Notes under the pieces: generated by a model | The model's input: the letters and a program-made list of their open reading frames with translations, nothing else | Databases searched by the model: none | Told to the model about the DNA's origin: nothing | NCBI GenBank assembly: GCA_020852275.1 | Contig: JADZBE010000017.1 | Coordinates: forward strand, 64,551-128,550 | Direction: 5' to 3' | From: Phycisphaerales bacterium | GTDB lineage: Bacteria; Planctomycetota; Phycisphaerae; UBA1845 | Length of the DNA stretch: 64,000 nucleotides | Shown: one piece after another, positions 1-64,000 of the stretch | Layout of the letters: every line of letters begins with the position of its first letter | How positions within the stretch are numbered: position 1 is the first letter of the stretch | Position numbers and translations under genes: made by a program

Positions 1-1027
1 CCTTGGCGACGCCCTCATCGACGCTCATGCCCGCCAGTCCCATATCCTTGATCAGCTCCGCGCAGACGCGCTTCGCCTCGGGCAGGTCGCCCGTTGTCAC
101 CGAAAAGCACAGCCCCGCCAGCCGCCCGTCGTCGTACACGTTCTGCACAATGTCATCCACGAGCAGGTTGCGCGCGGCGATCGCGCCGAAAATCCTCGCG
201 GCCGCGCCGGGCGTGTTCGGCACGCCGGTGATGGTGATCGAGGCGAGGTCCTGCTTGAGCGTGACGCCCTGCACGGCCACGTCTTCCATGCCCTTGGTTT
301 CAGTCATGATGAGAGTTCCCGGCGCGTCGGTCAGCGAGCTGCGCACATGAATCGGCACGCGGTATTTTTTTCCGAACTCGATGGCGCGCGAGTGCATGAC
401 GGCGGCGCCCGCGGCGGCCATTTCCAGCATGGTGTCGTAGCTGATGCGGTCGATCTTCCGCGCCTGTGGGACGACGCGCGGGTCCGTCGTGTAAACGCCG
501 TCCACGTCGGTGTAGATTTCGCAGATCTCCGCGCCGAGCACGCTGGCGAGCGCCGCCGCCGTCGTGTCGGAGGCGCCGCGCCCCAGTGTCGTGATCTCGC
601 CGGAAGCGTCGATGCCCTGGAAGCCGGCGACGATGACGATGCGCCCGGCCGCCAGCTCGCGGTCGATGCGCTCGCGGCTGATGCGCTGAATGCGCGCCCG
701 CGAGTGGACGCTGTCGGTGATCAGGCCGAGCTGCGCGCCGGTGAGGCTGATGGCCTCGTGCCCGGTGGCGTGAATGGCCATCGCCATCAGCGCGATGGAG
801 ACCTGCTCGCCGGTGGTCAGGAGCATGTCCAGCTCGCGCTTGGGCGGATCGGCGGCGACTTCGGCGGCGAGCTTGAGGAGCTCGTCGGTCGTGTGTCCCA
901 TCGCGGAGACGACGAGCACGACCTGCTTGCCCTCCAGCTTGGCGCGCACCGCCCGTCGCGCGGCCCGGTGAATCCGCTCCGCATTGGCAACGCTCGTCCC
1001 GCCGAATTTCTGCACGATCAACGGCAT
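1..1027 (-). CDS. lysC: aspartate kinase; N-terminal ~340 codons present, C-terminal end runs off the window start
   Basis: My own minus-strand translation from the ATG (cat at 1025-1027) reads MPLIVQKFGGTSVANAERI...VVSAMGHTTDELL...TTLGRGASDTTAAALA...IYTDVDGVYTTDPRVV..., followed by an ACT-like region. The frame stays open to position 1. It is missing from the ORF track because no stop lies in the window. Confidence 0.9.
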   Translation of the reverse strand, partial: MPLIVQKFGGTSVANAERIHRAARRAVRAKLEGKQVVLVVSAMGHTTDELLKLAAEVAADPPKRELDMLLTTGEQVSIALMAMAIHATGHEAISLTGAQLGLITDSVHSRARIQRISRERIDRELAAGRIVIVAGFQGIDASGEITTLGRGASDTTAAALASVLGAEICEIYTDVDGVYTTDPRVVPQARKIDRISYDTMLEMAAAGAAVMHSRAIEFGKKYRVPIHVRSSLTDAPGTLIMTETKGMEDVAVQGVTLKQDLASITITGVPNTPGAAARIFGAIAARNLLVDDIVQNVYDDGRLAGLCFSVTTGDLPEAKRVCAELIKDMGLAGMSVDEGVAK

Positions 1028-1180
1028 CGCGGGGAGGATAGCGGCCTGGCGGCGGGGTTCAAGATTGGGCTGCCGACTTGCGGGATTCGACGCAAAAGAC
1101 GCGAGTTCGCATGAGCCTTTGTCTCGGGGTGTCCTACGGCGCCTTGGCTATGCTTGCCCTGAGGCGTCGCAACCCCGCGC

Positions 1181-2203
1181 TCAATGCTGCGTCTCGCGTC
1201 CCCGCGCCGTCGGCAGGGCGGTCATTGCCCTGACGCGGCGACCCTCCCACTCGACGAGCAGCGGCGTGCCGGCTTTCGCCGCGGCCGCCTTGACGTAGCT
1301 CAGCGCGATCGGCTTGTCCAGCGCCGGGGAGTAACAGGCGCTTGTCACTTGTCCGAGATTTGCTCCGGCCGCGTCCAGGATGCCCGCGCCGCGCGGCGGT
1401 ACGTCCTGCCCTTCGAGGAGCAGCCCGGTCAGGAGGCGCGACACGACGTTCCGCGCGTGCATCCGCTCCACCACCTCCTGCCCGAGGTAGCAGCCCTTGT
1501 TGAAGTTCACCGCGCGCGCGAGCTGCCCCGTCTCGGCCGGCACGACGTCTTCGTTAAGCTCAGCGCCGGGGGAAGGAAACCCGGCCTCGATACGCAGGAT
1601 TTCCAGCGTTTCCATCGAGACGGCCGCGGCGCTCTCGCCGGCGGTGCTTCGGGCGCTGGCGGCAAGGTGCTGGAGGATCGCCGGCCCGGCCTGCGGCGCG
1701 AACACCAGCTCAAAGGCGTGCACTCCACAGAAGTCGCTGCGGAACACCAGCGCCTGGGCATCCGCGAGGTGAATCAGCGCAGCGCCCAGCAGCGCCATGC
1801 GAGCCGCCTGAGGACAACCCAGCGTCGCCAGCGCCGCCGGTGCCCCGGGCCCGACCAGCGCCGCGCGCCCGCTCAGTTCAGCGGCCTCGGCGACCTGCAC
1901 GTCCTCCATGATGATGTACTTGCCAAAATGCTTCAGCGCCGGCTCGACCCAGCGTCGATCAAGATCGAGCAGAATGTCCTCGTCGCGCACGAGCAGGTTG
2001 AGGTCGAACAGGATGCGCCCCTTGACGTTCAGCGCGAAGGCGTAGTTGCCCTCGCCGACGCCGACGGTCTTGACGTGGTTCGTGACCAGGTTGTGCAGCC
2101 ACGTCGCCCGGTCCTTGCCGGTGACGCGCAGCATCGACCGATCGGTTCGCAGCACCCATGCGGCGCCTTCGGTGGCGGCGCGAAATTCACCGCTTGTCTG
2201 CAT
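1181..2203 (-). CDS. YgfZ/GcvT-family folate-binding protein (aminomethyltransferase fold)
   Basis: This is the inner part of track ORF 1181..2491. From Met97 it reads MQTSGEFRAATEGAAWVLRTDRSMLRVTGKDRATWLHNLVTNHV...NFNKGCYLGQEVVERM..., typical of YgfZ/GcvT. The upstream 96 codons look non-coding, so I placed the start at the ATG at 2201-2203. Confidence 0.75.
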   Translation of the reverse strand: MQTSGEFRAATEGAAWVLRTDRSMLRVTGKDRATWLHNLVTNHVKTVGVGEGNYAFALNVKGRILFDLNLLVRDEDILLDLDRRWVEPALKHFGKYIIMEDVQVAEAAELSGRAALVGPGAPAALATLGCPQAARMALLGAALIHLADAQALVFRSDFCGVHAFELVFAPQAGPAILQHLAASARSTAGESAAAVSMETLEILRIEAGFPSPGAELNEDVVPAETGQLARAVNFNKGCYLGQEVVERMHARNVVSRLLTGLLLEGQDVPPRGAGILDAAGANLGQVTSACYSPALDKPIALSYVKAAAAKAGTPLLVEWEGRRVRAMTALPTARGRETQH

Positions 2204-2532
2204 ATCGTTCTGCCTATTGCCTGCTGCGAGCGAAGAATCCCGGATGTCGGGCGGAATTACGCTCGCCTGTTGCCCGTCGATTTCCACCAAGTATGGCAGC
2301 CTTGCCGCATCCGATTTCGGCGTTTGGACGTCCCCGTGCAATGCCCTCAGGGACCTTGAACAAGCCCCTTTCCCGGCTTTGGCGATCAACACGTCTCTGT
2401 GTTTTCGACCGTCAAGCAAGCTGCGCCAACGCATGCTCACGCTGAGTACAGCGAGAGCATGCCACCCGGCGAGAATTGAATGCCCTGACAATGCCCTTCA
2501 CTGGGGTGAGGCGTTCTGATGGCTGCAATTGG

Positions 2533-2636
2533 CATTCGCTATTCGCCATTCGCCATTCGCTATTCGCTATTTGCCATTCAGCATTCAGCATTCAGCATTC
2601 GCGTTCGCCCTCGCTGGCGCTACGGGTTCTGATTTC
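2533..2636. repeat. heptanucleotide tandem array (CATTCGC/TATTCGC/CATTCAG, ~10 units) followed by the conserved motif CCCTCGCTGGCGCTACGGGTTCTGATTTC
   Basis: Direct reading of 2533-2602 gives cattcgc tattcgc cattcgc cattcgc tattcgc tatttgc cattcag x3 cattcgc. The motif at ~2608-2636 recurs at 28133-28161. Confidence 0.9.
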
Positions 2637-2673
2637 GGCCTTTCGACGTCTCAGCTTTCGTCTTTTCGGGGGT

Positions 2674-4242
2674 TCAGTGCGCCACCGGCTTGCCGAGTTC
2701 CTTCGCGACCACGGCCAGCTTGTCATCCAGGAGTTTCTGCGTCTTTGCTTCCAGGTTGAGGCGCAGGAGCGGCTCGGTGTTGGACTTTCTGACGTTGAAC
2801 CACCAGTCCTCAAACTGCACGGTCACGCCGTCGAGCGAGTCGATGCGTGCGTCCTTGAAGCGCTCCGTCAGCCGCTTGATCGCGCCGTCCTTGTCCTCGT
2901 TCTCGAAGTTCCGCTCGCCGCTGGAGGCATAGCGCTTCAGCGGGCGGATCAGCTCGCCCAGCGGCCGGCCCTCGCGCGTCAGCACGTTCACCACATGAAC
3001 AAACGCCAGCATCCCTGAGTCGCAGAACCAGTTGTCGCGGAAGTAGAAATGCCCCGACAGCTCGCCGCCGAAGACGCCCTTCGTCTCCGACAGTGCCTTC
3101 TTCATGAACGCATGACCCACGCGCTCGCGACGCGGACGCCCGCCGGCGGCTTTCACCTCCTCCGCCACCACGCGGCTGGAGCGCAGGTCGTACACCACGG
3201 TGGCATCCGGCGCCTTGCGCAGGAACTCGCGCGCCAGCAGCGCCGTGAGGAGATCGCAGCGCACCGGCTCGGCCCGCTCATCGACCAGCACGAGTCGATC
3301 GGCGTCGCCATCGAAGCACACGCCGAAGTCCGCGCCGACGCGGAGCACCTCGCCCTGAAGCTGGCGCAGGTTCGTCTCCACCAGCGGGTTCGGCTCATGC
3401 ACGAATTCGCCGGTGTGCTCCAGGTTCAGCCACGTGAGGTCCAGCTCCGCCACGTCGCCGAACAAGTTCGGCGCCCACTTGCCGGCCATGCCGTTCGAGG
3501 CGTCGATCACCACGCGCATCGGCCTGGGCGTCTGCAGGAACGAACGGACAAACGTCTTGTAGGGCGCGGTGAGATCCAGCGTGGAATGCGGCGCGAGCTT
3601 GCCCCCCTCGCGGCGGACCACGGTCTGCGCCAGGCGCTTGATGTCCGTCAGGCCCGTGTCCGCCCCGACGGGCGACCCGCCGGCGCCGGAGATCTTGAAG
3701 CCGTTGTAATGCCCCGGATTGTGGCTCGCGGTCGTCTGCACGCCGCCGGCGCACTTGATGTGATTGACGGCGAAGTAGATCTGCGACGTGTCGATCATGC
3801 CGATGTCGATCACCGGCGAGCCCGCCGCCCGCGCGCCCTCGATGAACGCGGCGGACATCGACGGGCTGCTCCTTCGCATGTCGCGCCCGACGACGACGCG
3901 CCCGGCTTCGAGATCTCCGCGCTCCACGCCGCGCAGCGACGCTTGAAGGAACTGCGCCGTCGCGTAGCCGATCTTGTAGGCGAGGTCTTCATTGAGCGGC
4001 TGCGGGTAGGTTCCGCGCACGTCGTACGCCTTGAACACCGAATCCATCATGCGCAGCGCCTCCGTCGCGCGTGTCGCGGCCGCGGAGGCGGCGGTCGCGC
4101 CCTTCTTCTCGTCCTCGTTGAAGCGACAGCCCGGGCAATGCGGATAGTGCGAGCGTCGCCGTCCGAAGCAGACGGCGTCGGAGATGAGGATCTTCGGCTC
4201 GTTCGGGCAAAATCGCGCGTATTCGCTGGGTTTCTGCGGCAT
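2674..4242 (-). CDS. phosphomannomutase/phosphoglucomutase (alpha-D-phosphohexomutase family); start uncertain (4242, or ~4050 at MMDSVFKAYDVRG)
   Basis: Track ORF with FKAYDVRG near the N-terminus and the active-site loop GVQTTASHNPGHYNGFK. The 64-residue N-terminal extension contains four Cys (C12, C25, C36-x2-C39). Confidence 0.85.
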   Translation of the reverse strand: MPQKPSEYARFCPNEPKILISDAVCFGRRRSHYPHCPGCRFNEDEKKGATAASAAATRATEALRMMDSVFKAYDVRGTYPQPLNEDLAYKIGYATAQFLQASLRGVERGDLEAGRVVVGRDMRRSSPSMSAAFIEGARAAGSPVIDIGMIDTSQIYFAVNHIKCAGGVQTTASHNPGHYNGFKISGAGGSPVGADTGLTDIKRLAQTVVRREGGKLAPHSTLDLTAPYKTFVRSFLQTPRPMRVVIDASNGMAGKWAPNLFGDVAELDLTWLNLEHTGEFVHEPNPLVETNLRQLQGEVLRVGADFGVCFDGDADRLVLVDERAEPVRCDLLTALLAREFLRKAPDATVVYDLRSSRVVAEEVKAAGGRPRRERVGHAFMKKALSETKGVFGGELSGHFYFRDNWFCDSGMLAFVHVVNVLTREGRPLGELIRPLKRYASSGERNFENEDKDGAIKRLTERFKDARIDSLDGVTVQFEDWWFNVRKSNTEPLLRLNLEAKTQKLLDDKLAVVAKELGKPVAH

Positions 4243-4511
4243 CGCAGTTCATGCTACGAATCGCCCGCGGCATTGGCAACCGCGGTGAGAGGCATGAGCG
4301 TAGGCCGGGCCGCACGCAAGCCGCGCGGCATGACCGCGCATCGGGTGGCACGGGTCCGAAGCAGCGGACCCGTGGTGCTGGTGGGTGTGGGCTCGTGTCT
4401 CCCTCGCCACGGTCTGGAGATTGCGCCAGATCGTGACGTCAGACGGCTGGGAGCGCGCTCAGTCCGCAGCCCCGACTTGATCCCAAAGGCGTCCCGCACG
4501 ATCATCCGCAC

Positions 4512-5246
4512 ATGCTCGACTGGTTCTGGAAGTACAGCGGAAACCTGTACGACGTGGGGCTGCCCGACCACTGGGTCGGCGTCCTGCTGGTGATCTGCGC
4601 CGTCCTCTGCGGGCTGATCGCCGGCGCGGAGCGCGAGTTCAAGAACAAGCCCGCGGGCCTGCGCACCCTCGCGCTCATCTGCGTGGGCAGCGCGCTGTTC
4701 ACCATGGCCTCCATTCAGCTCGCCGGCGACACCGACGATCGCACGCGCATCGCCGCACAGATCGTCTCCGGCATCGGCTTCCTCGGCGCCGGCGCCATCA
4801 TCCGCGACCGCGGCAATGTCGTGGGCCTGACCACCGCGGCCACCGTATGGGTCATGGCCTCGATCGGGATGCTGGTCGGCGGCGGCTACGCGGTGGCGGG
4901 CATCGTGCTGACGCTGCTCGTCGTGGGCACGCTGACGGTGATTCAGAAGCTGCACTACCGCATGCTCAGCGGCTGCCAGTATCAGCAGTGCGGGCTGCAC
5001 TACCGCGGCGAGGACGGCAAGACGCGCATCCGCATTCTCGAAGTGCTCGACGATCACCAGGTGCCCGACCACCGCTGGGACGTGCGGGAGGAAGCGAACG
5101 GGCAGGAATGCCTGACGCTTTCTTACTGCCACTATCACCGTCACCACCGGGAGATTCTGGGCAATCTTGCACGGGTGGAAGGCGTGGAGCGCATCGAGCG
5201 CATCCGCGCGCCGAGGGAGTGCGAGACCGAGACGAATTCCGAATAA
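4512..5246 (+). CDS. MgtC/SapB-family membrane protein
   Basis: Track ORF with ...CGLIAGAEREFKNKPAGLRTLALICVGSALFT...QIVSGIGFLGAGAII...GLTTAATVWVMASIGMLVG..., a typical MgtC N-terminal domain, plus a soluble C-terminal domain. Confidence 0.8.
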   Translation: MLDWFWKYSGNLYDVGLPDHWVGVLLVICAVLCGLIAGAEREFKNKPAGLRTLALICVGSALFTMASIQLAGDTDDRTRIAAQIVSGIGFLGAGAIIRDRGNVVGLTTAATVWVMASIGMLVGGGYAVAGIVLTLLVVGTLTVIQKLHYRMLSGCQYQQCGLHYRGEDGKTRIRILEVLDDHQVPDHRWDVREEANGQECLTLSYCHYHRHHREILGNLARVEGVERIERIRAPRECETETNSE

Positions 5247-5419
5247 GGGAGGGCAGGTCTCCGGCCTGCCAGGGTGGAGCAGGACGAGGGCTCTGTTGCA
5301 CCCCTGAGCCGCGACCGTGAGGGAGCGAGGCTTTCGCACCGAACCCGCGGGTTCTGAAACAGTGCGTAGGTGACTCTGCGTTGAAGGTAAATGGATCCCA
5401 GTGCGCGCGTCGCACGAGC

Positions 5420-5505
5420 GGGTGGCAGGGTCTGCGGTACTGCCTTGACCATGCTTTTGCCCCGCTCGCCACGGTCAGGCGAGTACGCCAGACCGTGTCA
5501 CCCGC
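5420..5505. repeat. pair of inverted REP-like hairpin units: degenerate unit 5420-5453 and unit 5470-5505
   Basis: 5470-5505 reads CACGGTCAGGCGAGTACGCCAGACCGTGTCACCCGC. The same unit occurs at 33129-33164 and, reverse-complemented, at 32706-32740. Confidence 0.7.
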
Positions 5506-5624
5506 TTTCCCCTGATTGAGCTTCTATCCAGGATCTGCCGCGTCTTTTCAAATCTGGCCCGCCACCCCCAAGCGCTACGCTGCCGCACCTCTTTACTCGC
5601 TGTGTTGCCCATCCGGGCGGACGA

Positions 5625-6638
5625 TTGCAGGATGCACGCACCGTGAGGAAACCGATGCGGTCCCAACCTGCTCCGACCCGCGCGCCGGCGCTGATCATCC
5701 GCAGCGTCTGGTCGATCGCGCTCGTGGCCGTCGTGCCCGCGCTGACCATCTTCGGATACGACATCAGCCAATCGCTCTCCGGATCGACGGGCGTGACGAT
5801 CCTCGATGACGATGAGAGCCGATTCAACCTGATCATCGCCGGGTTTTCCGTGCTGGCGGCGATTCTCATCTGGCGGCGATTCGTCATTTGGACGATGGGG
5901 CGCAAGGCGCTGACGGGGCTGATCGGCGTGATTCCCTTCGTGCAGGTCGTCGTGACGCAGCCGCTGTGGAACAGCGGCTGCGGCGGAGACACGCTGCTGG
6001 AGATGTGCCAGGAACAGGTGTCCCTCGGGCTGTGGATCTGGCTGTGCATCTGGGCGTGGTGGGGGTTGGAACTGAGCGCGGATCGCGTAACCCTGACGTG
6101 GAGGCGGTGGCGTATGACATCCGGCGGCAAACGCGTTTTGTGTTCCCTGGGCAGCATCCCGCTGATCGTCGGCGCTTTCGGCATCGTCTGGCAGGCGCTG
6201 GACGACTTCACCGATCTCGATTCGAACTGGGCGGGGACGGCGACGTTTCTCTGCGTTTCCGTGCTGGTGGTGACCGTCTGGATGCTCATCTGGCGAGGCC
6301 AGGTCGAGTGGAGCCGCTCCGTCTCCGCGCGGACGATGCTCCTCGCCGCCGCGCTGATCGCCCTGACGATCGGACCGATGCCCTGGCTTTGGGGGAAAGG
6401 TGGCGTCTTCTCGGAGATTTGCGTGTCGTTTCCCATCATCGGGTGGGGCGTGTGGATGGCGGCGACGATCGCCCTGTGGCCGATGAAGCCGTCTCCCGAG
6501 TCGCAGGGGGCAAGCGTTCCCATGTGTCCGATGTGCGGCTACGCGCTGGTGGGTCTGAAGCACACGCGCTGCCCGGAGTGCGGATCGGAACCGACGCTGG
6601 ATGAGCTTTGGGCAGCCTCACGCGAGCAGGGGATCTAG
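5625..6638 (+). CDS. polytopic membrane protein with a C-terminal CPxCG...CPECG zinc ribbon; function unknown (start may be Met11 at 5655)
   Basis: Track ORF with multiple hydrophobic, W-rich segments, ending ...VPMCPMCGYALVGLKHTRCPECGSEPTLDELW. The opposite-strand ORFs (5475..6563 and similar) are R/P/H/D-rich shadow ORFs. Confidence 0.6.
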   Translation: MQDARTVRKPMRSQPAPTRAPALIIRSVWSIALVAVVPALTIFGYDISQSLSGSTGVTILDDDESRFNLIIAGFSVLAAILIWRRFVIWTMGRKALTGLIGVIPFVQVVVTQPLWNSGCGGDTLLEMCQEQVSLGLWIWLCIWAWWGLELSADRVTLTWRRWRMTSGGKRVLCSLGSIPLIVGAFGIVWQALDDFTDLDSNWAGTATFLCVSVLVVTVWMLIWRGQVEWSRSVSARTMLLAAALIALTIGPMPWLWGKGGVFSEICVSFPIIGWGVWMAATIALWPMKPSPESQGASVPMCPMCGYALVGLKHTRCPECGSEPTLDELWAASREQGI

Positions 6639-7334
6639 AACCCGCCGGTTGGCCCCTCGATCGCCCGGCGGACGCCGCGCCGCGGCGATGCAGCCGCGCA
6701 GCCACGTCTCCAACCCCTCGAACGACGAAGCGAGCGTGAAGCTCGTGCGGAAGATCGGCGCGTGCGGATTCACCACGCGGATGTCCTGAGCCGCGCGGTC
6801 CACGTTGAATCGGGCGGCTTCGGCGAGGTCCATCTTCGAAATGACCACGGCGTCCGCCGTCTGAAAGAGATGAGCATACTTGGCAGGCTTGTCGTCGCCT
6901 TCCGCGGCGCTGAGCATGGAGAGCCGCGCGTGCTCGCCGAGGTCGAAGTTCGTCGGGCACACGCAGTTGCCGACATTCTCCACGACAATCAGGTCAAGTT
7001 CATCGACAGGGAGCCGCTCCAGCCCGCCGCGAACCAGCGCGGCCGTCAGGTGACATCCACCCTCCGTGAGCAACTGCACCACGGGCGCGCCCACGGCGGC
7101 GATGCGCTCGGCGTCGCGCGTGGTGGCGAGATCGCCTTCCAGCACACCGACCCGCAGGTCTTTTGCCAGCCGCGGAAGAAGCCGCTCCAGCAAGGACGTC
7201 TTGCCGCATCCGGCGCCGCCCAGCAGGTTCATCATGCACGCGCCCCGTCGCCGGAGCACCTCGCGGTTCTCATCGGCCGCGCGGTCGTTCTTCGCCAGAA
7301 CGCTTTTGCGGATGACTTCAATGCGCGATGCCAT
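6618..7334 (-). CDS. hypB: hydrogenase nickel-incorporation GTPase HypB
   Basis: Inner part of track ORF 6618..7589 starting at MASRIEV. It has the P-loop GGAGCGKTSLL, ...VVENVGNCVCP... and ...ISKMDL.... The start overlaps the hypA stop. Confidence 0.9.
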   Translation of the reverse strand: MASRIEVIRKSVLAKNDRAADENREVLRRRGACMMNLLGGAGCGKTSLLERLLPRLAKDLRVGVLEGDLATTRDAERIAAVGAPVVQLLTEGGCHLTAALVRGGLERLPVDELDLIVVENVGNCVCPTNFDLGEHARLSMLSAAEGDDKPAKYAHLFQTADAVVISKMDLAEAARFNVDRAAQDIRVVNPHAPIFRTSFTLASSFEGLETWLRGCIAAARRPPGDRGANRRVLDPLLA

Positions 7335-7794
7335 AACCCGGATCTCCAGCCGCGCTCGGGTCAGCCTGCGCGCCCGCGGCGCGCTCGTCCCGCCGACGGT
7401 CCGCAAGGCCCGCGCCGCCGCTTGGATCAAGTGGACCCGGCGCCGGCGATGCGTCGCTCTCGAACTCCATCGACGTGAGTTCCAGCTCGTCGCCGCCGCT
7501 GACGTCCGCGTCCGTCGAGCCGCAGGCGCGGCAACGCGTGTCAAACGTGTCCAGCCGCTCCTCCGCTCCGCAATGCAGGCACCGCACAATCGGCAGCGTC
7601 AGCGATACCTCCAGATCCGAGTGCGCCAACCGCCCCGCGCGGGCCATGTCGAAGGCGTCCTTGAGCATCTCCGGCTCGATCTGCCGCAGCGCGCCGACCT
7701 TCACGCGGAGGTGCAGCACGCTCGTGGCGCCCAGGCGTACCGCTTCGCCCTCCGCCAGTTCCGCAAGCGCCTGGGCAATCGCCAGCTCGTGCAT
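7318..7794 (-). CDS. hypA: hydrogenase maturation nickel metallochaperone HypA with a C-terminal extension
   Basis: MHELAIAQALAE... with two CxxC pairs (CLHCG...CRACG). A ~45-residue acidic, Pro/Gly-rich tail overlaps the hypB start by 17 nt. Confidence 0.85.
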   Translation of the reverse strand: MHELAIAQALAELAEGEAVRLGATSVLHLRVKVGALRQIEPEMLKDAFDMARAGRLAHSDLEVSLTLPIVRCLHCGAEERLDTFDTRCRACGSTDADVSGGDELELTSMEFESDASPAPGPLDPSGGAGLADRRRDERAAGAQADPSAAGDPGYGIAH

Positions 7795-7797
7795 ACA

Positions 7798-8301
7798 TCA
7801 CGCTTCCCGTCCGTCCTGGTCAAGATCCTGCAAGACGCGTTCCACGACCTCGTCCACGCATGAGGCCACTTCAGGCGACATGCTCAACGATCGCGCGAAC
7901 TGGGCGGCGAAAATCACATACAGCCGGATGCGCGGCGGGACGCCGTCCCATGCGGCCATCAGGTCCAGCCCGTTGGCGACGTCGATCTCATGCGTGGAAG
8001 GGCGCGATCTGCCGATCAGGCGCTGCCGCGGATCGCCGCAGAGCACGGTGAACGTGCCTGCGGGATGCGCGGCATCTGCGGGAGCGGCGTCGATCACCAA
8101 AAGCGTCCCGATTCGCGACCCCTCCAGTTGAGCCAGCGCCAGCCCGGGAGATTCGTCGCAAAGCACTTCCGCGCGGCCTCGCGCTCGTTCCCGCAACCGC
8201 TCACCGACGCGAAGCCCCGCCTGATCGTCGCCCATCGACCAGCGCCCGCAGCCCAGAATGACACATCGCCCGGTGTCGCGACTGTGACCTGCTTGCGTCA
8301 T
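7798..8301 (-). CDS. hydrogenase maturation endopeptidase (HyaD/HoxW family)
   Basis: Inner part of track ORF 7798..8385 from MTQAGHS. It has ...CVILGCGRWSMGDDQAGLRVGERL...LLVIDAA... and ...STHEIDV.... It lies directly downstream of the large subunit. Confidence 0.8.
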   Translation of the reverse strand: MTQAGHSRDTGRCVILGCGRWSMGDDQAGLRVGERLRERARGRAEVLCDESPGLALAQLEGSRIGTLLVIDAAPADAAHPAGTFTVLCGDPRQRLIGRSRPSTHEIDVANGLDLMAAWDGVPPRIRLYVIFAAQFARSLSMSPEVASCVDEVVERVLQDLDQDGREA

Positions 8302-8410
8302 GGGGTCGCCACTATCGCTCGCAATGACATGCTGCCTGCACACCGTGAACCATCCATTCCTTGATTCATGTCCCCTTGCAAGCACTCTTTTCCACTCAAC
8401 CGCTCGCGAC

Positions 8411-9718
8411 TCAGTCTTCCCACTGGATGTCGAGGAAATGCGTAGCGCACGAAATGCATGGATCGTACGCCCGCACCAGCATCTCGAGGTGCAGCGTCAT
8501 TTCCTCCTTGCCCATGCCCGCGCTCATGAGCTGCGGTACAAAGGCGCGCATGTCAGCCTCGATGTTGGCAAGGTTCTGCCCCGTGGGAATAATGAGGTTC
8601 GACCCCTCGATATTGCCGTCCTTGTCCAGTGCGTACTCATGAAAGAGCAAGCCGCGCGGGACCTCGGTCGCCCCGACGCCAATCCCGAAATCTCGCGGTG
8701 GGACGATCGGCTCCAGTTCAAGCGGCTGCGCCAGCAGTGTGTCAATCAACTCAATGGAAGACTCCACATCGTGCACAACTTCCACAAGCTGCGCCGTATT
8801 GTTGTAAAACGGATTGGTGTTGGGCGCTGTAAAGCCGAGTTGAGCCGCGACCGCCTTGGCTGCCGGATGCAGTTGCTCTGCATTGTTGTTGAATCGCGCC
8901 AGCGCCCCGACGGCGTATTCATGCGAATAGGGGGAGGCACAGTGCTTGGCCGCGGAGTGAGGAACCACAGTTTCCAGAACGCGGCTGCGATAGGCCTGAG
9001 GAGAAGTAACCTGTGAGGCGTGCGAGGAAACAATGTCCCCGTCGTATAGCGCATATTCCCCATTGTTTGCGTGCTTGAGCGCCACATATTCCGTAGGCCG
9101 GTTTAGTTGCGGAAACTTCAATTCAGCAAACAGCCCGACAGTTTCATCCAGATCTTCGCGGCAATCGACCAGGCGCTTGCGGATGTCCTGCAATTCCCCT
9201 TCTCGGGGTACGTGCGAGCAGCCGCCGACCTGCATGGCAATTGGGTGAATGTGCCGCCCGCCCACCACGGCGCAAAGGTCGTTGGCCAGCTTCTTCATGC
9301 GCAGCGCCCGCTGCACCACCGTCGGGTGCGTTCGCGCCAACGGAATGACCGACCCGGCGCCCAGAAAATCCGGCACGGCAAGGAAATACAAGTGGAGCAC
9401 GTGGCTTTGAATATGCTCGCCGAAGAGAATGAGTTTCCGCAACAGCACGGTCTGCTCGCTGGGCACAATGCCGCAGGCCGCCTCGATGCCGCGCACCGAC
9501 GCCATCGTGTGCCCCACCGAGCAGATGCCGCAGATGCGACACGTGATGTGCGGCGCCTCATGGTAGGGTCGGCCCCGAAGAAAGGCCTCGAAAAATCGTG
9601 GACTTTCCACGATCGCCAGCTCGAGGTGCGTAATCTCACCGTCGCGCACCCTGACGGTAATGTTGCCGTGCCCCTCAACGCGCGTGATGTGCTTGACGTC
9701 TATGGTGAAGTTTTTCAT
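8411..9718 (-). CDS. [NiFe] hydrogenase large (alpha) subunit, group 3 (3b-type by operon context)
   Basis: N-terminal ITRVEGHG and the RICGICSVGH nickel-binding motif, plus the C-terminal DPCISCATH motif. Confidence 0.92.
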   Translation of the reverse strand: MKNFTIDVKHITRVEGHGNITVRVRDGEITHLELAIVESPRFFEAFLRGRPYHEAPHITCRICGICSVGHTMASVRGIEAACGIVPSEQTVLLRKLILFGEHIQSHVLHLYFLAVPDFLGAGSVIPLARTHPTVVQRALRMKKLANDLCAVVGGRHIHPIAMQVGGCSHVPREGELQDIRKRLVDCREDLDETVGLFAELKFPQLNRPTEYVALKHANNGEYALYDGDIVSSHASQVTSPQAYRSRVLETVVPHSAAKHCASPYSHEYAVGALARFNNNAEQLHPAAKAVAAQLGFTAPNTNPFYNNTAQLVEVVHDVESSIELIDTLLAQPLELEPIVPPRDFGIGVGATEVPRGLLFHEYALDKDGNIEGSNLIIPTGQNLANIEADMRAFVPQLMSAGMGKEEMTLHLEMLVRAYDPCISCATHFLDIQWED

Positions 9719-9733
9719 GGCAGTGGCTCCCTA

Positions 9734-9867
9734 TCCGTCCGTGGTGAAAGGCGGCACTCGTCATTCCCGCGCAGGCGGAAATCCCGCGGTCCGGCGATGC
9801 GCCTTGGACCCCCGCCTGCGCGGGGGTAACGGCTCGCACGTCCTCTCCCGGGTTTCACCACGGTCTG
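9734..9867. mobile_element. MITE-like element, short copy (~134 bp), between the hydrogenase small and large subunit genes
   Basis: Ends are CCGTGGTGAAAGG...GGGTTTCACCACGG. Internal hairpins are CATTCCCGCGCAGGCGGAAATC and GACCCCCGCCTGCGCGGGGGT. It is homologous to the 162-bp copies at 23893 and 38984. Confidence 0.75.
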
Positions 9868-9904
9868 CCGGGCGGCGCGAACGCGAGGTCCGGTGATGCC
9901 GCGC

Positions 9905-10678
9905 TCAACGGGACGGTTGAAGCACTCCGCTGATCGCGTTTTCCCCATCGTCCTGGTACGCGCCATACAACCGCAGGCGATCCGCAATGCGGTCAAACGG
10001 GACGCCATAGCGCGCAGGGAATACCTCGCGCGCCGCCGCGACGGCGTCCGCGCCCAGCAGTCCGCGGCACCCCTCGCACACGGAACCGTAGGCCGGGCAG
10101 ATTGCCCGACAACCCGCTCGCGTCAGCGGTCCCATGCACAATTCGCCTTTCTCATACCTGCAAAGATTCCCCAGTTTCTTGCACTCCGTGCAGACCGGGT
10201 CCGCCGGCAATCGGAATTGCTTGCCGGTCAGCGCGCACTTGACGAAATGGAGAAACTCCTCTTTAACCATCGGACATCCCGGAAGCTCGTAGTCCACCTT
10301 GACAACAGCGCTGAGCGGCCGCGCGCTTGTGGTCGGAAACCACTTTGCCCCCGCGCCATAAACATATTCCCGATATTCCAGCGGCGGCTGCTGGTGCTTG
10401 AGCGTGTTCACGCCGCCCAAACAGGCGCAGGCGCCAATGGCGACCAGTGTCCTGCAATGCTCGCGCAGCTTGCGAATCTCCTCCTCGTCCTGCGGTGTGG
10501 AGACCGCGCCGTCCACAAAGCCGACGTCAATGTCCCACGCGCGCTCCGTCATGCCTTCGCGGAAGTTGACAATTTCCACTCCGCCAAGCAGCGCGAGGAG
10601 CTGATCCTCAAGCTCAAGAATGGCCAGCGAACACCCTTCGCAACTGGTCAGGCTGAAAATGGCAATCCTGGGTTTCAT
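9905..10678 (-). CDS. [NiFe] hydrogenase small (delta) subunit, group 3 type
   Basis: MKPRIAIFSLTSCEGCSLAILE... with distal Cys clusters (GACACLGG, CPGCP-like LPGCP, CTECK...CMGP...GC...CP). Its start codon shares one nt with the upstream gene's stop (TGATG). Confidence 0.88.
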   Translation of the reverse strand: MKPRIAIFSLTSCEGCSLAILELEDQLLALLGGVEIVNFREGMTERAWDIDVGFVDGAVSTPQDEEEIRKLREHCRTLVAIGACACLGGVNTLKHQQPPLEYREYVYGAGAKWFPTTSARPLSAVVKVDYELPGCPMVKEEFLHFVKCALTGKQFRLPADPVCTECKKLGNLCRYEKGELCMGPLTRAGCRAICPAYGSVCEGCRGLLGADAVAAAREVFPARYGVPFDRIADRLRLYGAYQDDGENAISGVLQPSR

Positions 10679-11532
10679 CAGATGGCCTCCGGCAGGGAGC
10701 GCATGCGTTCATACGTGAACACCGGGCCGTCCGTGCAGACGTATTCAGAATTGATCTGGCAGTGTCCGCACTTTCCCACTCCGCATTTCATGCGCCGCTC
10801 CAGCGAGCAGAAGATGCGGTCCGCGGGCAGGCTGCGGGCCATGAGTTCGATCACGACGAACTTGAACATCACCGGCGGACCGATGACCACCGCGCTCGTC
10901 CGATCCGGGTCCAGCGGCGGCAGATCGGCAAAGAGCTTGGTCACGACGCCGCTGCGCCCGCGCCACTGCTCGTCGGGCCGGTCCACCGTCACCATGACGT
11001 TCATCAACGCGCTGTGCCGCCACAGGGACAGGTCGTGGCGAAACAGCACGTCCGCGGGCGTCTTGGTCCCGTACAACACATGGAACTGATCGAAGTGGTC
11101 GCGGCGGTCGATGATGTACTGAATCACCGACCGCGCCGGCGCCAGCCCCAGTCCGCCCGCGACGACGACCACGCTGTGCCCCTCCAACGAGCGCATGTTA
11201 AACCCGTTGCCGTAGGGTCCGCGGACGCCCAGCTCGTCGCCGGGGCGGAACCGATGAAAGTGCGACGTCACCTCGCCCACGCGGCGGACGCACAGCTCGA
11301 ACGCCCGCCCGCGCGTCGGCGACGAGCAGATGGAGATGGGCGACTCGCCGATGCCGGGCATCCATGCCTGCACGAACTGCCCCGGCCTGTGGTCCAGCGC
11401 CCGCCCGTGCCCCATCTCGAGCACGAAAAGTGTTTCAAGGTCCGTAAGCTTTTCGACATCGAGCACGCGCGCCGGTGTCGAAACATAGGGACTCGTGCGC
11501 ACACCCGCTTCCATGGATTCAATCACCGTCAT
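10678..11532 (-). CDS. hydrogenase gamma subunit: FAD/NAD(P)-binding oxidoreductase with a C-terminal [2Fe-2S] motif
   Basis: Ferredoxin-reductase-like fold (GQFVQAW...GESPISI..., VVVAGGLGLAP) and C-terminal CSLERRMKCGVGKCGHCQI. Confidence 0.85.
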   Translation of the reverse strand: MTVIESMEAGVRTSPYVSTPARVLDVEKLTDLETLFVLEMGHGRALDHRPGQFVQAWMPGIGESPISICSSPTRGRAFELCVRRVGEVTSHFHRFRPGDELGVRGPYGNGFNMRSLEGHSVVVVAGGLGLAPARSVIQYIIDRRDHFDQFHVLYGTKTPADVLFRHDLSLWRHSALMNVMVTVDRPDEQWRGRSGVVTKLFADLPPLDPDRTSAVVIGPPVMFKFVVIELMARSLPADRIFCSLERRMKCGVGKCGHCQINSEYVCTDGPVFTYERMRSLPEAI

Positions 11533-12583
11533 GGCCCGCCTCCTCCGCCAGCGCGTTGAACATCTCGCGGATGCTGATCTTCGCCGTGCAGGCGCCGTCG
11601 CACCGCCCGCATCCCACGCAGCCGGGCAGACCCGTGCGGTCCTGGATCCACCGTCCCTTGCGCATCACGCGATGGCGCAGGCGCTGCGCCGGGTCGGAGC
11701 GGAAGTTGTGCCCGCCCGCCACCAGCGCAAAATCCCGCAGCTGGCAGCCGTCCCACTCGCGCACCCGCGAGCCGCAGTTTCCATCGAGCGAAATATCGTC
11801 GCGGATGTTGAAGCAGTAGCACGTCGGGCACACCAGGTTGCAGCTTCCGCAGGAGTAGCAGCGCTGCGCGGTCTGCGCCCACGTCTTCGAAGCGAACCCG
11901 CGCTGCAGCGCCATCGGCAGCTCGTCCACGTCGCAACGAAGGCGCTTGGGAAACGCCTGTCGCTTCCGCGCCGCACGTTCAGCCCGCGCGGCCTCATCGA
12001 CAGCGCCGGGTGCGCGTCCGCGACCGAATTCCGCCAGCACGTTCTCCCCGGTCTCGCTCCCGGCTTCGATCGCGTAGGTCGCGCGAGCTTCCAGCTTTTC
12101 CGCAAGCCGGGCGACCATCAGGTCAAAGCCCAGATGCGCCGTGTTCGCACTCATGTCCGCGCAGAACGCCTCCGCCCGGCAGGGTTCGGCGCAGTCCATC
12201 CCGAGGATGAAAGTTTGCCGGCGCCGCGCCTCGTAGTGCGCGTCGCCGGGCGGCGCGGCGAAGACGTGGTCCAGCAGGCGGATGCCGTGAATGTCGCAGG
12301 GGCGGACGGCGATCAGCGCGATCGGCGCGTCGTGCAGGACCGGCTGCGCGACGAAGCGACCGCTCTCTTTCTCGAACGTCAGCAACGTCTCTTCCGGCGG
12401 AAACAGAAACGACTTGGGGCTGTACACGCACTGCGGAGCATCCAGCGCCAGCCGCGCGGCGCCGGCGACCGGCTCGTAAAAATAATGATCGCCGCGACGC
12501 ACGGGGCCGATCAGCCGCCGCGACGCGCCCAGAAGGTCGATCAGCTCGATCAACTCCGCATGACTGAGGATTCGACCGGTCAT
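11519..12583 (-). CDS. hydrogenase beta subunit: 4Fe-4S dicluster protein (AsrA/HydB-like)
   Basis: Inner part of track ORF 11519..12784 from MTGRILSHAEL, with a GGAGGAGG RBS upstream. Cys motifs are CYSCGSCNLVCPTCYCF and CVGCGRCDGAC. Confidence 0.8.
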   Translation of the reverse strand: MTGRILSHAELIELIDLLGASRRLIGPVRRGDHYFYEPVAGAARLALDAPQCVYSPKSFLFPPEETLLTFEKESGRFVAQPVLHDAPIALIAVRPCDIHGIRLLDHVFAAPPGDAHYEARRRQTFILGMDCAEPCRAEAFCADMSANTAHLGFDLMVARLAEKLEARATYAIEAGSETGENVLAEFGRGRAPGAVDEAARAERAARKRQAFPKRLRCDVDELPMALQRGFASKTWAQTAQRCYSCGSCNLVCPTCYCFNIRDDISLDGNCGSRVREWDGCQLRDFALVAGGHNFRSDPAQRLRHRVMRKGRWIQDRTGLPGCVGCGRCDGACTAKISIREMFNALAEEAGHDGD

Positions 12584-12701
12584 GTCCAGCCTCCTCCAGA
12601 TACGCTTGACTTCACCTTGCCGACGAAACCCGGCCTGCGCCGACAAGCACCTGGCCGACCGACGGCGATTCTCTACTCTCGTGCGGGCGTCGACTCGGGC
12701 A

Positions 12702-14222
12702 TTACGCGCATTCCTTGGCGCGCGGCAGCGACAGCACGATTGTCGTGCCTTCGCTGACTTTCGACTGCACGGCGACGCGACCACCGGCCTGATCGAACAC
12801 TTCCTTCACGATCGCCAGCCCCAATCCGGAGCCGGGCACGCCAGCCTTCAACGCCGTCTGACCGCGACGAAACGGTTCGAACAACTCCGCGTAGGATTCC
12901 TCTGCAATTCCTATGCCGGTATCAGCAATGCGGACGTCGATGTCGCGCGCGTTGGGCACGATGGAAACCGTGACGGCGCCCCCCGCAGGGGTGTACTTCA
13001 GCGCGTTATCCAGCACATTGCCGAGGCAGTCCTCCAGGTCTCGGTCGTCCACCGCCACGCGCAGGCTCGGGTGCGGGCACGGCGCATAAAGCTCGCCCTG
13101 GGCAGCGTCGATTGCGTCGCGCTCCGCGCTCTTTCGTTCACAGGGATCGATGAACGACGAACGCTCGACGACGGGCGCGCTGAGCGTCACGCCTTTTGCC
13201 AGCGCCGGCTCGGCAAACCGCACGTGCAGTTTCAGCAGAATCGTCTCGACGTTGGTCTGTGCGGAGACGTGCCGATCAGGCGTGTTCTGCTCGATGCGCG
13301 CCAGGGTCAGCAGTTCGGAGACCTGCTCGATGCCCGAGGCGCACCGGCGGATAATACGCTCCGCCACGTCGTGTATCTGCCCGCCCGTCGCCACGCCGTC
13401 GCGCACCAGCGCCGCCAGCGTCTGAATCACCGCGATGGGGCTTTTCAGTTGATGCGCCGCCGTCCACGTGAAGCGCGCCCGCTGCGCCTGCATCTTCTGG
13501 ATGGCCTGGTAACTGGCGGTCAAATGCCTGTGCGTCTGCTCCAGCGTGCGCTCCTGCGCGTCGAGGTGAAAGCTGATGCGCATCATAGACAGCAGGCAGC
13601 CGCTGATCGCCACCGCCAGCGCGCCAATCGCCGCCAGCACGCTCGCGCCGTCCTCATGCAATCTCAGTCCCGCGACCGTCGGCAGGAACGAGTAATGCGG
13701 CGTCAGCCAGCCCGCCCACTCGCCCACCACCACCGTGCTGTAAAGCACCAGCGCGGCCGCCCCCTGCACCATGGCGTTGAGCGACCGCAGGAGCTGCGCG
13801 GCCAGTACGACGTGAAACAGGTAGAACACGACCAGCGGGTTCTCCACTCCGCCGGTAAAGCGGAGCATGACCGTCAGCAGCAGCAGGTCCACGATCATCT
13901 GTGCGTTGGTCAGGATGGCGACGGAGGTGAGGATGTCCGGCCCCGGCATCGCGGGCGCGACGGGAATCGGCACCTGACGGTGCAGGATGATCCACACCAC
14001 GTTGGCCAGGCCCAGCAGTCCGGCGCACACGAGCACGCCCGCCGGACGGTTCGCCCCGGGAAGAACGACGCGATCCACCATGATCAGGCCGATCGCCGCC
14101 AGCAGGATGATCCATCGCCAGAGGATGAGCCAGCGGGCGCGCATCAGGTCGAGCAGCACGCGCGCGCGGAAGTCGCCGCTGGGGTAGAAGTTGCGCAGGA
14201 TGGCGTCTCGCATGGGCATCAT
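12702..14222 (-). CDS. membrane sensor histidine kinase (HisKA + HATPase_c)
   Basis: N-terminal hydrophobic helices; H-box FTWTAAHQLKSPIAVI; ATPase motifs NALKYTP, DTGIGI and GSGLGLAIV. Confidence 0.85.
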   Translation of the reverse strand: MMPMRDAILRNFYPSGDFRARVLLDLMRARWLILWRWIILLAAIGLIMVDRVVLPGANRPAGVLVCAGLLGLANVVWIILHRQVPIPVAPAMPGPDILTSVAILTNAQMIVDLLLLTVMLRFTGGVENPLVVFYLFHVVLAAQLLRSLNAMVQGAAALVLYSTVVVGEWAGWLTPHYSFLPTVAGLRLHEDGASVLAAIGALAVAISGCLLSMMRISFHLDAQERTLEQTHRHLTASYQAIQKMQAQRARFTWTAAHQLKSPIAVIQTLAALVRDGVATGGQIHDVAERIIRRCASGIEQVSELLTLARIEQNTPDRHVSAQTNVETILLKLHVRFAEPALAKGVTLSAPVVERSSFIDPCERKSAERDAIDAAQGELYAPCPHPSLRVAVDDRDLEDCLGNVLDNALKYTPAGGAVTVSIVPNARDIDVRIADTGIGIAEESYAELFEPFRRGQTALKAGVPGSGLGLAIVKEVFDQAGGRVAVQSKVSEGTTIVLSLPRAKECA

Positions 14223-14272
14223 GACGTCGGCTCTGCGGATGCCGGCTTGGCGGCCGCGGCAACGGAGGGCGT

Positions 14273-14716
14273 CTAATTTTCCGCGCGCGCCGAGTCGCTT
14301 CCCGTCGCACAGCTCGCGTCGCGCCCGCGGCGATCCAGCGTCTGCCGCACCACGCGCCGCACCGCTTCAGCCGTGAGCGGCTTTTCCAGAAAATCCTCGA
14401 CGGGCATGTAGTCCGAGCCAAGCTCACGCGCGTAGTCCATCCCCATCTTCTTGCCGATGGCCGAAATCATCACGATGGGCATGTCGCGCAACTGCTCGTC
14501 CTGCCGAACCTCGTAGGCGATGTGGAACCCCTCGGACGGCGTGGACAGCATAATGTCCAGCAGCAGCAGATCCGGCGGCTCGGCGTGAAGCCGCGCCACG
14601 CCTTCCGGTCCGGTCGAGCAGCACGCGACCCGATACCCCGCCGGTTCGAGGATCATCTTCAGCGCATCGCAGACGTCCGGATCGTCGTCAATCACCAGTA
14701 TGCGTTCAGCGGACAT
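14273..14716 (-). CDS. single-domain response regulator (receiver)
   Basis: From MSAERILVIDDDPDVCDAL...DLLLLDIML...EKPL. I chose the ATG at 14714-14716 over the longer track ORF. Confidence 0.85.
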   Translation of the reverse strand: MSAERILVIDDDPDVCDALKMILEPAGYRVACCSTGPEGVARLHAEPPDLLLLDIMLSTPSEGFHIAYEVRQDEQLRDMPIVMISAIGKKMGMDYARELGSDYMPVEDFLEKPLTAEAVRRVVRQTLDRRGRDASCATGSDSARAEN

Positions 14717-14804
14717 GACTCCGTCTCCTTCTCTGAGACCCGTCAGCAGCCAACTCAACCCGCGACAGCACGCGCGCCGGATGCCGTCGGCCCTGGCGCA
14801 TGGC

Positions 14805-16001
14805 TCAACAGATCCGCGGAAGATCCTCTCCGTAAGGCCGCTGGACCACGCGACGCCCGCCCGCCTCGGTCAACAGTTCCACCAGCGGCGGCGTTGCGTC
14901 GGTCACGCGACCGATGATCGCCGCCTCCCGCCCGTAACGATGCCGGCGCATCACCTCCAGCGCCGCCGCAGCCTGGCGCTCCGCGACCACGAAAACGGCC
15001 TTACCCTCGTTGGCGATGTTGAGCACGTCGAAACCCAGCATCTCCGCCGCCGCCTCGACGTTGGAACGAACCGGCAAGCGGCGTTCCTCAATCTCGATGC
15101 TGTGCCCCGCGCGCTCGGCAACGTCCGCCAGCACGCCTGCAAGCCCGCCGCGCGTGGCGTCGCGCAAGAACTTCAGGTCGATCCCCGCATCGGGGAGCAC
15201 CCCGATCAGCCCGTTGAGCGGCGCGGCGTCGGAGCTGATCCGCGTCTGAAACTCCAGTCCGTTGCGCACGGACATCACGGCCATCCCGTGGTCGCCTAGT
15301 GTGCCGTTCACCAGCACCGCGTCGCCCGGAGTGATCCGTGAAAAGCCGACGTGGATGCGCGGATCCAGCGCCGCCACGCCCGCGGTGTTCACCAGCAGAC
15401 CCGTGCCCGCGCCGCGCTCGATGACCTTCGTGTCGCCGGTCACGACGCGCACGCCGGCTTCCTGTGCGGCCTGCTTGATCGAGACCAGAATCCGGTCCAG
15501 TTGCGCCAGCTCCAGCCCTTCCTCCAGGATCAGCCCCAGGCTCAGCCCGAGCGGAAGCCCGCCCATCACCGCAAGGTCGTTGACCGTCCCGCACACCGCC
15601 AGCCGGCCGATGTCCCCGCCGGGAAACTCCAGAGGTTTGACCACGAAAGAGTCGGTCGTGAAGACCATCTTGGAGGTGGGGCAGGGGAGGATGGCGCCGT
15701 CGGTCAGATCGTCAAGGACAGGGTTGCCCAGACGCGTCAGGATGCGCTCGCTGATAAGCCTCCCCATCATCTCGCCGCCGCCACCGTGCGCGAGGACGAC
15801 GATGTCGTCGCGGCCTGGGGTGGCGCGCTCGGGACGTGCGGCAGGGGGTGCCGGATATTCCGTTGCCTGTGTGCTCACGGATCGAACCTCCTCTGAATGT
15901 TCGCCTGTTGCAGAACCGGCGGTTCGTTCTGGTTTGGCTACATTGCTCGCCGGCTCAGAGAGCCACCGGACCAGAGGCCGCTTAGAGAGCGGCCCCACCA
16001 A
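14805..16001 (-). CDS. hypE: hydrogenase maturation protein HypE (start uncertain, probably downstream of 16001)
   Basis: AIR-synthase-like motifs (LAHGGGG, ...DSFVV...) and the diagnostic C-terminal ...PRIC. Confidence 0.88.
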   Translation of the reverse strand: MVGPLSKRPLVRWLSEPASNVAKPERTAGSATGEHSEEVRSVSTQATEYPAPPAARPERATPGRDDIVVLAHGGGGEMMGRLISERILTRLGNPVLDDLTDGAILPCPTSKMVFTTDSFVVKPLEFPGGDIGRLAVCGTVNDLAVMGGLPLGLSLGLILEEGLELAQLDRILVSIKQAAQEAGVRVVTGDTKVIERGAGTGLLVNTAGVAALDPRIHVGFSRITPGDAVLVNGTLGDHGMAVMSVRNGLEFQTRISSDAAPLNGLIGVLPDAGIDLKFLRDATRGGLAGVLADVAERAGHSIEIEERRLPVRSNVEAAAEMLGFDVLNIANEGKAVFVVAERQAAAALEVMRRHRYGREAAIIGRVTDATPPLVELLTEAGGRRVVQRPYGEDLPRIC

Positions 16002-17088
16002 CAGCGGCCCTCCCGACAGCGGTCCTGCCGTACTTGTACCATGCGCTGCACGTGCCCTCGCTGCTGACCATGCACGGTCCCAGCGGCGACAGCGGTGTGC
16101 ACGCGGTCCCGAACACTTTGCAGTCCTTCGGATGAATCCGCCCCTGAATTACCTCGCCGCAGCGGCAGGCCGGGTGGTCCTCGTCCTCGCCCAGCTCGAC
16201 CCCGAAGCGCGCCAGCGCGTCGAAACGCTCGTACGCGGGTCGCAGCTTCAGTCCGCTTTTCGCAATCACCCCCAGCTCGCGCCACGGCTCATCCGCCACC
16301 GTGAACACTTCATCCAGCAGCTCGAGCGCCGCGCGATTGCCCCGATCCGAAACCACCTGCGGATACACGTTTTCCAGCCGCGCCGTGCCCTCGGAAGTCT
16401 GTCGCAGCAGTGCGACCAATCCCGCCAACATGCCTTCCGGCTCGAAGCCGGCCACCACGCAGGGCCGGTGATGGCGCTCGACGACGGGGCGATAGGCCTC
16501 CGCTCCGATGATGACGCTGACGTGCCCGGGGCACAGAAACCCGTCCAGCCGGTCGTCGCCGCTTGCCAGCAGCGCCAGCATCGCCGGCACCACCAGCTTG
16601 TGCGCCGCCAGCACGCTGAAGTTTCGCACGCCCTCCTGCAGCGCGCGCTTCAGCGCCGCGGCGGTGGCCGGCGCGGTGGTCTCGAATCCGACGGCCACGA
16701 ACACGACCTCGCGCAGCGGGTTGTCGCGTGCGAGCTTCAGCGCCGTCAGCGTCGAATTGACCGCCCGCACGTCCGCCCCGAGCGCCCGCGACGCCTCCAG
16801 ACTCCCCAGCCGGCCCGGCACGCGGATCATGTCCCCGTACGTCGCCAGGATCACGCTGCTCACCCGGCTCAACGCGATGGCCGCGTCGATGTGCCGTTGC
16901 GCCGTGACGCAGACCGGGCAGCCAGGCCCGCTGATCAGCACCACGTTGGGCGGCAGCAGTGAGCGCAGTCCATGCCGAAACATGGACACGGTGTGCGTGC
17001 CGCAGACCTCCATAAAGCGCGCCTCGCGCCCGACCCGCTCCGAGAGTCGGTGCAGTTCCGCCGTCAGTAGTCCGACGTCTGCGCGCAT
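15982..17088 (-). CDS. hypD: hydrogenase maturation protein HypD
   Basis: From MRADVGLL...FMEVCGTHT..., GPGCPVCV, ...FETTAP..., ...PGHVS... and a ...CSAWYKY C-terminal region. Confidence 0.9.
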   Translation of the reverse strand: MRADVGLLTAELHRLSERVGREARFMEVCGTHTVSMFRHGLRSLLPPNVVLISGPGCPVCVTAQRHIDAAIALSRVSSVILATYGDMIRVPGRLGSLEASRALGADVRAVNSTLTALKLARDNPLREVVFVAVGFETTAPATAAALKRALQEGVRNFSVLAAHKLVVPAMLALLASGDDRLDGFLCPGHVSVIIGAEAYRPVVERHHRPCVVAGFEPEGMLAGLVALLRQTSEGTARLENVYPQVVSDRGNRAALELLDEVFTVADEPWRELGVIAKSGLKLRPAYERFDALARFGVELGEDEDHPACRCGEVIQGRIHPKDCKVFGTACTPLSPLGPCMVSSEGTCSAWYKYGRTAVGRAAVGGAAL

Positions 17089-17093
17089 CTCGG

Positions 17094-17339
17094 TCAGGCC
17101 TCCGTCCCGGCGCCCTCGCGGATGTCCCGCGGATCCACGCCTTCCAAGTATTTCCACGTCTCGCGGGCGTCGGCTTCGTCCAGCATCGTGATCGCAAACC
17201 CCGCGTGAACGAGAACCCACTCGCCGGGCGAGGCCTGCGGCGTCAGCGCCATGCAGACCTCCGACTGGTTGCCGTTGAAGTCCACGCGCGCCCGATCGCC
17301 GGACACTTCAAGCACTCGACCTGGCACGGCTAAGCACAC
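17094..17339 (-). CDS. hypC: hydrogenase maturation protein HypC (GTG start)
   Basis: (V/M)CLAVPGRVLEVSGDRARVDFNGNQSEV...GEWVLVHAGFAI. The conserved N-terminal MCLxxP requires the GTG at 17337-17339. The longer track ORF reads through a 14-bp repeat array. Confidence 0.85.
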   Translation of the reverse strand: MCLAVPGRVLEVSGDRARVDFNGNQSEVCMALTPQASPGEWVLVHAGFAITMLDEADARETWKYLEGVDPRDIREGAGTEA

Positions 17340-17401
17340 GATTCGAGGTCTCCTTTGCCACGGAGGGTGCAAGCGCCATGCGCGGTCGCACCCCGCCTGG
17401 G

Positions 17402-17499
17402 GTGACATGCCTGGCGTGACACGCCCGGCGTGGCATGCCTGGCGTGGCATGCCTGGCGTTGCACGCATGGGGTGGCATGCCTGGGGTGGCATGCTCTCG
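17402..17499. repeat. 14-bp tandem repeat x7 (consensus GTGGCATGCCTGGC) containing the palindrome GGCATGCC
   Basis: Direct reading gives gtgacatgcctggc gtgacacgcccggc gtggcatgcctggc gtggcatgcctggc gttgcacgcatggg gtggcatgcctggg gtggcatgctctcg. It lies in the hypF-hypC gap. Confidence 0.9.
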
Positions 17500-17629
17500 C
17501 CGTACTCGGCGTGAGCATGTCATTCGTCAGGCGCTTGCCAACATGGCTACCCCCTGCGCCTCAAGCCACACCACCCGCTCCATGAACGTGCAGACCGCTT
17601 CAGCATGCGCCCGCAACGCGCCGAGCGAT

Positions 17630-18751
17630 TCAAACTCGCGCATACGCCGCGACCACGGCCTGACCCAGCGCCAGCCCCGCGTCACCCGTGGACACACGTT
17701 GATGTACGGCAACCTGAATGCCGCGCGACCGCATTCGCCGGACGATTCCTTCGCGGAGTCGGACGTTGAGAAAGCAGCCACCCGACAGCACCACGCGATG
17801 GGCGCCACGCTGTTGCGCAGCCTCTGCCGCGGATGAGGCGAACATTTCCACCATGGTTGCGTGGAAACGCGCACTTAATATGTTCGCTGGCGCGCCGGAC
17901 TCTTGCTCATCGAGCATCGCCCGCAGCGCCGCAGTCCAATCCAACTCCATTGTTGAACCCATAATGCGAGTCTCGAACGGGTACGGCAATGCGTCACTGA
18001 CATCGCCCGCCTCGCGCTCGAGCAGCATCGGCGCCTGACCCAGCGCCGGCTCAGGCGGACAGACGCCGAGGAGAAATGCAGCCGCGTCGAGCAAGCGCCC
18101 CAGGCTCGACGTGCGAGGCACATACAAGCCCGCACGCATCTGGCGTTGCACAAGCTCCAGCTCCGCAGCGCGAACCTGCGCGAACGTGGGGGGGAGATTC
18201 ACGCATGCGCCCTCCGACCGCACCGCATCGATCGCCGCCAGCGCCGTCCGCCACGGCGCGCGAATGGCCGCGTCCCCACCCGGCAAGGCGAAGGTCCGCA
18301 GATGCGCCAACCTCTGAAATTCCGGGGGATCGCACAGCAGCACCTCCCCGCCCCAGATGGTCCCGTCCGCGCCCCAGCCCGTCCCGTCGCACACGATGCC
18401 GACCACCGGAAACTCAAACCCCGCGTCAACGGCGCAGCTTGCGGCGTGCGCGAAATGGTGCTGGACCTCAACCGTGCGACGACCCAGGCTTCGAGCATGG
18501 CGCGACGAGGCGTACGTCGGATGAAGGTCGCAGGCCACGACCCCGCCCTCGCGCAGACACGACTCCCCCATCCGCCGCACGTTCTCGAGGAACCGTCGAT
18601 ACGTCGGCCCGTCGTCCAAGTCGGCATGTTCCTCGCTGAGCAGCGCCTCGTCGTCGCGCAACGCGCAAACCCGGTTGCGCGTCTGTGATCCCAGCGCCAG
18701 CACGGGCCGGTCGTATCGCTTCGTCAGAGGGATCTTCACCGCCTCAGGCAT
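17630..18751 (-). CDS. hypF: truncated HypF-like carbamoyltransferase (C-terminal Kae1/ASKHA-like module only)
   Basis: 373 aa with VLALGSQTRNRVCAL..., CDLHPTYASSRHA, VQHHFAHAASC and GIVCDGTGWGADGTIWGGEVL. I see no acylphosphatase, Zn-finger or YrdC-like region, and there is no upstream ORF that could supply them. Confidence 0.75.
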   Translation of the reverse strand: MPEAVKIPLTKRYDRPVLALGSQTRNRVCALRDDEALLSEEHADLDDGPTYRRFLENVRRMGESCLREGGVVACDLHPTYASSRHARSLGRRTVEVQHHFAHAASCAVDAGFEFPVVGIVCDGTGWGADGTIWGGEVLLCDPPEFQRLAHLRTFALPGGDAAIRAPWRTALAAIDAVRSEGACVNLPPTFAQVRAAELELVQRQMRAGLYVPRTSSLGRLLDAAAFLLGVCPPEPALGQAPMLLEREAGDVSDALPYPFETRIMGSTMELDWTAALRAMLDEQESGAPANILSARFHATMVEMFASSAAEAAQQRGAHRVVLSGGCFLNVRLREGIVRRMRSRGIQVAVHQRVSTGDAGLALGQAVVAAYARV

Positions 18752-19032
18752 CCGTTACGCGCTCCCACTCTGCCAATCGTGCGCGACAACCCCTGGATAA
18801 TGTTGCAAAACGCGAGCCGCGGGGTTCAGCCCGCGCGAATTCTCCGATGAGTGAAAATGCCGTACAGACCATCCCGCAGGTTCCCCCGCAAGGCAGTATC
18901 CGTCCAGCGAGGGGAAGGACGAGGGTGAATGCCAGGTTGTTGAACAACGCCGTCACTGCCGCGCAGGCGGGAATCCAGCGGACCGGCGGTGCGCCCCAAC
19001 CCCCACCATCGCGGGGCAACGAACGACTCCAC

Positions 19033-19047
19033 TGGCACGCAGGTTGC
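19033..19047 (+). promoter_or_regulatory. candidate sigma54 (-24/-12) promoter TGGCACGCAGGTTGC
   Basis: Exact TGGCAC-N5-TTGC match, intergenic, ~95 nt upstream of the acyl-CoA synthetase ATG and correctly oriented. Confidence 0.5.
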
Positions 19048-19140
19048 CCATTCCCATGCCGGCGGCACGGGGCGCGGAGCGACCCTTCCACCGTGAACAA
19101 CCCTGCGCCCCGCCGCGCACCTCTACGTGGAGTTCAACGC

Positions 19141-20868
19141 ATGAGACGGCTCAGTTACGACCACTGCGGCAGCGAGGTTCGGCTCCTGGGCGAGACCATC
19201 GGAGAATGCCTCGACCGCGTCGCCGCCCAATTCCCGCTCAGCGACGCGCTGGTCTCCGTTCACCAGGCGCGCCGCTTCAAGTACGCCGAATTTAATCAGA
19301 TCGTCACCCGCGCCGCCAAGGCGTTCATGCAACTGGGCATTGCCCACGGCGACCGCGTGGCCATCTGGTCGCCCAACAACTATGAATGGGTTGTCGCCCA
19401 GTACGCCACCGCGCGCATCGGCGCGATCCTGGTGAACGTCAACCCGGCCTACCGCACGCACGAGTTCGAGTACGTCCTGCGCGAGTCGCACGCCAAGGCG
19501 CTCCTGCTCGTGGAATCTTACAAATCCTCGAATTACCTGGAGATGCTGTACGAAGTCTGCCCGGAGATCCGCACCAGCGAGCCGGGGCACATCGACTCCT
19601 GGCGCTTCCCCGATCTGCGCGACGTGATCTTCATCGGCAGCAAGCACCACCCCGGCATGTTCACGCGGCGCGAGTTCGCCGAGCTGGGCGACGAACTGCC
19701 CGACGCCGCCCTCGCCGAGCGTCAGCGCGAACTCGACATCGACGATATCATCAACATTCAATACACCTCCGGCACCACCGGCTTCCCCAAGGGCGTGCTC
19801 CTGACGCACAACAACATCCTCAACAACGGCTACTGGGTCGGTGAGATGCTGCGCCTCACGCCCAAGGATCGCCTCTGCATTCCCGTGCCGTTCTACCATT
19901 GCTTCGGGATGGTGGTCAGCAACCTCGCGGCCATGACGCACGGCGCGTGCATTCTGGTTCCCTCACCGACGTTCGACCCACAGGCGACCCTCAAGACGAT
20001 TCAAGACGAGCGCGCCACCGTCCTGCATGGCGTGCCCACCATGTTCATCGCGCAACTGGCGCACCCGGAATTTGCGTCTTTCGACCTCTCCTCGCTGCGC
20101 ACCGGCATCATGGGCGGCGCTCCGTGCCCGGTCGAAGTCATGCGCAAGGTGCTGACCAAAATGCACATGCCCGAAGTGCTCATCGCCTACGGCATGACCG
20201 AGGCCTCGCCGGTGACCACGCTCACCCGCGCCGACACGCCCGCCGATCTGCGCGTCAGCACCGTCGGCAGAATCGTCCCGCATCAGGAAATCAAGGTCGT
20301 TGATCCCCTCAGCGGCGCGACCGTCCCGCGCGGCGTGCAGGGGGAAATCTGCTTCCGCGGCTACCACGTCATGGCGGGGTACGACCACAACCCGCAGGCC
20401 ACGCGCGAGGCGATCGACGAGCACGGCTGGCTGCACTCCGGCGATCTGGGCACGATGGACGCGGAGGGTTATCTGCGCATCACCGGGCGCATCAAGGACA
20501 TGGTTATCCGCGGCGGCGAGAACCTCTACCCGCGCGAGATCGAGGAGTTCCTGCACACGCTGCCCATCATCGAGGACGCGCAGGTGGTCGGCGTCCCCGA
20601 CGAGAAATACGGCGAGGAGCTGCTCGCCTGCGTCAAGCTCCGCAAGCAACCCGACGGCCGCCCGCCGCGCGCGCCCACCGACGAGGAGTTCCGCGCCCTG
20701 TGCGACGGGAAGATCGCCAAGTTCAAGGTCCCGCGCTACTGGATGCCCGTGGACGAGTTTCCGCTCACCGTTTCCGGCAAAGTGCAGAAGTTCAAGATCC
20801 GCGAGCTGGCCATCCGCAAGCTCGGGCTGACGGACGCCTCTGTCAGCGCGCACAAGGCGCCAGGTTAA
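19141..20868 (+). CDS. AMP-forming acyl-CoA synthetase / fatty-acid-CoA ligase
   Basis: Inner part of track ORF 18685..20868 from MRRLSYDH. AMP-binding motif IQYTSGTTGFPKGVLLTH, ...YGMTE... and ...GWLHSGDLG...GRIKDMVIRGGENLYPREIE. Confidence 0.88.
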   Translation: MRRLSYDHCGSEVRLLGETIGECLDRVAAQFPLSDALVSVHQARRFKYAEFNQIVTRAAKAFMQLGIAHGDRVAIWSPNNYEWVVAQYATARIGAILVNVNPAYRTHEFEYVLRESHAKALLLVESYKSSNYLEMLYEVCPEIRTSEPGHIDSWRFPDLRDVIFIGSKHHPGMFTRREFAELGDELPDAALAERQRELDIDDIINIQYTSGTTGFPKGVLLTHNNILNNGYWVGEMLRLTPKDRLCIPVPFYHCFGMVVSNLAAMTHGACILVPSPTFDPQATLKTIQDERATVLHGVPTMFIAQLAHPEFASFDLSSLRTGIMGGAPCPVEVMRKVLTKMHMPEVLIAYGMTEASPVTTLTRADTPADLRVSTVGRIVPHQEIKVVDPLSGATVPRGVQGEICFRGYHVMAGYDHNPQATREAIDEHGWLHSGDLGTMDAEGYLRITGRIKDMVIRGGENLYPREIEEFLHTLPIIEDAQVVGVPDEKYGEELLACVKLRKQPDGRPPRAPTDEEFRALCDGKIAKFKVPRYWMPVDEFPLTVSGKVQKFKIRELAIRKLGLTDASVSAHKAPG

Positions 20869-21005
20869 CGTCGCTGCCCCCGCGGGCTGAGCGAGCCGGC
20901 GAACGCGCCCAGTCTCCTGGTCATGACGCGCAGCCAAGGTCCAGGGGCCGACAGTGCACTCGAGGGGCGGGGATGGCGCCATCTTCGGCGTCGCGCGCCG
21001 TATCG

Positions 21006-23543
21006 CTACCGGCAGGCAACCGGCTCACACATGTCCGCAAACTCCAGCAGGCACACGCTCGAAGCCCCGGCCGCGCGGTCTAGCCGCACCTTGCCGCGCC
21101 CGGACTCGTCGGTCCTCATGCAGTCGGCCATGCCCGTGTCCGCGGCGGCAGTGAGCGTGGTCAGCGCCGGCAACCACGACTTGACGCTGACAACGAGGTC
21201 ATCGCCCTTGCACCGCGCGGAGAGCCGCTTGATGTTGCCGGGATAGGCGGGCGTCATGAGGAACGCGCGGCTCTCACCCGCGAGGCGCCCGGAGCCCAGA
21301 ATCTGGCCGCGCGGGTTGATCGCCGTCGCGCCCTCAAGGGAACTCCAGGCGCACGCGCCGAACAGGTAGTCGTTCAGGTCGATGACGATGCCGTCCCGCC
21401 AGAGCACGGCGTGTGAGTCGTCGATCACCGGGAAAAACGCACGTCCCACCATGAGGTTCTCATCGTTGATGCCGGTGACCCAGGCGCTGTCTCCGCGGAC
21501 CAGACCCAGGTCCGTGATCCGTCCGTCAGCGTCCCACACGACGGGATGTTGAAATCCGTCATTCGGCTCTGTGAATCCGACGGCCGTGCCATGATTATTG
21601 ATCGCGTACACAAGACCATCGCTGTCGTCGAGGGTTTCAAGCGCGACAATCCCTTCGCTGCGAGTCCAGCGGAATGGGCGGTAGTAGCCGCGCTCGCGCG
21701 GGGGATACCAATGTCCCACGACTTCACCCCGCTCATTGATGTCCCTTGCAAAAGACTGAGTGCCGTCCTCCGGGATGCCGAGATCCTCAATCCTTCCGTT
21801 TACCCACAACGCGGCGGACGCTGTCTCATCCACACGTTCGGCATGCCCCACAACCAGTCCCGCGTCGTTGATGTCCCACGCGGTGCCCCCCGGTCCCCCA
21901 AGAGTGACGAGGTCCTCTGCAGGACCGTTTTTCCAGATGCAGGGCCCGTACTCGCCATCGGCGTTCTCGGCGCGGCCAACGACCCAGCCCGCGGCATTGA
22001 CGCCGAAAGCATTGGCGCCGTTGCCGCCGAGTGTGCCCAGATCGACGGGTGCAGATCCGTTCCAAAGCGTTGCCCGGTAAGCTTCGTAGAACTCACTGTA
22101 CGTATCGCCCACGCATAGCCCGCCGGCGCTTACTGACCGTGCATACGTCTGTCGCCCGAACGAAATAGGCGGCAATTCGGCCACCACGTACGACTCCGGT
22201 CGCGGATCGCATTCGACCGTGGCGCAGTGCGCGGGCTGCCCGTCCACGCAGAGGGTGTGAACGCCGCTCTGCTCGATCCACCGCGCGGTTCCCCGGCCTT
22301 TCCGATTGATTACGGCGATTCGGGAGTCCTGCTCATCAAGGGAGAGGCTCACCATCGCACCCTCGGGGAGCGAGGTCGAGATTCGAGCTTCGATGGTCGA
22401 TCCCTTGAACGCGGCGGCATCCATGCCATGCACGCGTTCCGCGAGCGGAAGGAGCAGCCAGGCGCCCGCGGTTTCGTTGTGGCTCCCGCCGAGGGCGATT
22501 TCCCCGGCGCTGTTGATGCCCTTCCCGGGCGTGCCGAACTCAACGCCCAGTCCGCGTGGGAGTTCATCCTCCAGCGTACGGCTCACTCCGTCCTTCCAGA
22601 CGAACGAGCGATACTGCGGCTCCCAGTCCCAGGTCTTCCAGTTGCCGATGATTTCGGATGCGTCGCTGATGCCCCAGGCCCAGCTTTCCGATCCGCCCAT
22701 CGTGCCGAGGTCCTGCATCACCCCGCCCTCCCAGATGAAAGCGTGCGGTGTGTAGCTCTCGTCCTCGGCCATGCCGACCACCTGCGAGTGGTTGTTGATC
22801 GCTCGAGCCACGGCCAGCCCGCGATCACTCAGCGAGCCAAGGTCCGTGAATTCTCCGTCCTTCCAGAGAAACGCGCCATGCCCGCAGCCGGCGCCGGAGC
22901 ACTTCCCGACGACTTCACCCAGATTGTTGATATCGTAGGGCGTGGCGGTCACCTCGCCCGGCTCGCCGATCATGACGATGCCGTAATCCGGCGTCCCGGG
23001 CGTGAGGAGAAACCCGCGCGTCTGGCCATCCTTCTCGCCGACACCCACGATCTGCCCCAGATCATTGATCGCGTGGGCTTCGCGCAGTTTCCAGCCCGAG
23101 TCGGGCGGCAACAGCGCATCCAGCCGTTTCAATACGCCGTCCTTCCAGAGAAACGCGTGGAAGCGACTGCCGTGGTCGGAATCCTCTCTCTGGAAACCGA
23201 CCACCTCCAGGCTCGCGTTCACGTCCTCGCCCGAGCTTCTACCTTCGAAGTCGGGAGTCAGGTCGATGAAGCCGGCGCCCTCGCACCAAAGGAATGCATG
23301 GTCCACGCCGGAGGCAAGTTGCGCCTTGCCCACAACGCAACCCTCCTCGTTCATCGCGATTGCCTGCGCTCCTTCCCCTCCGAACGCATCGAGACGGAGG
23401 GCAGCATAATATTGGTCGGCGCGCACAGGGCATGCAACAATGACCGCTATCATGGCCGCTGGGACGCACCCCGTGGGCCGGAGCGGACTCCCCATGAACC
23501 TTGACTGAGACACCCTGCACCTCCCTTTCGAATGAGTAAACAT
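21006..23543 (-). CDS. large secreted repeat protein, HAF-family-like repeats (start uncertain: 23543, 23495 or 23453)
   Basis: Recurrent units of the type ...INN/D.G.VVG......HAFLW.DG...DLG.L.. appear many times (HAFLWKDGVLK, HGAFLWKDGEFTDLGSL, HAFIWEGGVMQDLGTMGG). A signal-like segment AAMIAVIVACPVRA is present. Confidence 0.75.
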   Translation of the reverse strand: MFTHSKGRCRVSQSRFMGSPLRPTGCVPAAMIAVIVACPVRADQYYAALRLDAFGGEGAQAIAMNEEGCVVGKAQLASGVDHAFLWCEGAGFIDLTPDFEGRSSGEDVNASLEVVGFQREDSDHGSRFHAFLWKDGVLKRLDALLPPDSGWKLREAHAINDLGQIVGVGEKDGQTRGFLLTPGTPDYGIVMIGEPGEVTATPYDINNLGEVVGKCSGAGCGHGAFLWKDGEFTDLGSLSDRGLAVARAINNHSQVVGMAEDESYTPHAFIWEGGVMQDLGTMGGSESWAWGISDASEIIGNWKTWDWEPQYRSFVWKDGVSRTLEDELPRGLGVEFGTPGKGINSAGEIALGGSHNETAGAWLLLPLAERVHGMDAAAFKGSTIEARISTSLPEGAMVSLSLDEQDSRIAVINRKGRGTARWIEQSGVHTLCVDGQPAHCATVECDPRPESYVVAELPPISFGRQTYARSVSAGGLCVGDTYSEFYEAYRATLWNGSAPVDLGTLGGNGANAFGVNAAGWVVGRAENADGEYGPCIWKNGPAEDLVTLGGPGGTAWDINDAGLVVGHAERVDETASAALWVNGRIEDLGIPEDGTQSFARDINERGEVVGHWYPPRERGYYRPFRWTRSEGIVALETLDDSDGLVYAINNHGTAVGFTEPNDGFQHPVVWDADGRITDLGLVRGDSAWVTGINDENLMVGRAFFPVIDDSHAVLWRDGIVIDLNDYLFGACAWSSLEGATAINPRGQILGSGRLAGESRAFLMTPAYPGNIKRLSARCKGDDLVVSVKSWLPALTTLTAAADTGMADCMRTDESGRGKVRLDRAAGASSVCLLEFADMCEPVACR

Positions 23544-23892
23544 GAATCCGATCGCTCCTTGAGGCGCGGCGCCCCGCAGACGACGCAGCGCACCTTGGGT
23601 GGTCTGGGCGGAGCGAGGGCGCCTCTCCTTATGTTCAAGACGATCGGCAACGCAAGAGGTTCGCCCGACGGCGAAAAGAAACCGGCTGATCCCGTCTGAG
23701 CGAGCGATTTCCAAGAAGAATCGGATGGGCACCCGTCCGTGGAGGAGGCGTCGCCGTTCCCAGTCGTGGGAATACAGGCCGCGGTCCCGCCCAGCCAGGC
23801 TGACCCGCCAAGAGCTGCTGACCCGGATCGTCGGGGCGGCGATGGCGCGAGCCCTTCCGCCCTCGCTTGCGCTTCGGGTTCTGAACCCCTAA

Positions 23893-24054
23893 CAGCCCGT
23901 GGTGAAACTCAGAACCAGTCGTGGGATCCGTCACCCCCGCGTAGGCGGGGGTCCGGTCCGCCCGGGAAAACCGCTGGATTCTCTCTCCTGGTAAGCTACC
24001 GACTGGATTCCCGCCTTCGCGGGAATGACGCGCGTCGCCTTTCACCACGGGCTG
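23893..24054. mobile_element. MITE-like element, full-length 162-bp copy
   Basis: Terminal inverted repeats are CAGCCCGTGGTGAAA ... TTTCACCACGGGCTG. Internal hairpins are GACCCCCGC-GTAG-GCGGGGGTC and GATTCCCGC-CTTC-GCGGGAATG. It is the reverse orientation of the copy at 38984. Confidence 0.8.
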
Positions 24055-24121
24055 CTAGCGCAAGCGAGGGAGCCATTTCAGAACCCGAAGCCCAAGCGAG
24101 GGAGCGGCCTTCCTCTCGAAG

Positions 24122-25162
24122 TCAACCAGCTTCCGGGACCAAGCCCAGCCGCCGCGCATTGCCGGCGTACATCGCCTCCAGTACGGCCGGCGGCAGGTCG
24201 AGACCCGCCAGCTTCGGCGGATCATCCGCGTCCGGGTCATCAATCGGCGACTCGCCGCGGTACGGCGTTTCCCACATCATCTGGTGCGCCCAGTAGCGGC
24301 TGGCGTAGTGGTCGAAGCCCTCAAACGAATCGCGCACCACAAGGTCGCTGCCGAAGAGAATCCGATCGCCGCGCCGCAGCATGAGCTCGCGCACCTCGGC
24401 GGGTCTGCGAGCGACCTCCCGCACGATCCACTTCGTCGCGCTGCTGTCGAGCACGAGGTTGCCGTGGCGCTCCAGCAGCCTGTCCAGGAACGCCGGGTCT
24501 TCAACGAATCCGCCCATGTGCGCCGCGATCACCGTGGTCGGCGCGACATATTCGAGGAACCACTCCAGCGGCGGATATTGATCGAGCTTGGTCCCGAACA
24601 CGCCCGTGTCGGCATACGGCTTGCCGTCGCCCCACCAGACGCTCGGGTCGGCCACGTGGACCATGAAGCGGTACCCCAGGCTTTTCGCGTGGTCGATCAC
24701 CGGTCGCACCGCGGGGTGCTCCAGCGTCCAGCCGAGATCCTTCCGGATGCGCGGCGCCATCCAGAACTTGCACACGCGGGCGCCGAACCGCCGGAATGCA
24801 TCGAGGTCCGCCATCCACTGTCCGATGAACTCGCGCGAGTCGGCCATGCTCTTCCAGTTCGGAATGGCGATGAAGCCGACCCGGTTGCCGCGCAGATCGC
24901 GCAGACGCGCCACGTCGGAAAGCGGCGTCATCGTCAGGTGGGCCGCGATGCCGTAGCGCTGAGCTGCCTCGAAGAAGGCGTCGGTCTGCTCGCAGACGTG
25001 AATATGACAATGCGCATCAACGATCGGGCCGGTGATCTTGCGCGGGGGCGCGGAGTGATAGTCCAGTCCCAGTCGATTGGCAGGCCCGCGCGTCATGTTC
25101 GTGGCCATTCTCGTCGCATCCGGCGACGCGGGCATCGGCACGCAGCCACCCCGCTGCCGCAT
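24122..25162 (-). CDS. metal-dependent amidohydrolase (TIM-barrel) family protein; start uncertain (25162, 25135 or 25108)
   Basis: Inner part of track ORF 24122..25795, with ...IVDAHCHIHV..., ...FMVHVADP... and ...AAHMGG...FGSD.... The ATG at 25160-25162 lies 1 nt after the yacG stop (TGAcATG). Confidence 0.72.
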   Translation of the reverse strand: MRQRGGCVPMPASPDATRMATNMTRGPANRLGLDYHSAPPRKITGPIVDAHCHIHVCEQTDAFFEAAQRYGIAAHLTMTPLSDVARLRDLRGNRVGFIAIPNWKSMADSREFIGQWMADLDAFRRFGARVCKFWMAPRIRKDLGWTLEHPAVRPVIDHAKSLGYRFMVHVADPSVWWGDGKPYADTGVFGTKLDQYPPLEWFLEYVAPTTVIAAHMGGFVEDPAFLDRLLERHGNLVLDSSATKWIVREVARRPAEVRELMLRRGDRILFGSDLVVRDSFEGFDHYASRYWAHQMMWETPYRGESPIDDPDADDPPKLAGLDLPPAVLEAMYAGNARRLGLVPEAG

Positions 25163-25163
25163 G

Positions 25164-25364
25164 TCAATCCTCGGCTGCTTCCTTCTCGGCGCCGACCGTC
25201 GGCGGTTGAGGGGAAAGCGGCTCACTGATGCGATACGACCCGTCCAACCATCGGCCGAGATCCACAAGCTTGCAGCGCTGCGAGCAGAAGGGCCTCCACG
25301 GCGCGTCCTCACGCCGCTCGACGTGGAACATCTGCCGGCAGGTTGGGCACTGGAATGCAACCAT
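25164..25364 (-). CDS. yacG: YacG-like zinc-finger protein (DNA gyrase inhibitor family)
   Basis: The last 66 codons of track ORF 25164..25664 read [46 protein letters not shown]..., matching the YacG pattern CPxC...PFCSxRCxxxDLGxW. Confidence 0.72.
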
Positions 25365-25410
25365 GATGGGCGATGCTCCGCACTCCCGCACTCGACAAGA
25401 GGCCGCCGGA

Positions 25411-25899
25411 CTACGGCCTGCCCGACTTGCGTGCCGATTTCCTCGGCGCGTGGCTCCCTTCGGATGCAGCACCGCTCTTGCCACCGGCTGACTTCGTCGC
25501 GCCCTCGGATTTCGCTGGGCCTGGCGACTTGCTGCCGCCGTCGGATTTGGCCCCGGCGTCGCTCTTGCCCGCGCCGTCGCTCTTGCCTGCAGCGCCGCTC
25601 GTGCCCGCGCGATCTCCCTTGCCACCGCCCGAATCGGACTTCCCATCGCCGGAGGGCTTTCCACCGTCGCCGTCCGCCTTGGCGGCCTGCTTGTACCCGT
25701 CGCTGCGGTAGTCGGTGATGTAGAAGCCCGAGCCCTTGAAAATCAGTCCGCCGCCCGTGCCGATGCAGCGGACCACGGGCGCCTTGCCCTTGCAATCCTT
25801 GCAGTCCACCGCGAGCGTCTTCTTCGCCTTGTCCTTGATGGACTGGAACAGCTCAAACTTCTCGCCGCAGCGTGTGCATTCATAATCATACGTCGGCAC
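25411..25899 (-). CDS. FmdB-family regulatory zinc-ribbon protein with a long G/K/S/D-rich tail (GTG start)
   Basis: (V)[20 protein letters not shown]...CKDCKG...; a GGGAGG RBS sits ~8 nt upstream of the GTG at 25897-25899. The tail carries GKSD-like repeats. Confidence 0.75.
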
Positions 25900-25976
25900 G
25901 AAAAAACCTCCCACGCGACGACTTGGGTGCGGTACAACCTGCTCGCGTCCCGGCTCATTATCCGATCCGTCTGCGC

Positions 25977-26624
25977 CTACCGAGCCTCCGCCGGCTGCGG
26001 CTCGGCGGCGATCACCACGCGAGCGGCGCGAAGCAGCCGGTCCCCCATGCGGTATCCGCGCGCCAGCACCGTCAGCACCGTGCCGGTCGGGTGATCGGCG
26101 CTGGGCTGCCGCATGAGGGCTTCGTGATACGTCGGGTCGAACGGCTGATGCAGCGGGTCGATCACCTCGACGCCGCGCTCCCGCAGCGCCTTGAGCATGT
26201 TCTCATATACCAGCCGCACGCCGTCGCGCAGTTTGACCGCGTCCCCCGACTTCGCCTCGATCGTCAGTGACCGCTCGAAGTCGTCCACCACGTTCAACAA
26301 CGAGCGGATCAGGTCGGCGTTGGCGTAGCGGATCGCCTGCTCGCGCTCGATGGCGGAGCTTCGCTGCAGGTTGGCGAAATCCGCCTTGGCGCGGAACAGC
26401 CGGTTCTCCAGCTCGTCGATCCGCGACTGCAGCGGCTCAACGGAGGAAGTCGGCGCCGCGCCCGCCATCGCGCCCGAAGATGCGTCGGCGCCGCGCGAGC
26501 CTTCCGCGCCGCCCGCCACGGCATCAATTTGCGTTTCCCTGGAATCCATGACGTTCGGCTCTTGCGTCTGCACCGCTGACTGCCCCTTTTGCCTTTCCGA
26601 TCCTGACGATGATCTTTTAGTCAC
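25977..26624 (-). CDS. grpE: nucleotide exchange factor GrpE
   Basis: ...LENRLFRAKADFANLQRSSAIEREQAIRYANADLIRSLLNVVDDFERSL...GYRMGDRLLRAARV.... Confidence 0.9.
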   Translation of the reverse strand: MTKRSSSGSERQKGQSAVQTQEPNVMDSRETQIDAVAGGAEGSRGADASSGAMAGAAPTSSVEPLQSRIDELENRLFRAKADFANLQRSSAIEREQAIRYANADLIRSLLNVVDDFERSLTIEAKSGDAVKLRDGVRLVYENMLKALRERGVEVIDPLHQPFDPTYHEALMRQPSADHPTGTVLTVLARGYRMGDRLLRAARVVIAAEPQPAEAR

Positions 26625-26798
26625 TTACGCGCCCCGCAGCGACCGCGCCGCGATGAGCGACTCGCCACAACCGGGCTGCCACACCCGAACCGCGCCCGCG
26701 TTGCTTTGCCGCGCCGTCCGCTCCCTTACGGTCGCGGCTCAGAAATGCACTGTTCACTCTCTGTCGCGGCTCGGCCATGCAAATGTCCCCGCAACCGC

Positions 26799-27941
26799 TT
26801 ACGAATCCCCCTTGCCCCTCTCGACGCCGGAAAAGTACTCGCGCAGCTTCTCCAACCAGCCCTTCGACTCCGGCAGAACGGAGCGATCTTCGCTGTCGGC
26901 GAACTGCCGCAGGAGCTGCTCCTGCGGCTTGCTGAGCGTGCGCGGAATCTCGACCAGCACCTGCACGATCTCATCACCCTTCCGCCCGCCGCGCAGGTCC
27001 GGCATGCCCAGCCCCTTGAGCCGGAACATCTGTCCATGCTGCGTTCCCGGCGGCAGCGTCACGTCCGCCCGACCGGAAAGGGTCGGCACGTCGATCTTCG
27101 CCCCCAGCGCCGCCTGCGTAAATGACACCGGCACGCGGCAGACAAGGTCGTTGTCATGCCGCTCCAGCAGCGGGTGCGCCTCGATGTGCACGTAGCAGTG
27201 CAGGTCGCCGCGGCGCTGCCCGTCTTCCGAAGGCTCGCCCTCGCTGCGCACCCGGATCGCCTGTCCGTCGTGAATCCCCGCGGGAATCTGCACCGTCAGC
27301 GTCCGCGAACGCACGGCCCGTCCTGAACCTCGGCACGACGTGCACGGCGACGACGTCACCTGCCCGCGCCCGCGGCAGTGCGGACAGGCCGTCACCACGC
27401 GGCTGGTGAAGAACCCGCCCATTCCGCTGACCTGCTCGACCTGACCATACCCGCCGCACGTCGAGCACGCCTGCTTGCGCCCGCCCGGTTTCGCGCCGCT
27501 GCCCGCGCAGCCGTCGCAGACTTCGTGCCGCTCGAAGGTCAGTTCGCGTGCAGCGCCGGTGCTGGCTTCGAGCAGCGTGACCGTCATCTCCGTCTGGAGG
27601 TCGGCCCCGCGCGAGCGCCGCGAGCCGCCGCCGAACCCGCCGAAAAAGTCGTTGAACATCGAGAAGATGTCCTCGACGTTCATGTGCGAGTAGTCGCGCA
27701 TGCCGGCGCCGTTCAGCCCGGCGTGTCCGAATTGATCGTAGCGCTGGCGCTTCTGCCCGTCGGAGAGCACGTCATACGCCTCGGCCGCCTCCTTGAATTT
27801 CGTTTCGGCGGAAGCGTCGTCGGGATTGCGGTCCGGATGAAACTTGTGCGCGCAGCGGCGGTAGGCTTTCTTGATCTCCTCGTCGCTCGCGGTCTTGGCG
27901 ACGCCGAGGACTTCGTAGTAATCACGCTTCTGCGCGGACAT
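26799..27941 (-). CDS. dnaJ: molecular chaperone DnaJ
   Basis: [14 protein letters not shown]...HPDRNP J-domain, a G/F region, and four CxxCxGxG zinc motifs ([32 protein letters not shown]). Confidence 0.92.
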
Positions 27942-27947
27942 GGTCGG

Positions 27948-28219
27948 AAATCTCAAATCTCAAATCTCTGCCGGCAAGGAGCGAATGGCGAATGGCAAAC
28001 AGCAAATAGCAAATAGCGAATAGCGAATGGCGAATAGCGAATAGCTAATCGCTACCAGCTAGCGACGTCTCATTCCACATTCCACATTCCACATTCCAAA
28101 CTCCACACCCCACCTTCGACACTCGGTAGTCACCCTCGCTGGCGCTACGGATTCTAATTTCAGCATTCAGCATTCAGCATTCAGCATTCAGCACTCGGCA
28201 TTCTGCATTCTGCATTCAA
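27948..28219. repeat. composite of five heptanucleotide tandem arrays plus the CCCTCGCTGGCGCTACGG motif
   Basis: AAATCTC x3 at 27948-27968; GCGAATG/GCAAATA/GCGAATA x10 at 27981-28050; CATTCCA x4 at 28071-28098; motif at 28133-28161; CATTCAG x4 then CATTCTG x2 at 28164-28219. Confidence 0.9.
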
Positions 28220-28220
28220 C

Positions 28221-28255
28221 ATAAAGGGCGGGCCGAGTCCGCTCGCGCCCGCCCC
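28221..28255 (-). terminator. putative intrinsic terminator downstream of groEL1
   Basis: The minus strand reads GGGGCGGGC-GCGAGCGGACTCG-GCCCGCCC followed by TTTAT, ~60 nt after the groEL1 stop. Confidence 0.55.
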
Positions 28256-28312
28256 GCAATGCTCCGTATCGTCCATCTCGCCGCACCGGCTGTTGCCGGA
28301 TCGCGCCGGCTT

Positions 28313-29923
28313 TCACCGGATCGCGTGGGCGATCGGCTTGGCGTCGTCCTTCAGCTCGGTCAGCATGACTTCCGTCGTCAGCAGCAGCCCCGCCACGCTG
28401 GCGGCGTTCTCCAGCGCGATGCGCGAGACCTTCGCGGGATCGACGATGCCGGCCTTGACCATGTCGGTGAACTCGCCCTTGCGCGCGTCGTAGCCGTGCG
28501 CGCCGCTTTTCTCCAGAATCTGCTCGATCACCACGTCGCCGTCCTCGCCGCAGTTCTCGACAATCGTCCGCGTCGGCAGCCGCAACGCGTGGGCCACGAT
28601 GTCCACGCCCGTCTTCTCATCGCCGCGCGCCTTGCTCCGAATCGCGTCGACCGCCTCGATGGCCCGCAGGAACGCCACGCCGCCGCCCGGCACGATGCCT
28701 TCCTCTGAAGCGGCCTTGGTCGCATGGAACGCGTCGTCCACCAGGTCCTTGCGCTCCTTGACTTCGATTTCGGTCGAGCCGCCGACGCGAATCACGGCCA
28801 CTCCGCCGGTGAGCTTCGCCAGCCGCTCCTGGAGTTTCTCGCGGTCGTAGTCGCTGGTCGTCTGGTCGATCTGCGTGCGGATCTGGTCCGCCTTCGCCTT
28901 GATTTCGTTCTTCTTTCCCGCGCCTTGGATGATCGTCGTGTCGTCCTTGGTGATGACCACGCGCTTGGCCGTACCCATCTGCGCCGTGGTGATGTTTTCG
29001 AGCTTGATGCCAAGGTCCTCGCTGATCAGCTCGCCGCCGGTGACGCAGGCGATGTCGCCCAGCAGCGCCTTGCGCCGATCGCCGAAGCCCGGCGCCTTCA
29101 CCGCGCAGCACTTCAGAATCCCACGCAGCTTGTTGACCACCAGCGTTGCCAGCGCTTCGCCGTCCACGTCCTCCGCGATGATCAGCAGAGGCCGGCTCGA
29201 CGTGACCACGCCCTCCAGCAACTTCACGAATTCGCGCAGGCTGCTGATTTTTTTCTCGTAGATGAGGATGTGCGGATCCTCGAGGACGCATTCGAGCGTG
29301 CCGGGATCGGTCATGAAGTAAGGCGAGATGTAGCCCTTGTCGAACTGCATGCCCTCAACCACCTCCAGCTCGTCTTCAAGGCTCTTGCCCTCCTCGATCT
29401 CGACGACGCCCTCATTGCCGACTTTCGCCAGCGCGTCGGCGAGCAGCCGGCCGACCTTCTCGTTGCCGTTGGCCGAGATGGTCGCCACCTTGGCGAGGTC
29501 TTCGTTGCCCTTTACCTTGACGGAGAGCTTGGCAATCGACTCGATCGCGGCCTTCACCGCCATGTCGATGCCGCGCTTCAGCGCCATCGGGTTCGCGCCG
29601 GCCGTGACGTGCTTAAGCCCTTCACGATAGATCGCCTCGGCGAAGACCGTGGCGGTCGTGGTGCCATCACCGACCACGTCGCTCGTCTTGGAGGCGACCT
29701 GGTTGAGCATCTTGGCGCCCATGTTCTGGAAGTTGTCGGGCAGCTCAACTTCTTTGGCGACGGTGACGCCGTCCTTGGTGACGCGCGGCGCGCCGTAAGA
29801 CTTCTGGAGCAGCACGTTGCGCCCCGTCGGTCCCATGGTGATCTTCACCACCGCCGCCAGCTTGGACACGCCCTCCAGCACCTGCTGCCGGGCGTCCTGA
29901 GAGAACATCATTTGTTTTGGCAT
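28313..29923 (-). CDS. groEL: chaperonin GroEL (copy 1, no Gly-Met tail)
   Basis: From [19 protein letters not shown]...VTLGP.GRNV...; conserved throughout; ends ...[13 protein letters not shown]. Confidence 0.93.
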
Positions 29924-29950
29924 TGCACAATCCTTACGAGTATCCGCGTG

Positions 29951-30248
29951 CCACTGCTCTGTGAGCAGTGCCACACGAGTGTCCGCGTGTCACACGAATA
30001 TGGGTGCGTCACACGAGTGTCCGTGTACCACACGATCGACCGTGTCCCACACGGGCGTCCGCGTGCCACTGCTCTGTGAGCAGTGGTTTTGAACTTCACG
30101 TAACGAATCAGGCACTGCTCCGCGAGCAGCACCACACGAGTGTCCGTGTGCCACTGCTCTGCGAGCAGTGGATTTGAACTTCAAGCAACGTCTCAAACAC
30201 TGCTCACAGAGCAGTGGTACAACCACAAACACTGCTCGCAGAGCAGTG
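29951..30248. repeat. array of six near-identical hairpins (C)CACTGCTC-NNN-GAGCAGTG(G) with repeated flanks
   Basis: Hairpins start at 29951, 30066, 30112, 30151, 30198 and 30230. The flanks ACACGAGTGTCCG(C/T)GTG and GG(T/A)TTTGAACTTCA are each repeated. The array fills the groES-groEL1 gap. Confidence 0.9.
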
Positions 30249-30257
30249 GCACGGCAC

Positions 30258-30596
30258 CTATTCGACGATGCCCAATACGTCCGACTCGCGCAGCACGACG
30301 TACGTTTCGCCGTTCATGTCGATCTCCGTGCCGCTGTATTTGCCGTAGAGCAATTCCATTCCAACTTTCACGGCCATTTCGCCGCGCTTGCCGCTGTCGA
30401 GGAGCTTGCCCGGACCGACGGCGATCACCGTCCCGCGCTGCGGCTTTTCCCGCGCCGTATCCGGCAGCACGATGCCGCCCGCGGTCGTCTCCTCGGCCTC
30501 GCGCACCTCGATCATGATCCGGTCGTCCAGCGGACGGAACTTCACGTTCGTGCTGGTCTTGCTCTTCGTCCTGGGCGATGCAGTCGCGGTTGCCAT
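30258..30596 (-). CDS. groES: co-chaperonin GroES with an N-terminal extension
   Basis: ...KFRPLDDRIMIEVREAEETTAGGIVLPDTAREKPQRGTVIAVGPG...; a CAGGAGG RBS lies upstream. Confidence 0.9.
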   Translation of the reverse strand: MATATASPRTKSKTSTNVKFRPLDDRIMIEVREAEETTAGGIVLPDTAREKPQRGTVIAVGPGKLLDSGKRGEMAVKVGMELLYGKYSGTEIDMNGETYVVLRESDVLGIVE

Positions 30597-30657
30597 GTGT
30601 GCAAATCCTCCTGATGGATAAGACTAGACTTATTGAGTTTTGATTGCCAAAAAACTT

Positions 30658-30768
30658 AATGCCGAATGCTGAATGCTGAATGCCGAATGCAAGAAGGTCG
30701 AATGCCGAAAGAAATGCCCGCGGACTGCCGACAGTCCTTTCGGCATTCGCCATTCGCCATTCGCCATT
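30658..30768. repeat. inverted heptamer arrays (AATGCCG/AATGCTG x5 ... CATTCGC x3) around a perfect 13-bp stem
   Basis: Stem CGAATGCCGAAAG (30699-30711) pairs with CTTTCGGCATTCG (30737-49). The 25-nt loop contains the inner hairpin GACTG-CCGA-CAGTC. Confidence 0.85.
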
Positions 30769-30770
30769 TC

Positions 30771-32414
<1,644 letters not shown>

Positions 32415-32531
32415 GAACTCCTGCTCCTGCAAAGGTCCAAGATGACGGCGGCCCGAGGTCCGCAGCGTCGCATGTTGTTCGTCGACTCGACGGCGGGGAA
32501 GAACCGGGCAAGACCTTCCCCTTGGGCCACA

Positions 32532-32547
32532 AGCAAGCCCAATGCCA
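32532..32547 (-). promoter_or_regulatory. candidate sigma54 promoter TGGCATTGGGCTTGCT
   Basis: Exact TGGCA(T)-N5-TTGCT match on the minus strand, ~120 nt upstream of the groEL2 ATG, in intergenic sequence. Confidence 0.45.
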
Positions 32548-32705
32548 GCCACTCACTCGGCAGCGTACCACGCAAGCACTTGATTGCCAACATGTTACGG
32601 CGGCGTCGCGGCTACCGCATGGAGAACCGTTCTGCCAGCTTGTCCGAAGCGTCAACCGGGTCGTCGAGCGGCTTGCCAAAATGTCAGTCGCGGCTCCAGC
32701 AGGGC

Positions 32706-32740
32706 GGGGTGGCACGCTCTGGCGTACTCGCCTGAGCGTG
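32706..32740. repeat. REP-like hairpin unit (reverse orientation) upstream of the DUF962 gene
   Basis: GGGGTGGCACGCTCTGGCGTACTCGCCTGAGCGTG; its reverse complement aligns with 33129-33164 and 5470-5505. Confidence 0.75.
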
Positions 32741-32795
32741 TTGAGGAAGAAGTGTGGCTGCCGAAAGGGGCCGGTCCGGGTATCCTCCACCCCGA

Positions 32796-33083
32796 ATGAG
32801 GCAATGGCTGAACAACTGGCGCGCGAGACACCGTCACCCCATATCACTGGCGCTGCACCTCGTGGCCATCCCGATGCTGCCCGCCGCGGGCGTCCTTGCC
32901 GCCGTGCAGCTCGCCGATGGGGCGTGGTTCCTCTGGTGGAGACCGGTCGGGCTGTTCGGGCTCAGCTACCTGCTGCAGTGGATCGGTCACCGGATCGAGG
33001 GCAACGACATGGGCGAGGTCATCCTCATCAAGAAGCTGCTCGGCAAGCCGTATGTGGCCATTGCCCCGCGCCGTTTTGTTTGA
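32796..33083 (+). CDS. DUF962 (Mpo1-like) family membrane protein (alternative start 32754)
   Basis: MRQWLNNWRARHRHPISLALHLVAIPML...LSYLLQWIGHRIEGN..., the typical DUF962 pattern. Confidence 0.6.
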   Translation: MRQWLNNWRARHRHPISLALHLVAIPMLPAAGVLAAVQLADGAWFLWWRPVGLFGLSYLLQWIGHRIEGNDMGEVILIKKLLGKPYVAIAPRRFV

Positions 33084-33128
33084 CCCGCGAGGCTGTGGGT
33101 CTGCACGAGGTACTCGTTGCTCATCCGC

Positions 33129-33164
33129 CACGGCCTGGCGAGTACGCCAGACCGTGCCACCCGC
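33129..33164. repeat. REP-like hairpin unit downstream of the DUF962 gene
   Basis: CACGGCCTGGCGAGTACGCCAGACCGTGCCACCCGC. Confidence 0.75.
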
Positions 33165-33261
33165 CCGCGTCCGCCCGATAGGCCTGCTTCAGCCACACGC
33201 GCCCGCCTTGTCCCCAGCCATGCTTGACGCTCGCCGCCCTGACTTCGACGATGCCCCGCTT

Positions 33262-34476
33262 ATGAAAGTCTTCATCGCCGAGAAGTTCCAATCGTGGGGC
33301 GTCGAGAAGCTCCGCGCCGCCGGGTGCGAGGTGGTCGAGCAGACGGGCCTGCAGGGGGCGGCACTCGCGGAGGCGGTTTCGCGCAGTGGATGCCAGATCC
33401 TCATCGTCCGCGGCGCCAAGGTCGTCGCGGACGTTTTCCGCGATTCGCCGAATCTGGCGCTGGTGGTTCGCGCGGGGGCGGGCTATGACACGATCGACGT
33501 GAAGGCCGCCTCGCAGCGCAGCGTCTTCGTCGCCAACTGCCCGGGCAGGAACGCCGCGGCCGTGGCGGAACTGACCATCGGGCTGATCCTCGCGGTGGAC
33601 CGGCGCATCGTGGACGCCACCAACGACCTGCGCAAAGGCTCGTGGGACAAGAAGGGATACTCCGAGGCGCGCGGTCTGAAGGGGCGGACGCTCGGCGTGG
33701 TCGGCAAGGGGCAGATCGGCCGGCTGGTAATCGCGCGGGCGCTGGCGATGGAGATGGAAGTGGTCGCGTGGAGCCGGTCGCTGACCTTCGAGGAGGCGGC
33801 GGCGATGGGGGTGCGTCGCGTGGCGTCGATCGCCGAGTGCGCCGCGGCATGCGACATTCTCTCGGTTCACCTCGCCTCGACGCCGGACACGAAGCGCTGC
33901 ATCAGCGCGGCGGTGCTCGACGCGATGAAGCCCGGCTCGTACTTCATCAACACGTCGCGCGGCGACGTCGTGGATTACGACGCGCTCCTGAAAGCCATCG
34001 CCACGAAGCGCCTCCGCGTCGGACTCGACGTGTTCGAGCACGAGCCGGCGGGCACCACGACGGAGTTCACCGATCGAATTCTCGCCTCCGGCGGCGTCGT
34101 CTATGCCACGCCGCACATCGGCGCTTCGACCGATCAGGCGCAGGACGCCATCGCCGCCGAGACGGTGCGCATCGTCACGCACTACCTGACCACGGGCGAA
34201 GTGCTCAACGGCGTCAACCTCTGCGCCCGCACCGCGGCCCGCTGCATGTTGCTGGTGCGCCATCTCAACAAACCCGGCGTCCTCGCTCACGTGCTCAACG
34301 GCATCAGCCTCGCCAACATCAACGTCGAGGAGATGCAGAACATCATCTGCGAAGGCGCGGTCTCGGCCTGTGCGCAGATCGCCCTCAGCGGCGCGCTCAC
34401 GGATGCGCAGATCGCCGACATCCAGAAGGACAATGCGAACATCCTGTCGGTGGGGCAGCAGGCGATTGCGGGATAA
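33262..34476 (+). CDS. D-isomer-specific 2-hydroxyacid dehydrogenase, phosphoglycerate dehydrogenase-like, with a C-terminal ACT-like domain
   Basis: Inner part of track ORF 32896..34476 from MKVFIAEKF. NAD motif GVVGKGQIGRLV, catalytic region ...NTSRGDVVD... and ...TPHIGAST.... Confidence 0.82.
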   Translation: MKVFIAEKFQSWGVEKLRAAGCEVVEQTGLQGAALAEAVSRSGCQILIVRGAKVVADVFRDSPNLALVVRAGAGYDTIDVKAASQRSVFVANCPGRNAAAVAELTIGLILAVDRRIVDATNDLRKGSWDKKGYSEARGLKGRTLGVVGKGQIGRLVIARALAMEMEVVAWSRSLTFEEAAAMGVRRVASIAECAAACDILSVHLASTPDTKRCISAAVLDAMKPGSYFINTSRGDVVDYDALLKAIATKRLRVGLDVFEHEPAGTTTEFTDRILASGGVVYATPHIGASTDQAQDAIAAETVRIVTHYLTTGEVLNGVNLCARTAARCMLLVRHLNKPGVLAHVLNGISLANINVEEMQNIICEGAVSACAQIALSGALTDAQIADIQKDNANILSVGQQAIAG

Positions 34477-34485
34477 TCGAAACTG

Positions 34486-34520
34486 GCGAATAGCGAATGG
34501 CGAATAGCGAAGAGCGATTG
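34486..34520. repeat. heptamer array GCGAATA/GCGAATG x5
   Basis: Direct reading just after the serA-like stop. It is followed by the hairpin GCACAGGT-TTCCCA-ACCTGTGC at ~34555-34576. Confidence 0.85.
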
Positions 34521-34660
34521 CTCCTGTGGCACCGGTTTATAACCATTGTCTGTAGCACAGGTTTCCCAACCTGTGCAAAGCGACCCGGATGGAAGAATGA
34601 TGCTTTTCAGTTTCGCTCCGATTCGGAATCCGGCCGGAGATTCTTCTTGAACGGCACTCC

Positions 34661-35389
34661 ATGACGCACAGCCAGGAGAATCAGGGAACGCCGCTCAGCG
34701 CCGCGCCCTCGGCTGAGGATCGCGACGCATTCCTGCGCGCCTTGCGCGACAAGCTGTCTCTCTGGCAACTGCGATTGACCGATGCGCAGGAAGATCTCTG
34801 CTTCGCGCACTTCGCCGCCGTGGTCGAAACCAATCGTGTGATGAACCTCACGCGCATCACTTCGCCGCAACAGGCCGCGATTCGACATTACGCCGACTCC
34901 ATGGCGCTGCTGGCTTGGGCGACCTCCGACGGGATAGGCGGACCGCAGCGCGTGCTCGACGTGGGCACGGGCGCCGGCTTTCCGGCGGTTCCGCTGGGCA
35001 TCCTGCGGACCGACTGGCGGATCACCGCGATGGACGGCACGGGCAAGAAGGCGGCCTTCGTGCGGCGCGTCGCACTGGAGTTGAAGCTCGCGCATCTCAC
35101 CGCGCTGCACGCCCGCGCGGACCACGGCAAGCCCGCCGCGCAGCATGACCTCGTGCTCGCGCGAGCGGTGGGGCGGCTCGATCCGCTGCTGGGATGGCTC
35201 GCGCCGTGGGCGAAGCCCGGAGGCCGCCTCGTCGTGTGGAAGTCCGCCGCCATGAGCGACGACGAATCACAGGCCGGCGCTCACCTCGCAAAGCGACTCC
35301 GCCTGCGGGAATGCGAGCCGTTCATGTACGAACTGCCGGACGAACCGTCGCCGATGCGCTGCGCGCTGCGCATTTATGAGAAACCCTGA
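34661..35389 (+). CDS. rsmG: 16S rRNA (guanine527-N7)-methyltransferase RsmG
   Basis: ...NRVMNLTRI......RHYADS..., the SAM motif VLDVGTGAGFPAVPLGI and ...LVLARAV.... Confidence 0.88.
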   Translation: MTHSQENQGTPLSAAPSAEDRDAFLRALRDKLSLWQLRLTDAQEDLCFAHFAAVVETNRVMNLTRITSPQQAAIRHYADSMALLAWATSDGIGGPQRVLDVGTGAGFPAVPLGILRTDWRITAMDGTGKKAAFVRRVALELKLAHLTALHARADHGKPAAQHDLVLARAVGRLDPLLGWLAPWAKPGGRLVVWKSAAMSDDESQAGAHLAKRLRLRECEPFMYELPDEPSPMRCALRIYEKP

Positions 35390-35487
35390 ATGGACGCTCG
35401 CTGAAGGGAAACCGGGTGCTACGGCCTGGCGTCCGCGCCTCTTCGGGGCGAGCGGGGCTAGCTCATGGCGCGCGGTGCGAATTTCCT

Positions 35488-35540
35488 GAAACGCGAGAGG
35501 AGGAACCGGTTCGCCCGTGTTCCTCCTCTCCGCTCGTTTC
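35488..35540. terminator. long hairpin between convergent rsmG and the S8 protease gene (candidate bidirectional terminator)
   Basis: GAAACGCGAGAGGAGGAAC-cggttcgcccgt-GTTCCTCCTCTCCGCTCGTTTC, a ~19-bp stem with one bulge. Confidence 0.5.
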
Positions 35541-35567
35541 AGGTTGCGTCAAACCGCGGTCACCGCG

Positions 35568-37370
35568 TCACGGGCACTGAGCCGATGCGGAAATGCCGCA
35601 GTCCGGCGAGACGAGCGTGGCCGTCTGCGTGCCGCTGAACGGTCCGCCGTACAGCAGCGCCTTGCCGCTGAACACGCCGACGCTGTACACGACGCCGCCG
35701 ATGTCGATCCCGAGCGTCTCGCCGTCAAACGACGCGTCGCGGAATTTTACCACGACCTTGAGCGTGCCGCCGGCGCTGCATGCGGCCTTGAGGCGCTTCA
35801 CCTTGTCGCATGGGCACTGTCCGCTGCACGAGCTGCTTTCGCCGTGGAAGGTTCCCACGCAGTCGCGTTCGAGCAGCACTTCGCAGCGCGCGTCGCCGAT
35901 GCAGCAGGCGCCGGGCTGCGGGCAATTGTACGAGCCGCAGTCCGAGTTGTAGTGCCAGGATCCGCCCTGGTCGCGGCAGTCCTGCCCGAAGAGGTCCGAG
36001 CAGCTTCCGTCGTCGAAGCAGCACGCGCCCAGAACCGGATCGCCGCCCCCGCCGTTGGTCAGCGTCGTGAAGACGTCGATGCGGCCATAGCCATAGTTGT
36101 TGTCAATGCCCGGCGTGCCGAGGTCATCGCACGAGATCTTCAGCACCTGCTCGACGGTGTCCGGGTCCAGCGACGGATTGCGTGAGATCGTCAGCGCCGC
36201 AAGCCCCGCCGTCAGCGGGCAGGAGAAGCTCGTGCCGCTGGTGGCGGCGTACGACGTGTCCGATCCCGCATTCGTCGTGTACACGTCCACGCCCGGCGCC
36301 ATGAAGTCCACCATCGGACCGAAATTCGAGAAGCTCGCCTTGTTGTCCCCGGAGTCCGTGGCGCCGATGACGAGGATGTCATCGTCGTCGCGGTTGGAAA
36401 GGGTGAGGTTTCGCCCTTCATTCCCCGCTGCCCAGACCAGCAGCCCCCCGATGGACTTGATGTAGGTCGCCGTCGTCAGGTTGGAAGAGCTGTCCACGCC
36501 GCTGTACGAAACGCTGGCCACGCGGTCGCCGTTCTCGACGGCCGTTCGCGCCGCATGTTGGAGCACCGCGAGGCTCGATCCGCCGCCGCTGTTGCTGACG
36601 CGAAGCATCCGGTGCGACAGATCCCAGCCCACGCCCGACACCCCCTTGCCATTGTTGCCGTTCGCCGCCGCGCAGCCCGTCGTGGCCGTGCCGTGACCGT
36701 GCGGGTCGTCGATGCGCCCGCCCTCATGCTCCCACTTCTCGTCCACCGCGTTGTATCCTTCGAGGCGGTGGAGTTGGAAGTCCTCATGCGTGAAGCGGAT
36801 GCCCGTGTCGCAGATGCCGACGGACACCGACGGATCGCCGGTGTACAGGTCCCAGCCCGCGCAGGAGTTCATGCGGTTGGCGTTGTGGTGCCACTGATTC
36901 CCCAGACGCGGATCGTTCGGGCACACGAGCGGAAACACGTTCCAGTCCGGCTCGACGTACTGGAAGTTGCCCGTCGCCACGAGCGCCGCCGCCACCGCGT
37001 CCTCCGTCGATCCGGCCGGCACGTCGAAGACGTACTCATCCGTCTGCCACACGTAGCGTGTCACGATGTACGCCTGCATGGACTGGTCGGCTTGACCGTG
37101 ACGCAGCACGGCCTGATTTTCCGCGACACCCTGCTTGATCCAGTTTTCAACCTGCACGGGCCTGGCAATCATCCGCCCCGAGAACTCGCGCACCCCCGCG
37201 ATCGGCTGGAACAACGCGCCGCCCGAGCCGACCAGGGGCTGGTCCGCGACCGCTCCCCAGGCCGCGCCGCAACCGATGAGCGCAAACCCCACCACAGCGC
37301 CCACGATCGCACGCGCCCCGATCGGCGCCCCGGCTCCGAAGCTGGTCCTCTGAAATCCCCCTGAGTACAT
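35568..37370 (-). CDS. secreted subtilisin-like serine protease (peptidase S8) with a Cys-rich C-terminal region
   Basis: From MYSGGF..., with an AGGAGG RBS. Catalytic triad contexts are GICDTGI, HGHGTATTG and SGTSFSCPLTAG. The C-terminus has GACCFDDGSCSD...GACCIGDARCE... repeats. Confidence 0.88.
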   Translation of the reverse strand: MYSGGFQRTSFGAGAPIGARAIVGAVVGFALIGCGAAWGAVADQPLVGSGGALFQPIAGVREFSGRMIARPVQVENWIKQGVAENQAVLRHGQADQSMQAYIVTRYVWQTDEYVFDVPAGSTEDAVAAALVATGNFQYVEPDWNVFPLVCPNDPRLGNQWHHNANRMNSCAGWDLYTGDPSVSVGICDTGIRFTHEDFQLHRLEGYNAVDEKWEHEGGRIDDPHGHGTATTGCAAANGNNGKGVSGVGWDLSHRMLRVSNSGGGSSLAVLQHAARTAVENGDRVASVSYSGVDSSSNLTTATYIKSIGGLLVWAAGNEGRNLTLSNRDDDDILVIGATDSGDNKASFSNFGPMVDFMAPGVDVYTTNAGSDTSYAATSGTSFSCPLTAGLAALTISRNPSLDPDTVEQVLKISCDDLGTPGIDNNYGYGRIDVFTTLTNGGGGDPVLGACCFDDGSCSDLFGQDCRDQGGSWHYNSDCGSYNCPQPGACCIGDARCEVLLERDCVGTFHGESSSCSGQCPCDKVKRLKAACSAGGTLKVVVKFRDASFDGETLGIDIGGVVYSVGVFSGKALLYGGPFSGTQTATLVSPDCGISASAQCP

Positions 37371-37747
37371 CCCCTTGCCTCCTGAAAAAACCACGTTCCC
37401 CCGTTTTCCCCCAGGGCGTTTCACCAGCTTACTTGAAAGTCCGGCGGAAACGAAATGCCCGCACTTCTGCACGGTCGGCGAAGATGCGCAACCTTATTCT
37501 GGAATGGAATCAGTGCCGCACGGCGCACCGAACTTGCCAGCCGGTTGCGACAGGGCAGTTTGGGCACGATCGCACGCTCCGCGCGTCCGCTGCTGCGCAT
37601 CCGCGCCACCCTCCGGTTGAGGGATTCCCAAAACAGGGTTGTCTTGGCGGGTGAGGATGGCCCTGAAGCGCTTCCCGTCGGACCTGATCGGCGGCGATTC
37701 GTCCGAGTGGGTGAACGGTGCTTCTCCTGCGTATCTCGCCTTGGGCG

Positions 37748-37762
37748 TGGCACGTAACATGC
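37748..37762 (+). promoter_or_regulatory. weaker sigma54-like element TGGCACGTAACATGC
   Basis: GG-N10-GC spacing is correct and the -24 box is perfect, but the -12 box is ATGC rather than TTGC. It lies ~150 nt upstream of the DHOD-like gene. Confidence 0.35.
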
Positions 37763-37912
37763 TCCAGTGGTCTGCAACAGAGGGTCAGAGATTGGAGGTT
37801 CCGCCGGGCCGGAAGGGCTTGCAGTGCGCGACGGAATCCGGCTGGTTCGGGCGGTACGCTGCTGCGCTGAGCGCGGCGGGTGGGGACGGGGGTCGATGAA
37901 AGGGAGCTGGAG

Positions 37913-38902
37913 ATGGACCTGACCACGAACTACATGGGCCTTCATCTGAAGGGTCCGCTTATCGTCGGCGCCGGACCGATGTCGGACACGCTGGATCGCG
38001 TCAAGCGCGTCGAGGACGCCGGCGCGTCGGCCATCGTGCTGCGCTCCCTCTTTGAGGAGCAGATCACCGCGGAAAGCCTGGCGACGCACAGCGCCTTCGT
38101 GGATGCGTCGTATTCCTACGGCGAGGCGACCACCTACCTTCCCGAACCGGAGGAGTTCGTGCTCGGTCCGCATGAATACCTCGATCATCTGCGCAAGGTG
38201 AAACAGGCCGTGGGCATTCCCGTCGTCGCATCCTTGAACGGCACGACGCCCGGCGGCTGGCTGGAGCACGCGCGGCTCATGGAGCAGGCAGGCGCCGACG
38301 CGCTGGAGTTGAACCTTTACTTCCTCAACACGGACGCAAACGTGGACGGACCGGCGCTGGAGCGCATGGCCATCGACATCGTGCGCACCGTGAAGCAGGC
38401 CGTGCGCATCCCCCTGTCCGTGAAGCTCTCGCCGTTCTTTACGTCCCTGGCGAACATGGGTCTTCGGCTCGGTGAACTCGGCGCGGACGGGCTGGTCCTC
38501 TACAACCGGTACTACGCGCCCGATGTCGATCTCGAACTGCTTCAGGCCGCCGGCCACCTGACGCTCTCCACCTCGCGCGACCTGCTTCCGCGGCTGCGCT
38601 GGCTGGCGATTCTGCACGGACAGGTCGAGTCGTCGCTGGCGGTGACCGGCGGCGTGCACACGGCGGAGGACGTCATCAAGGCGATGATGTGCGGCGCGGA
38701 TGCCGCGCAGATTGTTTCAGCGCTGCTGCTCAACGGACCGGAGTACCTCAAGAAGATCCGCGACGGGATTGAGGCCTGGCTGCACGAACATGAGTATGAG
38801 AATCTCCGCCAGCTCGTCGGCAGCATGAGCCTGGCGCGCTGCCCCAACCCGCAGGTGTTTGAACGCGGCAACTACATGCACCTCCTGCAGACGTGGGAAT
38901 GA
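37913..38902 (+). CDS. dihydroorotate dehydrogenase-like (class 1 DHOD fold) flavoprotein
   Basis: From MDLTTNYMGLHLKGPLIVGAGPMS..., with ...LELNLY... and ...GGVHTAEDVIKAMMCGADAAQIVSALL.... It is not necessarily PyrD. Confidence 0.72.
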   Translation: MDLTTNYMGLHLKGPLIVGAGPMSDTLDRVKRVEDAGASAIVLRSLFEEQITAESLATHSAFVDASYSYGEATTYLPEPEEFVLGPHEYLDHLRKVKQAVGIPVVASLNGTTPGGWLEHARLMEQAGADALELNLYFLNTDANVDGPALERMAIDIVRTVKQAVRIPLSVKLSPFFTSLANMGLRLGELGADGLVLYNRYYAPDVDLELLQAAGHLTLSTSRDLLPRLRWLAILHGQVESSLAVTGGVHTAEDVIKAMMCGADAAQIVSALLLNGPEYLKKIRDGIEAWLHEHEYENLRQLVGSMSLARCPNPQVFERGNYMHLLQTWE

Positions 38903-38983
38903 GGCGCGGCCCACTGCCCTCTGCCCTGTCAGCGCGCTGCATCAGCCCGGGGGAGGAACCGGTTGCATGAGCCTGTTGCAGGA

Positions 38984-39145
38984 CAGCCCGTGGTGAAAGG
39001 CGACGCGCGTCATTCCCGCAAAGGCGGGAATCCAGCCGGCAGCTTACGAGGAACGAGAAACGACCAGTTTTCCAAGGCGGACTGGACCCCCGCCTGCGCG
39101 GGGGTGACAGATCCCACGACGGGTTTCGAGTTTCACCACGGGCTG
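38984..39145. mobile_element. MITE-like element, full-length 162-bp copy
   Basis: CAGCCCGTGGTGAAAGGCGACGCGCGTCATTCCCGCAAAGGCGGGAATCC...GGACCCCCGCCTGCGCGGGGGTGAC...GAGTTTCACCACGGGCTG. CAGG is present on both flanks. Confidence 0.8.
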
Positions 39146-39208
39146 CCAGGCGACATTCCCACGCCATGGGGGGTGCACTGTGCCATTCCACTTGGATCGA
39201 CGCGATGA

Positions 39209-40843
39209 TCACTTGGGAGCGGTCGGTGCGGCCGGCGCGGGCGGCGCGGGCGGCGGGTTCTTGGCCGACGCCTGCCACTGGTGTTCCGGGCGCGCGAGGA
39301 TTTCCTCGATCACGGTCATGACGGCCTTGCCCTGCGCCTCCTTGCCTTCCTTCATCGCGTGTTCTGCAATCTCCTTCGCCTGCGGGATTACCGCCTGATA
39401 GAATCGCTCGGCCACCTCATACATGCCGTGCCAGTGCGTGTAATCCGGCGCCATCATGGACGCGCCGTGCCGCGCGCGCCGGCCCTCATGGTGCCACAGA
39501 TAATACCATGACCACTCGATCTCCTCGTCAAACTCAAACTTGGTGATCAGCCCCTGCTCCCGCAACGCATTGATGATCTTCAGCCCCGACTTGGCAAACT
39601 TCTCATTGAAAAGCACGACCAAATCGTCGTATTGCTTGTAGAAGCCGTTCACATAGTCCGGCGTGTGGCAATGCAGGCAGACCTCTTTCATTCGATCCCG
39701 CTTCTGCATGGCCGTATCAGTCACCAGCGCGGCGCGCTTCTGCGGATCCGTCTCCTTGACCACCGCGTGCTTCTCATCCGTGTCCATGGCCAGGCTGACC
39801 GGCGGGCGGTTGGTCCAGGAGATGCGCTGCCCCGGGTCGTGCGTCACCGGCGCTCCGCGGCTGTGCGCGGACATGTGACACGTCGCGCAGGTCGGGGCGG
39901 CCGCATAGTCCTTGCCGAGGACCCAGTCCTTCGAGTCGAGGTTCATGTCGTCCTTCAGGTCGCGGTAGGCCACGCCGTGCTTGGATTCCTCATAGATTTC
40001 CTTTTGAGGATGGTCCGGTCCAAGGTGGCACTTGCCGCAGTTTTCCGGTTGTCGGGCGCGCCGCGGAGAAAAGTCGTGACGGCTGTGACACGCGGAGCAC
40101 GAACCGAGCGAACCGTCGAGATTGATGCGACCGATGCCCGTATTCGGCCACGTGCCGGGGTGATATTTGGGCTTGCCTTCATCGTCGCGGACGATTTTCG
40201 CCAGCATTTCCGTGTTCGTCGGCTTTCCATCCGGGCCGGGTTTCAGGTCGTCGGCCGTGACCTTGCTTCCGTCCGCGGTCTGCAATCCCACCTTGCTGCC
40301 GTGGCATTGCTGACAACCCAGAAAAGCGCTGGCAAATCCATTGGCGTCGATAATGTCCGGCCGACCCGGCGTGGGGGAATGCGGATTGAAGAATCCGCGA
40401 TTGCCTTCGACCGTCTCCGCCAGAAAGTTGTCGAGCGAGGCGAGGATGTTCCCGGCTTTGGCGTGATGGCTATGTTCGAACTCGTCGGCTTCGTGCGGGT
40501 GGCAGCGCGCGCAGTCGCGCGGCGTGACCACGGTGGCGATGTGCTGCCCGTAGTGCTCGAAGCCGTCCACGTCGCCCGGGTCCGCCTGATGACACTCGAC
40601 GCAGGCGACGCCCTTTTCCGCGTGCGTGCTGCCCTTCCAGTGGGACACGAGGCCCGGCGTCTGCTGATCATGGCAGGTAATGCAGTCGTGGCTGGTCTGC
40701 GGAGCCATGGTCAGCAGCGTGGACATCGGCATCTGGGTTCGCGCCATGTGCTTGCGCGACTCCATCTCCGCCACCATGATCAGTGCAATGCACAGACCAA
40801 TGCCAAGCACGAATACGATGATTTTCTTGGTGTTAAGCGACAC
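39209..40843 (-). CDS. membrane-anchored octahaem c-type cytochrome, hydroxylamine-oxidoreductase (HAO/HDH) family-like
   Basis: N-terminal TM helix (KKIIVFVLGIGLCIALIMV). Eight CxxCH motifs: CITCH, CVECH, CARCH, CQQCH, CSACH, CGKCH, CATCH, CLHCH. It also has CSACHSRHDF, CGKCHLGPDHPQ and C-terminal WHHEGRRARHGASMMAPDY segments that I recall as HAO-family-like. The family assignment is from memory and was not searched. Confidence 0.75.
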   Translation of the reverse strand: MSLNTKKIIVFVLGIGLCIALIMVAEMESRKHMARTQMPMSTLLTMAPQTSHDCITCHDQQTPGLVSHWKGSTHAEKGVACVECHQADPGDVDGFEHYGQHIATVVTPRDCARCHPHEADEFEHSHHAKAGNILASLDNFLAETVEGNRGFFNPHSPTPGRPDIIDANGFASAFLGCQQCHGSKVGLQTADGSKVTADDLKPGPDGKPTNTEMLAKIVRDDEGKPKYHPGTWPNTGIGRINLDGSLGSCSACHSRHDFSPRRARQPENCGKCHLGPDHPQKEIYEESKHGVAYRDLKDDMNLDSKDWVLGKDYAAAPTCATCHMSAHSRGAPVTHDPGQRISWTNRPPVSLAMDTDEKHAVVKETDPQKRAALVTDTAMQKRDRMKEVCLHCHTPDYVNGFYKQYDDLVVLFNEKFAKSGLKIINALREQGLITKFEFDEEIEWSWYYLWHHEGRRARHGASMMAPDYTHWHGMYEVAERFYQAVIPQAKEIAEHAMKEGKEAQGKAVMTVIEEILARPEHQWQASAKNPPPAPPAPAAPTAPK

Positions 40844-40855
40844 CGGATGGACTCC

Positions 40856-42325
40856 TTAGACCATGGCTTCCCAGACCGTCAACGTCAGGAACCCCAGAAA
40901 TGCGACAATGCCGATATACACGCCAAGATCCTTCTTGGGCGCGAGTCTCTCCAGAAATGTGTCCACAAAGGGCCACAGAATCAGCAGGGCGAACATGGCG
41001 CCCGTCAGCAGCACGGCCGTATTGAGGCCCATGAGTTTGAGAAGCCGGAACTGGAAGAAGAAATACCACTCGGGCTTGATGTGCTCGGGTGTGACCAGCG
41101 GATTGGCCTTCTCGCCCAGCTCCGCCGGAAAAACCAGCGTCAGCAACGTGAGCAGGAAGAGCAGCAAGGTCCCGATCATGACCTCCGTCAAAATATGATC
41201 CGGGAAGAAATTGAACGGCTTGTCTTCTCCCGTGCCTTCCTCGAAGCGCCGGTTGCGCGCCATTCCATACACCACGGTCACGGCCAGCACGACCGAAGCG
41301 ATCGCCCAGCCCATCGTGTTGGGCGCTTCCTGATTGACCAAATCAAAGACCAGTTTGCCGAGCGCCAGCAGCGCGAGAAGCAACCAGATCATCAGACCGT
41401 ACATATGACCCCGGAAGAGCAGGACGGACGCCGTCGCGGCCACCGTGCCCGCCACCATCCAGAATATCCGGCTGCTTTCCAGGCTGAGCTGATGCGCGAT
41501 GACGTTGACCGCGACGGGGTTCCACGCGGCCATGCCCGCGCAGCCCAGCGCGATGATCGCCGCGAGCAGCGCAACCAGCTTGACGCCGGGGAGCCGGCGC
41601 GCGGGCTTGCGCTGCGCGTCCCCGGGGCGCGGCGCCTGAACGAACGAAAGCTCGGACACGCCGTGCAGCCTCAGCATTGTGACGTGCAATCCGATCAGCA
41701 CCACCACCGCGACCGGCAGAATGCCCACGTGCAGGTTGAACATGCGCGTCAGCGTGTTGGGACTGACCTCCTCGCCGCCGCGCATGAAGTTGGCAATCAC
41801 GCCGCCCACGAGTGGAATGGCCGACGTCAGCTCCGTCGCCACCGTGATGCCCCAATAACTGAGCTGCTCGAACACCAGCGAATAACCGGTGAATCCCAAT
41901 GTCACGGTTGAAAGAAGCAGTCCGCAGCCGATCACCCAGTTCAACTGGCGCGGATGTCGAAAGGCGCAGGAAAAATACACACGGCACATGTGCAGCAGCA
42001 CCGTGATGATCATCAGGTTGGCCGCCCACTTGTGGATGCTGCGGATGAACCAGCCGTAGGGAATCTGCTCTGAGATGTTGCGAACGCTCTCGAAGGCGTG
42101 GTCGGGCGAGGGCACATAATAGAACGTCAGCATGATGCCGGTGGTCAGTTGGATGAGGAACAGGTAAGCGGGCGTGCCGCCCAGCGCGAACCACCAGCGC
42201 TTGATGTGCCCCGGCACCGGCTCGTTGGTGACGTCCTGCACGCGACCCCAGTCCAGCGGCAGCATCTGGTAGAGCCGCCGCCCGCTGCGAACCGGTCCGT
42301 GCCCCTGGGTCAGTTCAGGCGTCAT
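40856..42325 (-). CDS. fused cytochrome b (b6 + subunit IV-like + extra helices), dihaem
   Basis: From MTPELTQGHG.... Helix B carries SIHKWAANLMIITVLLHM (H-x13-H) and helix D carries LHVGILPVAVVVLIGLH (H-x14-H). A PEWYF motif appears in the C-terminal half. Its ATG overlaps the Rieske stop (ATGA). Confidence 0.85.
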   Translation of the reverse strand: MTPELTQGHGPVRSGRRLYQMLPLDWGRVQDVTNEPVPGHIKRWWFALGGTPAYLFLIQLTTGIMLTFYYVPSPDHAFESVRNISEQIPYGWFIRSIHKWAANLMIITVLLHMCRVYFSCAFRHPRQLNWVIGCGLLLSTVTLGFTGYSLVFEQLSYWGITVATELTSAIPLVGGVIANFMRGGEEVSPNTLTRMFNLHVGILPVAVVVLIGLHVTMLRLHGVSELSFVQAPRPGDAQRKPARRLPGVKLVALLAAIIALGCAGMAAWNPVAVNVIAHQLSLESSRIFWMVAGTVAATASVLLFRGHMYGLMIWLLLALLALGKLVFDLVNQEAPNTMGWAIASVVLAVTVVYGMARNRRFEEGTGEDKPFNFFPDHILTEVMIGTLLLFLLTLLTLVFPAELGEKANPLVTPEHIKPEWYFFFQFRLLKLMGLNTAVLLTGAMFALLILWPFVDTFLERLAPKKDLGVYIGIVAFLGFLTLTVWEAMV

Positions 42326-42819
42326 ATCTCGCTCCCCACCGTGACCTCGACGAACACCCAACCGCGCTTTGCATCGACGGTCAGAGCATACTCGCGCAAG
42401 TTCTTCCCCTCCGCGGCCGGCGGACCGGAAAGCGCCACGCCGTTCTTATCGAAGATGCCGTTATGGCACGGGCAGACGAACTGTTGCGATCCCGATTCCC
42501 AGTGCACGTTGCAACCCAGGTGCGGACAGCGGCTCGAAAGGGCCTTGAAACCCGCCGCGGGATTCTCCGCAGACTCGGACGTGCGGGCAATGGCGATGGT
42601 GTGTCCCTGCGGGTCGTGGACCGTCAGGCTTCGCCCCACGGGAATATCGTTCAACGTCCCAACGAACAGGCCGGTCTTGCGCGTGCGCTTCAGTGGAACG
42701 AGGTACTCAAAGAACCTGTACAGTCCATGACCATAGCCGGCTATGAGTCCGCCGACCATCGCCACGGTTGTGATGAACCCGCGGCGCCCGGCGGCGTGCG
42801 GTGCCCCGTCTTTTTCCAT
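42322..42819 (-). CDS. Rieske [2Fe-2S] protein
   Basis: From MEKDGAPHAAGRRGFITTVAMVGG (Tat-like RR plus a TM helix). Cluster ligands are CPHLGC...CPCHNGIF. A GGGGAG RBS is present. Confidence 0.85.
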   Translation of the reverse strand: MEKDGAPHAAGRRGFITTVAMVGGLIAGYGHGLYRFFEYLVPLKRTRKTGLFVGTLNDIPVGRSLTVHDPQGHTIAIARTSESAENPAAGFKALSSRCPHLGCNVHWESGSQQFVCPCHNGIFDKNGVALSGPPAAEGKNLREYALTVDAKRGWVFVEVTVGSEI

Positions 42820-42940
42820 GCGGAAACTCCCCTGCAACTTGTGCACCCGCGCGGAGGCCCGGAAGGGGCTCAACCTGCCGTGCGATCGTGAACTCGAAAG
42901 GCGGCCTGACCCGCGACGCCGCGCTCCGGAGTCTTCCGGA

Positions 42941-43588
42941 CTATTTTGACAGTTGTTCGGTTTGAAGCAAGATGGCGGTGGCTTTTTGCAGCGCGTGCTG
43001 GACCCCGCGCGCCGCGCCTTCCGGAACGCGCAGGTAGAGAGACGCCTCGGGCCCGTCGCGCCGCATGCGCGAGACCACGGCGCTGATGATGGGGTGCTCA
43101 CCCTCCGCCAGCGCGCGGAACACGCGGGCGATGTCCTTGCAACCGTGCGGCAGCGCGACTTCCAGCCGGCGCCCCGGTTCCTCCAGCCCGAGGATTTGGT
43201 GGAGCGCCCTCAGCAAATCGAGCGTCGTCAGAATCCCGACCAGTTCCGCGGAAGTGGCGCCCGCCGCGCCATGGCGCATCACCGGAAGCGCCCCGAATCG
43301 CCCGCTCGATAGAACCGAGAGCGCGTCCTCCAGCGTCGCCTCCGCGTCGATCGTCACCGGATCGGGCGTCATGGCCTCGCTCACCGTGAGTTTCTCGCCC
43401 AGCGTGCGATCGAAGCCGATCGCCGACCGCACATCCCGATCGCTGATCATTCCCGTCAGGCGGTTCGCCTCGTCGAGAACGGGCAGGTGATGAATGCGGT
43501 GTCGCGCCATCAGATCGGCGGCCAGCGCCAGCGCCGCATCCTGGCGGATCGTGTAGGGCGAGGACGTCATGAGATCTTCGACAAACAC
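42941..43588 (-). CDS. CBS-pair domain protein with a C-terminal ACT-like domain
   Basis: ...VEDLMTSSPYTIRQD...HRIHHLPVLDE.NRLTGMISDRDV...VSEAMTPDPVTIDAE...ALPVM.... Confidence 0.8.
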   Translation of the reverse strand: MFVEDLMTSSPYTIRQDAALALAADLMARHRIHHLPVLDEANRLTGMISDRDVRSAIGFDRTLGEKLTVSEAMTPDPVTIDAEATLEDALSVLSSGRFGALPVMRHGAAGATSAELVGILTTLDLLRALHQILGLEEPGRRLEVALPHGCKDIARVFRALAEGEHPIISAVVSRMRRDGPEASLYLRVPEGAARGVQHALQKATAILLQTEQLSK

Positions 43589-43598
43589 GACACACCTC

Positions 43599-44015
43599 TC
43601 AATCCGGCTCCTGCGGCGTCACGCCCAGGCGGCGCGCTAAATCGACAAGCTGAAACGGCTTCTCCAGGAGCGACTCGCGCCGACGCGAGGGTCGCGACCG
43701 CGTCTGGTCCGTCACCAGGCGCACGATGCGCACCCCGCTGTCCTGCCTCTCAAGAGCGCTCTCCAGCCGATCCAGACCTTCCGCAGGCCAGGCGTCCGTG
43801 ACCACCGCCGCGTCCACATGGGCGCCGCGGGCCACTTCGCACGCTTCCGGAAGGGTCTGAACGATGACCACTTCAAACCACCGCTGCAGATAGCAGGCCA
43901 GCGACCAACGCAGCAGCGGTTCAGGCTCGGCCAGCATGAGCCGTGCGCGCGGGCGCGCCGCAGGTTCGCCGGTCGGTGCATCTGGCGCTTTCCGGGATGT
44001 GGATCGCTGACTCAC
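43599..44015 (-). CDS. small receiver-like protein (atypical acidic pocket), GTG start
   Basis: ...RLMLAEPEPLLRWSL...VDAAVVTD...VRIVRLVTD...LEKPFQLVDLARRLG. It has a receiver-like layout, but the usual N-terminal DD is replaced by EPEP. A GGAG RBS precedes the GTG at 44013-15. Confidence 0.55.
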   Translation of the reverse strand: MSQRSTSRKAPDAPTGEPAARPRARLMLAEPEPLLRWSLACYLQRWFEVVIVQTLPEACEVARGAHVDAAVVTDAWPAEGLDRLESALERQDSGVRIVRLVTDQTRSRPSRRRESLLEKPFQLVDLARRLGVTPQEPD

Positions 44016-44049
44016 AAGCTCGCTCCGGCCGTTCCCTCGGCAAGCCGCG

Positions 44050-44064
44050 TGCCGCTCCCCGGGG
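44050..44064 (-). promoter_or_regulatory. candidate sigma54 promoter CGGCACGCGGCTTGC (minus strand)
   Basis: GGCACG-N4-TTGC with correct spacing, 35-50 nt upstream of the first gene of the receiver/CBS/Rieske/cyt b/octahaem operon. Confidence 0.55.
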
Positions 44065-44466
44065 CCACTAATGCGGCGGTAGAAGGCTCGCTGTTACTGC
44101 CCGCCAGTCCACGGACAACAGGATGCCTGCCCCAACCCTCAACCTTCGGTAAAAAGACATACAAGTCGCTTATTTGTGAATGGCTTTCCGGCACCCGACG
44201 GGGGCCCCCGGCGGGGCCAGCCACCGTTGAGTCAACGCCGCTCGCCGCTGGGCGGGACCTCGCAAAGGGTGTGTCTAATGACCCACTCATCCCCTTAACG
44301 TGCCTTCGATTGCCCTGACGATTCTCAAGACAAGCTCGTCAAGGCGAGCGCTTTAGCGGCGCCTGAACCGTCAGAAACTCAGCTTGAACTTCATAACATA
44401 TTGCATAAAAAAAGGTTACAGAACAGGAACATGTTCACATAGGCGTAAAGTCCGACGCATTTCCGC

Positions 44467-44482
44467 TGGCACAACCCTTGCT
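44467..44482 (+). promoter_or_regulatory. candidate sigma54 promoter TGGCACAACCCTTGCT
   Basis: Exact TGGCAC-N5-TTGCT match in the 726-bp divergent intergenic region, upstream of the globin-coupled kinase and NtrC-like genes. Confidence 0.6.
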
Positions 44483-44741
44483 CTAGCGCCAGCGCTCGAT
44501 GCGACCGCGAGGCTGTTCGCACGCGCAGGCGTGCATTATGGGTTCTCCGGCGCAGGCGACTTTCCCAATGACCAGAAGAACCACTACCAAGGGTAGTTTC
44601 AGGATCGACCCGGACGCCGGCGTCGAGCATGATGTCGGCCGTCAAGGGAGGTCTACCCAAGACCTGTCCGCGCACGATTCTCGAAAACGGGAACATGCCA
44701 AATTCACTGTTCGCACCTACAATGCGGACGTGGATACAGCG

Positions 44742-45914
44742 ATGCTTGACGAGATGAAGCGGTACGTCGGGTTCACTCCCAGCGACGAGGAGAACCTACG
44801 CTCCCTTCAACCCCATGTTCGACCGCTGGTTTCGGCGGTGGTGGACCGGTTCTACGACGAGTTGTTTCGCCATCAGGCCACCCGGGAAGTTTTTTCCGGC
44901 GGTCATGAGCAGGTGGCGCGGTTGCGGGCCACGCTGAAAGAATGGCTGGGAGAGCTGTTCGACGGGGTCTATGACGAATCGTACCTGCGGAAGCGTTTCC
45001 GAATCGGCGTCATGCACGTGCGGGTTCAGCTTCCTCAGCGCTTCATGTTCCTCGGGATGGAGCTGGTCCGGCAGGAACTGACTCAGCACTTGCGCAAGAA
45101 GGATCTGCCGCGGATAGAGGAGCTGCTGGAGTCGGTGCACCGCATCCTGACGCTCGACTTGGCCATCATGTTGGAAAGCTACAAGGAGAGCTACTCCGAC
45201 CAGATCCGCCGGCTGGAGCGCAGCTCGATGGAAGACCGCCTCACCCGCGCGGAGCGCCTGGCGGAAATCGGGCAACTTGCCGCGTCGCTGGCGCACGAGA
45301 TCAAGAACCCGCTGGCGGGCATCAGCGGAGCAATCCAGGTCATCGGCGAGCACATGAGCGCCGGCAACCCCCACCGGCCCATCGTGGGGGAGATTCTGCG
45401 GCAGATCAACCGGCTCGACGCCACCGTGAAAGACCTGTTGCTTTACGCCCGACCTCGCCCGCCCAAACTGGTGAACGTCTCGCTGGGCGGGATCGTCGAA
45501 CGCGTGCTGACGCTCCTCAAAGAAGAGCCGGCCATGAACGGTCGCCGCGTCGAATACGCCCGACCCAAGACGGAGGTTCAAGTGCTGGGGGACGACGGGC
45601 AACTCGAGCAGGTGCTTCTCAATCTCATGCTCAACGCGGCGGATGCTTCGCCGCCGGGGCGGGCCATTCACGTCGCCATCGAGGCGGACACGCGCTGGTC
45701 GCGGCTGACTGTTGTGGATCAGGGCAAGGGCATGTCGCCGGAGATTCTCGCCAAGGCCAACGAGCCCTTCTTCACAACGAAAGCCAAGGGAACAGGGCTG
45801 GGGCTGCCGATCTGCCAGCGGATCGTCCAAAGCCACGGCGGGATGTTGCACCTTGAAAGCGCCGCGGGACGAGGAACCAAGGTGACGCTGGAGCTTCCGG
45901 CTGGCGAGGAGTGA
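44742..45914 (+). CDS. globin-coupled sensor histidine kinase (protoglobin-type sensor + HisKA + HATPase_c)
   Basis: From MLDEMKRYVGFTPSDEENLRSL...VDRFYDELF...RKRFRIGVMHVRVQLPQRFMFLGMELV (globin-coupled-sensor layout with a candidate proximal His). The H-box is LAASLAHEIKNPLAGI, followed by NLMLNA, DQGKGM and GTGLGL. The upstream 81 codons of the track ORF have weaker third-position GC. Confidence 0.78.
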   Translation: MLDEMKRYVGFTPSDEENLRSLQPHVRPLVSAVVDRFYDELFRHQATREVFSGGHEQVARLRATLKEWLGELFDGVYDESYLRKRFRIGVMHVRVQLPQRFMFLGMELVRQELTQHLRKKDLPRIEELLESVHRILTLDLAIMLESYKESYSDQIRRLERSSMEDRLTRAERLAEIGQLAASLAHEIKNPLAGISGAIQVIGEHMSAGNPHRPIVGEILRQINRLDATVKDLLLYARPRPPKLVNVSLGGIVERVLTLLKEEPAMNGRRVEYARPKTEVQVLGDDGQLEQVLLNLMLNAADASPPGRAIHVAIEADTRWSRLTVVDQGKGMSPEILAKANEPFFTTKAKGTGLGLPICQRIVQSHGGMLHLESAAGRGTKVTLELPAGEE

Positions 45915-45936
45915 GGCGGTGGGGAAACGAGCGTGG

Positions 45937-46093
45937 GGTTCAGGAATTGAGGTTCAGGGTTCAGGGTTCAGGCAAGGACCTACAACCATCCATACCCGAT
46001 CACCCGAGTACCCGAGCACCCGAGTACCCGAGTTCCCGCACGACGCACGATGCACGACGCACGACGCACGACGCACGACGCACGAAACACGAC
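45937..46093. repeat. three adjacent short tandem arrays: GGTTCAG x3-4, ACCCGAG(T/C) x4, GCACGAC x8
   Basis: Direct reading: 45937-45971, 46002-46036 and 46038-46093, all between the kinase stop and the NtrC-like start. Confidence 0.9.
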
Positions 46094-46116
46094 ACGCCTA
46101 ACCCAGATTCGCGAGA

Positions 46117-47484
46117 TTGACTATGACGGTCCGCATCTTGATTATCGAAGATGAGCAACTGATCCGCTGGTCCCTGCGCCAGAAGTTCGAGGCGCTGGGC
46201 TTTCACGTCACCGAGGCCGACTGCGGCGCCAAGGCGCTCGAGGCGCTGGAGAGCGGGATCTTCGATCTGATCATGCTCGACTACCGCCTGCCGGACATGA
46301 CCGGGCTGGACATCCTCTCGCACATCCGCGAGCGCGACCACGACGTGGTCGTCATCATGATGACGGCCTTCTCCACCATCGAAAGCGCCGTGGACGCCAT
46401 GAAGATGGGCGCGTACGACTACATCACCAAGCCCTTCGACATGGACCAGCTCCTGCGCAACGTCAACAAGGCGCTGGAGACGACCAAGCTGCGCCGCGAG
46501 GTCCGCCAGTACCGCGAGCACATGGAGAACGAGTACGGCATCTCCCGCATCGTCGGACAGGACGTCTGCATGTTGGAGCTGTTCGACATCATCCAGCGCG
46601 TGGCCGGCAGCGGCGCGTCCACCGTCTTCCTCCGCGGCGAGTCGGGCACGGGCAAGGATCTCGTCGCGCGGGTGATTCACTACAACTCGGACCGCGCGCC
46701 GCGCCCGTTCATGAACATCACCTGCACCGCGCTGTCCGAGAGCCTGCTGGAAAGCGAGTTGTTCGGGCACGAGCGCGGCGCGTTCACCGACGCCAAGTCG
46801 CTGAAGAAAGGGCTGTTCGAGTTGTCCGACGGCGGCACGATCTTCCTCGACGAGGTGGGCGACATGCCCGCGGGTCTGCAGGCCAAGCTGCTTCGCTTTC
46901 TCGAGGAGCGCACCTTCCGCCGCGTGGGCGGCACGACGGAGATATCCGTGGACGTCCGCGTGATCGCCGCCACCAACCGCGACATCGAAAAGGCCATCGA
47001 CCTGGGCCAGTTCCGCAGCGACCTGCTCTACCGGCTTAACGTCATCTCGATCCTGCTGCCTCCCCTGCGCGACCGTGGCAGCGACATCCGCCTGCTGGCG
47101 CAGCACCTCGTCGCGCGGTTTGCCAAGGAGTTCCGCAAGCCCGTGGGCGGCATCGACGAATCCGCCTATCAAAAGCTGGGGTCTTACGCCTGGCCTGGCA
47201 ACGTGCGCGAGCTGCGCAACGTGCTGGAGCGCGCCGTGCTCCTGAGCCGGGGCGAGACGCTCACCGCCGACGACGTCTTCCTCGGCGCGACCCGCGCGGC
47301 CGCGACGAACTCGCGCACCGGCTTCGTCCTCCCCGCCGAAGGGCTGGACCTCAAGGAGCTGGAGGGCGACCTGATCCGCCAGGCCATGGATCGCACCAGC
47401 AGCAACCAGACCCAGGCCGCCCGTCTCCTCGGTCTCCGCCGCGACGCGTTCCGTTACCGGCTGGAAAAACTGGGGATGCTGTAG
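46117..47484 (+). CDS. sigma54-dependent response regulator (NtrC/AtoC family: receiver + AAA+ + Fis-type HTH)
   Basis: [16 protein letters not shown]...[14 protein letters not shown]; Walker A GESGTGKD; GAFTDA (GAFTGA variant); C-terminal ...[26 protein letters not shown]. Confidence 0.92.
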
Positions 47485-47705
47485 CGATTCTAAGCGCCGG
47501 GTCATTCGATCGGCCGCGAACGAACCCCGCAGCATGGGCGACTCCCTGCCTTTCGCTGATCGTGGCACGCGGAGGATGTCGTGTGCGGGGGGGCATGGAG
47601 CGTTGCGTGCAGCGGATGCGATGCTGCCGCGCCCCGCCCCATGCCGTCCCAGGTTGCGTTATTGACACTCCGACAGGCACGTTGAACACGTTCCGCCAAA
47701 GGAGG

Positions 47706-48686
47706 CTACCGAAGTCGCGGGGTTGCCCGGATCCGCGGTTCCGTGGTCCCGCCGCCGGCTTGCACCGATTTCCATGTGAGCTTGCCGCTCGTGCAGAACG
47801 TCGTGCCGCACTCGCACGACAGCACGCCCGCATAGAGCGTCACCGGGCCGGTGGACAAAACGCAACCGGCTTCCTCGATCAGGTCGATCTCGTTGAGCGC
47901 GCTGTCCGAGTCCACGTACCAGGCGCTCGCGCCGGTTATCTGGGTGGAGACGGTGAATGTGCCCGCGTCGTTGACGATCCGCCAGCCGTCGTCGGTCCCG
48001 GTCTTGGCGCGGTTTTCGAGCCGGATGTGGTCGTCGGCCACGACGTAGGCCCGGTTGTCGAAGTTGACTTTGATGTATCCGTCCCCGTGGAGGGTCATCG
48101 AGCAGCTCTGGCTGCTGCACGTGCTGGTGGCCTTGAGGATCAGCTTGTCGTCGCCGTCAGTGTACTCCTCGATGACGGACCCCTTGTTCAATGCGATCAC
48201 GCCGCCATTGCCTTGGATGGTGTGTACGCCGTTGATCTTGAGCGTGCCCGGATCGCCGGGATGCACGCTGAGGTCGAACTGCCCGTCGAGCGTGGAGGTG
48301 AGGGTTCCGCCGTCGCCGAGCACGAGGGTCGAACCGCCCGTCAGGAACAGAGTGCTGCGGTCGTCCCCCTCGTCCTCGATGGTGAGCGTCTTGCAGTAGG
48401 CCGTCGTACTGCCGGGGATCACGACGTCGAAGTGCTCATCTCCGTCGTCGTCGGCGGGAATGACGGCGATTTTCGTCGAATCTGGAACACCGTGATTCCA
48501 GTTGTCGCCGACAGTCCAACTCGTTCCAGGTCCATCAAAACACGTTGTATTCACATCCTCGCAATCCACGAGGAGCGTGGCATTGGGGTTAGTGGCGATC
48601 GCTGGAATGCCAGGGATCACAAGGAACAGGGACAGCATGACCAAACCAAGGCCAAGGCCAAACCCGATAATCTTGGCGACTTTCAT
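47706..48686 (-). CDS. secreted hypothetical protein (signal peptide); lies in the more A/T-rich tract
   Basis: From MKVAKIIGFGLGLGLVMLSLFLV... with no recognisable family. It contains a TSWTVGDNWNHGVPDS motif similar to the one in the gene at 50584. Confidence 0.55.
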   Translation of the reverse strand: MKVAKIIGFGLGLGLVMLSLFLVIPGIPAIATNPNATLLVDCEDVNTTCFDGPGTSWTVGDNWNHGVPDSTKIAVIPADDDGDEHFDVVIPGSTTAYCKTLTIEDEGDDRSTLFLTGGSTLVLGDGGTLTSTLDGQFDLSVHPGDPGTLKINGVHTIQGNGGVIALNKGSVIEEYTDGDDKLILKATSTCSSQSCSMTLHGDGYIKVNFDNRAYVVADDHIRLENRAKTGTDDGWRIVNDAGTFTVSTQITGASAWYVDSDSALNEIDLIEEAGCVLSTGPVTLYAGVLSCECGTTFCTSGKLTWKSVQAGGGTTEPRIRATPRLR

Positions 48687-48845
48687 AATTTCATTCCTTT
48701 CATAGCGCGACAATGTTCAGAGTCGCGCATAATCGGTGAACAGGTTTCTAATCAAGGGCAACTGAAACCCACCAGGAGGTCTTTCAGTCGCAAAGTACGC
48801 GACAAACGCGTGCCCCAAAGCTGAAGCAGACTTCATCATTTTCCG

Positions 48846-50018
48846 TTACAGGGAATCGAATGCGTTCTGAAGGCGAGCGAAATCCGCCAAATCCAGATCG
48901 CCATCGTAGTCCTGATCCAGAAACCGACACTCGCACAAACCGTCCGTCCTTACGGGCCCGGTCATACATTTGTTGAAGACCGCGTAATCCCTCAGATCCA
49001 CGTCATCGTCGAACTCGCTGTCTCCGGTGCGCACGCGACGCATGAAGACCACAGCGTCCCGGTTGTCGAGAGTGTTTTTCCAGGCGACTTCTCCCCAGCC
49101 GTTCACGCTTCCCCGCGCCACGGAGTACTGGTCGTCACTGAGGCGATACAAACGCGCTCCCGTCTTCTCAGGATGATACAACCATGCGTTCCAAGTTCCG
49201 CGATCCCAATCCGAACGAGCAAAATAGACGTCGCCCGTGTCGCCGATGTTCGGCACCGAGGCGTCGACTGTGTCGAGAATAATCCGGGTGTCATCGTCCT
49301 CCCACAGTTCAAGGTCGCTTTGGGCGTCCCAAACGATTTGACCCCGGTTGTTGATCCTCGGCCCCTGGACTTGGGAATGAAACGATGGCAGGTCAACCAC
49401 AATCCCATCGCGGTAAAGCTGGATCGTACCCGCCCAGGGACTGACGCAGAAGTCCGTGCTCATCCAGGTAATCCAGCCGGCGTCGTTGATTTCAGTCTGC
49501 TGGAGCATCAACTCCGATGTATGGATCTGCTCCGTCTTCCGGCCATCAAACAAATAGAGGTCAGAAAGAAGAGGACACATCTCCCAACGAAAGCGAGACC
49601 AAACGGCCTCCCCCAAGTTGTTGATGGACGCATGAGCAAGAATGCGTTCCCCATCCTGCAGCAACGTTTCCACGCCATCCCGATAAAGAATCACCTGGTG
49701 TGCATTGAGACTGGTAATTCCGCGCTGCCAGATCATGTCACCCGAGTTGTTAAGATCCACTCCACTGTCCAGGACGTCATTGTCCGTGATCCGCACTATA
49801 CGACCGTTGTCGTAGAGCATGATCTCAGCCGTCCACCAGCTTCCGGAGAACTTCTGGGCGTAGGCAATCTCGCCGCAGTCGTTCAATGAAGGCCACTGGA
49901 TATGGTAGTCCGACACGACAGCTTCGACGATCTCGAAGCCGGGCGGGATTTCAACCTGCGCGAAACCCGCCGCTGATACGGCGGCAAACATGCTGGCGAA
50001 GGGAAAGCAGCGACGCAT
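48846..50018 (-). CDS. secreted seven-repeat (propeller-like) protein with a dockerin/EF-hand-like C-terminus
   Basis: From MRRCFPFASMFAAVSAAGFAQ. Repeats of type (L/I)N(N/D)xG(E/D/Q)(I/V/A)(A/V/I)W appear about seven times. The C-terminus reads ...DQDYDGDLDLADFARLQNAF. Confidence 0.6.
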   Translation of the reverse strand: MRRCFPFASMFAAVSAAGFAQVEIPPGFEIVEAVVSDYHIQWPSLNDCGEIAYAQKFSGSWWTAEIMLYDNGRIVRITDNDVLDSGVDLNNSGDMIWQRGITSLNAHQVILYRDGVETLLQDGERILAHASINNLGEAVWSRFRWEMCPLLSDLYLFDGRKTEQIHTSELMLQQTEINDAGWITWMSTDFCVSPWAGTIQLYRDGIVVDLPSFHSQVQGPRINNRGQIVWDAQSDLELWEDDDTRIILDTVDASVPNIGDTGDVYFARSDWDRGTWNAWLYHPEKTGARLYRLSDDQYSVARGSVNGWGEVAWKNTLDNRDAVVFMRRVRTGDSEFDDDVDLRDYAVFNKCMTGPVRTDGLCECRFLDQDYDGDLDLADFARLQNAFDSL

Positions 50019-50083
50019 GGCATTGACTCCTGAACCAAGCGATGGGAAACGTGGCACGCCGGCCGTGCGAGCGCCGGATATGA

Positions 50084-50584
50084 TCAGTTCGTCTCGATCC
50101 CGGCCTTGCCCACCAGCTTGACGAAGTCGATGTTCCCGCCGCCGATCGTCACCGTGTCGCAGGTCAGGACGCGTTCAGTGCCGTCGGCATCGAACTACGC
50201 GTAACAGAGCTCGCCCCCGAAACTCAGCGTCAGGTCGTCGATCGTGCGGGATGCGTCGAAGACGACGTTAAAGCCGCACTCAGTAAACGTCGCGTCGTCC
50301 GTCGTGGCGCACGGATAGAAGCATGCCCCGCCGAAACCGCTCCAGTTGTCGCGGTCGTTCCACAGGTCCGACGCATTGTCGTTGCCCGTCCAGGTGAACG
50401 AGGCGAGCGCCACCGTCGCCGGATCGACCGCGACGAACCCCGCCGCGGCGGCCACCCGAGCCAACCCTTCCGGAGGTGAGCCCGAGGCCGCGCCCCGCAT
50501 CATCCCTCCCATCGTCAGCAACCCGGCGGCGAGACACAACGTCCCCGCCAGCACTCGATTCTGTACGATTCTACCACGTTTCAT
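50084..50584 (-). pseudogene. small secreted protein gene interrupted by an in-frame TAG (50195-50197); a pseudogene, an assembly error or readthrough
   Basis: MKRGRIVQNRVLAGTLCLAAG... (AAGGAGG RBS) ...GGELCYA-TAG-FDADGTERVLTCDTVTIGGGNIDFVKLVGKAGIETN-TGA. Of the 36 codons after the TAG, 33 have G/C at the third position (counted by hand). Confidence 0.45.
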
Positions 50585-51233
50585 GTTCGACCTCCTTGAA
50601 AAAAAGGAGAGAAAAAAGCGCCTCGCGAACGTCGCGAAGCGCCGGAAGGACCGGGGAATGGACTCCGGAAGGGCGAAGCCCGGTGCGCGGCCGCGGGCAT
50701 GCGAATCGGCGGGGAGAGAGCCGCGCGGGCTTGAAGCGGGGCCGGGACGCTGGAAAACGCCGGAAGACGCCGGAATCCAATGATAGCAGACGCAGTGGGC
50801 GCCGGGATGCGGGGGACGGAAACGCTCGAACACCTGGATAATGCTGACGGCGGATGCTGAAAGGAAGGGGGGAGCGGCTCACGGCGCCCAGCAGCCTCTC
50901 TCTCTATCTCTCTCTGTCCGCGCAGGGAACGACCCGACGAGAAAGGCCAGACCGTCGCAGCGTGCTGGATCGTGCAGGAGCATGGGCATCACTCCTTATC
51001 GAGAGCAAGTTATCGGGTTATCGGCTGGGTGTCAGGCGGCATTTCAGAAGAATTGTGGGCGGGCGTGTGGGACGGAAACGGCGGCTGGGCCGCGTCGCGC
51101 CGCCGCGCGCCCGTTCGGAATTGGCCTCCGCCGCCGATGAAGGTACATTACCGACCGCCTTGGCGGGATGCGATGCGACCCCGCACGCAACGGCGAGAGG
51201 CGCGGGCGATACATAAGTTCTTTGTTTGCAAGA

Positions 51234-51317
51234 GCCGGAGTGGCGGAACCGGCAGACGCGCGGGATTCAAAATCCCGTTCTGGCAACAGAGTGTGGGTTC
51301 GATTCCCACCTCCGGCA
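51234..51317 (+). tRNA. tRNA-Leu (anticodon CAA), copy 1
   Basis: Hand-folded: acceptor GCCGGAG/CTCCGGC; anticodon stem CGGGA/TCCCG with loop TTCAAAA; long variable arm; T arm GTGGG-TTCGATT-CCCAC; no encoded CCA. Confidence 0.88.
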
Positions 51318-51654
51318 TCCTTTCCTTGCCCTCATTCGCTTCGTCGCGCGCGGAGACCGCACCGTCCTCATGCGCCTCGTCGTGCGCTGAGACAGCGCCA
51401 CCCCGCCCCAGGCGAGGTCGGCATCCGTCGTCGAGGTCACCTTCAGCGTGCCGTCCACCCAGACCTTCAGCGTGGCCCCGCTGCATTTTACCTTGAGGGC
51501 GTTCGGCGTGGAAGGCGTAAACGCCGCGCTGCCCAGCACCGTCAACTCGCCGGCCAGCAGGAAGGCTACATTGACGAGGTTCGGGTAGGAGGCGATCCTA
51601 CTCCCAATGCGGCCCCTATGGGGAGCGGGCTGCTCAAGCCCCTTCAGTGCGGGA

Positions 51655-51738
51655 GCCGGAGTGGCGGAACTGGCAGACGCGCGGGATTCAAAATCCCGTT
51701 CTGGCAACAGAGTGTGGGTTCGATTCCCACCTCCGGCA
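51655..51738 (+). tRNA. tRNA-Leu (anticodon CAA), copy 2 (one D-arm difference from copy 1)
   Basis: Same fold as copy 1; GGAACTGG here versus GGAACCGG there. Confidence 0.88.
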
Positions 51739-51788
51739 TCCTTTCCTTGCCCTCATTTGCTTCGTCGCGCGCGGAGACCGCACCGTCC

Positions 51789-53306
51789 TCATGCGCCTCG
51801 TCGTGCGCTGAGACAGCGCCGGATTCGCGCGCAGGTGGCATCCTTGCCCAGCAGCGCGAGGCTGTCGCCGATGGGCGGGCTGACGGTCGAGCCGGTGATT
51901 GCCACGCGCAGCGGCTGGGCCACGTCGCCCATCTTCGCGCCGGACGCGGCACAGTACGTCTCAATCAACTTGTGCAGACCCTCAGCGGTCCAGTCGGCAA
52001 ATGCATCGAGCTTCGCCAGGATCGCCTCCAGCGTTCGGTAGCCCGCCCCCTCGTTCTTCTCCAGCACCTTTCGCACGGCGTCGGGGTTGATCGGACCGCC
52101 GTCGGGCCAGACCTCCTCGTCGCGCTGCACGAGGAACCGCGCCGAGTCCACCACGTCGCGGAACGTGCGCAGACCTTTCTTGGCCGCCAGCAGCCGCGCG
52201 AGCATTGCGTCATCGAACTTCAGCAGCGGCGACGCGTTGACGGCGAGGAAGTCCTTGAACGCCGCCAGCAGCCGGAGTGGCGGAGTCTTCGCGCACCAGT
52301 CGGTGTTGAACGCCAGGAGCTTGTCCCGGTCGAACCGGGCGTTGGTCTTGCCGACGCGCTCGATGGAGAAGCGCTCGATCAGCTCGTCGACCGAGAAGTG
52401 TTCACGGTCGTCGCCGCTGGACCAGCCCAGCAGCGCGATGAAGTTCAGCAATGCCTCCGGCAGGTAGCCCGAGACGCGGAAGTCGTGCACTTCGATCTCC
52501 GGCGGTGTGCGGCCTTCCTTGATCGCTTTCTCCTTGTCGCGCTTGCTCATCTTGGTTCCGTCCATGCTGAAGATGATGGGCGGATGCGCGTAGGACGGCG
52601 TGGCGAACTTCAGCGCCCGCTGCATGGCGATGTGCTTGGGCGTGTTCATCAGGTGTTCCTGCCCGCGGATGACGTGCGTGACGCGCATCAGCTCGTCATC
52701 CACGACGCAGGCGAAATGATACGTGGGCCAGCCGTCGCTCTTGAGGATCACGAAATCCTCGAGCTCCTCCGCGGGCATCACGACGTCGCCGAGGATTTCG
52801 TCGTGAACGGTGATCGGCTCGCCGGGCATCTTGAAGCGGACGACCACGGCCTTGCCGGCCGCTTGAGCCGCTTCACCCTGCGCGATCGTCGGCAGCGGGC
52901 TGGGTCGGACGTACTTGTAAGAGCGTTTCTCGACGCGGGCCGACTCGCGCGAGGCCTCCAGCTCCTCCGATGTCTCGAAGGCGTAGTAGGCGTCGCCGCT
53001 TTCGAGCAGGCGCCGGGCGTGGGCGTGATACAGATCGAGACGCTCACTCTGGAAGTACGGCGCGCACGGTCCGCCTACGACCGGCCCTTCGTCCCATGTC
53101 AGTCCAAGCCAGCGCAGATCTTCAAGGATCTTGCCGACCGAATCCTCGACGTGGCGATCCCGGTCCGTGTCCTCGATGCGCAGAATGAACGTCCCGCCGA
53201 CCTTCCGGGCCACCAGCCAGTTGTACAAGACGGTGCGGGCGCCGCCGATGTGCAGGTATCCCGTCGGAGACGGCGCGAAACGAACGCGAACAAGACGATC
53301 GGACAT
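51789..53306 (-). CDS. gltX: glutamate--tRNA ligase
   Basis: MSDRLVRVRFAPSPTGYLHIGGARTVLYNWL...ILRIEDTD... and the KMSKRD class-I signature. Confidence 0.92.
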   Translation of the reverse strand: MSDRLVRVRFAPSPTGYLHIGGARTVLYNWLVARKVGGTFILRIEDTDRDRHVEDSVGKILEDLRWLGLTWDEGPVVGGPCAPYFQSERLDLYHAHARRLLESGDAYYAFETSEELEASRESARVEKRSYKYVRPSPLPTIAQGEAAQAAGKAVVVRFKMPGEPITVHDEILGDVVMPAEELEDFVILKSDGWPTYHFACVVDDELMRVTHVIRGQEHLMNTPKHIAMQRALKFATPSYAHPPIIFSMDGTKMSKRDKEKAIKEGRTPPEIEVHDFRVSGYLPEALLNFIALLGWSSGDDREHFSVDELIERFSIERVGKTNARFDRDKLLAFNTDWCAKTPPLRLLAAFKDFLAVNASPLLKFDDAMLARLLAAKKGLRTFRDVVDSARFLVQRDEEVWPDGGPINPDAVRKVLEKNEGAGYRTLEAILAKLDAFADWTAEGLHKLIETYCAASGAKMGDVAQPLRVAITGSTVSPPIGDSLALLGKDATCARIRRCLSARRGA

Positions 53307-53814
53307 GGCCGGGATTTCCCTTTCTACGGCGGTGGTTCAAACCTACGGATCCGGACTCGATCGAAAAAGGGCAGGACGCGGGATCCGCCGCAGCGGTTCG
53401 GCGGACGCCGCCGGCAGCCCGTGGCTGAGGTCCACCGGAACGAGGCAACAAATCCTCCACCGCAAAGCGTCTGGAAGAATCACAAGCTGGAAAGCCGGTG
53501 CCCCAACCAGGAATGGCTCCTTCCACGGACTGCTACTCACTTGAATCTGCCCGGGCCCAGGAACGGCACTGGGGCAGAGTGTGTCGCGGCTGAACCCTGC
53601 CTGCAAGGCGCTGCTAATTGTTCCCCAAGCGACCTCCGCGCTTTGCAGGGTCGGGAGCCCCGGCGGCGCGACTCTTGGACCGACGTTTGGCGTTGGCTGG
53701 AAATTTTGAGTGGGGAGTATATGATCTCCAGTGCAGGCGTAGATTTTGTCGAAGATGAGGCTGTCCGGCCGGGGCGAAAGCGCTGCGGCTGGGGTTCTTC
53801 GCGGGGGCAATCGC

Positions 53815-54420
53815 ATGGCAGTTCGACATCATATTAAAGTGCTGGTTGCGGATGCGGATGCCCAGCACGCGGCGCATGTGTCCGGCCTGCTTGAAGAGGC
53901 AGGATACAAACCGCGCCTGGCAGGCGACCACAAGGAAGCCGTGGAGCGGGCGACGAAGGAATCACATCAGCTCGCCATTGTCGATCTTTCCAGTCGGCTG
54001 GGGGAGGGGCTGGAGCTGGTAGAGAAGCTCAAGGAAATCGACCGTCGAACGACGGTGCTGGTCACGCGCAACTCCTCGGACTTTGACGCGGCGGTCGAGG
54101 CCATGCGGCGCGGGGCGTCGGAATACCTGAAAAAGCCGGTGGTCAAGAACGATTTGCTTCACGCGCTGGAACGCATCTGCCGCCTCATGGGTCTGGTGCA
54201 CACGAACGAGAGCGAGCTGAACCGTCTCATCGGCGAGCGCATCCGGCGCGAGCGGCTGGCGCAGAACCTCACGTTGCGCCAGCTTTCGGATCGAACGAAC
54301 CTGACGACGTCGCAGCTTTCGCAGGTGGAGTTGGGGAAGAACGCCGCCTCCATCTGGGCGCTGGCGCGCATCAGCAACTCGCTGGGCAAGCAGATGTCTG
54401 CGATGCTTGATGGGCTGTGA
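53815..54420 (+). CDS. response regulator with a C-terminal XRE-type helix-turn-helix
   Basis: From MAVRHHIKVLVADADAQ...LAIVDL...LKKPV, then ...IGERIRRERLAQNLTLRQLSDRTNLTTSQLSQVELGKN.... Confidence 0.8.
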   Translation: MAVRHHIKVLVADADAQHAAHVSGLLEEAGYKPRLAGDHKEAVERATKESHQLAIVDLSSRLGEGLELVEKLKEIDRRTTVLVTRNSSDFDAAVEAMRRGASEYLKKPVVKNDLLHALERICRLMGLVHTNESELNRLIGERIRRERLAQNLTLRQLSDRTNLTTSQLSQVELGKNAASIWALARISNSLGKQMSAMLDGL

Positions 54421-54502
54421 TTCGAGTGGGTGAGGGAGCTGCCAGGTGCCCCGCCGCCAGCGCAGATGCCGGCGCAAGCGCGTGCTGGTTATACATCACG
54501 CT

Positions 54503-54661
54503 CTGCGCTGAGAGGCGAGGCTCGTCATTCCCGCGCAGGCGGAAATCCAGCCGGGTGCTTTCGAGGAGGCGCTCATTCAGCGGTTTTCCGGGGAGGACTG
54601 GACCCCCGCCGGCGCACGGGTGACAGGCCCCTAGTCCGATCTTGAGTTCCACCCCAGACCG
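54503..54661. mobile_element. degenerate MITE-like copy
   Basis: Retains CTCGTCATTCCCGCGCAGGCGGAAATCCAGCC and GGACCCCCGCC; the terminal repeats have decayed (GAGTTCCACCCCAGACCG). Confidence 0.5.
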
Positions 54662-55096
54662 CAAGCGCCAAGCTTGGACTCCCAATCCTCACGCGGCGGG
54701 TCCGCGGCCGTGGACTCGCGACACCCAACAAGACTCACTGGACAGTCAGCCGCGCAAGCTCGGGGATGAGATTCCAGAGTTGTTGCTTCGGCCACGGCGC
54801 CAACGAATCACCGGCTGGAAATCCGGTGCCCCACCCCGGAATTGTCCTTGCTCCCAGGGTGCTACGTCTCGCTCCGCCCGAGCCACCTCCCGCGCAGTTG
54901 CATCGCGGAGCGCTGAAGGAACCGAGCTTCCCCTAACCGTTCCTTTCTGGGAGGCGGGGCGAATCGCTCCTCGGCCCGCGCGCGGCGTGGTCGGTCGTGT
55001 CTTGCTGATTTTGAGGGGGTATCGCTCTGCGTGGAAGCTCCGCGCCGTGGAGGCGGGCTCTGCGCGGCGCACGGAAGTCATGCGAGCGATAAGATC

Positions 55097-58000
55097 ATGC
55101 AGATTAAAACCTTAGGGCTTGAGTTGCCGCCCGATCATTCGCGTTCCGGTCCGCCGTGGGTAGAATGCCCTGATATCGGGTCGGTGCCGCAATTCCGGCG
55201 TCTTAAGGGACAAGTCGAGCAGATGGGAATGCCGGGTCATTTCGGGGGCGCGTTCGGTCTGCCTTCGGGAATAGCCTCTCGATTGGCAGGAGGCGAACTC
55301 GAGCCGGGCGTCGAGCGATCGACGGGTTCAACGGAGCACACGGCGGCCGCGACGAATGCAACCAATGGGGCGGCGACCGCGTCCGTGGAGGCGGCGACCG
55401 ACGTGACCGGCGCTGTGCCGTCGCCGCCGCTGCCGCGTTCGACGCGCAATACTCTGGATTCGTCACCCTTCTGGGAACCGCAGCGCCACGTCGTGGTCCG
55501 CGGGCAGTTTGGTCGCTACCGCATTCTGGAAGCGATCGGCGAAGGCGGGATGGGCGTCGTGTATCTGGCGGAGCAGGACAACCCCCGCCGGCGCGTGGCG
55601 CTGAAGCTCATCAAGGGCGGGTTTGATTCCGCGCGCGTGCTGCGCCGGCTGGAGTTCGAGGCGCACATCCTGGCCAAGCTTCAGCACCCCGGCATTGCGG
55701 CGATCATCGAGTCGAGCGTGGCGATCACCGACCACGGCGCCCAGCCCTATTTCGCGATGGAGTACGTCGAGGGCGAGCGGCTGACGGAGTACGCACGCAA
55801 CGCGCGATTGAGCACGCGGCGACGGCTCGAACTGCTCAGCCGCGTCTGCGAAGCCGTCCACCATGCGCACCAGCGCGGCGTGGTTCACCGCGATCTCAAG
55901 CCCGGCAACATCCTGGTGACCGCGGACGGGCAGCCGAAGATCCTCGACTTCGGCGTGGGCGCGGTAACCGACGGGAGCTACGAGACGACGACGCAGCACA
56001 CGCGGACGGGGCAATTCGTGGGCACGCTGCCGTACATGAGCCCGGAGCAGGTCAGCGGCGACCCCCGCACGGTGGACACGCGGACGGACGTCTATGCGCT
56101 GGGCGTGCTGGGCTACGAGCTGCTGACGGGGCGGCTGCCGCTGGATCTGAAAGACAAGCCGCTGCCCGAGGCCGTGCGCATCATCCAAGAGGATACGCCC
56201 CCGTCGATGAGCACCCTGGACCGCGCGCTGGGCGGTGAGGTGCAGCGGCTGATCGGCAAGGCGATGGAGAAGGACCGGGACCGGCGCTACCCTTCGGCGG
56301 ACGCCTTCGCCGCGGACATCGGGCGATTTCTGCGCGACGAGCCGATCGAGGCGCGCGGCGATTCCGCCTGGTACGTGCTGCGCAAGTACATCCGGCGGCA
56401 CCGGTGGATGGCGGCGTCGGCGGCGCTGACGGCGGTGTTCCTGCTGACTTTCGCGGTGTACGCCGGCGTGCAGGCGGACATCAACCGACACCTCGCCGAA
56501 GAGCAGAGCAAGGCGCACCTTGCCGCCGTGGCTGCCAAAGAGGTCGCCGTCACGGCGAAAGAGGAAGCGCTGACGGCGAAGGAGACGGCCGTGCGGCTGG
56601 GCGAGGAAGCCGGACGCGAGCGCGATGAGGCTCGCAAGGCGCGCGAGGCCGAGGAGCAGCAGCGAAAGGAAGCGGAGAATGAAGCCCGGCGCGCGCAATC
56701 GGTCACGGCGTTCCTGGTGCGAACCCTTGGTCTGGCAGACCCGGACGTGACGCAGACTCCGGACCTCACCATCCGGCAGATGCTGGACGAGGCGTCGTCG
56801 CAGATCGAGACGTCGCTGTCCGCCCAGCCTGCGGCCGAGGCGACGGTCCGCACGGTGATCGGGCGGGCGTACGCGACGCTGGGCGATCTTGAGCTGGCGC
56901 GGGTCCACCTGGAGCGAGCGCTGGAGCTTCGTCGCCTTCGCGCCGAGGAAGAGCCGGAGGCGCTGTATGAGACGCTCCTGCCGTACTTCCAGGTGCAGAC
57001 GGACCTGAACGACGTGCAGGCGCACAACCTGGGCTACGAGCTTCAAGACCTGGGGCTGCGAGTGATCAAGCTCCGCGACGAGGAGCTGGCGACGGCGGTC
57101 TCGGCGTTTCGCGCGCGGACGGCCAGCGGCTCCAACCCGATGTTCACGGACAGCGCTTTCCATGAAGCCCGGGCGCTGGCAGAGCGGAAGCTCGCGCCCG
57201 ACGACCCGATGTGGCTTTACGTGGCCGATCAGTTTCTGCTGGGCGCCTACCGGTTGGGGTATCGTGATGGACCGGGGCTGGCGTGCGGTTACATCCGCGG
57301 CGCGCTGGACATCCAGCGCCGGCTGCTGCCTGAGACGCACACGCGCGTCGTGCGGACGCTGAACCTTCTCATCACTTACTCGCTGGGAGCGGGGGAGGCG
57401 CGCACGGCGGAGGGTCTGGCGCAGCAGACGCTGGCGCTGCTTGCCGCGAAACTGCCCGAGAACCACTGGTATCTGCACGTGTATCGCGGGAAGCTCGCGG
57501 CGTGCCTGATTCCTCAGGGTCGGCAGGAGGAGGCCGAGCCGCTGCTGCTTTCGGCGCTCAACGGCGTGAGCGCCTCGCGCGGCGACAACAACTCCTACGT
57601 GGCTGAAATCCACAAGACGCTGGCGGCGTTGTATGCGAGCCGCGGCGAGGAAGTCCGGGCGCGGGAGCAGCGCAGCAAGTTCGCCAGCGCGCTGACGCGA
57701 TCCAGCTTGGTGCTGGCATGGCGCGAAGTGGACCCGGTGTACGCGGCTTGCGCGGGTCCGGCGTTCGGCGAAGACCTGGAGGAACTGGCGCAACAATTGG
57801 ACGGGTTGCGGAGCGTGCTCTCGACGGCGTCATCGGAGGTGACGACGGCGCTGGAGCGCGTGATTGAATCGCGTCGGCAATTCCTCGAAGACGAGGATCC
57901 GCAGTCCGCGGTGATAGCCGATCTCTTGAGCAGTTGGCAGCACGCGCACCGCAACCGGCTCACGGTCGAAGCGTCCGAGGCGATGCTTCGCGAAGCGCTG

Positions 58001-58840
58001 TGCATCTATGCCGCTAATCCGCATGACAATACGCGCAAGGTCGCCGAAGCGCACTGGCGACTGGGTGCGGTGCAGGAGCAGAACAAGCAGTTCGTCGAGG
58101 GCGAGGGTTCCGCCCGCGAGGCGCTGCGGCTGCTGGACGGCGTCGCCAACCAGGACTACGGATTCACGGGCGCCACGATCTCCCTGCTGGGCGGCTGCGT
58201 CATGGGGCAGGGGCGCCTCGAAGAGGCCGAGCCGATCCTGCGCGAGGCGTTCGAGAATCTCCTGAGCGTCGTGGGACCCGGCAACGGCAACACCAGCGTG
58301 GCGTTCGGGCGGTTGCTGCGGTATTACAAGGCCGCGGATCGGACCGGCGACGCCGGTGAGTTGATCGCTGACTACATGTCCCTCTTTCCGCAGCGGCGGC
58401 AAGGGGCCTCGGTGACGATCGCGGCGCTGCGGCAGATTCTCCACGACCCGAGCTGGCCGGTTGCCGCGTTTGAGGGCGCCCTTCCGGCTGCCGAATACTG
58501 CGCGTCGCTGCTCCCCGGCGATGCGGGGGCGAAGATGCGAGTCGGCATCGTTCTGTATCGCGCGGGGCGTTTTGCGGAAGCCCATCCTTATCTGAGAGAG
58601 TCCGACTTGATGCTGGATGAGAAGAACTCCACGGGCGCGGCCTACCGGGCGATGGTCGAAGCGCGGCTCGGGAGGGCGGACGAGGCGCAGTCGGCCCTGC
58701 AGCGTCTTGAGGAGATAGTGGGCAAGACCGCTCAACCGGGCGCGGGAACGCTGGGGCTCCTGGCGGAAGCGAGGGCAGCGCTCGCCGGGCTGGAGCCGGC
58801 GCCGGCGCCGCCGTCGATTGGCGATGAGGAGTCGCCGTGA
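55097..58840 (+). CDS. Ser/Thr protein kinase with a TM segment and a long TPR-like C-terminal region (start uncertain)
   Basis: Kinase motifs GEGGMGVVYLA, VALKLIK, HRDLKPGNILV, DFGV and SPEQ. A TM helix follows (WMAASAALTAVFLLTFAVYAGV), then a coiled-coil and ~750 aa of helical repeats. Confidence 0.85.
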   Translation: MQIKTLGLELPPDHSRSGPPWVECPDIGSVPQFRRLKGQVEQMGMPGHFGGAFGLPSGIASRLAGGELEPGVERSTGSTEHTAAATNATNGAATASVEAATDVTGAVPSPPLPRSTRNTLDSSPFWEPQRHVVVRGQFGRYRILEAIGEGGMGVVYLAEQDNPRRRVALKLIKGGFDSARVLRRLEFEAHILAKLQHPGIAAIIESSVAITDHGAQPYFAMEYVEGERLTEYARNARLSTRRRLELLSRVCEAVHHAHQRGVVHRDLKPGNILVTADGQPKILDFGVGAVTDGSYETTTQHTRTGQFVGTLPYMSPEQVSGDPRTVDTRTDVYALGVLGYELLTGRLPLDLKDKPLPEAVRIIQEDTPPSMSTLDRALGGEVQRLIGKAMEKDRDRRYPSADAFAADIGRFLRDEPIEARGDSAWYVLRKYIRRHRWMAASAALTAVFLLTFAVYAGVQADINRHLAEEQSKAHLAAVAAKEVAVTAKEEALTAKETAVRLGEEAGRERDEARKAREAEEQQRKEAENEARRAQSVTAFLVRTLGLADPDVTQTPDLTIRQMLDEASSQIETSLSAQPAAEATVRTVIGRAYATLGDLELARVHLERALELRRLRAEEEPEALYETLLPYFQVQTDLNDVQAHNLGYELQDLGLRVIKLRDEELATAVSAFRARTASGSNPMFTDSAFHEARALAERKLAPDDPMWLYVADQFLLGAYRLGYRDGPGLACGYIRGALDIQRRLLPETHTRVVRTLNLLITYSLGAGEARTAEGLAQQTLALLAAKLPENHWYLHVYRGKLAACLIPQGRQEEAEPLLLSALNGVSASRGDNNSYVAEIHKTLAALYASRGEEVRAREQRSKFASALTRSSLVLAWREVDPVYAACAGPAFGEDLEELAQQLDGLRSVLSTASSEVTTALERVIESRRQFLEDEDPQSAVIADLLSSWQHAHRNRLTVEASEAMLREALCIYAANPHDNTRKVAEAHWRLGAVQEQNKQFVEGEGSAREALRLLDGVANQDYGFTGATISLLGGCVMGQGRLEEAEPILREAFENLLSVVGPGNGNTSVAFGRLLRYYKAADRTGDAGELIADYMSLFPQRRQGASVTIAALRQILHDPSWPVAAFEGALPAAEYCASLLPGDAGAKMRVGIVLYRAGRFAEAHPYLRESDLMLDEKNSTGAAYRAMVEARLGRADEAQSALQRLEEIVGKTAQPGAGTLGLLAEARAALAGLEPAPAPPSIGDEESP

Positions 58841-59268
58841 CCGAACAGCGCTGCACGGATTCGGAGGAGCACCTCGTCGGTTGACGGCGCCGGGGGGTCC
58901 GCGCGTCGAGCTTCCATGGCGTCCGCAGCCATGGCCATCTGATCGAAGATGGCCGGGCTGAGGAGCGCAGCGGCGGGTTGAGCAAGCCCACCGTTGAGCG
59001 CGCGACGCCGCAGGACGTTGCGCTCGCTGCGCGCCAGTTTCAGTGTTTGAAGCAGCGCCTCGAAGAGTGCCTGCGGATCGTCCACCTGCGGCGGCGCCTG
59101 CTTGCGCCGCTGAATGCGAACAGCCAGACTCGTCGCGGCGATCAGCATCGCCAGTCCGCCGAGAATCGCGCACAAGGAGCTGACGGAGCTGTTCGACGCG
59201 AACCCGCGGCGAAACGTCTCGACGATTGACGGCAGTTCCGACACCAGGCTCACGGCTTGCGCGGTCAT
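58732..59268 (-). CDS. hypothetical single-TM protein, translationally coupled to the HEAT-repeat gene
   Basis: Its ATG overlaps the upstream stop (ATGA at 59265-59268). The TM segment is LCAILGGLAMLIAATSLAV. Its 3' end overlaps the convergent kinase gene by ~109 nt, so the true extent is uncertain. Confidence 0.45.
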   Translation of the reverse strand: MTAQAVSLVSELPSIVETFRRGFASNSSVSSLCAILGGLAMLIAATSLAVRIQRRKQAPPQVDDPQALFEALLQTLKLARSERNVLRRRALNGGLAQPAAALLSPAIFDQMAMAADAMEARRADPPAPSTDEVLLRIRAALFGHGDSSSPIDGGAGAGSSPASAALASARSPSVPAPG

Positions 59269-61058
59269 GCGATTCGCACCTTCCGTTCCTCGCCGGCGTG
59301 GGCGCCGTCCGCCCGGCTCAACTGAAGGAGAAGCTTGTTGGCGCTGCGCCGCACGTTTTCATCCGCGTCGTCGCGCCCCATGAAGGCCAGTCGTTCGCCA
59401 AGCGGGGTCAGTTGCAACTGTCCGATCACCCACATCGCGCTGAGCTTCGACGCCCTCGAGCCATCGTCCAGCATGTCCAGAAGCGCGTGGCCGGCGTTCT
59501 CGGCGTCGTGAGAAATCAGCGCTTTGACGGCGTTCGCGCGCAGCCGAGGATGTCGCGCCGTCAACTTCGGCTGCACCCACTCGTCGAAGCGAGGCGGCGA
59601 AAGCTGTTCCAACGCCTCGATTGCATTGGCCTGCACGCGCGGATCGGCGTCGTCCAGCGCGGCGCGCAGCAGTCGTGCGCTGGTTGCTCCGGGCAGCGCG
59701 CCGAGCCGCGCGACGGCCGTGGCGCGGACCGCGGGTTCGGCGTCGTGAACGAGACGTGAAATGACATCGGCGACCGACGTCTCGACATGCGTTGCTCGGA
59801 CCTCGGCGAGCGCTTCGAGGCGCTCCAGCGGGTTGGAGGAAGCGAGGCGGGAGCGCAGGGTCGGGGCAGCGCTTGGCGGGCGCGACGGCGTGCTGCGCGA
59901 GGCATTCGGCTGACCGCGGAATCGCGAGCCGCGGGCTTCTTCCGGACGGCGGCGGTTGTATTCCCGTTGAGCGACTTCGACCAGATGTCCCTCCGCTCGG
60001 GTCCGCATCTCCCCGAGCAGTTGGGTGGCGTGCTCGGAAGGATCCTCGATCAGGCTCCACAGCGAGGCCTCGCGCAGCGCAGGCGTGTCCCCGAGCAGCA
60101 GATGCCGGTGGAAGTCCAGCTTGCGTGCGGCGGTCATGCCGCTGCAGCGGACGAGTTCCAGGATGCGAAAGGCGTTGCGTGCGTCGCGTCGAGCGAGCGG
60201 TTCGAGGCGTCCGGCCAGCCAGGGCAACGCCCGGACACGCCGAAAGTTCGTTCGAATCCGCGGATCCTTCAGGAGCCATGCGGAGCTGACCAGCGCCGCG
60301 GCGAATTCCCCGTCCTGACGGCGTTCGAGGCGCCGGATGGCGAACGTGCCAACGACGTCCAGACCCAGCGCGCGCCAAACAAAAGGCGCAAGCCGCGCGT
60401 CGCGCGTGGAGAGAACCAGCTCCCCGAGCGCCTGCACGAAGTGCCCGCGGTGATTTTCGATTTTGCGCCGCAGCGCGTTCTCGGTCCACGGGGCCAACTG
60501 CATGGCGGCCGTGAGGATCTCAGGCCTGAAATGCAGTTCCCACAAGTGAATCGCGCGGTCGAGCGTTGCGGCGATATGAGACAGGTCGGAAGGCTGCTCC
60601 CCAGGGGGAAAAGGAGCGTGCCGGGCCTGCGCGTCGCCCGCGCGCCGCGAAGCGAACGTTTCGATCGCCCGAGCGCAGCGATCCTTTACGGCGGGATCAT
60701 CTCCCGCCAGCCCTTCCGCGAGCACATCCGACATGGAGGCGCGGTCACCCCGGACGACGAGTTCAATGGCGGAGAGTTTCTCGTCCCGGCTGCCGCCGCT
60801 GAAAACATCAAGAATGCCGCCGCGAAGCCGGACGCTTTCGCGGGCGAGGAGCTCTTGCACGGTTGGCGGGAACGTCGCAAAGCAGGCCACGAGGCGTCGC
60901 ATCGCATGCGGCCTCCCCCGCTCGAAGAGCGTGTCCAGCAGGAGGGGCGCGCGCTCCTCTTCCACGTGAGGCAGCGCTTCGATCAGCGCCGCATCCGCGG
61001 CCAGGTTCCGCTGACCTTTCAACGCATTGAGCATCGTACGGAAGGAATTCTGGATCAT
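59265..61058 (-). CDS. HEAT/armadillo-repeat protein
   Basis: From MIQNSFRTMLNAL.... HEAT-like units include DAEPAVRATAVARLGAL, DADPRVQANAIEALEQL, RHPRLRANAVKALI and DADENVRRSANKLL. Confidence 0.7.
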   Translation of the reverse strand: MIQNSFRTMLNALKGQRNLAADAALIEALPHVEEERAPLLLDTLFERGRPHAMRRLVACFATFPPTVQELLARESVRLRGGILDVFSGGSRDEKLSAIELVVRGDRASMSDVLAEGLAGDDPAVKDRCARAIETFASRRAGDAQARHAPFPPGEQPSDLSHIAATLDRAIHLWELHFRPEILTAAMQLAPWTENALRRKIENHRGHFVQALGELVLSTRDARLAPFVWRALGLDVVGTFAIRRLERRQDGEFAAALVSSAWLLKDPRIRTNFRRVRALPWLAGRLEPLARRDARNAFRILELVRCSGMTAARKLDFHRHLLLGDTPALREASLWSLIEDPSEHATQLLGEMRTRAEGHLVEVAQREYNRRRPEEARGSRFRGQPNASRSTPSRPPSAAPTLRSRLASSNPLERLEALAEVRATHVETSVADVISRLVHDAEPAVRATAVARLGALPGATSARLLRAALDDADPRVQANAIEALEQLSPPRFDEWVQPKLTARHPRLRANAVKALISHDAENAGHALLDMLDDGSRASKLSAMWVIGQLQLTPLGERLAFMGRDDADENVRRSANKLLLQLSRADGAHAGEERKVRIA

Positions 61059-61565
61059 GGCGACTCCCGGAGTATTTCGGTCGAAACCACGATCTTGCTT
61101 GCGGCTCCGAGGGCGCCGCCTCCCGTTTGCACCGTTTGCGGTTTGGACGGCATACCGGTTGGCCACCGCACGGGCGGACGGGGCGGGGCGGCTGCGTGCC
61201 CTCACAGGTGTTTCCGTAGTCTTCCGCCCACCGCGGCGGCTGGCGTCCGGTATCCCGGCGTGCGTTGAGCCGCAATGAGCACAGGCGAGTCCACATGGCG
61301 CATCAGCCGTGCAGGCAAGGACTGCGTTGCGTATCGGACCAGCCGGTGGAAGGGCGCATGCCCGCTGCGCCGCGTGGCTGACGGGCGAACCATCTGCCGT
61401 GCCGGAAGTGTTTCCGCGGCCTTTTCGGAACTGCTGGTCTATGCTAAGATTAGGGATCGGGGGAAGCCCCTGCGGGGTCGGCTTGCTGCGTGTGGGAAGG
61501 GCCGAGCCGCAGTGCGATCGAGTGGTCCGCCAATCAGGTGCTTCCCGCCTTCAGGAAACCTAATC

Positions 61566-64000
61566 ATGTTTGCAAAGTCTCCGTGGCGACGGGCGTCTGT
61601 GTTCGCGGTCGTCGCGTTTCTGCCCGCGCTCCTGCTGGTTTCGTGCGTGAATCAGGTCGCGCCTCCCGCGAATGACAATGAAGACGGCGCCGCGGGGCGA
61701 CCGATCTCCGGGCGCCTGGTGATCAGTCCCGATGAGCTGGTGCTTTCCAGCGCCGGGGAGACCCTGCAGGTGACGGTGCAGGGCGCGTTCAGCAACGGCT
61801 CGACGCGGAACCTGACCGCCGCATCGACGGGAACCCGGTACAGTCTCAGTTCGACGGGCGTGGCGACGGTGACGGGGGGGGGCCTGCTGACGGCGCTGGC
61901 GGAGGGTCGCACAACGCTGATCGTGGTCAACGGCGGCAACTCGGCGCGCAAGACCGTCGTCGTTTCGTTCGCGCCGGCGTTCGAGAGCCTGCAGATCGAG
62001 CCTTCCGACCTGACGTTCACGGATCCCGTGGACTCCGTTCAGTTGGCCGTGTTCGGCGTGCGGGGCGACGGCGGCCGCGAGGACGTGACCGCGCGCGTGA
62101 CCTCGTTTGAAAGCTCGGACGGCGCCACGGTTTCGGTGGATGCCGCGGGGCTTGTCGCTCCGCTGCAGGACGGCGTGGCGACGGTCACGGCTCACCTCGG
62201 CTCGCTGACGGCTTCGATCGTCGTGACGGTGCGATTCTCGGCGCCGCCTCCGGAAGGTTCGGAGTTGGTGGCGCTGAACACCCTGCCGACGGCATTCACG
62301 CTTAACTCGAACGGCGCGACGCAGCAGCTTCAGGTGCTCGGCACGTTCGAGTTCGAGAATGAGCAGGGCGACACGGTTCGAGTCACCTCGGACCTGACGG
62401 CGCCTTCAACCGGGACGACGTACGTTTCGTCCAACGCCGAAGTGGCTTCCGTGGATTCCCGTGGCTTGGTGACGGCCCGGCTCGACGTCGGCAGCGGGTT
62501 TGCCAACATCACGGCGAGCAACAGCGGCATATCTACCACCAGCCGCGCGACGGTGGCGATTGGCGGCGGCGGGGGCGGCGGGGGGGGCGGCGGCGGGGAA
62601 GGCGGTGGAGGCGGTGAGCAGCAGGGCCCGGCCTTCGGCTGGGAGTTTCAACCGCTGCCGTCTCCGCGCAACAGCCATGCCATGGCATTCGACAGCGCGC
62701 GCAACGTCGCGGTGCTGTTCGGCGGCTACGGCCAGAAGATCGAGGGTGACACCTGGGAGTGGAACGGATCGGGCGAGTGGAAACTGGCGTCCAGCCATGG
62801 TCCTTCGCCGCGGTACGCCCACGCGATGGCGTACGACGCCGTTCGTGGCGTGACCGTTCTGTACGGCGGCACCAACGGCGCAGCGCGCAACGGTGAAACA
62901 TGGGAGTGGGACGGTGCGGCGTGGCGGCTGGCGGCGACGACGGGACCCGGACCGCTGAGTTCACACGCGATGACGTACGACGCGGCGCGCGGCGGCGTGA
63001 TCCTCTTCGGCGGCTCCGACGAGAACCGGTCCCTGAACAGAAACACCTGGTCGTGGGATGGCGCGGCGTGGACGCTGCTGGCAGATGCCGGTCCATCACC
63101 CCGCATCCTGACGGCGCTGTGCTACGACAGCGCCCGGCAAGTCGTCGTGCTGTACGGCGGCGATGAAATCGAGGACGAAAAGAGGCCCGGTGGAGGCGAT
63201 CCCGGCGTCAACGGGGAGACGTGGGAGTGGAACGGAGCGGCTTGGAGCTTCATCACGACTTCCGGCCCCTCGCCGCGGAAGGGGCACGTGCTGACGTACG
63301 ATTCCGTGCGGCAGGTGTCGGTGCTCAATGGCGGTCTGGACGGCGCGTTTGACGGGGAGACATGGACGTGGAACGGTCAAGCATGGGTGCTGATCGGCTC
63401 GGGCGGACCCAGCCCCCGCTCATCTCATGCCATGGTCTTCGACTCCGCCCGCGGTCACTGCTTCATTTACGGCGGGTACGACGGGACGGATGACGGGGAG
63501 GCGTGGAGCTGGGACGGCGCCCGTTGGGTGCTGCGGGCGGACAGCACACGCCCCACGCCGCGCCATCTGCACACCATGGCGTTCGACTCGATCCGCGGCG
63601 TGACGGTGCTGTTCGGCGGGTCGGACGGCGAACTGGACGGGGAAACGTGGGAGTATGACGGACGAGTGTGGCTGCTTCGCAGCACCACCGGTCCGTCGCC
63701 CCGGCGCAGCGCCGCGATGGTGTTCGACAGCGTCCGGCGGGGCTGCGTCCTCTTCGGCGGCGACAACGGAGAAGCCGACACCCGAACGTGGGTCTGGAAC
63801 GGCGCTTCCTGGAGCGTGATTGCCAACGGCGGTCCGGCGCCGCGGAGCGGACACGCGATGAGCTACGATTCCGACCGCAATGTGACCGTTCTGTTCGGCG
63901 GATTCGACGGAAACGTGAATGGGGAGACATGGGAGCTGTCCGGCGCGCAGTGGACCCTGCGCTCGACTCTGGGGCCAGGCGGGCGCACCGAACACGCGAT
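61566..64000 (+). CDS. lipoprotein with Ig-like (Big_2-type) domains, a poly-Gly linker and Kelch-type repeats; 3' end beyond the window
   Basis: My own translation gives MFAKSPWRRASVFAVVAFLPALLLVSC (lipobox). About three Big_2-like units follow (LQVTVQGAFSNGSTRNLT..., VQLAVFGVRGDGGREDVT..., LQVLGTFEFENEQGDTVRVT...), then GGGGGGGGGGGEGGGGGE. After that, repeated units of type PSPR..HAM.YD..R...VLFGG......ETWEW.G..W appear at least 10 times. It is missing from the ORF track because no stop lies in the window. Confidence 0.8.
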   Translation, partial: MFAKSPWRRASVFAVVAFLPALLLVSCVNQVAPPANDNEDGAAGRPISGRLVISPDELVLSSAGETLQVTVQGAFSNGSTRNLTAASTGTRYSLSSTGVATVTGGGLLTALAEGRTTLIVVNGGNSARKTVVVSFAPAFESLQIEPSDLTFTDPVDSVQLAVFGVRGDGGREDVTARVTSFESSDGATVSVDAAGLVAPLQDGVATVTAHLGSLTASIVVTVRFSAPPPEGSELVALNTLPTAFTLNSNGATQQLQVLGTFEFENEQGDTVRVTSDLTAPSTGTTYVSSNAEVASVDSRGLVTARLDVGSGFANITASNSGISTTSRATVAIGGGGGGGGGGGGEGGGGGEQQGPAFGWEFQPLPSPRNSHAMAFDSARNVAVLFGGYGQKIEGDTWEWNGSGEWKLASSHGPSPRYAHAMAYDAVRGVTVLYGGTNGAARNGETWEWDGAAWRLAATTGPGPLSSHAMTYDAARGGVILFGGSDENRSLNRNTWSWDGAAWTLLADAGPSPRILTALCYDSARQVVVLYGGDEIEDEKRPGGGDPGVNGETWEWNGAAWSFITTSGPSPRKGHVLTYDSVRQVSVLNGGLDGAFDGETWTWNGQAWVLIGSGGPSPRSSHAMVFDSARGHCFIYGGYDGTDDGEAWSWDGARWVLRADSTRPTPRHLHTMAFDSIRGVTVLFGGSDGELDGETWEYDGRVWLLRSTTGPSPRRSAAMVFDSVRRGCVLFGGDNGEADTRTWVWNGASWSVIANGGPAPRSGHAMSYDSDRNVTVLFGGFDGNVNGETWELSGAQWTLRSTLGPGGRTEHA

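Follow-up and report, generated by a model that had tools for sequence, protein, structure and literature searches.

Tandem arrays of 7-nt units recur between genes along a 64-kb stretch of Phycisphaerales DNA (the window), and the data below show that a process specific to period 7, rather than to one sequence, fills non-coding spacers. We think it probable that these arrays are products of slippage tolerated in spacers only, that pairs able to form hairpins may punctuate transcripts, and that they belong to a known class of repeats, here with a Phycisphaerae host.

Heptamer arrays in the window

The ten period-7 arrays found by TRF have 3–10 copies each, with 0% indels in all but one (Table 1). 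A self-match scan, independent of TRF and counting runs of at least 3 units, also gave 10 runs at period 7, and none at periods 5, 6 and 8–13. Markov-1 simulations of the window (n = 30) produced 0 period-7 runs. The density, ~156 runs per Mb, is ~25x that in control DNA (6 per Mb), where the control was 1.3 Mb of unrelated bacterial DNA around dnaJ and the scan of the source genome covered 64 kb. Period 7 is thus enriched over these 64 kb, in neighbouring-period and simulated comparisons alike, contrary to the lack of excess that a sequence-only reading of the same DNA had named as a refutation. That reading listed arrays at five loci, which both methods recover, and the units it quoted (CATTCGC, TATTCGC, CATTCAG, CATTCCA, CATTCTG, AAATCTC, GGTTCAG and GCACGAC) were all found. 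The stepwise change within arrays that it described was confirmed, unit sequences switching in blocks along them. Its 'strict' 7-nt period holds for the ten heptamer arrays but not for an octamer array inside locus 5, and its list, although every locus on it holds arrays, overlooked the 14-nt (2x7) array downstream of hypD. TRF also revealed higher-order periods of 14 and 21 nt within arrays, and several unrelated units in this one window (GAATGNN, GAGATTT, GGTTCAG and GCACGAC).

Table 1. Tandem arrays and accompanying features of the window.
Feature	Coordinates	Strand	Source
Locus 1: CATTCGC/TATTCGC/CATTCAG, 10 units; GAATGNN on the sense (minus) strand of pgm and gcvT	2533..2602	+	TRF, sequence, flanking genes
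29-nt motif copy 1; minus-strand reading GAAATCAGAACCCGTAGCGCCAGCGAGGG	2608..2636	+	Motif search
14-nt (2x7) array, GCCTGGCGTGGCAT x7, in spacer downstream of hypD	17395..17494	+	TRF
Diverged motif copy CCCTCGCTTGCGCTTCGGGTTCTGAA, left flank of MITE-like element, no array contact	23860..23885	+	
Two diverged motif copies, inverted (24053-24070, 24085-24102), right flank of same MITE-like element	24053..24102	-	
Locus 2a: (AAATCTC)x3, directly upstream of dnaJ start codon; sense GAGATTT	27948..27968	+	TRF
Locus 2b: (AGCGAAT/AGCAAAT)x10; dnaJ sense (C/T)ATTCGC; 3' arm of convergent pair	27980..28049	+	TRF
Locus 2c: (CATTCCA)x5 (TRF 5.3); sense GGAATGT	28071..28107	+	
29-nt motif copy 2, in-register fusion to next array	28133..28161	+	
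Locus 2d/e: (CATTCAG)x5, then CACTCGG, (CATTCTG)x2-3; sense GAATGCT/GAATGCA; 5' arm, begins right after groEL hairpin	28159..28222	+	TRF (TTCAGCA x9.1)
GC-rich hairpin GGGCGGGC...GCCCGCCC, then TTTATGTT, just downstream of groEL-b	28226..28254	-	Direct reading
Locus 3 left arm: (GAATGCC/GAATGCT)x7 (TRF AATGCCG x7.3)	30658..30709	+	
Locus 3 central small hairpin GGACTG-CCGA-CAGTCC between arms, nested in perfect 12-bp stem GAATGCCGAAAG/CTTTCGGCATTC	30722..30737	.	
Locus 3 right arm: (CATTCGC)x4 (TRF TTCGCCA x4.3), adjoining groEL-a stop codon at 30771	30739..30768	+	
Locus 4: (GCGAATA/GCGAATG)x4.6; starts 10 nt past stop codon of serA-like gene, upstream of gidB	34486..34517	+	TRF
Locus 5a: (GGTTCAG)x3 (TRF 3.1), past stop codon of globin-coupled histidine kinase	45951..45972	+	
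Locus 5b: octamer array (TACCCGAG/CACCCGAG)x5.8, no heptamer	45993..46038	+	TRF
Locus 5c: (CGCACGA)x8 (TRF 8.1), ~30 nt upstream of sigma-54 response regulator start	46037..46093	+	

The preference for 7 nt was also seen in 120 metagenome contigs, which gave 168 runs at period 7 compared to 9 or fewer at each of periods 5, 6 and 8–12. These contigs were chosen for one GAATG array, and the counts concern the other arrays on them, which include heptamer units besides GAATG. When the 120 loci were compared with the window and its relatives by BLAST, homology was confined to the arrays themselves, and the loci appear to show the spread of the array type, without kinship to the window. The closest matches of dnaJ, the response regulator and pgm from the window are Phycisphaerae or Planctomycetota MAGs.

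Gene context

Every array lies outside ORFs with coding-like GC3 and outside Pfam-confirmed genes, and every one sits between co-directional genes, as assigned with Pfam. The neighbours are housekeeping genes: chaperones, pgm/gcvT, serA/gidB and a two-component pair. The intergenic placement reported earlier is therefore correct, and it is non-random. Arrays also lie within apparent transcription units, as had been proposed, for example in the spacer that runs from the GC-rich hairpin after groEL to the dnaJ start codon. This hairpin, downstream of groEL-b, looks like a terminator and is kept in the sister species described below. A consensus terminator scan around the chaperone cluster flagged neither it nor the hairpins formed by arrays, and a consensus scan of the same region found no sigma-70-like promoter, and none overlapping arrays. 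A search of the whole window against Rfam 15 at the gathering threshold returned two tRNA-Leu genes only and no match to an array, and no reverse transcriptase or transposase was present among 20 window proteins scanned. CRISPR, in which repeats of 23–47 nt alternate with unique spacers of similar size, was ruled out, as the units are 7 nt long and run head to tail without spacers. Nor do the arrays fit phase-variable contingency loci, in which a repeat in a reading frame or promoter spacer switches a surface, restriction-modification or virulence gene; they lie between housekeeping genes, outside ORFs and without an overlapping sigma-70-like promoter.

Several arrays end ~10–35 nt from start codons that have no Shine-Dalgarno sequence (dnaJ, response regulator), and the pyrimidine-rich CATTC arm of paired arrays is always the arm closest to the downstream gene. 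Such positions would suit a multivalent platform, in which each 7-nt unit is the footprint of a single-strand-binding protein (a cold-shock or S1-type OB-fold) recruited to chaperone and other leaders. Bacillus CspB does bind heptamer direct repeats, with one protein per heptamer (reviewed in PMC4679880). However, GAGATTT, GGTTCAG, GCACGAC and GAATGNN units occur side by side, together with octamers, which argues against one sequence-specific reader, and array sequences are not conserved between sister species. We therefore consider a platform of this kind very unlikely.

Arrays in related genomes

A sister species (GCA_964526695.1) is 85–92% identical to the window at the nucleotide level. 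It has GAATG/CATTC arrays in its groEL–dnaJ, groEL–groES and serA–gidB spacers, and a GCACGAC array plus (GAATGGC)4 between its kinase and regulator genes, so that arrays occupy matching spacers in all 4 of the 4 comparable cases. Copy number, variant units and array interiors all differ between the two; for example, the kinase–regulator spacer contains 8 GCACGAC units in the window and about 21 in the sister species. This shows that, across a species-level split, turnover is far quicker in the arrays than in the DNA around them, while their spacers stay fixed. Absence from relatives, as for neutral microsatellites, was a refuting condition in the sequence-only reading; in this close relative, four shared spacers hold arrays. 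Their retention at ~10–15% nucleotide divergence suggests selection or a continuing, site-bound generating process, and exceeds what is expected for a simple neutral microsatellite.

Near the orthologous dnaJ and kinase–regulator pair (7–21 kb sampled), relatives at 72–82% protein identity are free of arrays. In the 82% relatives the kinase and regulator genes overlap, while the lineage of the window has a 200–350 bp array-filled spacer there. These genomes provide a natural experiment, in which sister species at ~88% nucleotide identity rewrite the arrays at four kept spacers and distant relatives have none at the sampled loci. GCA_015075705.1 and GCA_048499695.1 are among the array-free relatives. 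For locus 1, the single close contig (L211) ends 37 nt past pgm, inside the repeats, and the 79% relatives differ in synteny.

Independent public assemblies repeat the arrays base for base (L001 compared to the window, and L083 compared to L082). Since two independent assemblies reproduce them exactly, the arrays are not assembly artefacts. Short-read contigs do tend to break at arrays (L211, L001), as might be expected of an assembly or sequencing artefact or of chance low-complexity sequence, but with identical arrays in independent assemblies, sister-species arrays at the same sites and simulations that expect 0, an origin of this sort is exceedingly improbable. Over 109 nt of arrays L001 is identical to the window, after which it has one extra unit at a possibly chimeric junction. 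We did not count it as evidence of strain-level rearrangement, because its upstream part, with CIRCE and another groES, is joined inside a TATTCGC run and may be a de Bruijn-graph chimera. L211 ends within an array and L001 switches partner within one; arrays of this type break short-read assemblies and can produce chimeric joins in such MAGs.

Convergent pairs and their folding

The most informative anatomical feature, absent from the sequence-only reading, is that GAATG-type and CATTC-type arrays are paired in inverted, convergent orientation. Facing arrays of the form 5'-(GAATGNN)n ... (NNCATTC)n-3' fold into long imperfect stem-loops, and such pairs occur at loci 2 and 3 of the window and in two spacers of contig L082 from the relative. 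Across the metagenome contigs and these genomes, GAATG-first pairs outnumber CATTC-first pairs by 18 to 1 (p = 7.6e-5). Arms of one pair agree in variable dinucleotide at 34% of units, compared to 6.6% in cross-locus pairings. Reading the order of GAATG then CATTC as a polarity relative to transcription was dropped, as a convergent pair reads alike on both strands; the true asymmetry is convergent versus divergent. That the purine-rich arm is nearly always 5' needs a strand-specific factor or selection. This convergent, purine-rich-first rule had been noted only for Xanthomonas, and the 18-to-1 ratio supports it as a general rule that constrains any mechanism for the arrays.

Folding was strongest for the groEL–dnaJ spacer of L082 (z = -7.7), where (GAAUGGC)3 finds a perfect partner in (GCCAUUC)3-4 across ~200 nt. 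The window groEL–groES spacer gave a z-score of -4.0. In contrast, the window groEL–dnaJ spacer, in which only 5-6/7 positions of the arms are complementary, folded only marginally better than its shuffles (z = -1.5), and hairpin formation therefore varies between spacers. An inverted partner is missing at locus 5 and for the AAATCTC array.

Could the pairs be structural elements under selection? Their stem-loop would act as a bidirectional attenuator or terminator, or as an mRNA 3'-end stabiliser, and so set the expression ratio of neighbouring genes. The purine-first order may then have been selected since pyrimidine-rich RNA following a hairpin would form a weak RNA:DNA hybrid whichever way transcription runs. 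The type and place of the pairs are indeed kept across the species split although the sequences change, the 18:1 orientation bias and the complementarity of the arms agree with such a role, and in the window groEL–groES spacer the sense strand has a T6 run straight after its paired arrays. Xanthomonas repeats, moreover, are transcribed and keep their pair type between species (PMC4692102). On the other hand, the other pairs have no T-run, no pair is flagged by the consensus terminator scan, several arrays are unpaired, and the arms in the window groEL–dnaJ spacer are poorly matched (as above). The comparison is also of two genomes, which are too few to count compensatory change. We regard selection for such structures as a possible but doubtful primary explanation.

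The 29-nt motif

Two exact copies of a 29-nt motif are present in the window (0 expected), and with three diverged copies (Table 1) the total is at least 5. The earlier statement that the motif adjoins two arrays is true of the exact copies, while the three diverged copies touch none. The motif has a distribution of its own, as a small dispersed element, and is not an array-specific appendage. Read on the minus strand, copy 1 has CGAAA-type repeats before it and a GAATG array after it. The first 14 nt of copy 2 (GAAATCA GAACCCG) keep the heptamer register of the array beside them. In reverse complement the motif contains GTAG, without a clean palindrome, and related copies in the relatives form a perfect 8-bp hairpin with a GCAA loop. 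In L208 a GAATGGC array is flanked by two complete copies, and contig L211 has a truncated one at its end. The L208 kinase–regulator spacer contains the element and that of the window lacks it, a single presence/absence difference between sister species.

The small dispersed repeats (SDR) of Nostoc, described by Elhai et al. in 2008 (Genome Res 18:1484), are reportedly 21–29 nt long with hairpin potential, dispersed in several copies and in many cases set within or beside heptamer arrays. The 29-nt motif may be compared to them as a short, multi-copy, hairpin-capable element with 2 of its 5 window copies adjoining arrays. It has no sequence similarity to them, and the hint of mobility here is the one presence/absence difference.

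It is unlikely that the arrays as a whole derive from a composite small mobile element, in which a ~30-nt module (GAAATCAGAACCC) with a short GC-rich hairpin and GNRA-type loop moves with, or seeds, the 8-mer CGAAACGN and the GAATGNN arrays. The order of gene stop, CGAAA-type 8-mers, GAAATCAGAACCC-hairpin and GAATG array does recur at three places (window locus 1, the L211 end and, twice, the L208 kinase–regulator spacer), and the insertion polymorphism in that spacer, the 5 window copies and the register shared by the 14 nt of copy 2 all point the same way. But 3 of the 5 window copies are away from arrays, and most arrays have none close to them. We saw no target-site duplication and, among the window genes scanned, no candidate transposase; the copies are too few to build a model, and arrays of unrelated units or from unrelated taxa cannot all stem from one element. 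Two other identities for the motif were rejected. As a sigma-54 promoter (TGGCGC-N5-GTTCT) it has a poor -12 element and an orientation opposite to both flanking genes, and as the terminal inverted repeat of a 170-nt MITE-like element it flanks only 1 of 5 MITE copies.

Origin of the arrays

What process would give a fixed period with no fixed sequence? We favour slippage, in which the arrays would arise and alter by slipped-strand mispairing of one to three units, a step size that fits the higher-order periods of 14 and 21 nt. Fold-back or template switching could then make and homogenise both arms of a pair. Because 7 is not a multiple of 3, arrays would survive only where the reading frame stays intact. 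Any function would be secondary and structural, through hairpins in DNA or in polycistronic RNA; hairpins of paired arrays may stall or end transcription, or shield 3' ends, between neighbours such as groEL and dnaJ. The roles suggested from the sequence alone were a binding platform, a slippage hot spot and a spacer. All are putative, the slippage hot spot being the best supported.

Plain slippage leaves unexplained both the preference for 7 nt and the order with the purine-rich arm first. A source without replication slippage would be a strand-specific activity that extends DNA 3' ends by purine-rich units of ~7 nt wherever spacers are broken or nicked, the two extended ends then being joined. 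We consider this highly improbable. If true, it would produce the near-universal convergent layout, in which a purine-rich array, a junction and a pyrimidine-rich array follow one another. Such a layout shares its topology with telomeres fused head to head, and its centre would hold captured filler or small elements. It would also explain a constant period without a constant sequence, and the 200–350 bp spacer between genes that overlap in relatives.

Relation to known repeats

The arrays are a known phenomenon in a new lineage, the class being known from cyanobacteria, Xanthomonas, Burkholderia and others; Phycisphaerae are a new phylum-level host for them. Records of an excess of 7-nt repeats in bacterial spacers go back to 1990 and 2007.

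The STRR sequences described by Mazel et al. in 1990 are said to consist of CCCCAGT, TTGGTCA and CAACAGT units in heterocystous cyanobacteria. The analogy drawn with them by the sequence-only reading is apt: both are tandem heptamers in intergenic and intra-operon spacers, with several unit families per genome, and in both the spacers of close relatives are variable yet structured. As the units and the phylum differ, STRR are an architectural or functional analogue, with no homology implied. A REP sequence is a single imperfect palindrome of 20–40 nt that bears a 5' GTAG or CGTC tag, exists in many near-identical copies and is moved by a RAYT transposase. REP, BIME and REPIN elements resemble the paired arrays in being intergenic and hairpin-forming, with a fixed inverted configuration, and in having been proposed as terminators or mRNA stabilisers. 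The arms here, in contrast to those of REPs and REPINs, consist of tandem units and vary in length, and neither a RAYT nor a Y1 transposase was found among the window genes scanned.

STRR, the one comparable class known to the sequence-only reading, are not the only one. According to the accounts of Mrazek 2007 given in PMC4679880 and PMC4692102, heptanucleotide repeats form the most abundant class of long simple-sequence repeats in many free-living bacteria, and polymerase slippage has been hypothesised for them. Their excess is known from many free-living species whose genomes are large. Xanthomonas GGGAATC, TAACTGA (Beggiatoaceae, cyanobacteria, Bacteroidetes) and Chloroflexus GATAGRA repeats have likewise been described in detail. 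As far as those accounts go, the window arrays resemble the LSSR 5-11 class of Mrazek, Guo and Shah (2007) in their 7-nt excess, non-coding position and many units per genome, and in a host that is a non-pathogen of high GC and probably large genome. Neither the Phycisphaerae host nor the GAATGNN family was found in the searchable literature, a search that lies outside the 2007 paper's own tables.

The Xanthomonas GGGAATC arrays are intergenic and mostly transcribed, with 70–75 convergent pairs per genome (Rehm et al. 2015, PMC4692102). The likeness is close: intergenic heptamers lie mostly between co-directional genes, convergent inverted pairs are frequent with the purine- or G-rich strand first, and sister species share gene context and pair type while length and sequence vary. 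Even a GAAT core is shared (GAATCGG there, GAATGGC here). However, units are more heterogeneous within one array here. There are no GGG runs in the GAATGNN, CATTCNN or GCACGAC units, so that G-quadruplex formation, emphasised in PMC4692102, is not applicable.

The TAACTGA repeats of marine Beggiatoaceae, cyanobacteria and Bacteroidetes (MacGregor 2015, PMC4679880) are similar in forming heptamer arrays between genes, in many cases a short way ahead of start codons and mixed with other heptamer arrays, and in that the corresponding spacers of close relatives are shorter and repeat-free. They differ in having one dominant forward unit, with inverted sets making up one in 170, compared to the mixed units and common pairs found here.

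Period-7 arrays in the window

Tandem Repeats Finder (TRF) recovered period-7 arrays at all five loci named in the sequence-only reading, with the block-wise change of unit described there and with higher-order periods of 14 and 21 nt. The strict 7-nt period claimed for the arrays held for these and failed for an octamer array (TACCCGAG) at locus 5, and a 14-nt (2 × 7) array downstream of hypD had been overlooked. A self-match scan of the window, independent of TRF and with a threshold of at least three units per run, was specific for this period: it gave 10 runs of period 7 and none of periods 5, 6 or 8–13. Thirty Markov-1 simulations of the window contained no period-7 run, and 1.3 Mb of unrelated bacterial DNA around dnaJ held 8 runs, half of them (4/8) from one Verrucomicrobiae contig, a ~25-fold enrichment of the window over this control. 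The arrays are not artefacts, because Logan contigs reproduce them: 109 nt of dnaJ-proximal arrays are identical to the window in a contig from SRR11294022, and the sister-species arrays recur in a second Logan contig. The observation of heptamer arrays is confirmed, and its first interpretation is partly supported.

As had been proposed, every array is intergenic, lying outside ORFs with coding-type GC3 and between co-directional genes. The host is of the high-GC, PVC type, as had been suggested: dnaJ, pgm and the response regulator all match Phycisphaerae or Planctomycetota MAGs best. No reverse transcriptase or transposase was found among 20 window proteins scanned, and Rfam returned two tRNAs and nothing else on the window.

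Repeat features and flanking genes (heptamer and 14-nt arrays by TRF; flanks by Pfam, on the first line of each locus)
Feature	Coordinates	Copies	Upstream	Downstream	Strand
Locus 1, CATTCGC	2533-2602	10	pgm	gcvT	minus
Locus 2, AAATCTC	27948-27968	3	groEL-b	dnaJ	minus
Locus 2, AGCGAAT	27980-28049	10
Locus 2, CATTCCA	28071-28107	5.3
Locus 2, TTCAGCA	28159-28222	9.1
Locus 3, AATGCCG	30658-30709	7.3	groEL-a	groES	minus
Locus 3, TTCGCCA	30739-30768	4.3
Locus 4, GCGAATA	34486-34517	4.6	serA-like dehydrogenase	gidB	plus
Locus 5, GGTTCAG	45951-45972	3.1	globin-coupled histidine kinase	sigma-54 response regulator	plus
Locus 5, octamer	45993-46038
Locus 5, CGCACGA	46037-46093	8.1
14-nt array	17395-17494		hypD
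CGAAA-type repeats	window 2637-2673; L208 9535-9578; L211 4257-4283
29-nt motif, diverged	23860; 24053-24070; 24085-24102
MITE-like element	9745-9871; 18951-18995 (partial); 23890-24050 (reverse); 38994-39149; 54509-54665

Rewriting of the arrays in a sister species

The closest genome, GCA_964526695.1, has a DnaJ 96% and a response regulator 98% identical to those of the window; a Pgm 97% identical lies on a Logan contig probably of the same lineage. In nucleotides this genome is 85–92% identical to the window, which makes it a sister species. The same array families recur, rewritten, in four of four comparable spacers, and BLAST alignments between the two are interrupted inside the array spacers. 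Between groEL-b and dnaJ, the window has a hairpin, (GAATGCA)2, (GAATGCT)4–5, the 29-nt motif discussed below, (GGAATGT)4, ~10 (C/T)ATTCGC, (GAGATTT)3 and ATG; the sister species keeps that hairpin, followed by (GAATGGC)3, a 120-nt stretch that is unrelated and includes a large hairpin, ~13 CATTCNN of which the last are (CATTCGC)4, and then ATG. Between groEL-a and groES the layout is common to both, a central hairpin preceded by GAATG-type and followed by CATTC-type units, in differing variants, and between serA and gidB both have GAATRGC-type arrays directly past the stop codon. Two short hairpins follow the latter array, of the types CACAGGTT-TCCC-AACCTGTG and CACCGGTTT-N-AAACCGGTG (window 34520–34580; kept in sister contig L082, 3420–3478); the actual terminator there may be these hairpins.

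The kinase–regulator spacer has in common only the GCACGAC array beside the regulator (8 units in the window versus ~21). The window-specific part consists of the GGTTCAG and TACCCGAG arrays, and that of the sister species of a CGAAACGN octamer array plus (GAATGGC)4, the latter with one copy of a small hairpin element on either side. Relatives at 72–82% protein identity carried no period-7 arrays near their dnaJ and kinase–regulator orthologues (7–21 kb sampled), and in the 82% relatives (contigs L209 and L210, about 10001–10026) the two genes of the latter pair overlap by 26 nt. The spacer of 200–350 bp seen here, nearly all tandem arrays (window 45915–46123; sister contig L208 9526–9872), is therefore a recent gain of the window/sister lineage. 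The arrays change far faster than their surroundings, yet stay at fixed sites.

Convergent pairs and folding

Units of the main family share a core of five bases, GAATG (complement CATTC), and vary at the other two. A GAATG-type array precedes a CATTC-type array at locus 2, at locus 3 and in the two corresponding sister-species spacers. Both strands read alike in this layout, which therefore has no polarity with respect to transcription; its true alternative is a divergent layout, CATTC then GAATG. Metagenomes were scanned for runs of four GAATG cores spaced 7 nt apart, and at least 120 contigs matched; those among the matches listed ranged in GC from 0.32 to 0.74 with no homology to the window. 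GAATG-core arrays are thus widespread. Among the matches listed and the two genomes, neighbouring opposite-strand arrays were convergent in 18 cases and divergent in one (binomial p = 7.6e-5), the latter sitting between two convergent pairs, and complementarity of the arms extended to their variable dinucleotides in 20/58 units versus 6.6% of cross-locus pairings. The purine-rich arm also came first in three inverted pairs of other units (contigs L012, L129 and L183).

L012, a Verrucomicrobiae MAG contig (CAWFZJ010000008.1), has four heptamer arrays in 21 kb (12877–12911, 18939–19035), with units AAGGCTG, AAACGCA and TGAGGGT and one convergent pair, (GGCTGAA)n ... (GCCTTCA)n; such arrays in the PVC group are therefore not limited to this Phycisphaerae lineage.

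Folding predictions support long stems from convergent pairs. In the sister-species groEL–dnaJ spacer (z-score −7.7), (GAAUGGC)3 is predicted to pair perfectly with (GCCAUUC)3–4 beside the dnaJ start; z-scores were −4.0 and −1.9 for the groEL–groES spacers of the window and sister species, respectively, and −1.5 for the window groEL–dnaJ spacer. The hairpins may serve in transcript punctuation; in a rival reading, they would be under selection as transcription attenuators in both directions.

A dispersed element beside the arrays

The 29-nt motif reads, on the sense strand, GAAATCAGAACCC and then a short GC-rich segment, GTAGCGCCAGCGAGGG; over its first 14 nt it keeps the heptamer register of the adjoining array. 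The motif had been said to adjoin two arrays, which is correct for its two exact copies; three diverged copies touch no array. The sister-species counterpart, GAAATCAGAACCCCTCACGCAAGTGAGGGG, is a perfect hairpin (8 bp, GCAA loop) and occurs twice around the GAATGGC array of the kinase–regulator spacer and again directly past pgm at a contig end (L211). Locus 1, L211 and L208 have the same order: stop codon, CGAAA-type octamer or near-octamer repeats (CCGAAACG, AAACGCCA), the GAAATCAGAACCC element, a few bases, GAATG array. Octamer array, hairpin element and heptamer array are thus a recurring composite, and the arrays could be part of a small mobile element of this composite kind. Since this order recurs in three spacers, yet the three diverged copies flank a MITE-like element, the motif is a small dispersed element, frequently associated with arrays but with exceptions. 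In this it resembles the small dispersed repeats reported from Nostoc (Elhai 2008).

The MITE-like element (~170 nt, 4–5 intergenic copies in 64 kb) is bounded by terminal inverted repeats, CAGCCCGTGGTGAAAGGCG ... AGTTTCACCACGGGCTG, and contains two GC hairpins, CGTCATTCCCGCGAAGGCGGGAATCC and GGACCCCCGCCTGCGCGGGGGT.

Relation to known repeats and possible origin

We assign the window arrays to the known heptanucleotide repeat class, which is already established in the literature. According to Mrazek et al. 2007, as cited in PMC4679880 and PMC4692102, heptanucleotides are the commonest long simple-sequence-repeat category in most genomes rich in repeats of this kind, which are typically large and belong to non-pathogens, and the proposed cause is that ~7 nt are in contact with the polymerase, favouring slippage. 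Xanthomonas GGGAATC arrays are intergenic, mostly between co-directional genes, and most are transcribed, with 70–75 pairs "with convergent orientation" per genome (Rehm et al. 2015, PMC4692102). TAACTGA arrays occur in Beggiatoaceae, cyanobacteria and Bacteroidetes (MacGregor 2015, PMC4679880), and GATAGRA-derived satellites in Chloroflexus (Subirana and Messeguer 2019). The likeness drawn earlier to cyanobacterial STRR heptamers is apt; the claim that these are the only comparable class was wrong. We found no description of heptamer arrays in Planctomycetota in literature searched largely without subscription journals.

We infer that slippage is the engine. Arrays would be made and reshaped as strands slip by one to three units, and fold-back or template switching would create and homogenise the two arms. 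Since 7 is not divisible by 3, only spacers would tolerate arrays. The preference for 7 and the purine-first rule go beyond plain slippage, which leaves both unexplained, so four rivals remain. Besides attenuator selection and a mobile composite, the arrays could be a platform for a putative protein with a 7-nt footprint; cold-shock proteins have been discussed as heptamer readers (MacGregor 2015, PMC4679880). An activity that adds repeats strand-specifically to DNA ends is improbable, and mildly disfavoured by the sister-species groEL–dnaJ spacer, where the purest, mutually complementary units are outermost, not central. Any mechanism is constrained both by the contrast between the sister species and by the rule that pairs are convergent and purine-first.

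Other features of the window

Two groEL paralogues (28313–29974 and 30771–32552, ~74% nucleotide identity) lie either side of one groES; the order groEL-groES-groEL-dnaJ is kept in L082, with grpE next there. The groES–groEL-b spacer (29940–30250) is filled with repeats of other kinds, a 19-nt tandem repeat ×5.4, an 85-nt repeat ×1.9 and five copies of a palindrome, CACTGCTC-NNN-GAGCAGTG; its sister-species counterpart (L082 7861–8055) is wholly different in sequence. No CIRCE operator is visible in the window groEL-groES-groEL cluster. In the SRR11294022 Logan contig (L001 1–311; dnaJ 99.9% identical to the window), the upstream sequence diverges inside a TATTCGC run and contains a CIRCE-like inverted repeat, TTAGCACTC-N9-GAGTGCCAA, the opposite-strand start of another groES, and more heptamers (GGTGAGT ×3). 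Either the repeats have caused a chimeric assembly that joins a second chaperonin locus here, or the rearrangement is genuine.

A tandem duplication (51227–51399 and 51648–51820; 173-nt copies, 421 bp apart, 98% identical) has a tRNA-Leu(CAA) gene in each copy (51234–51317 and 51655–51738). Directly upstream, 47700–50850 has lower GC (0.57 at 48–50 kb) and three ORFs (335, 403 and 212 aa) with no Pfam match, and could be an integrated element. Seven repeat copies at 62655–63910 are spaced 141–144 nt apart, except at two gaps (285 and 321 nt), with 61–73% identity over 80 nt. As the spacing is a multiple of 3, they presumably encode beta-propeller-type protein repeats, possibly within minus-strand ORFs such as 62533–63099 and 63420–63995.

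Follow-up and report, generated by a model that had tools for sequence, protein, structure and literature searches.

Gene trios encoding a Rieske protein, a cytochrome b and an octahaem cytochrome have been described from Nitrospira genomes, with co-expression data (PMC6606698, PMC6311188, PMC12342949). In Nitrospira, the Rieske/cytochrome b and octahaem genes are co-expressed when nitrite is the sole nitrogen source (PMC6606698). Caldithrix converts nitrate to ammonium with the trio as the only candidate enzyme (PMC5317091), and in Phycisphaerae the trio has been described as 'Onr/hao' (PMC11266412). On the regulatory side, the experimental precedent is the Myxococcus globin kinase NmpU acting on the NtrC-like protein NmpR, which places sigma-54 respiratory regulons under globin control, with autoregulation (PMC11841059).

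Here, both kinds of system lie back to back in one Phycisphaerales locus. The window, which is the whole 64,000-nt stretch analysed, holds a five-gene minus-strand operon containing the trio and a divergent kinase/activator pair on the plus strand (Table 1); all seven genes are present. With confidence a little above even, the data favour a quinol-oxidising trio for N-oxide reduction, controlled by the globin kinase and the sigma-54 activator.

Locus architecture and distribution of the trio

A first-pass annotation had likened the operon to one of the R/b clusters of Kuenenia and considered such a trio unusual outside anammox bacteria. Neither view holds. The Kuenenia R/b-3 cluster has an NAD(P) oxidoreductase subunit and extra hexa-/octahaem subunits, both absent from the window trio, and its cytochrome b is split whereas that of the window is fused (PMC12954380). 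The trio itself occurs in at least 584 species genomes from eight or more phyla (Planctomycetota, Gemmatimonadota, Acidobacteriota, Myxococcota, Chloroflexota, Binatia and others), across which the octahaem protein is 64-73% identical. The gene order Rieske-cytochrome b-octahaem is almost invariant: 74 of 76 loci have the Rieske gene upstream, and 84 of 86 encode cytochrome b.

In the window, these three genes are translationally coupled through the two junctions noted earlier: the Rieske gene ends and the cytochrome b gene begins within a shared ATGA, and a 12-nt spacer carrying GGAG separates the cytochrome b stop from the octahaem GTG start. Packing of the operon is mostly as tight as had been claimed, apart from a CBS-to-Rieske gap of 121 nt. 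The entire seven-gene layout, including its divergent arrangement, is kept in a 95%-identical locus, L005. A DHOD-like gene, also found as a neighbour in L005, is convergent with the octahaem gene.

Table 1. Features of the locus and its flank, in window coordinates
Feature	Position	Strand	Evidence
Sigma-54-like element TGGCACGTAACATGCT, 150 nt 5' of DHOD-like gene	37748-37763	+	One-mismatch match
Dihydroorotate-dehydrogenase-like (DHOD-like) protein, 329 aa	37913-38902	+	NCBIfam NF005741, 426 bits vs cut-off 303
Octahaem cytochrome c, HAO family, 544 aa	39209-40843	-	PF13447, 76.5 bits vs cut-off 21.9
Fused cytochrome b, 489 aa	40856-42325	-	PF00033 178.6 bits, PF00032 38.6 bits
Rieske 2Fe-2S protein, 165 aa	42322-42819	-	PF00355 37 bits; Tat motif and membrane anchor
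CBS-pair protein, 215 aa	42941-43588	-	PF00571 99.3 bits over two stretches
Degenerate receiver-like protein, 138 aa, operon gene 1	43599-44015	-	Profile comparison, BLASTP
Sigma-54 -24/-12 element CGGCACGCGGCTTGCC, before five-gene operon	44040-44055	-	Core match, conserved in L005
Sigma-54 -24/-12 element TGGCACAACCCTTGCT, before kinase and activator genes	44467-44482	+	Exact consensus match
Sigma-70-like promoter ATGCCA-17-TACAAT	44695-44723	+	Promoter scan; consensus-level only
Globin-coupled histidine kinase, 390 aa	44742-45914	+	PF11563 128.5 bits, HisKA 51.6, HATPase_c 94.2
NtrC-type sigma-54 enhancer-binding response regulator, 455 aa	46117-47484	+	Response_reg 107.8, Sigma54_activat 217.9, HTH_8 38.5 bits

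Neighbouring genes at other loci point to N-oxides as the probable substrate class. Directly after the trio lie NapA (24 of 65 loci, ~37%) and NapB (23 of 65), also within the long-cytochrome-b clade to which the window belongs (L006, L010, L011); some loci have Rrf2 regulators, NnrS or a molybdopterin/cytochrome c pair nearby. The 64-kb window contains no nap, nir or nor genes.

Subunits of the predicted complex

The octahaem protein carries the eight CxxCH motifs reported for it (starting at residues 54, 81, 111, 177, 249, 269, 319 and 389), all invariant among the 14 octahaem sequences of alignment A1. Its assignment to the HAO family is borne out by the PF13447 match, the solved relatives and a GPDHP motif. 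The first-pass annotation had raised membership of a non-HAO family together with an operon that is common and already characterised; such membership was not found, and the trio is indeed common and described from genomes. Identity as Otr or MccA is ruled out by HAO-family membership. Among solved structures, it comes closest to the Ignicoccus octahaem cytochrome IhOCC (4qo5, E 7e-43) and then to a Kuenenia HAO-like protein (6h5l, E 5e-24), presumably the reductive HAOr of that organism; both rank ahead of the oxidative NeHAO, HOX and HDH. In alignments, the Asp-His pair of GPDHP is matched in both NeHAO and 6h5l, and GPDHP is identical in 6h5l; the HMMER alignments to NeHAO end at residue 349. 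This Asp-His pair, together with the high identity across phyla, argues for a conserved catalytic function, and the octahaem protein is proposed as the catalytic subunit of the complex. A conserved hydrophobic N-terminal helix (residues 3-31) is modelled at pLDDT 86-91 in an otherwise poor AF2 model (pLDDT 54), and no conserved signal-peptidase motif was found in the 14 sequences of A1.

The cytochrome b is, as annotated, a fused dihaem protein read from ATG 42325, with H98-x13-H112 and H199-x14-H214 and with PEWY at 418. A 135-aa four-helix insertion lies between its b6-like part and its subunit-IV-like domain. This insertion occurs only in a Phycisphaerae-type clade (8 of 86 loci), the remaining loci encoding proteins of ~349 aa. 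The Rieske protein contains the expected CPHLGC...CPCH and an RRGF Tat motif. Its CPCHNGIF segment lacks the potential-raising Ser/Tyr pair, which by comparison with described proteins (PMC12954380) suggests a low-potential, menaquinol-type Rieske.

The CBS-pair protein is confirmed by PF00571 and has a C-terminal extension of ~85 aa beyond that region. CBS proteins recur 5' of the trio in L005, L074 and L088. The small protein encoded first in the operon had been called receiver-like; it has no Pfam match even at E<=10, and the relationship stands by profile comparison only (hhalign against a receiver alignment: probability 88%, E 3e-6, 102 columns). BLASTP against the activator's own receiver domain gives E 3e-4. 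In the hhalign alignment the phospho-Asp position is Thr and one acidic-pocket Asp is Pro, while KPF is kept; helix alpha1 (LLRWSL) resembles LIRWSL of the activator. An alternative ATG at 43937 would yield 112 aa; in favour of the GTG 44015 start, a GGAG precedes it by 7 nt and synonymous changes are seen relative to L005.

Regulators and promoter elements

The sensor is a true globin-coupled kinase (protoglobin-HisKA-HATPase), as had been proposed; its start, placed earlier at 44499, is most likely ATG 44742, as called in L005. The globin domain matches AfGcHK (5ohe, E 1.7e-30), with proximal His (MHVRV) and distal Tyr (FYD) conserved, and Phycisphaerae widely encode orthologues that are 50-63% identical. 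The regulator was likewise correctly recognised as an NtrC-type activator, REC-AAA+(sigma54)-HTH_8 with GESGTGKD and GAFTDA, and is the sole sigma-54 activator in the 64-kb window. GAFTDA or a GSFTDA variant is common to all five globin-kinase partners examined and to the L081 activator.

The TGGCAC-N5-TTGC element before the kinase gene is exact, as reported. Extended to TGGCAC-N5-TTGCW, the motif has this one exact match in 64 kb, with 0.07 expected by chance. For the core GGCAC-N5-TTGC, the window has three matches where 0.9 would be expected; two of these fall in the kinase-operon intergenic region and point outwards. The operon-side element also exists, ~10 nt from the earlier placement at 44050-44064. 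In L005, the operon-side stretch AGCGGCACGCGGCTTGC is 100% conserved amid diverged flanking DNA and the kinase-side element is kept as TGGCACAACCTTTGCT, making both perfectly conserved islands in an intergenic region that is ~50% diverged. The operon-side element lies 25-40 nt upstream of GTG 44015; with its -12 only ~25 nt from that start, the leader would be ~14 nt, which counts against the proposed promoter. The sigma-70-like promoter falls inside a ~98% conserved stretch around the kinase ATG (columns 1-116 of alignment A2), comprising a ~70-nt leader and the start of the kinase gene. A motif matching that 5' of the DHOD-like gene, TGGCACGCAACATGCA, precedes the orthologous gene in L005, where the flanks do not align; the DHOD-like gene possibly belongs to the same regulon as the operon.

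The globin kinase occurs at 2 of 86 trio loci and any sigma-54 activator at 5 of 86, and in L001, which at 87% identity is the nearest relative from another species, the trio stands alone, with none of these regulators beside it. The regulatory coupling is therefore recent and lineage-specific.

Proposed mechanism and alternatives

The operon would encode a three-subunit membrane complex and two small regulatory proteins. In the predicted complex, a Tat-exported Rieske protein and the fused dihaem cytochrome b would oxidise menaquinol, with the N-terminally anchored octahaem cytochrome taking the place of cytochrome c1/f. One electron would pass from quinol at the Qo site (PEWY) through the Rieske cluster and the eight-haem chain to the catalytic haem; the second would be recycled via haems bL and bH. 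This bifurcation is proposed to couple N-oxide reduction to the proton-motive force. At the catalytic haem nitrite would be reduced, most likely to ammonium, with NO or hydroxylamine chemistry possible. HAO-family enzymes form trimers and bc complexes form dimers, a mismatch in stoichiometry that counts against a fixed complex.

Transcription of the operon is predicted to start from the sigma-54 promoter, switched on by the divergently encoded activator once phosphorylated by the adjacent cytoplasmic kinase, which would read O2 and perhaps also NO, CO or the redox state of the haem. The sigma-54 promoter of the regulatory genes would provide autoregulation, and the proximal sigma-70-like promoter basal expression. 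The degenerate receiver, which lacks the phospho-acceptor Asp and keeps an activator-like alpha1, may act on the kinase as a decoy or feedback modulator; the CBS protein may supply an adenylate or energy input. The O2-bound form of AfGcHK is active (PMC8697598). If this kinase behaves likewise, direct wiring predicts induction by O2, which is unexpected for an anaerobic reductase.

It is rather unlikely, though possible, that the octahaem enzyme of the same complex turns nitrite into NO, like Kuenenia HAOr, in which case it would be the missing NirK/NirS-type denitrification step in these Planctomycetota instead of forming ammonium. The high rank of 6h5l and its identical GPDHP fit NO formation, although IhOCC ranks above it. 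Two trios (L008, L009) adjoin NnrS/DUF1858 and an Rrf2 regulator, typical NO-related neighbours, but the Rrf2 neighbours of the trio are not assignable to NsrR. A Phycisphaerae survey found genomes with narGH and norB and without nirK/nirS, and proposed the same role (PMC11266412); Kuste4574 in R/b-3 is likewise proposed to make NO (PMC12485887, PMC12954380). Against this stand the missing nor gene in the window and the Nitrospira and Caldithrix data, which favour ammonium (PMC6606698, PMC5317091). It is quite improbable that the octahaem protein serves chiefly for electron transfer or detoxification, reducing hydroxylamine or NO or feeding electrons to NapAB or to non-nitrogen acceptors such as selenite, tellurite or metals, and is not a dedicated nitrite reductase. 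The N-terminal domain of the cytochrome b has its best NCBIfam match in ExtP, a protein encoded in a selenite/tellurite reduction operon, but at 220 bits this match is under the cut-off of 290. NapC, NapGH and other Nap-linked quinol dehydrogenases do not appear among the recurrent neighbours of trio-NapAB loci, so the complex could be the Nap quinol dehydrogenase. This role has been proposed for the trio in Caldithrix (PMC5317091) and is reported as shown for Campylobacter Qcr (PMC6195509). Yet ~60% of loci, the window included, have no Nap beside the trio, and the catalytic pair and cross-phylum conservation also speak against a module of this kind.

It is distinctly unlikely that the kinase-activator pair merely adjoins the respiratory operon and regulates itself or distant targets, with the operon's sigma-54-like element answering to a different activator or being no promoter. 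Orthologous pairs do adjoin unrelated genes in L090 and L091, and L001 manages without them. Family-wide, sigma-54-like sites upstream of the Rieske gene are weakly enriched (17% score >=9/11 against a 7.5% background), and a search for a conserved inverted repeat as upstream activator site found none. Opposed to this are the conserved elements and divergent layout in L005, the lack of another sigma-54 activator within 64 kb, and parallels elsewhere. In a third Phycisphaerae locus with the conserved pair, L092, the same back-to-back sigma-54 design faces a CBS-led PFOR operon, and its two sigma-54 sites are the only ones scoring >=10/11 in 17 kb. The trio also has an adjoining sigma-54 activator in L014, L081 and L074, which represent three other lineages; in L014, a true single-domain receiver separates the activator gene from the Rieske gene, and the 72-nt gap contains AGGTATATTTTTTGCT.

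Compared with described systems, the Rieske/cytochrome b/octahaem trio is known and common in bacteria. What is distinctive is its control by a globin kinase and a sigma-54 activator, in which an AfGcHK/NmpU-like kinase has a GAFTDA-type NtrC activator as its direct partner.

Gene layout and promoter elements

Gene calls in the window place seven genes in two divergent arms: a five-gene operon, whose last three genes form a trio of Rieske protein, cytochrome b and octahaem cytochrome, and a regulatory pair encoding a globin-coupled kinase and an NtrC-type activator. This layout and the motifs described in the first-pass annotation are borne out by gene calls, Pfam and motif checks, with minor corrections to coordinates and start sites. 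The closest genomes are Phycisphaerae metagenome-assembled genomes.

Genes and sigma-54 elements of the divergent locus, in window coordinates
Feature	Position	Strand	Characteristics
Sigma-54-like element TGGCACGTAACATGCT	37748-37763	+	150 nt before the DHOD-like gene
Dihydroorotate dehydrogenase (DHOD)-like protein	37913-38902	+	NF005741, 426 bits; convergent with the octahaem gene
Octahaem cytochrome, 544 aa	39209-40843	-	Eight CxxCH; PF13447, 76.5 bits
Fused cytochrome b, 489 aa	40856-42325	-	PF00033, 178.6 bits; PF00032, 38.6 bits
Rieske protein, 165 aa	42322-42819	-	CPHLGC...CPCH; RRGF Tat motif; anchor; PF00355, 37 bits
CBS-pair protein	42941-43588	-	PF00571, 99 bits
Small protein, 138 aa	43599-44015	-	First operon gene
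Sigma-54 element CGGCACGCGGCTTGCC	44040-44055	-	Five-gene operon; core match
Sigma-54 element TGGCACAACCCTTGCT	44467-44482	+	Kinase/activator arm; exact consensus
Protoglobin-HisKA-HATPase kinase, 390 aa	from ATG 44742	+	PF11563, 128.5 bits
REC-AAA+(sigma-54)-HTH_8 activator	46117-47484	+	Walker A GESGTGKD; loop GAFTDA

The two divergent sigma-54 elements proposed earlier are both present, the operon-side one about 10 nt from where it had first been placed. TGGCAC-N5-TTGCW is matched exactly only once in the 64 kb of the window, by the kinase-side element, where 0.07 matches would be expected. The core, GGCAC-N5-TTGC, has three matches in the window against 0.9 expected; this intergenic region accounts for two of them, each facing its own arm. 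For comparison, the intergenic region was aligned to its counterpart in L005, a locus of 95% identity that has the whole seven-gene layout (assembly GCA_964526695.1). Most of it is only about 50% identical, and against this background the two -24/-12 elements appear as blocks of perfect conservation, AGCGGCACGCGGCTTGC and TGGCACAACC[C/T]TTGCTCTA.

Combined with the gene calls of L005, this alignment places the kinase start at ATG 44742. GTG 44015 is supported as the start of the small protein by a GGAG located 7 nt before it and by the downstream changes relative to L005, which are synonymous or conservative and include no frameshift. A block at the kinase ATG (44626-44741, plus strand; alignment columns 1-116), covering about 70 nt of leader and the first kinase codons, matches L005 at about 98% identity. 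Within it lies a sigma-70-like ATGCCA-17-TACAAT, read at the level of consensus as a candidate basal promoter of the kinase arm. Counted from the sigma-54 start, the leader is 252 nt long, and its predicted fold is more stable than those of shuffled sequences (z = -3.2); an Rfam scan of 37400-47700 returned no credible RNA family.

Upstream of the DHOD-like gene, TGGCACGTAACATGCT could add a third promoter to this regulon. In L005 the corresponding element is TGGCACGCAACATGCA, which precedes the DHOD-like orthologue in otherwise unalignable DNA. No inverted repeat that could serve as an activator site is common to the window and L005. Upstream of Rieske genes in 82 loci, 17% carry a sigma-54 site scoring at least 9/11 against a background of 7.5%. 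This enrichment is weak, and sigma-54 control is therefore not family-wide. A GG-N10-GC match 14 nt before the Rieske ATG was rejected as a promoter, as it overlaps the ribosome-binding site.

Two further near-consensus sites occur elsewhere in the window: TGGCACGCAGGTTGCC (19033-19048, plus strand), which precedes an AMP-dependent synthetase/ligase gene by about 125 nt, and TGGCATTGGGCTTGCT (32532-32547, minus strand), which precedes groEL by about 120 nt. The former has the same sequence as the kinase-side site of L092, a Phycisphaerae locus with a related regulatory pair. Both could be chance matches or further sigma-54 targets.

The respiratory trio and its distribution

The Rieske stop overlaps the cytochrome b start as ATGA, and between the cytochrome b stop and the GTG of the octahaem gene there is a 12-nt spacer with GGAG. 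By gene calls and Pfam, a cytochrome c1/f-type gene is absent from the operon, and the third redox gene is the HAO-family octahaem cytochrome. The cytochrome b carries the ligand pairs H98-x13-H112 and H199-x14-H214 for haems bL and bH, and a Qo motif PEWY at 418. A Ser/Tyr pair is known to raise the potential of Rieske clusters (PMC12954380). Because the motif here, CPCHNGIF, is without this pair, the cluster fits a low-potential, menaquinol type as judged from its sequence.

Between the b6-like and subunit-IV-like parts of the cytochrome b lies an insertion of 135 residues (about 235-370) with four predicted transmembrane helices. It is present in L001 (an 87%-identical trio), L005, L006 and L009, and in 8/86 loci overall, the others encoding 349-aa proteins. 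Two His residues of the insertion, in IAHxL and RGHxYGL, are conserved. In anammox R/b complexes, subunit IV likewise has additional helices, and a further haem b has been proposed (PMC12954380).

The CxxCH motifs of the octahaem protein start at residues 54, 81, 111, 177, 249, 269, 319 and 389, and all eight are invariant in an alignment of 14 homologues. Its PF13447 score (76.5 bits) exceeds the cut-off of 21.9. Among solved structures, the closest is Ignicoccus IhOCC (4qo5, E 7e-43), followed by a Kuenenia HAO-like protein (6h5l, E 5e-24) and then N. europaea HAO (NeHAO), Kuenenia HOX and HDH at 1e-14 to 1e-18 (1fgj/4fas, 8e-18). A family-profile search ranks the solved relatives in the same order. 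The protein shares its haem motifs with IhOCC and 6h5l, at about 30-45% identity in aligned blocks.

At the catalytic haem, CHLGPDHP corresponds in the alignment to CHSGVDHN in NeHAO and to CHMGPDHP in 6h5l, so that the CHxGPDHP catalytic segment is held in common with 6h5l. A distal Asp-His pair is accordingly predicted at this haem, whereas IhOCC has Asp-Val at this site. The NCBIfam hydrazine_HDH equivalog scored 70 bits against a cut-off of 900. On these matches the octahaem protein is classed as a member of the HAO family, and the HAO-family partner proposed in the first-pass annotation is a reasonable reading of PF13447 and of the 4qo5 and 6h5l matches. Reductive HAOs are without the Tyr cross-linked to haem 4 (P460), and a His has been reported at the site (PMC12758564); in the cross-link-site comparison, the HMMER alignments with NeHAO extend only as far as residue 349. 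What bears on membership of the oxidative HAO/HOX/HDH subgroup is indirect: 4qo5 and 6h5l rank ahead of the oxidative enzymes, and the hydrazine_HDH score is far below its cut-off.

AlphaFold2 with the 14-sequence alignment gave a poor model (pLDDT 53.9, pTM 0.32), in which an N-terminal hydrophobic helix is the sole confidently modelled segment. This helix is kept across the octahaem family, and the family alignment contains no conserved signal-peptidase motif there. Together, these features favour a membrane anchor.

A scan of one genome per species found octahaem relatives in at least 584 species genomes. The best 80 of these, with octahaem identities of 64-73%, span at least eight phyla and include Planctomycetota, Gemmatimonadota, Acidobacteriota (Thermoanaerobaculia), Myxococcota, Anaerolineales, Binatia, Eiseniibacteriota and Krumholzibacteriota, among others. 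The earlier suggestion that such a module would be rare outside anammox bacteria thus does not hold. The protein database has more than 8000 matches, and a search of clusters at 50% identity gave 262 (E<=1e-30); the names of cluster members are generic ('hydroxylamine dehydrogenase'), with no Kuenenia, Nitrospira or Caldithrix entries among them.

Genomic neighbours were counted in 86 non-redundant loci. Rieske genes lie upstream of the octahaem gene in 74/76 loci with enough flank, and cytochrome b genes are present in 84/86. Immediately downstream, NapA is encoded in 24/65 and NapB in 23/65, which makes the N-oxide function first proposed for the module a reasonable reading. Owing to this breadth, the near-constant Rieske and cytochrome b partners and the Nap neighbours, the trio is best described, from comparative genomics, as a module of nitrate/nitrite metabolism that is widespread and either mobile or under strong constraint. 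The respiratory module is of a kind already known from genomes.

Clustering of the remaining neighbours recovered Alginate_exp-type porins (14 loci), Rrf2 proteins (10), universal stress proteins (7 and 6), sigma-54 activators (5) and CBS proteins (4). The Rrf2 neighbours were considered as NsrR and rejected, as they match the generic Rrf2 superfamily only. In the 14 porin loci, the Alginate_exp outer-membrane porin gene follows NapAB (for example, L006 15984-17667 and L011 9266-10867). In L008 and L009, NnrS/DUF1858 and a molybdopterin enzyme with a cytochrome c partner adjoin the trio. About 13 loci have universal stress protein genes on the flanks of the trio; such proteins belong to the low-oxygen regulon of Myxococcus NmpR (PMC11841059).

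Across L010-L089, which cover at least eight phyla, octahaem identity is 64-73%, against about 35-45% for Rieske and about 50% for cytochrome b. This implies that the octahaem protein is under very strong constraint, or has been exchanged horizontally more often than its partners.

The regulatory arm and the leader proteins

The globin domain of the kinase matches AfGcHK (5ohe) at 109 bits (E 1.7e-30), and both the proximal His (MHVRV) and the distal Tyr (FYD) are kept. By this comparison the kinase is an AfGcHK/NmpU-type globin-coupled histidine kinase that is predicted to bind haem. The activator contains REC, AAA+ sigma-54 interaction and HTH_8 domains (Pfam) and is of the NtrC type. Its loop, at about residue 236, reads GAFTDA instead of GAFTGA. 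GAFTDA or GSFTDA is found in 5/5 activators examined that are partnered with globin kinases (the window, L005, L090, L091 and L092). The trio-locus activator of L081 has the same variant, though its kinase gave no globin match; those of L014 and L074 keep G[AS]FTGA.

The two-gene kinase-activator pair is conserved in other Phycisphaerae (L090, L091 from strain RAS1, and L092), with kinases 63-50% identical, and the genes around it differ between loci. In L092 (JGI 3300037422 contig, 5985-8000), the pair faces a CBS-led pyruvate:ferredoxin oxidoreductase (PFOR) operon in the same design as in the window. Two back-to-back sigma-54 sites there, one towards the PFOR operon and the other towards the kinase arm, are the sole sites scoring at least 10/11 in 17 kb. 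The anaerobic redox operon under the control of the pair would, on this evidence, vary from genome to genome, with a CBS protein encoded first in each.

Sigma-54 activators also flank the trio independently in L014, L081 and L074. The gene order in L014 is PAS kinase, activator, true single receiver, Rieske, cytochrome b and octahaem, with AGGTATATTTTTTGCT in the 72-nt gap before the receiver gene. Because such arrangements recur in L092, L014, L081 and L074, a functional link between the regulators and the trio is likely. Together with the conserved elements, the recurring activators make sigma-54/globin control, as put forward in the first-pass annotation, a reasonable reading. The globin version occurs at 2/86 loci and the 87%-identical trio of L001 is without these regulators; the wiring is, by this distribution, recent and lineage-specific.

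The small protein that opens the operon has no Pfam match even at E<=10, Response_reg included. BLASTP aligns its whole length to the receiver domain of the activator itself (E 3e-4), and hhalign relates it to a receiver alignment over 102 columns (88%, E 3e-6). In the hhalign alignment, the phospho-acceptor Asp position is occupied by Thr, with an Asp one residue later, and one acidic-pocket Asp is replaced by Pro; the conserved Thr and the KPF lysine are kept. Since a single-sequence AlphaFold2 model (pLDDT 54.5) found no Foldseek match in the PDB at E<=0.001, it is the hhalign and BLASTP alignments that carry the receiver relationship.

The alpha1 helix is the main kinase-docking surface of receiver domains. 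In the small protein this helix (LLRWSL) nearly matches that of the activator (LIRWSL), and we infer from this likeness that the small protein could be a pseudo-receiver, providing feedback by competition for the kinase. The second leader gene encodes a CBS pair with an 85-aa tail; the CBS pair suggests an adenylate input.

Proposed circuit and comparison with known systems

In the proposed mechanism, the Rieske protein, cytochrome b and octahaem protein would form a single complex, with the anchored octahaem subunit in place of cytochrome c1/f. Menaquinol would be oxidised at Qo, and one electron would pass via the Rieske cluster into the haem chain, where nitrite would be reduced. The second electron would run the Q-cycle, making the reduction electrogenic. 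Qcr-dependent Nap in Campylobacter has been shown to be electrogenic (PMC6195509). The main rival concerns the product of nitrite reduction, which could be NO instead of ammonium; ammonium is favoured because of the evidence from Nitrospira and Caldithrix. A reading of the cytochrome b as ExtP (selenite/tellurite) was rejected, its NCBIfam score being 220 against a cut-off of 290.

Many trio carriers, including Phycisphaerae, are without NirK, NirS or NrfA. Whether ammonium or NO is formed decides between nitrogen retention and gas loss by abundant soil, sediment and wastewater carriers, and the presence or absence of a Q-cycle decides the energy yield of nitrite respiration.

For the regulatory arm, the globin kinase would phosphorylate the activator, which would then open three sigma-54 promoters. 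AfGcHK of Anaeromyxobacter is activated by O2 binding to the Fe(II) haem (PMC8697598). If the kinase behaves like AfGcHK, its direct wiring to the activator leads to a prediction of induction by O2, opposite to the logic of the Myxococcus Nmp pathway. Sensing of NO or CO, or a dominant phosphatase mode, would alter this prediction.

A more ambitious reading takes the locus as a self-contained gas-responsive circuit of an undescribed type, combining a decoy receiver with a menaquinol:nitrite oxidoreductase. Here, the globin kinase would directly phosphorylate the GAFTDA activator with no Nmp-like inverter kinase, and the activator would fire the promoters of its own genes, of the DHOD-like gene and of the respiratory operon. 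Induction would first yield a non-phosphorylatable receiver that mimics the activator alpha1 and acts as a decoy on the kinase. The enzyme would be a proton-motive menaquinol:nitrite oxidoreductase in which a trimeric HAO-type octahaem protein replaces c1/f, and its cytochrome b would have four extra helices with two conserved His possibly holding an extra haem. Taken jointly, all these parts make for an improbable whole.

The locus alone overturns nothing; it differs in its regulation from a module to which genomes of Nitrospira, Caldithrix and anammox bacteria had already drawn attention. It does provide a clean experimental handle, with a defined sensor, regulator and promoter set predicting production of the complex, and its direct pairing of globin kinase and activator is a minimal counterpart to the four-component Nmp pathway.

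For the Nitrospira cluster of petBC-like and octahaem genes, the reference is Koch 2015. In Nitrospira, an octahaem cytochrome c (ONR/OCC) gene lies beside a Rieske/cytochrome b pair, the three are co-expressed with nitrite as sole nitrogen source, and the complex is hypothesised to connect nitrite reduction with the quinone pool (PMC6606698, PMC6311188, PMC12342949). The likeness, by gene order and description, lies in co-directional Rieske, cytochrome b and octahaem genes and in a hypothesised quinol-linked periplasmic nitrite reductase replacing c1/f. The Nitrospira cluster sits in a nitrogen-assimilation region, whereas the window trio sits beside a globin kinase and a sigma-54 activator; receiver and CBS genes and a four-helix cytochrome b insertion, all present in the window, are not reported for Nitrospira.

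In Caldithrix abyssi, Rieske, cytochrome b and epsilon-Hao genes (Cabys_2558-2556) close the nap cluster; they are the sole candidates for nitrite ammonification, and a quinol-to-nitrite reductase electron route has been proposed (PMC5317091). By gene order and description, this trio resembles that of the window in having an HAO-family octahaem gene directly behind Rieske/cytochrome b, and it is Nap-linked like 24/65 of the comparison loci. The window is without Nap, and the regulators differ. L006, L010 and L011, which belong to the same long-cytochrome-b clade as the window, have Nap downstream.

The Kuenenia stuttgartiensis R/b-3 cluster (Kuste4569-4574) encodes a Rieske/b6 complex with an HAO-like octahaem protein, proposed as a nitrite reducer (PMC12954380, PMC12485887). 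The equivalence drawn in the first-pass annotation fails on composition: R/b-3 has an NAD(P) oxidoreductase and an additional hexa-/octahaem c subunit, and the window operon has neither. Its b6 and subunit IV are split, with five helices in subunit IV, in contrast to the fused cytochrome b of the window, and its Rieske protein is of the high-potential type with the Ser/Tyr pair. A Phycisphaerae survey lists the protein as 'Onr' via an Hao model and suggests NirK/NirS replacement (PMC11266412); it overlooks the adjoining Rieske/cytochrome b genes. Poriferisphaera corsica is an example of a cultured carrier of the octahaem protein (PMC11266412). Oslofjord genomes, which are among the comparison loci, are reported to carry 'hao' and 'R/b' genes (PMC10732223). 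The literature searched contains no biochemically characterised member of the simple trio.

In Myxococcus xanthus, the AfGcHK homologue NmpU heads NmpRSTU and signals via an inverter kinase to the NtrC-like NmpR; the pathway governs a low-oxygen regulon with cbb3 oxidase and universal stress proteins among its members, and autoregulates from a sigma-54 site (PMC11841059). The window kinase shares with AfGcHK and NmpU a cytoplasmic protoglobin-HisKA-HATPase architecture with the same haem ligands, and the locus would share with Nmp an NtrC-like sigma-54 output on respiratory genes and a sensor operon autoregulated from a sigma-54 site. The Nmp pathway places the inverter hybrid kinase NmpS (REC-HisKA-CA) and the double-receiver phosphate sink NmpT before NmpR, whereas the window locus encodes neither: its globin kinase gene directly adjoins the activator gene, and the logic is possibly opposite. 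The sole extra receiver in the window is degenerate and lies within the target operon, and the activator has GAFTDA in place of the GAFTGA of the NtrC-type consensus. What sets the locus apart is the direct wiring of a globin kinase to a GAFTDA activator, the two leader genes for a putative pseudo-receiver and a CBS protein, and the insertion of four helices in the cytochrome b.
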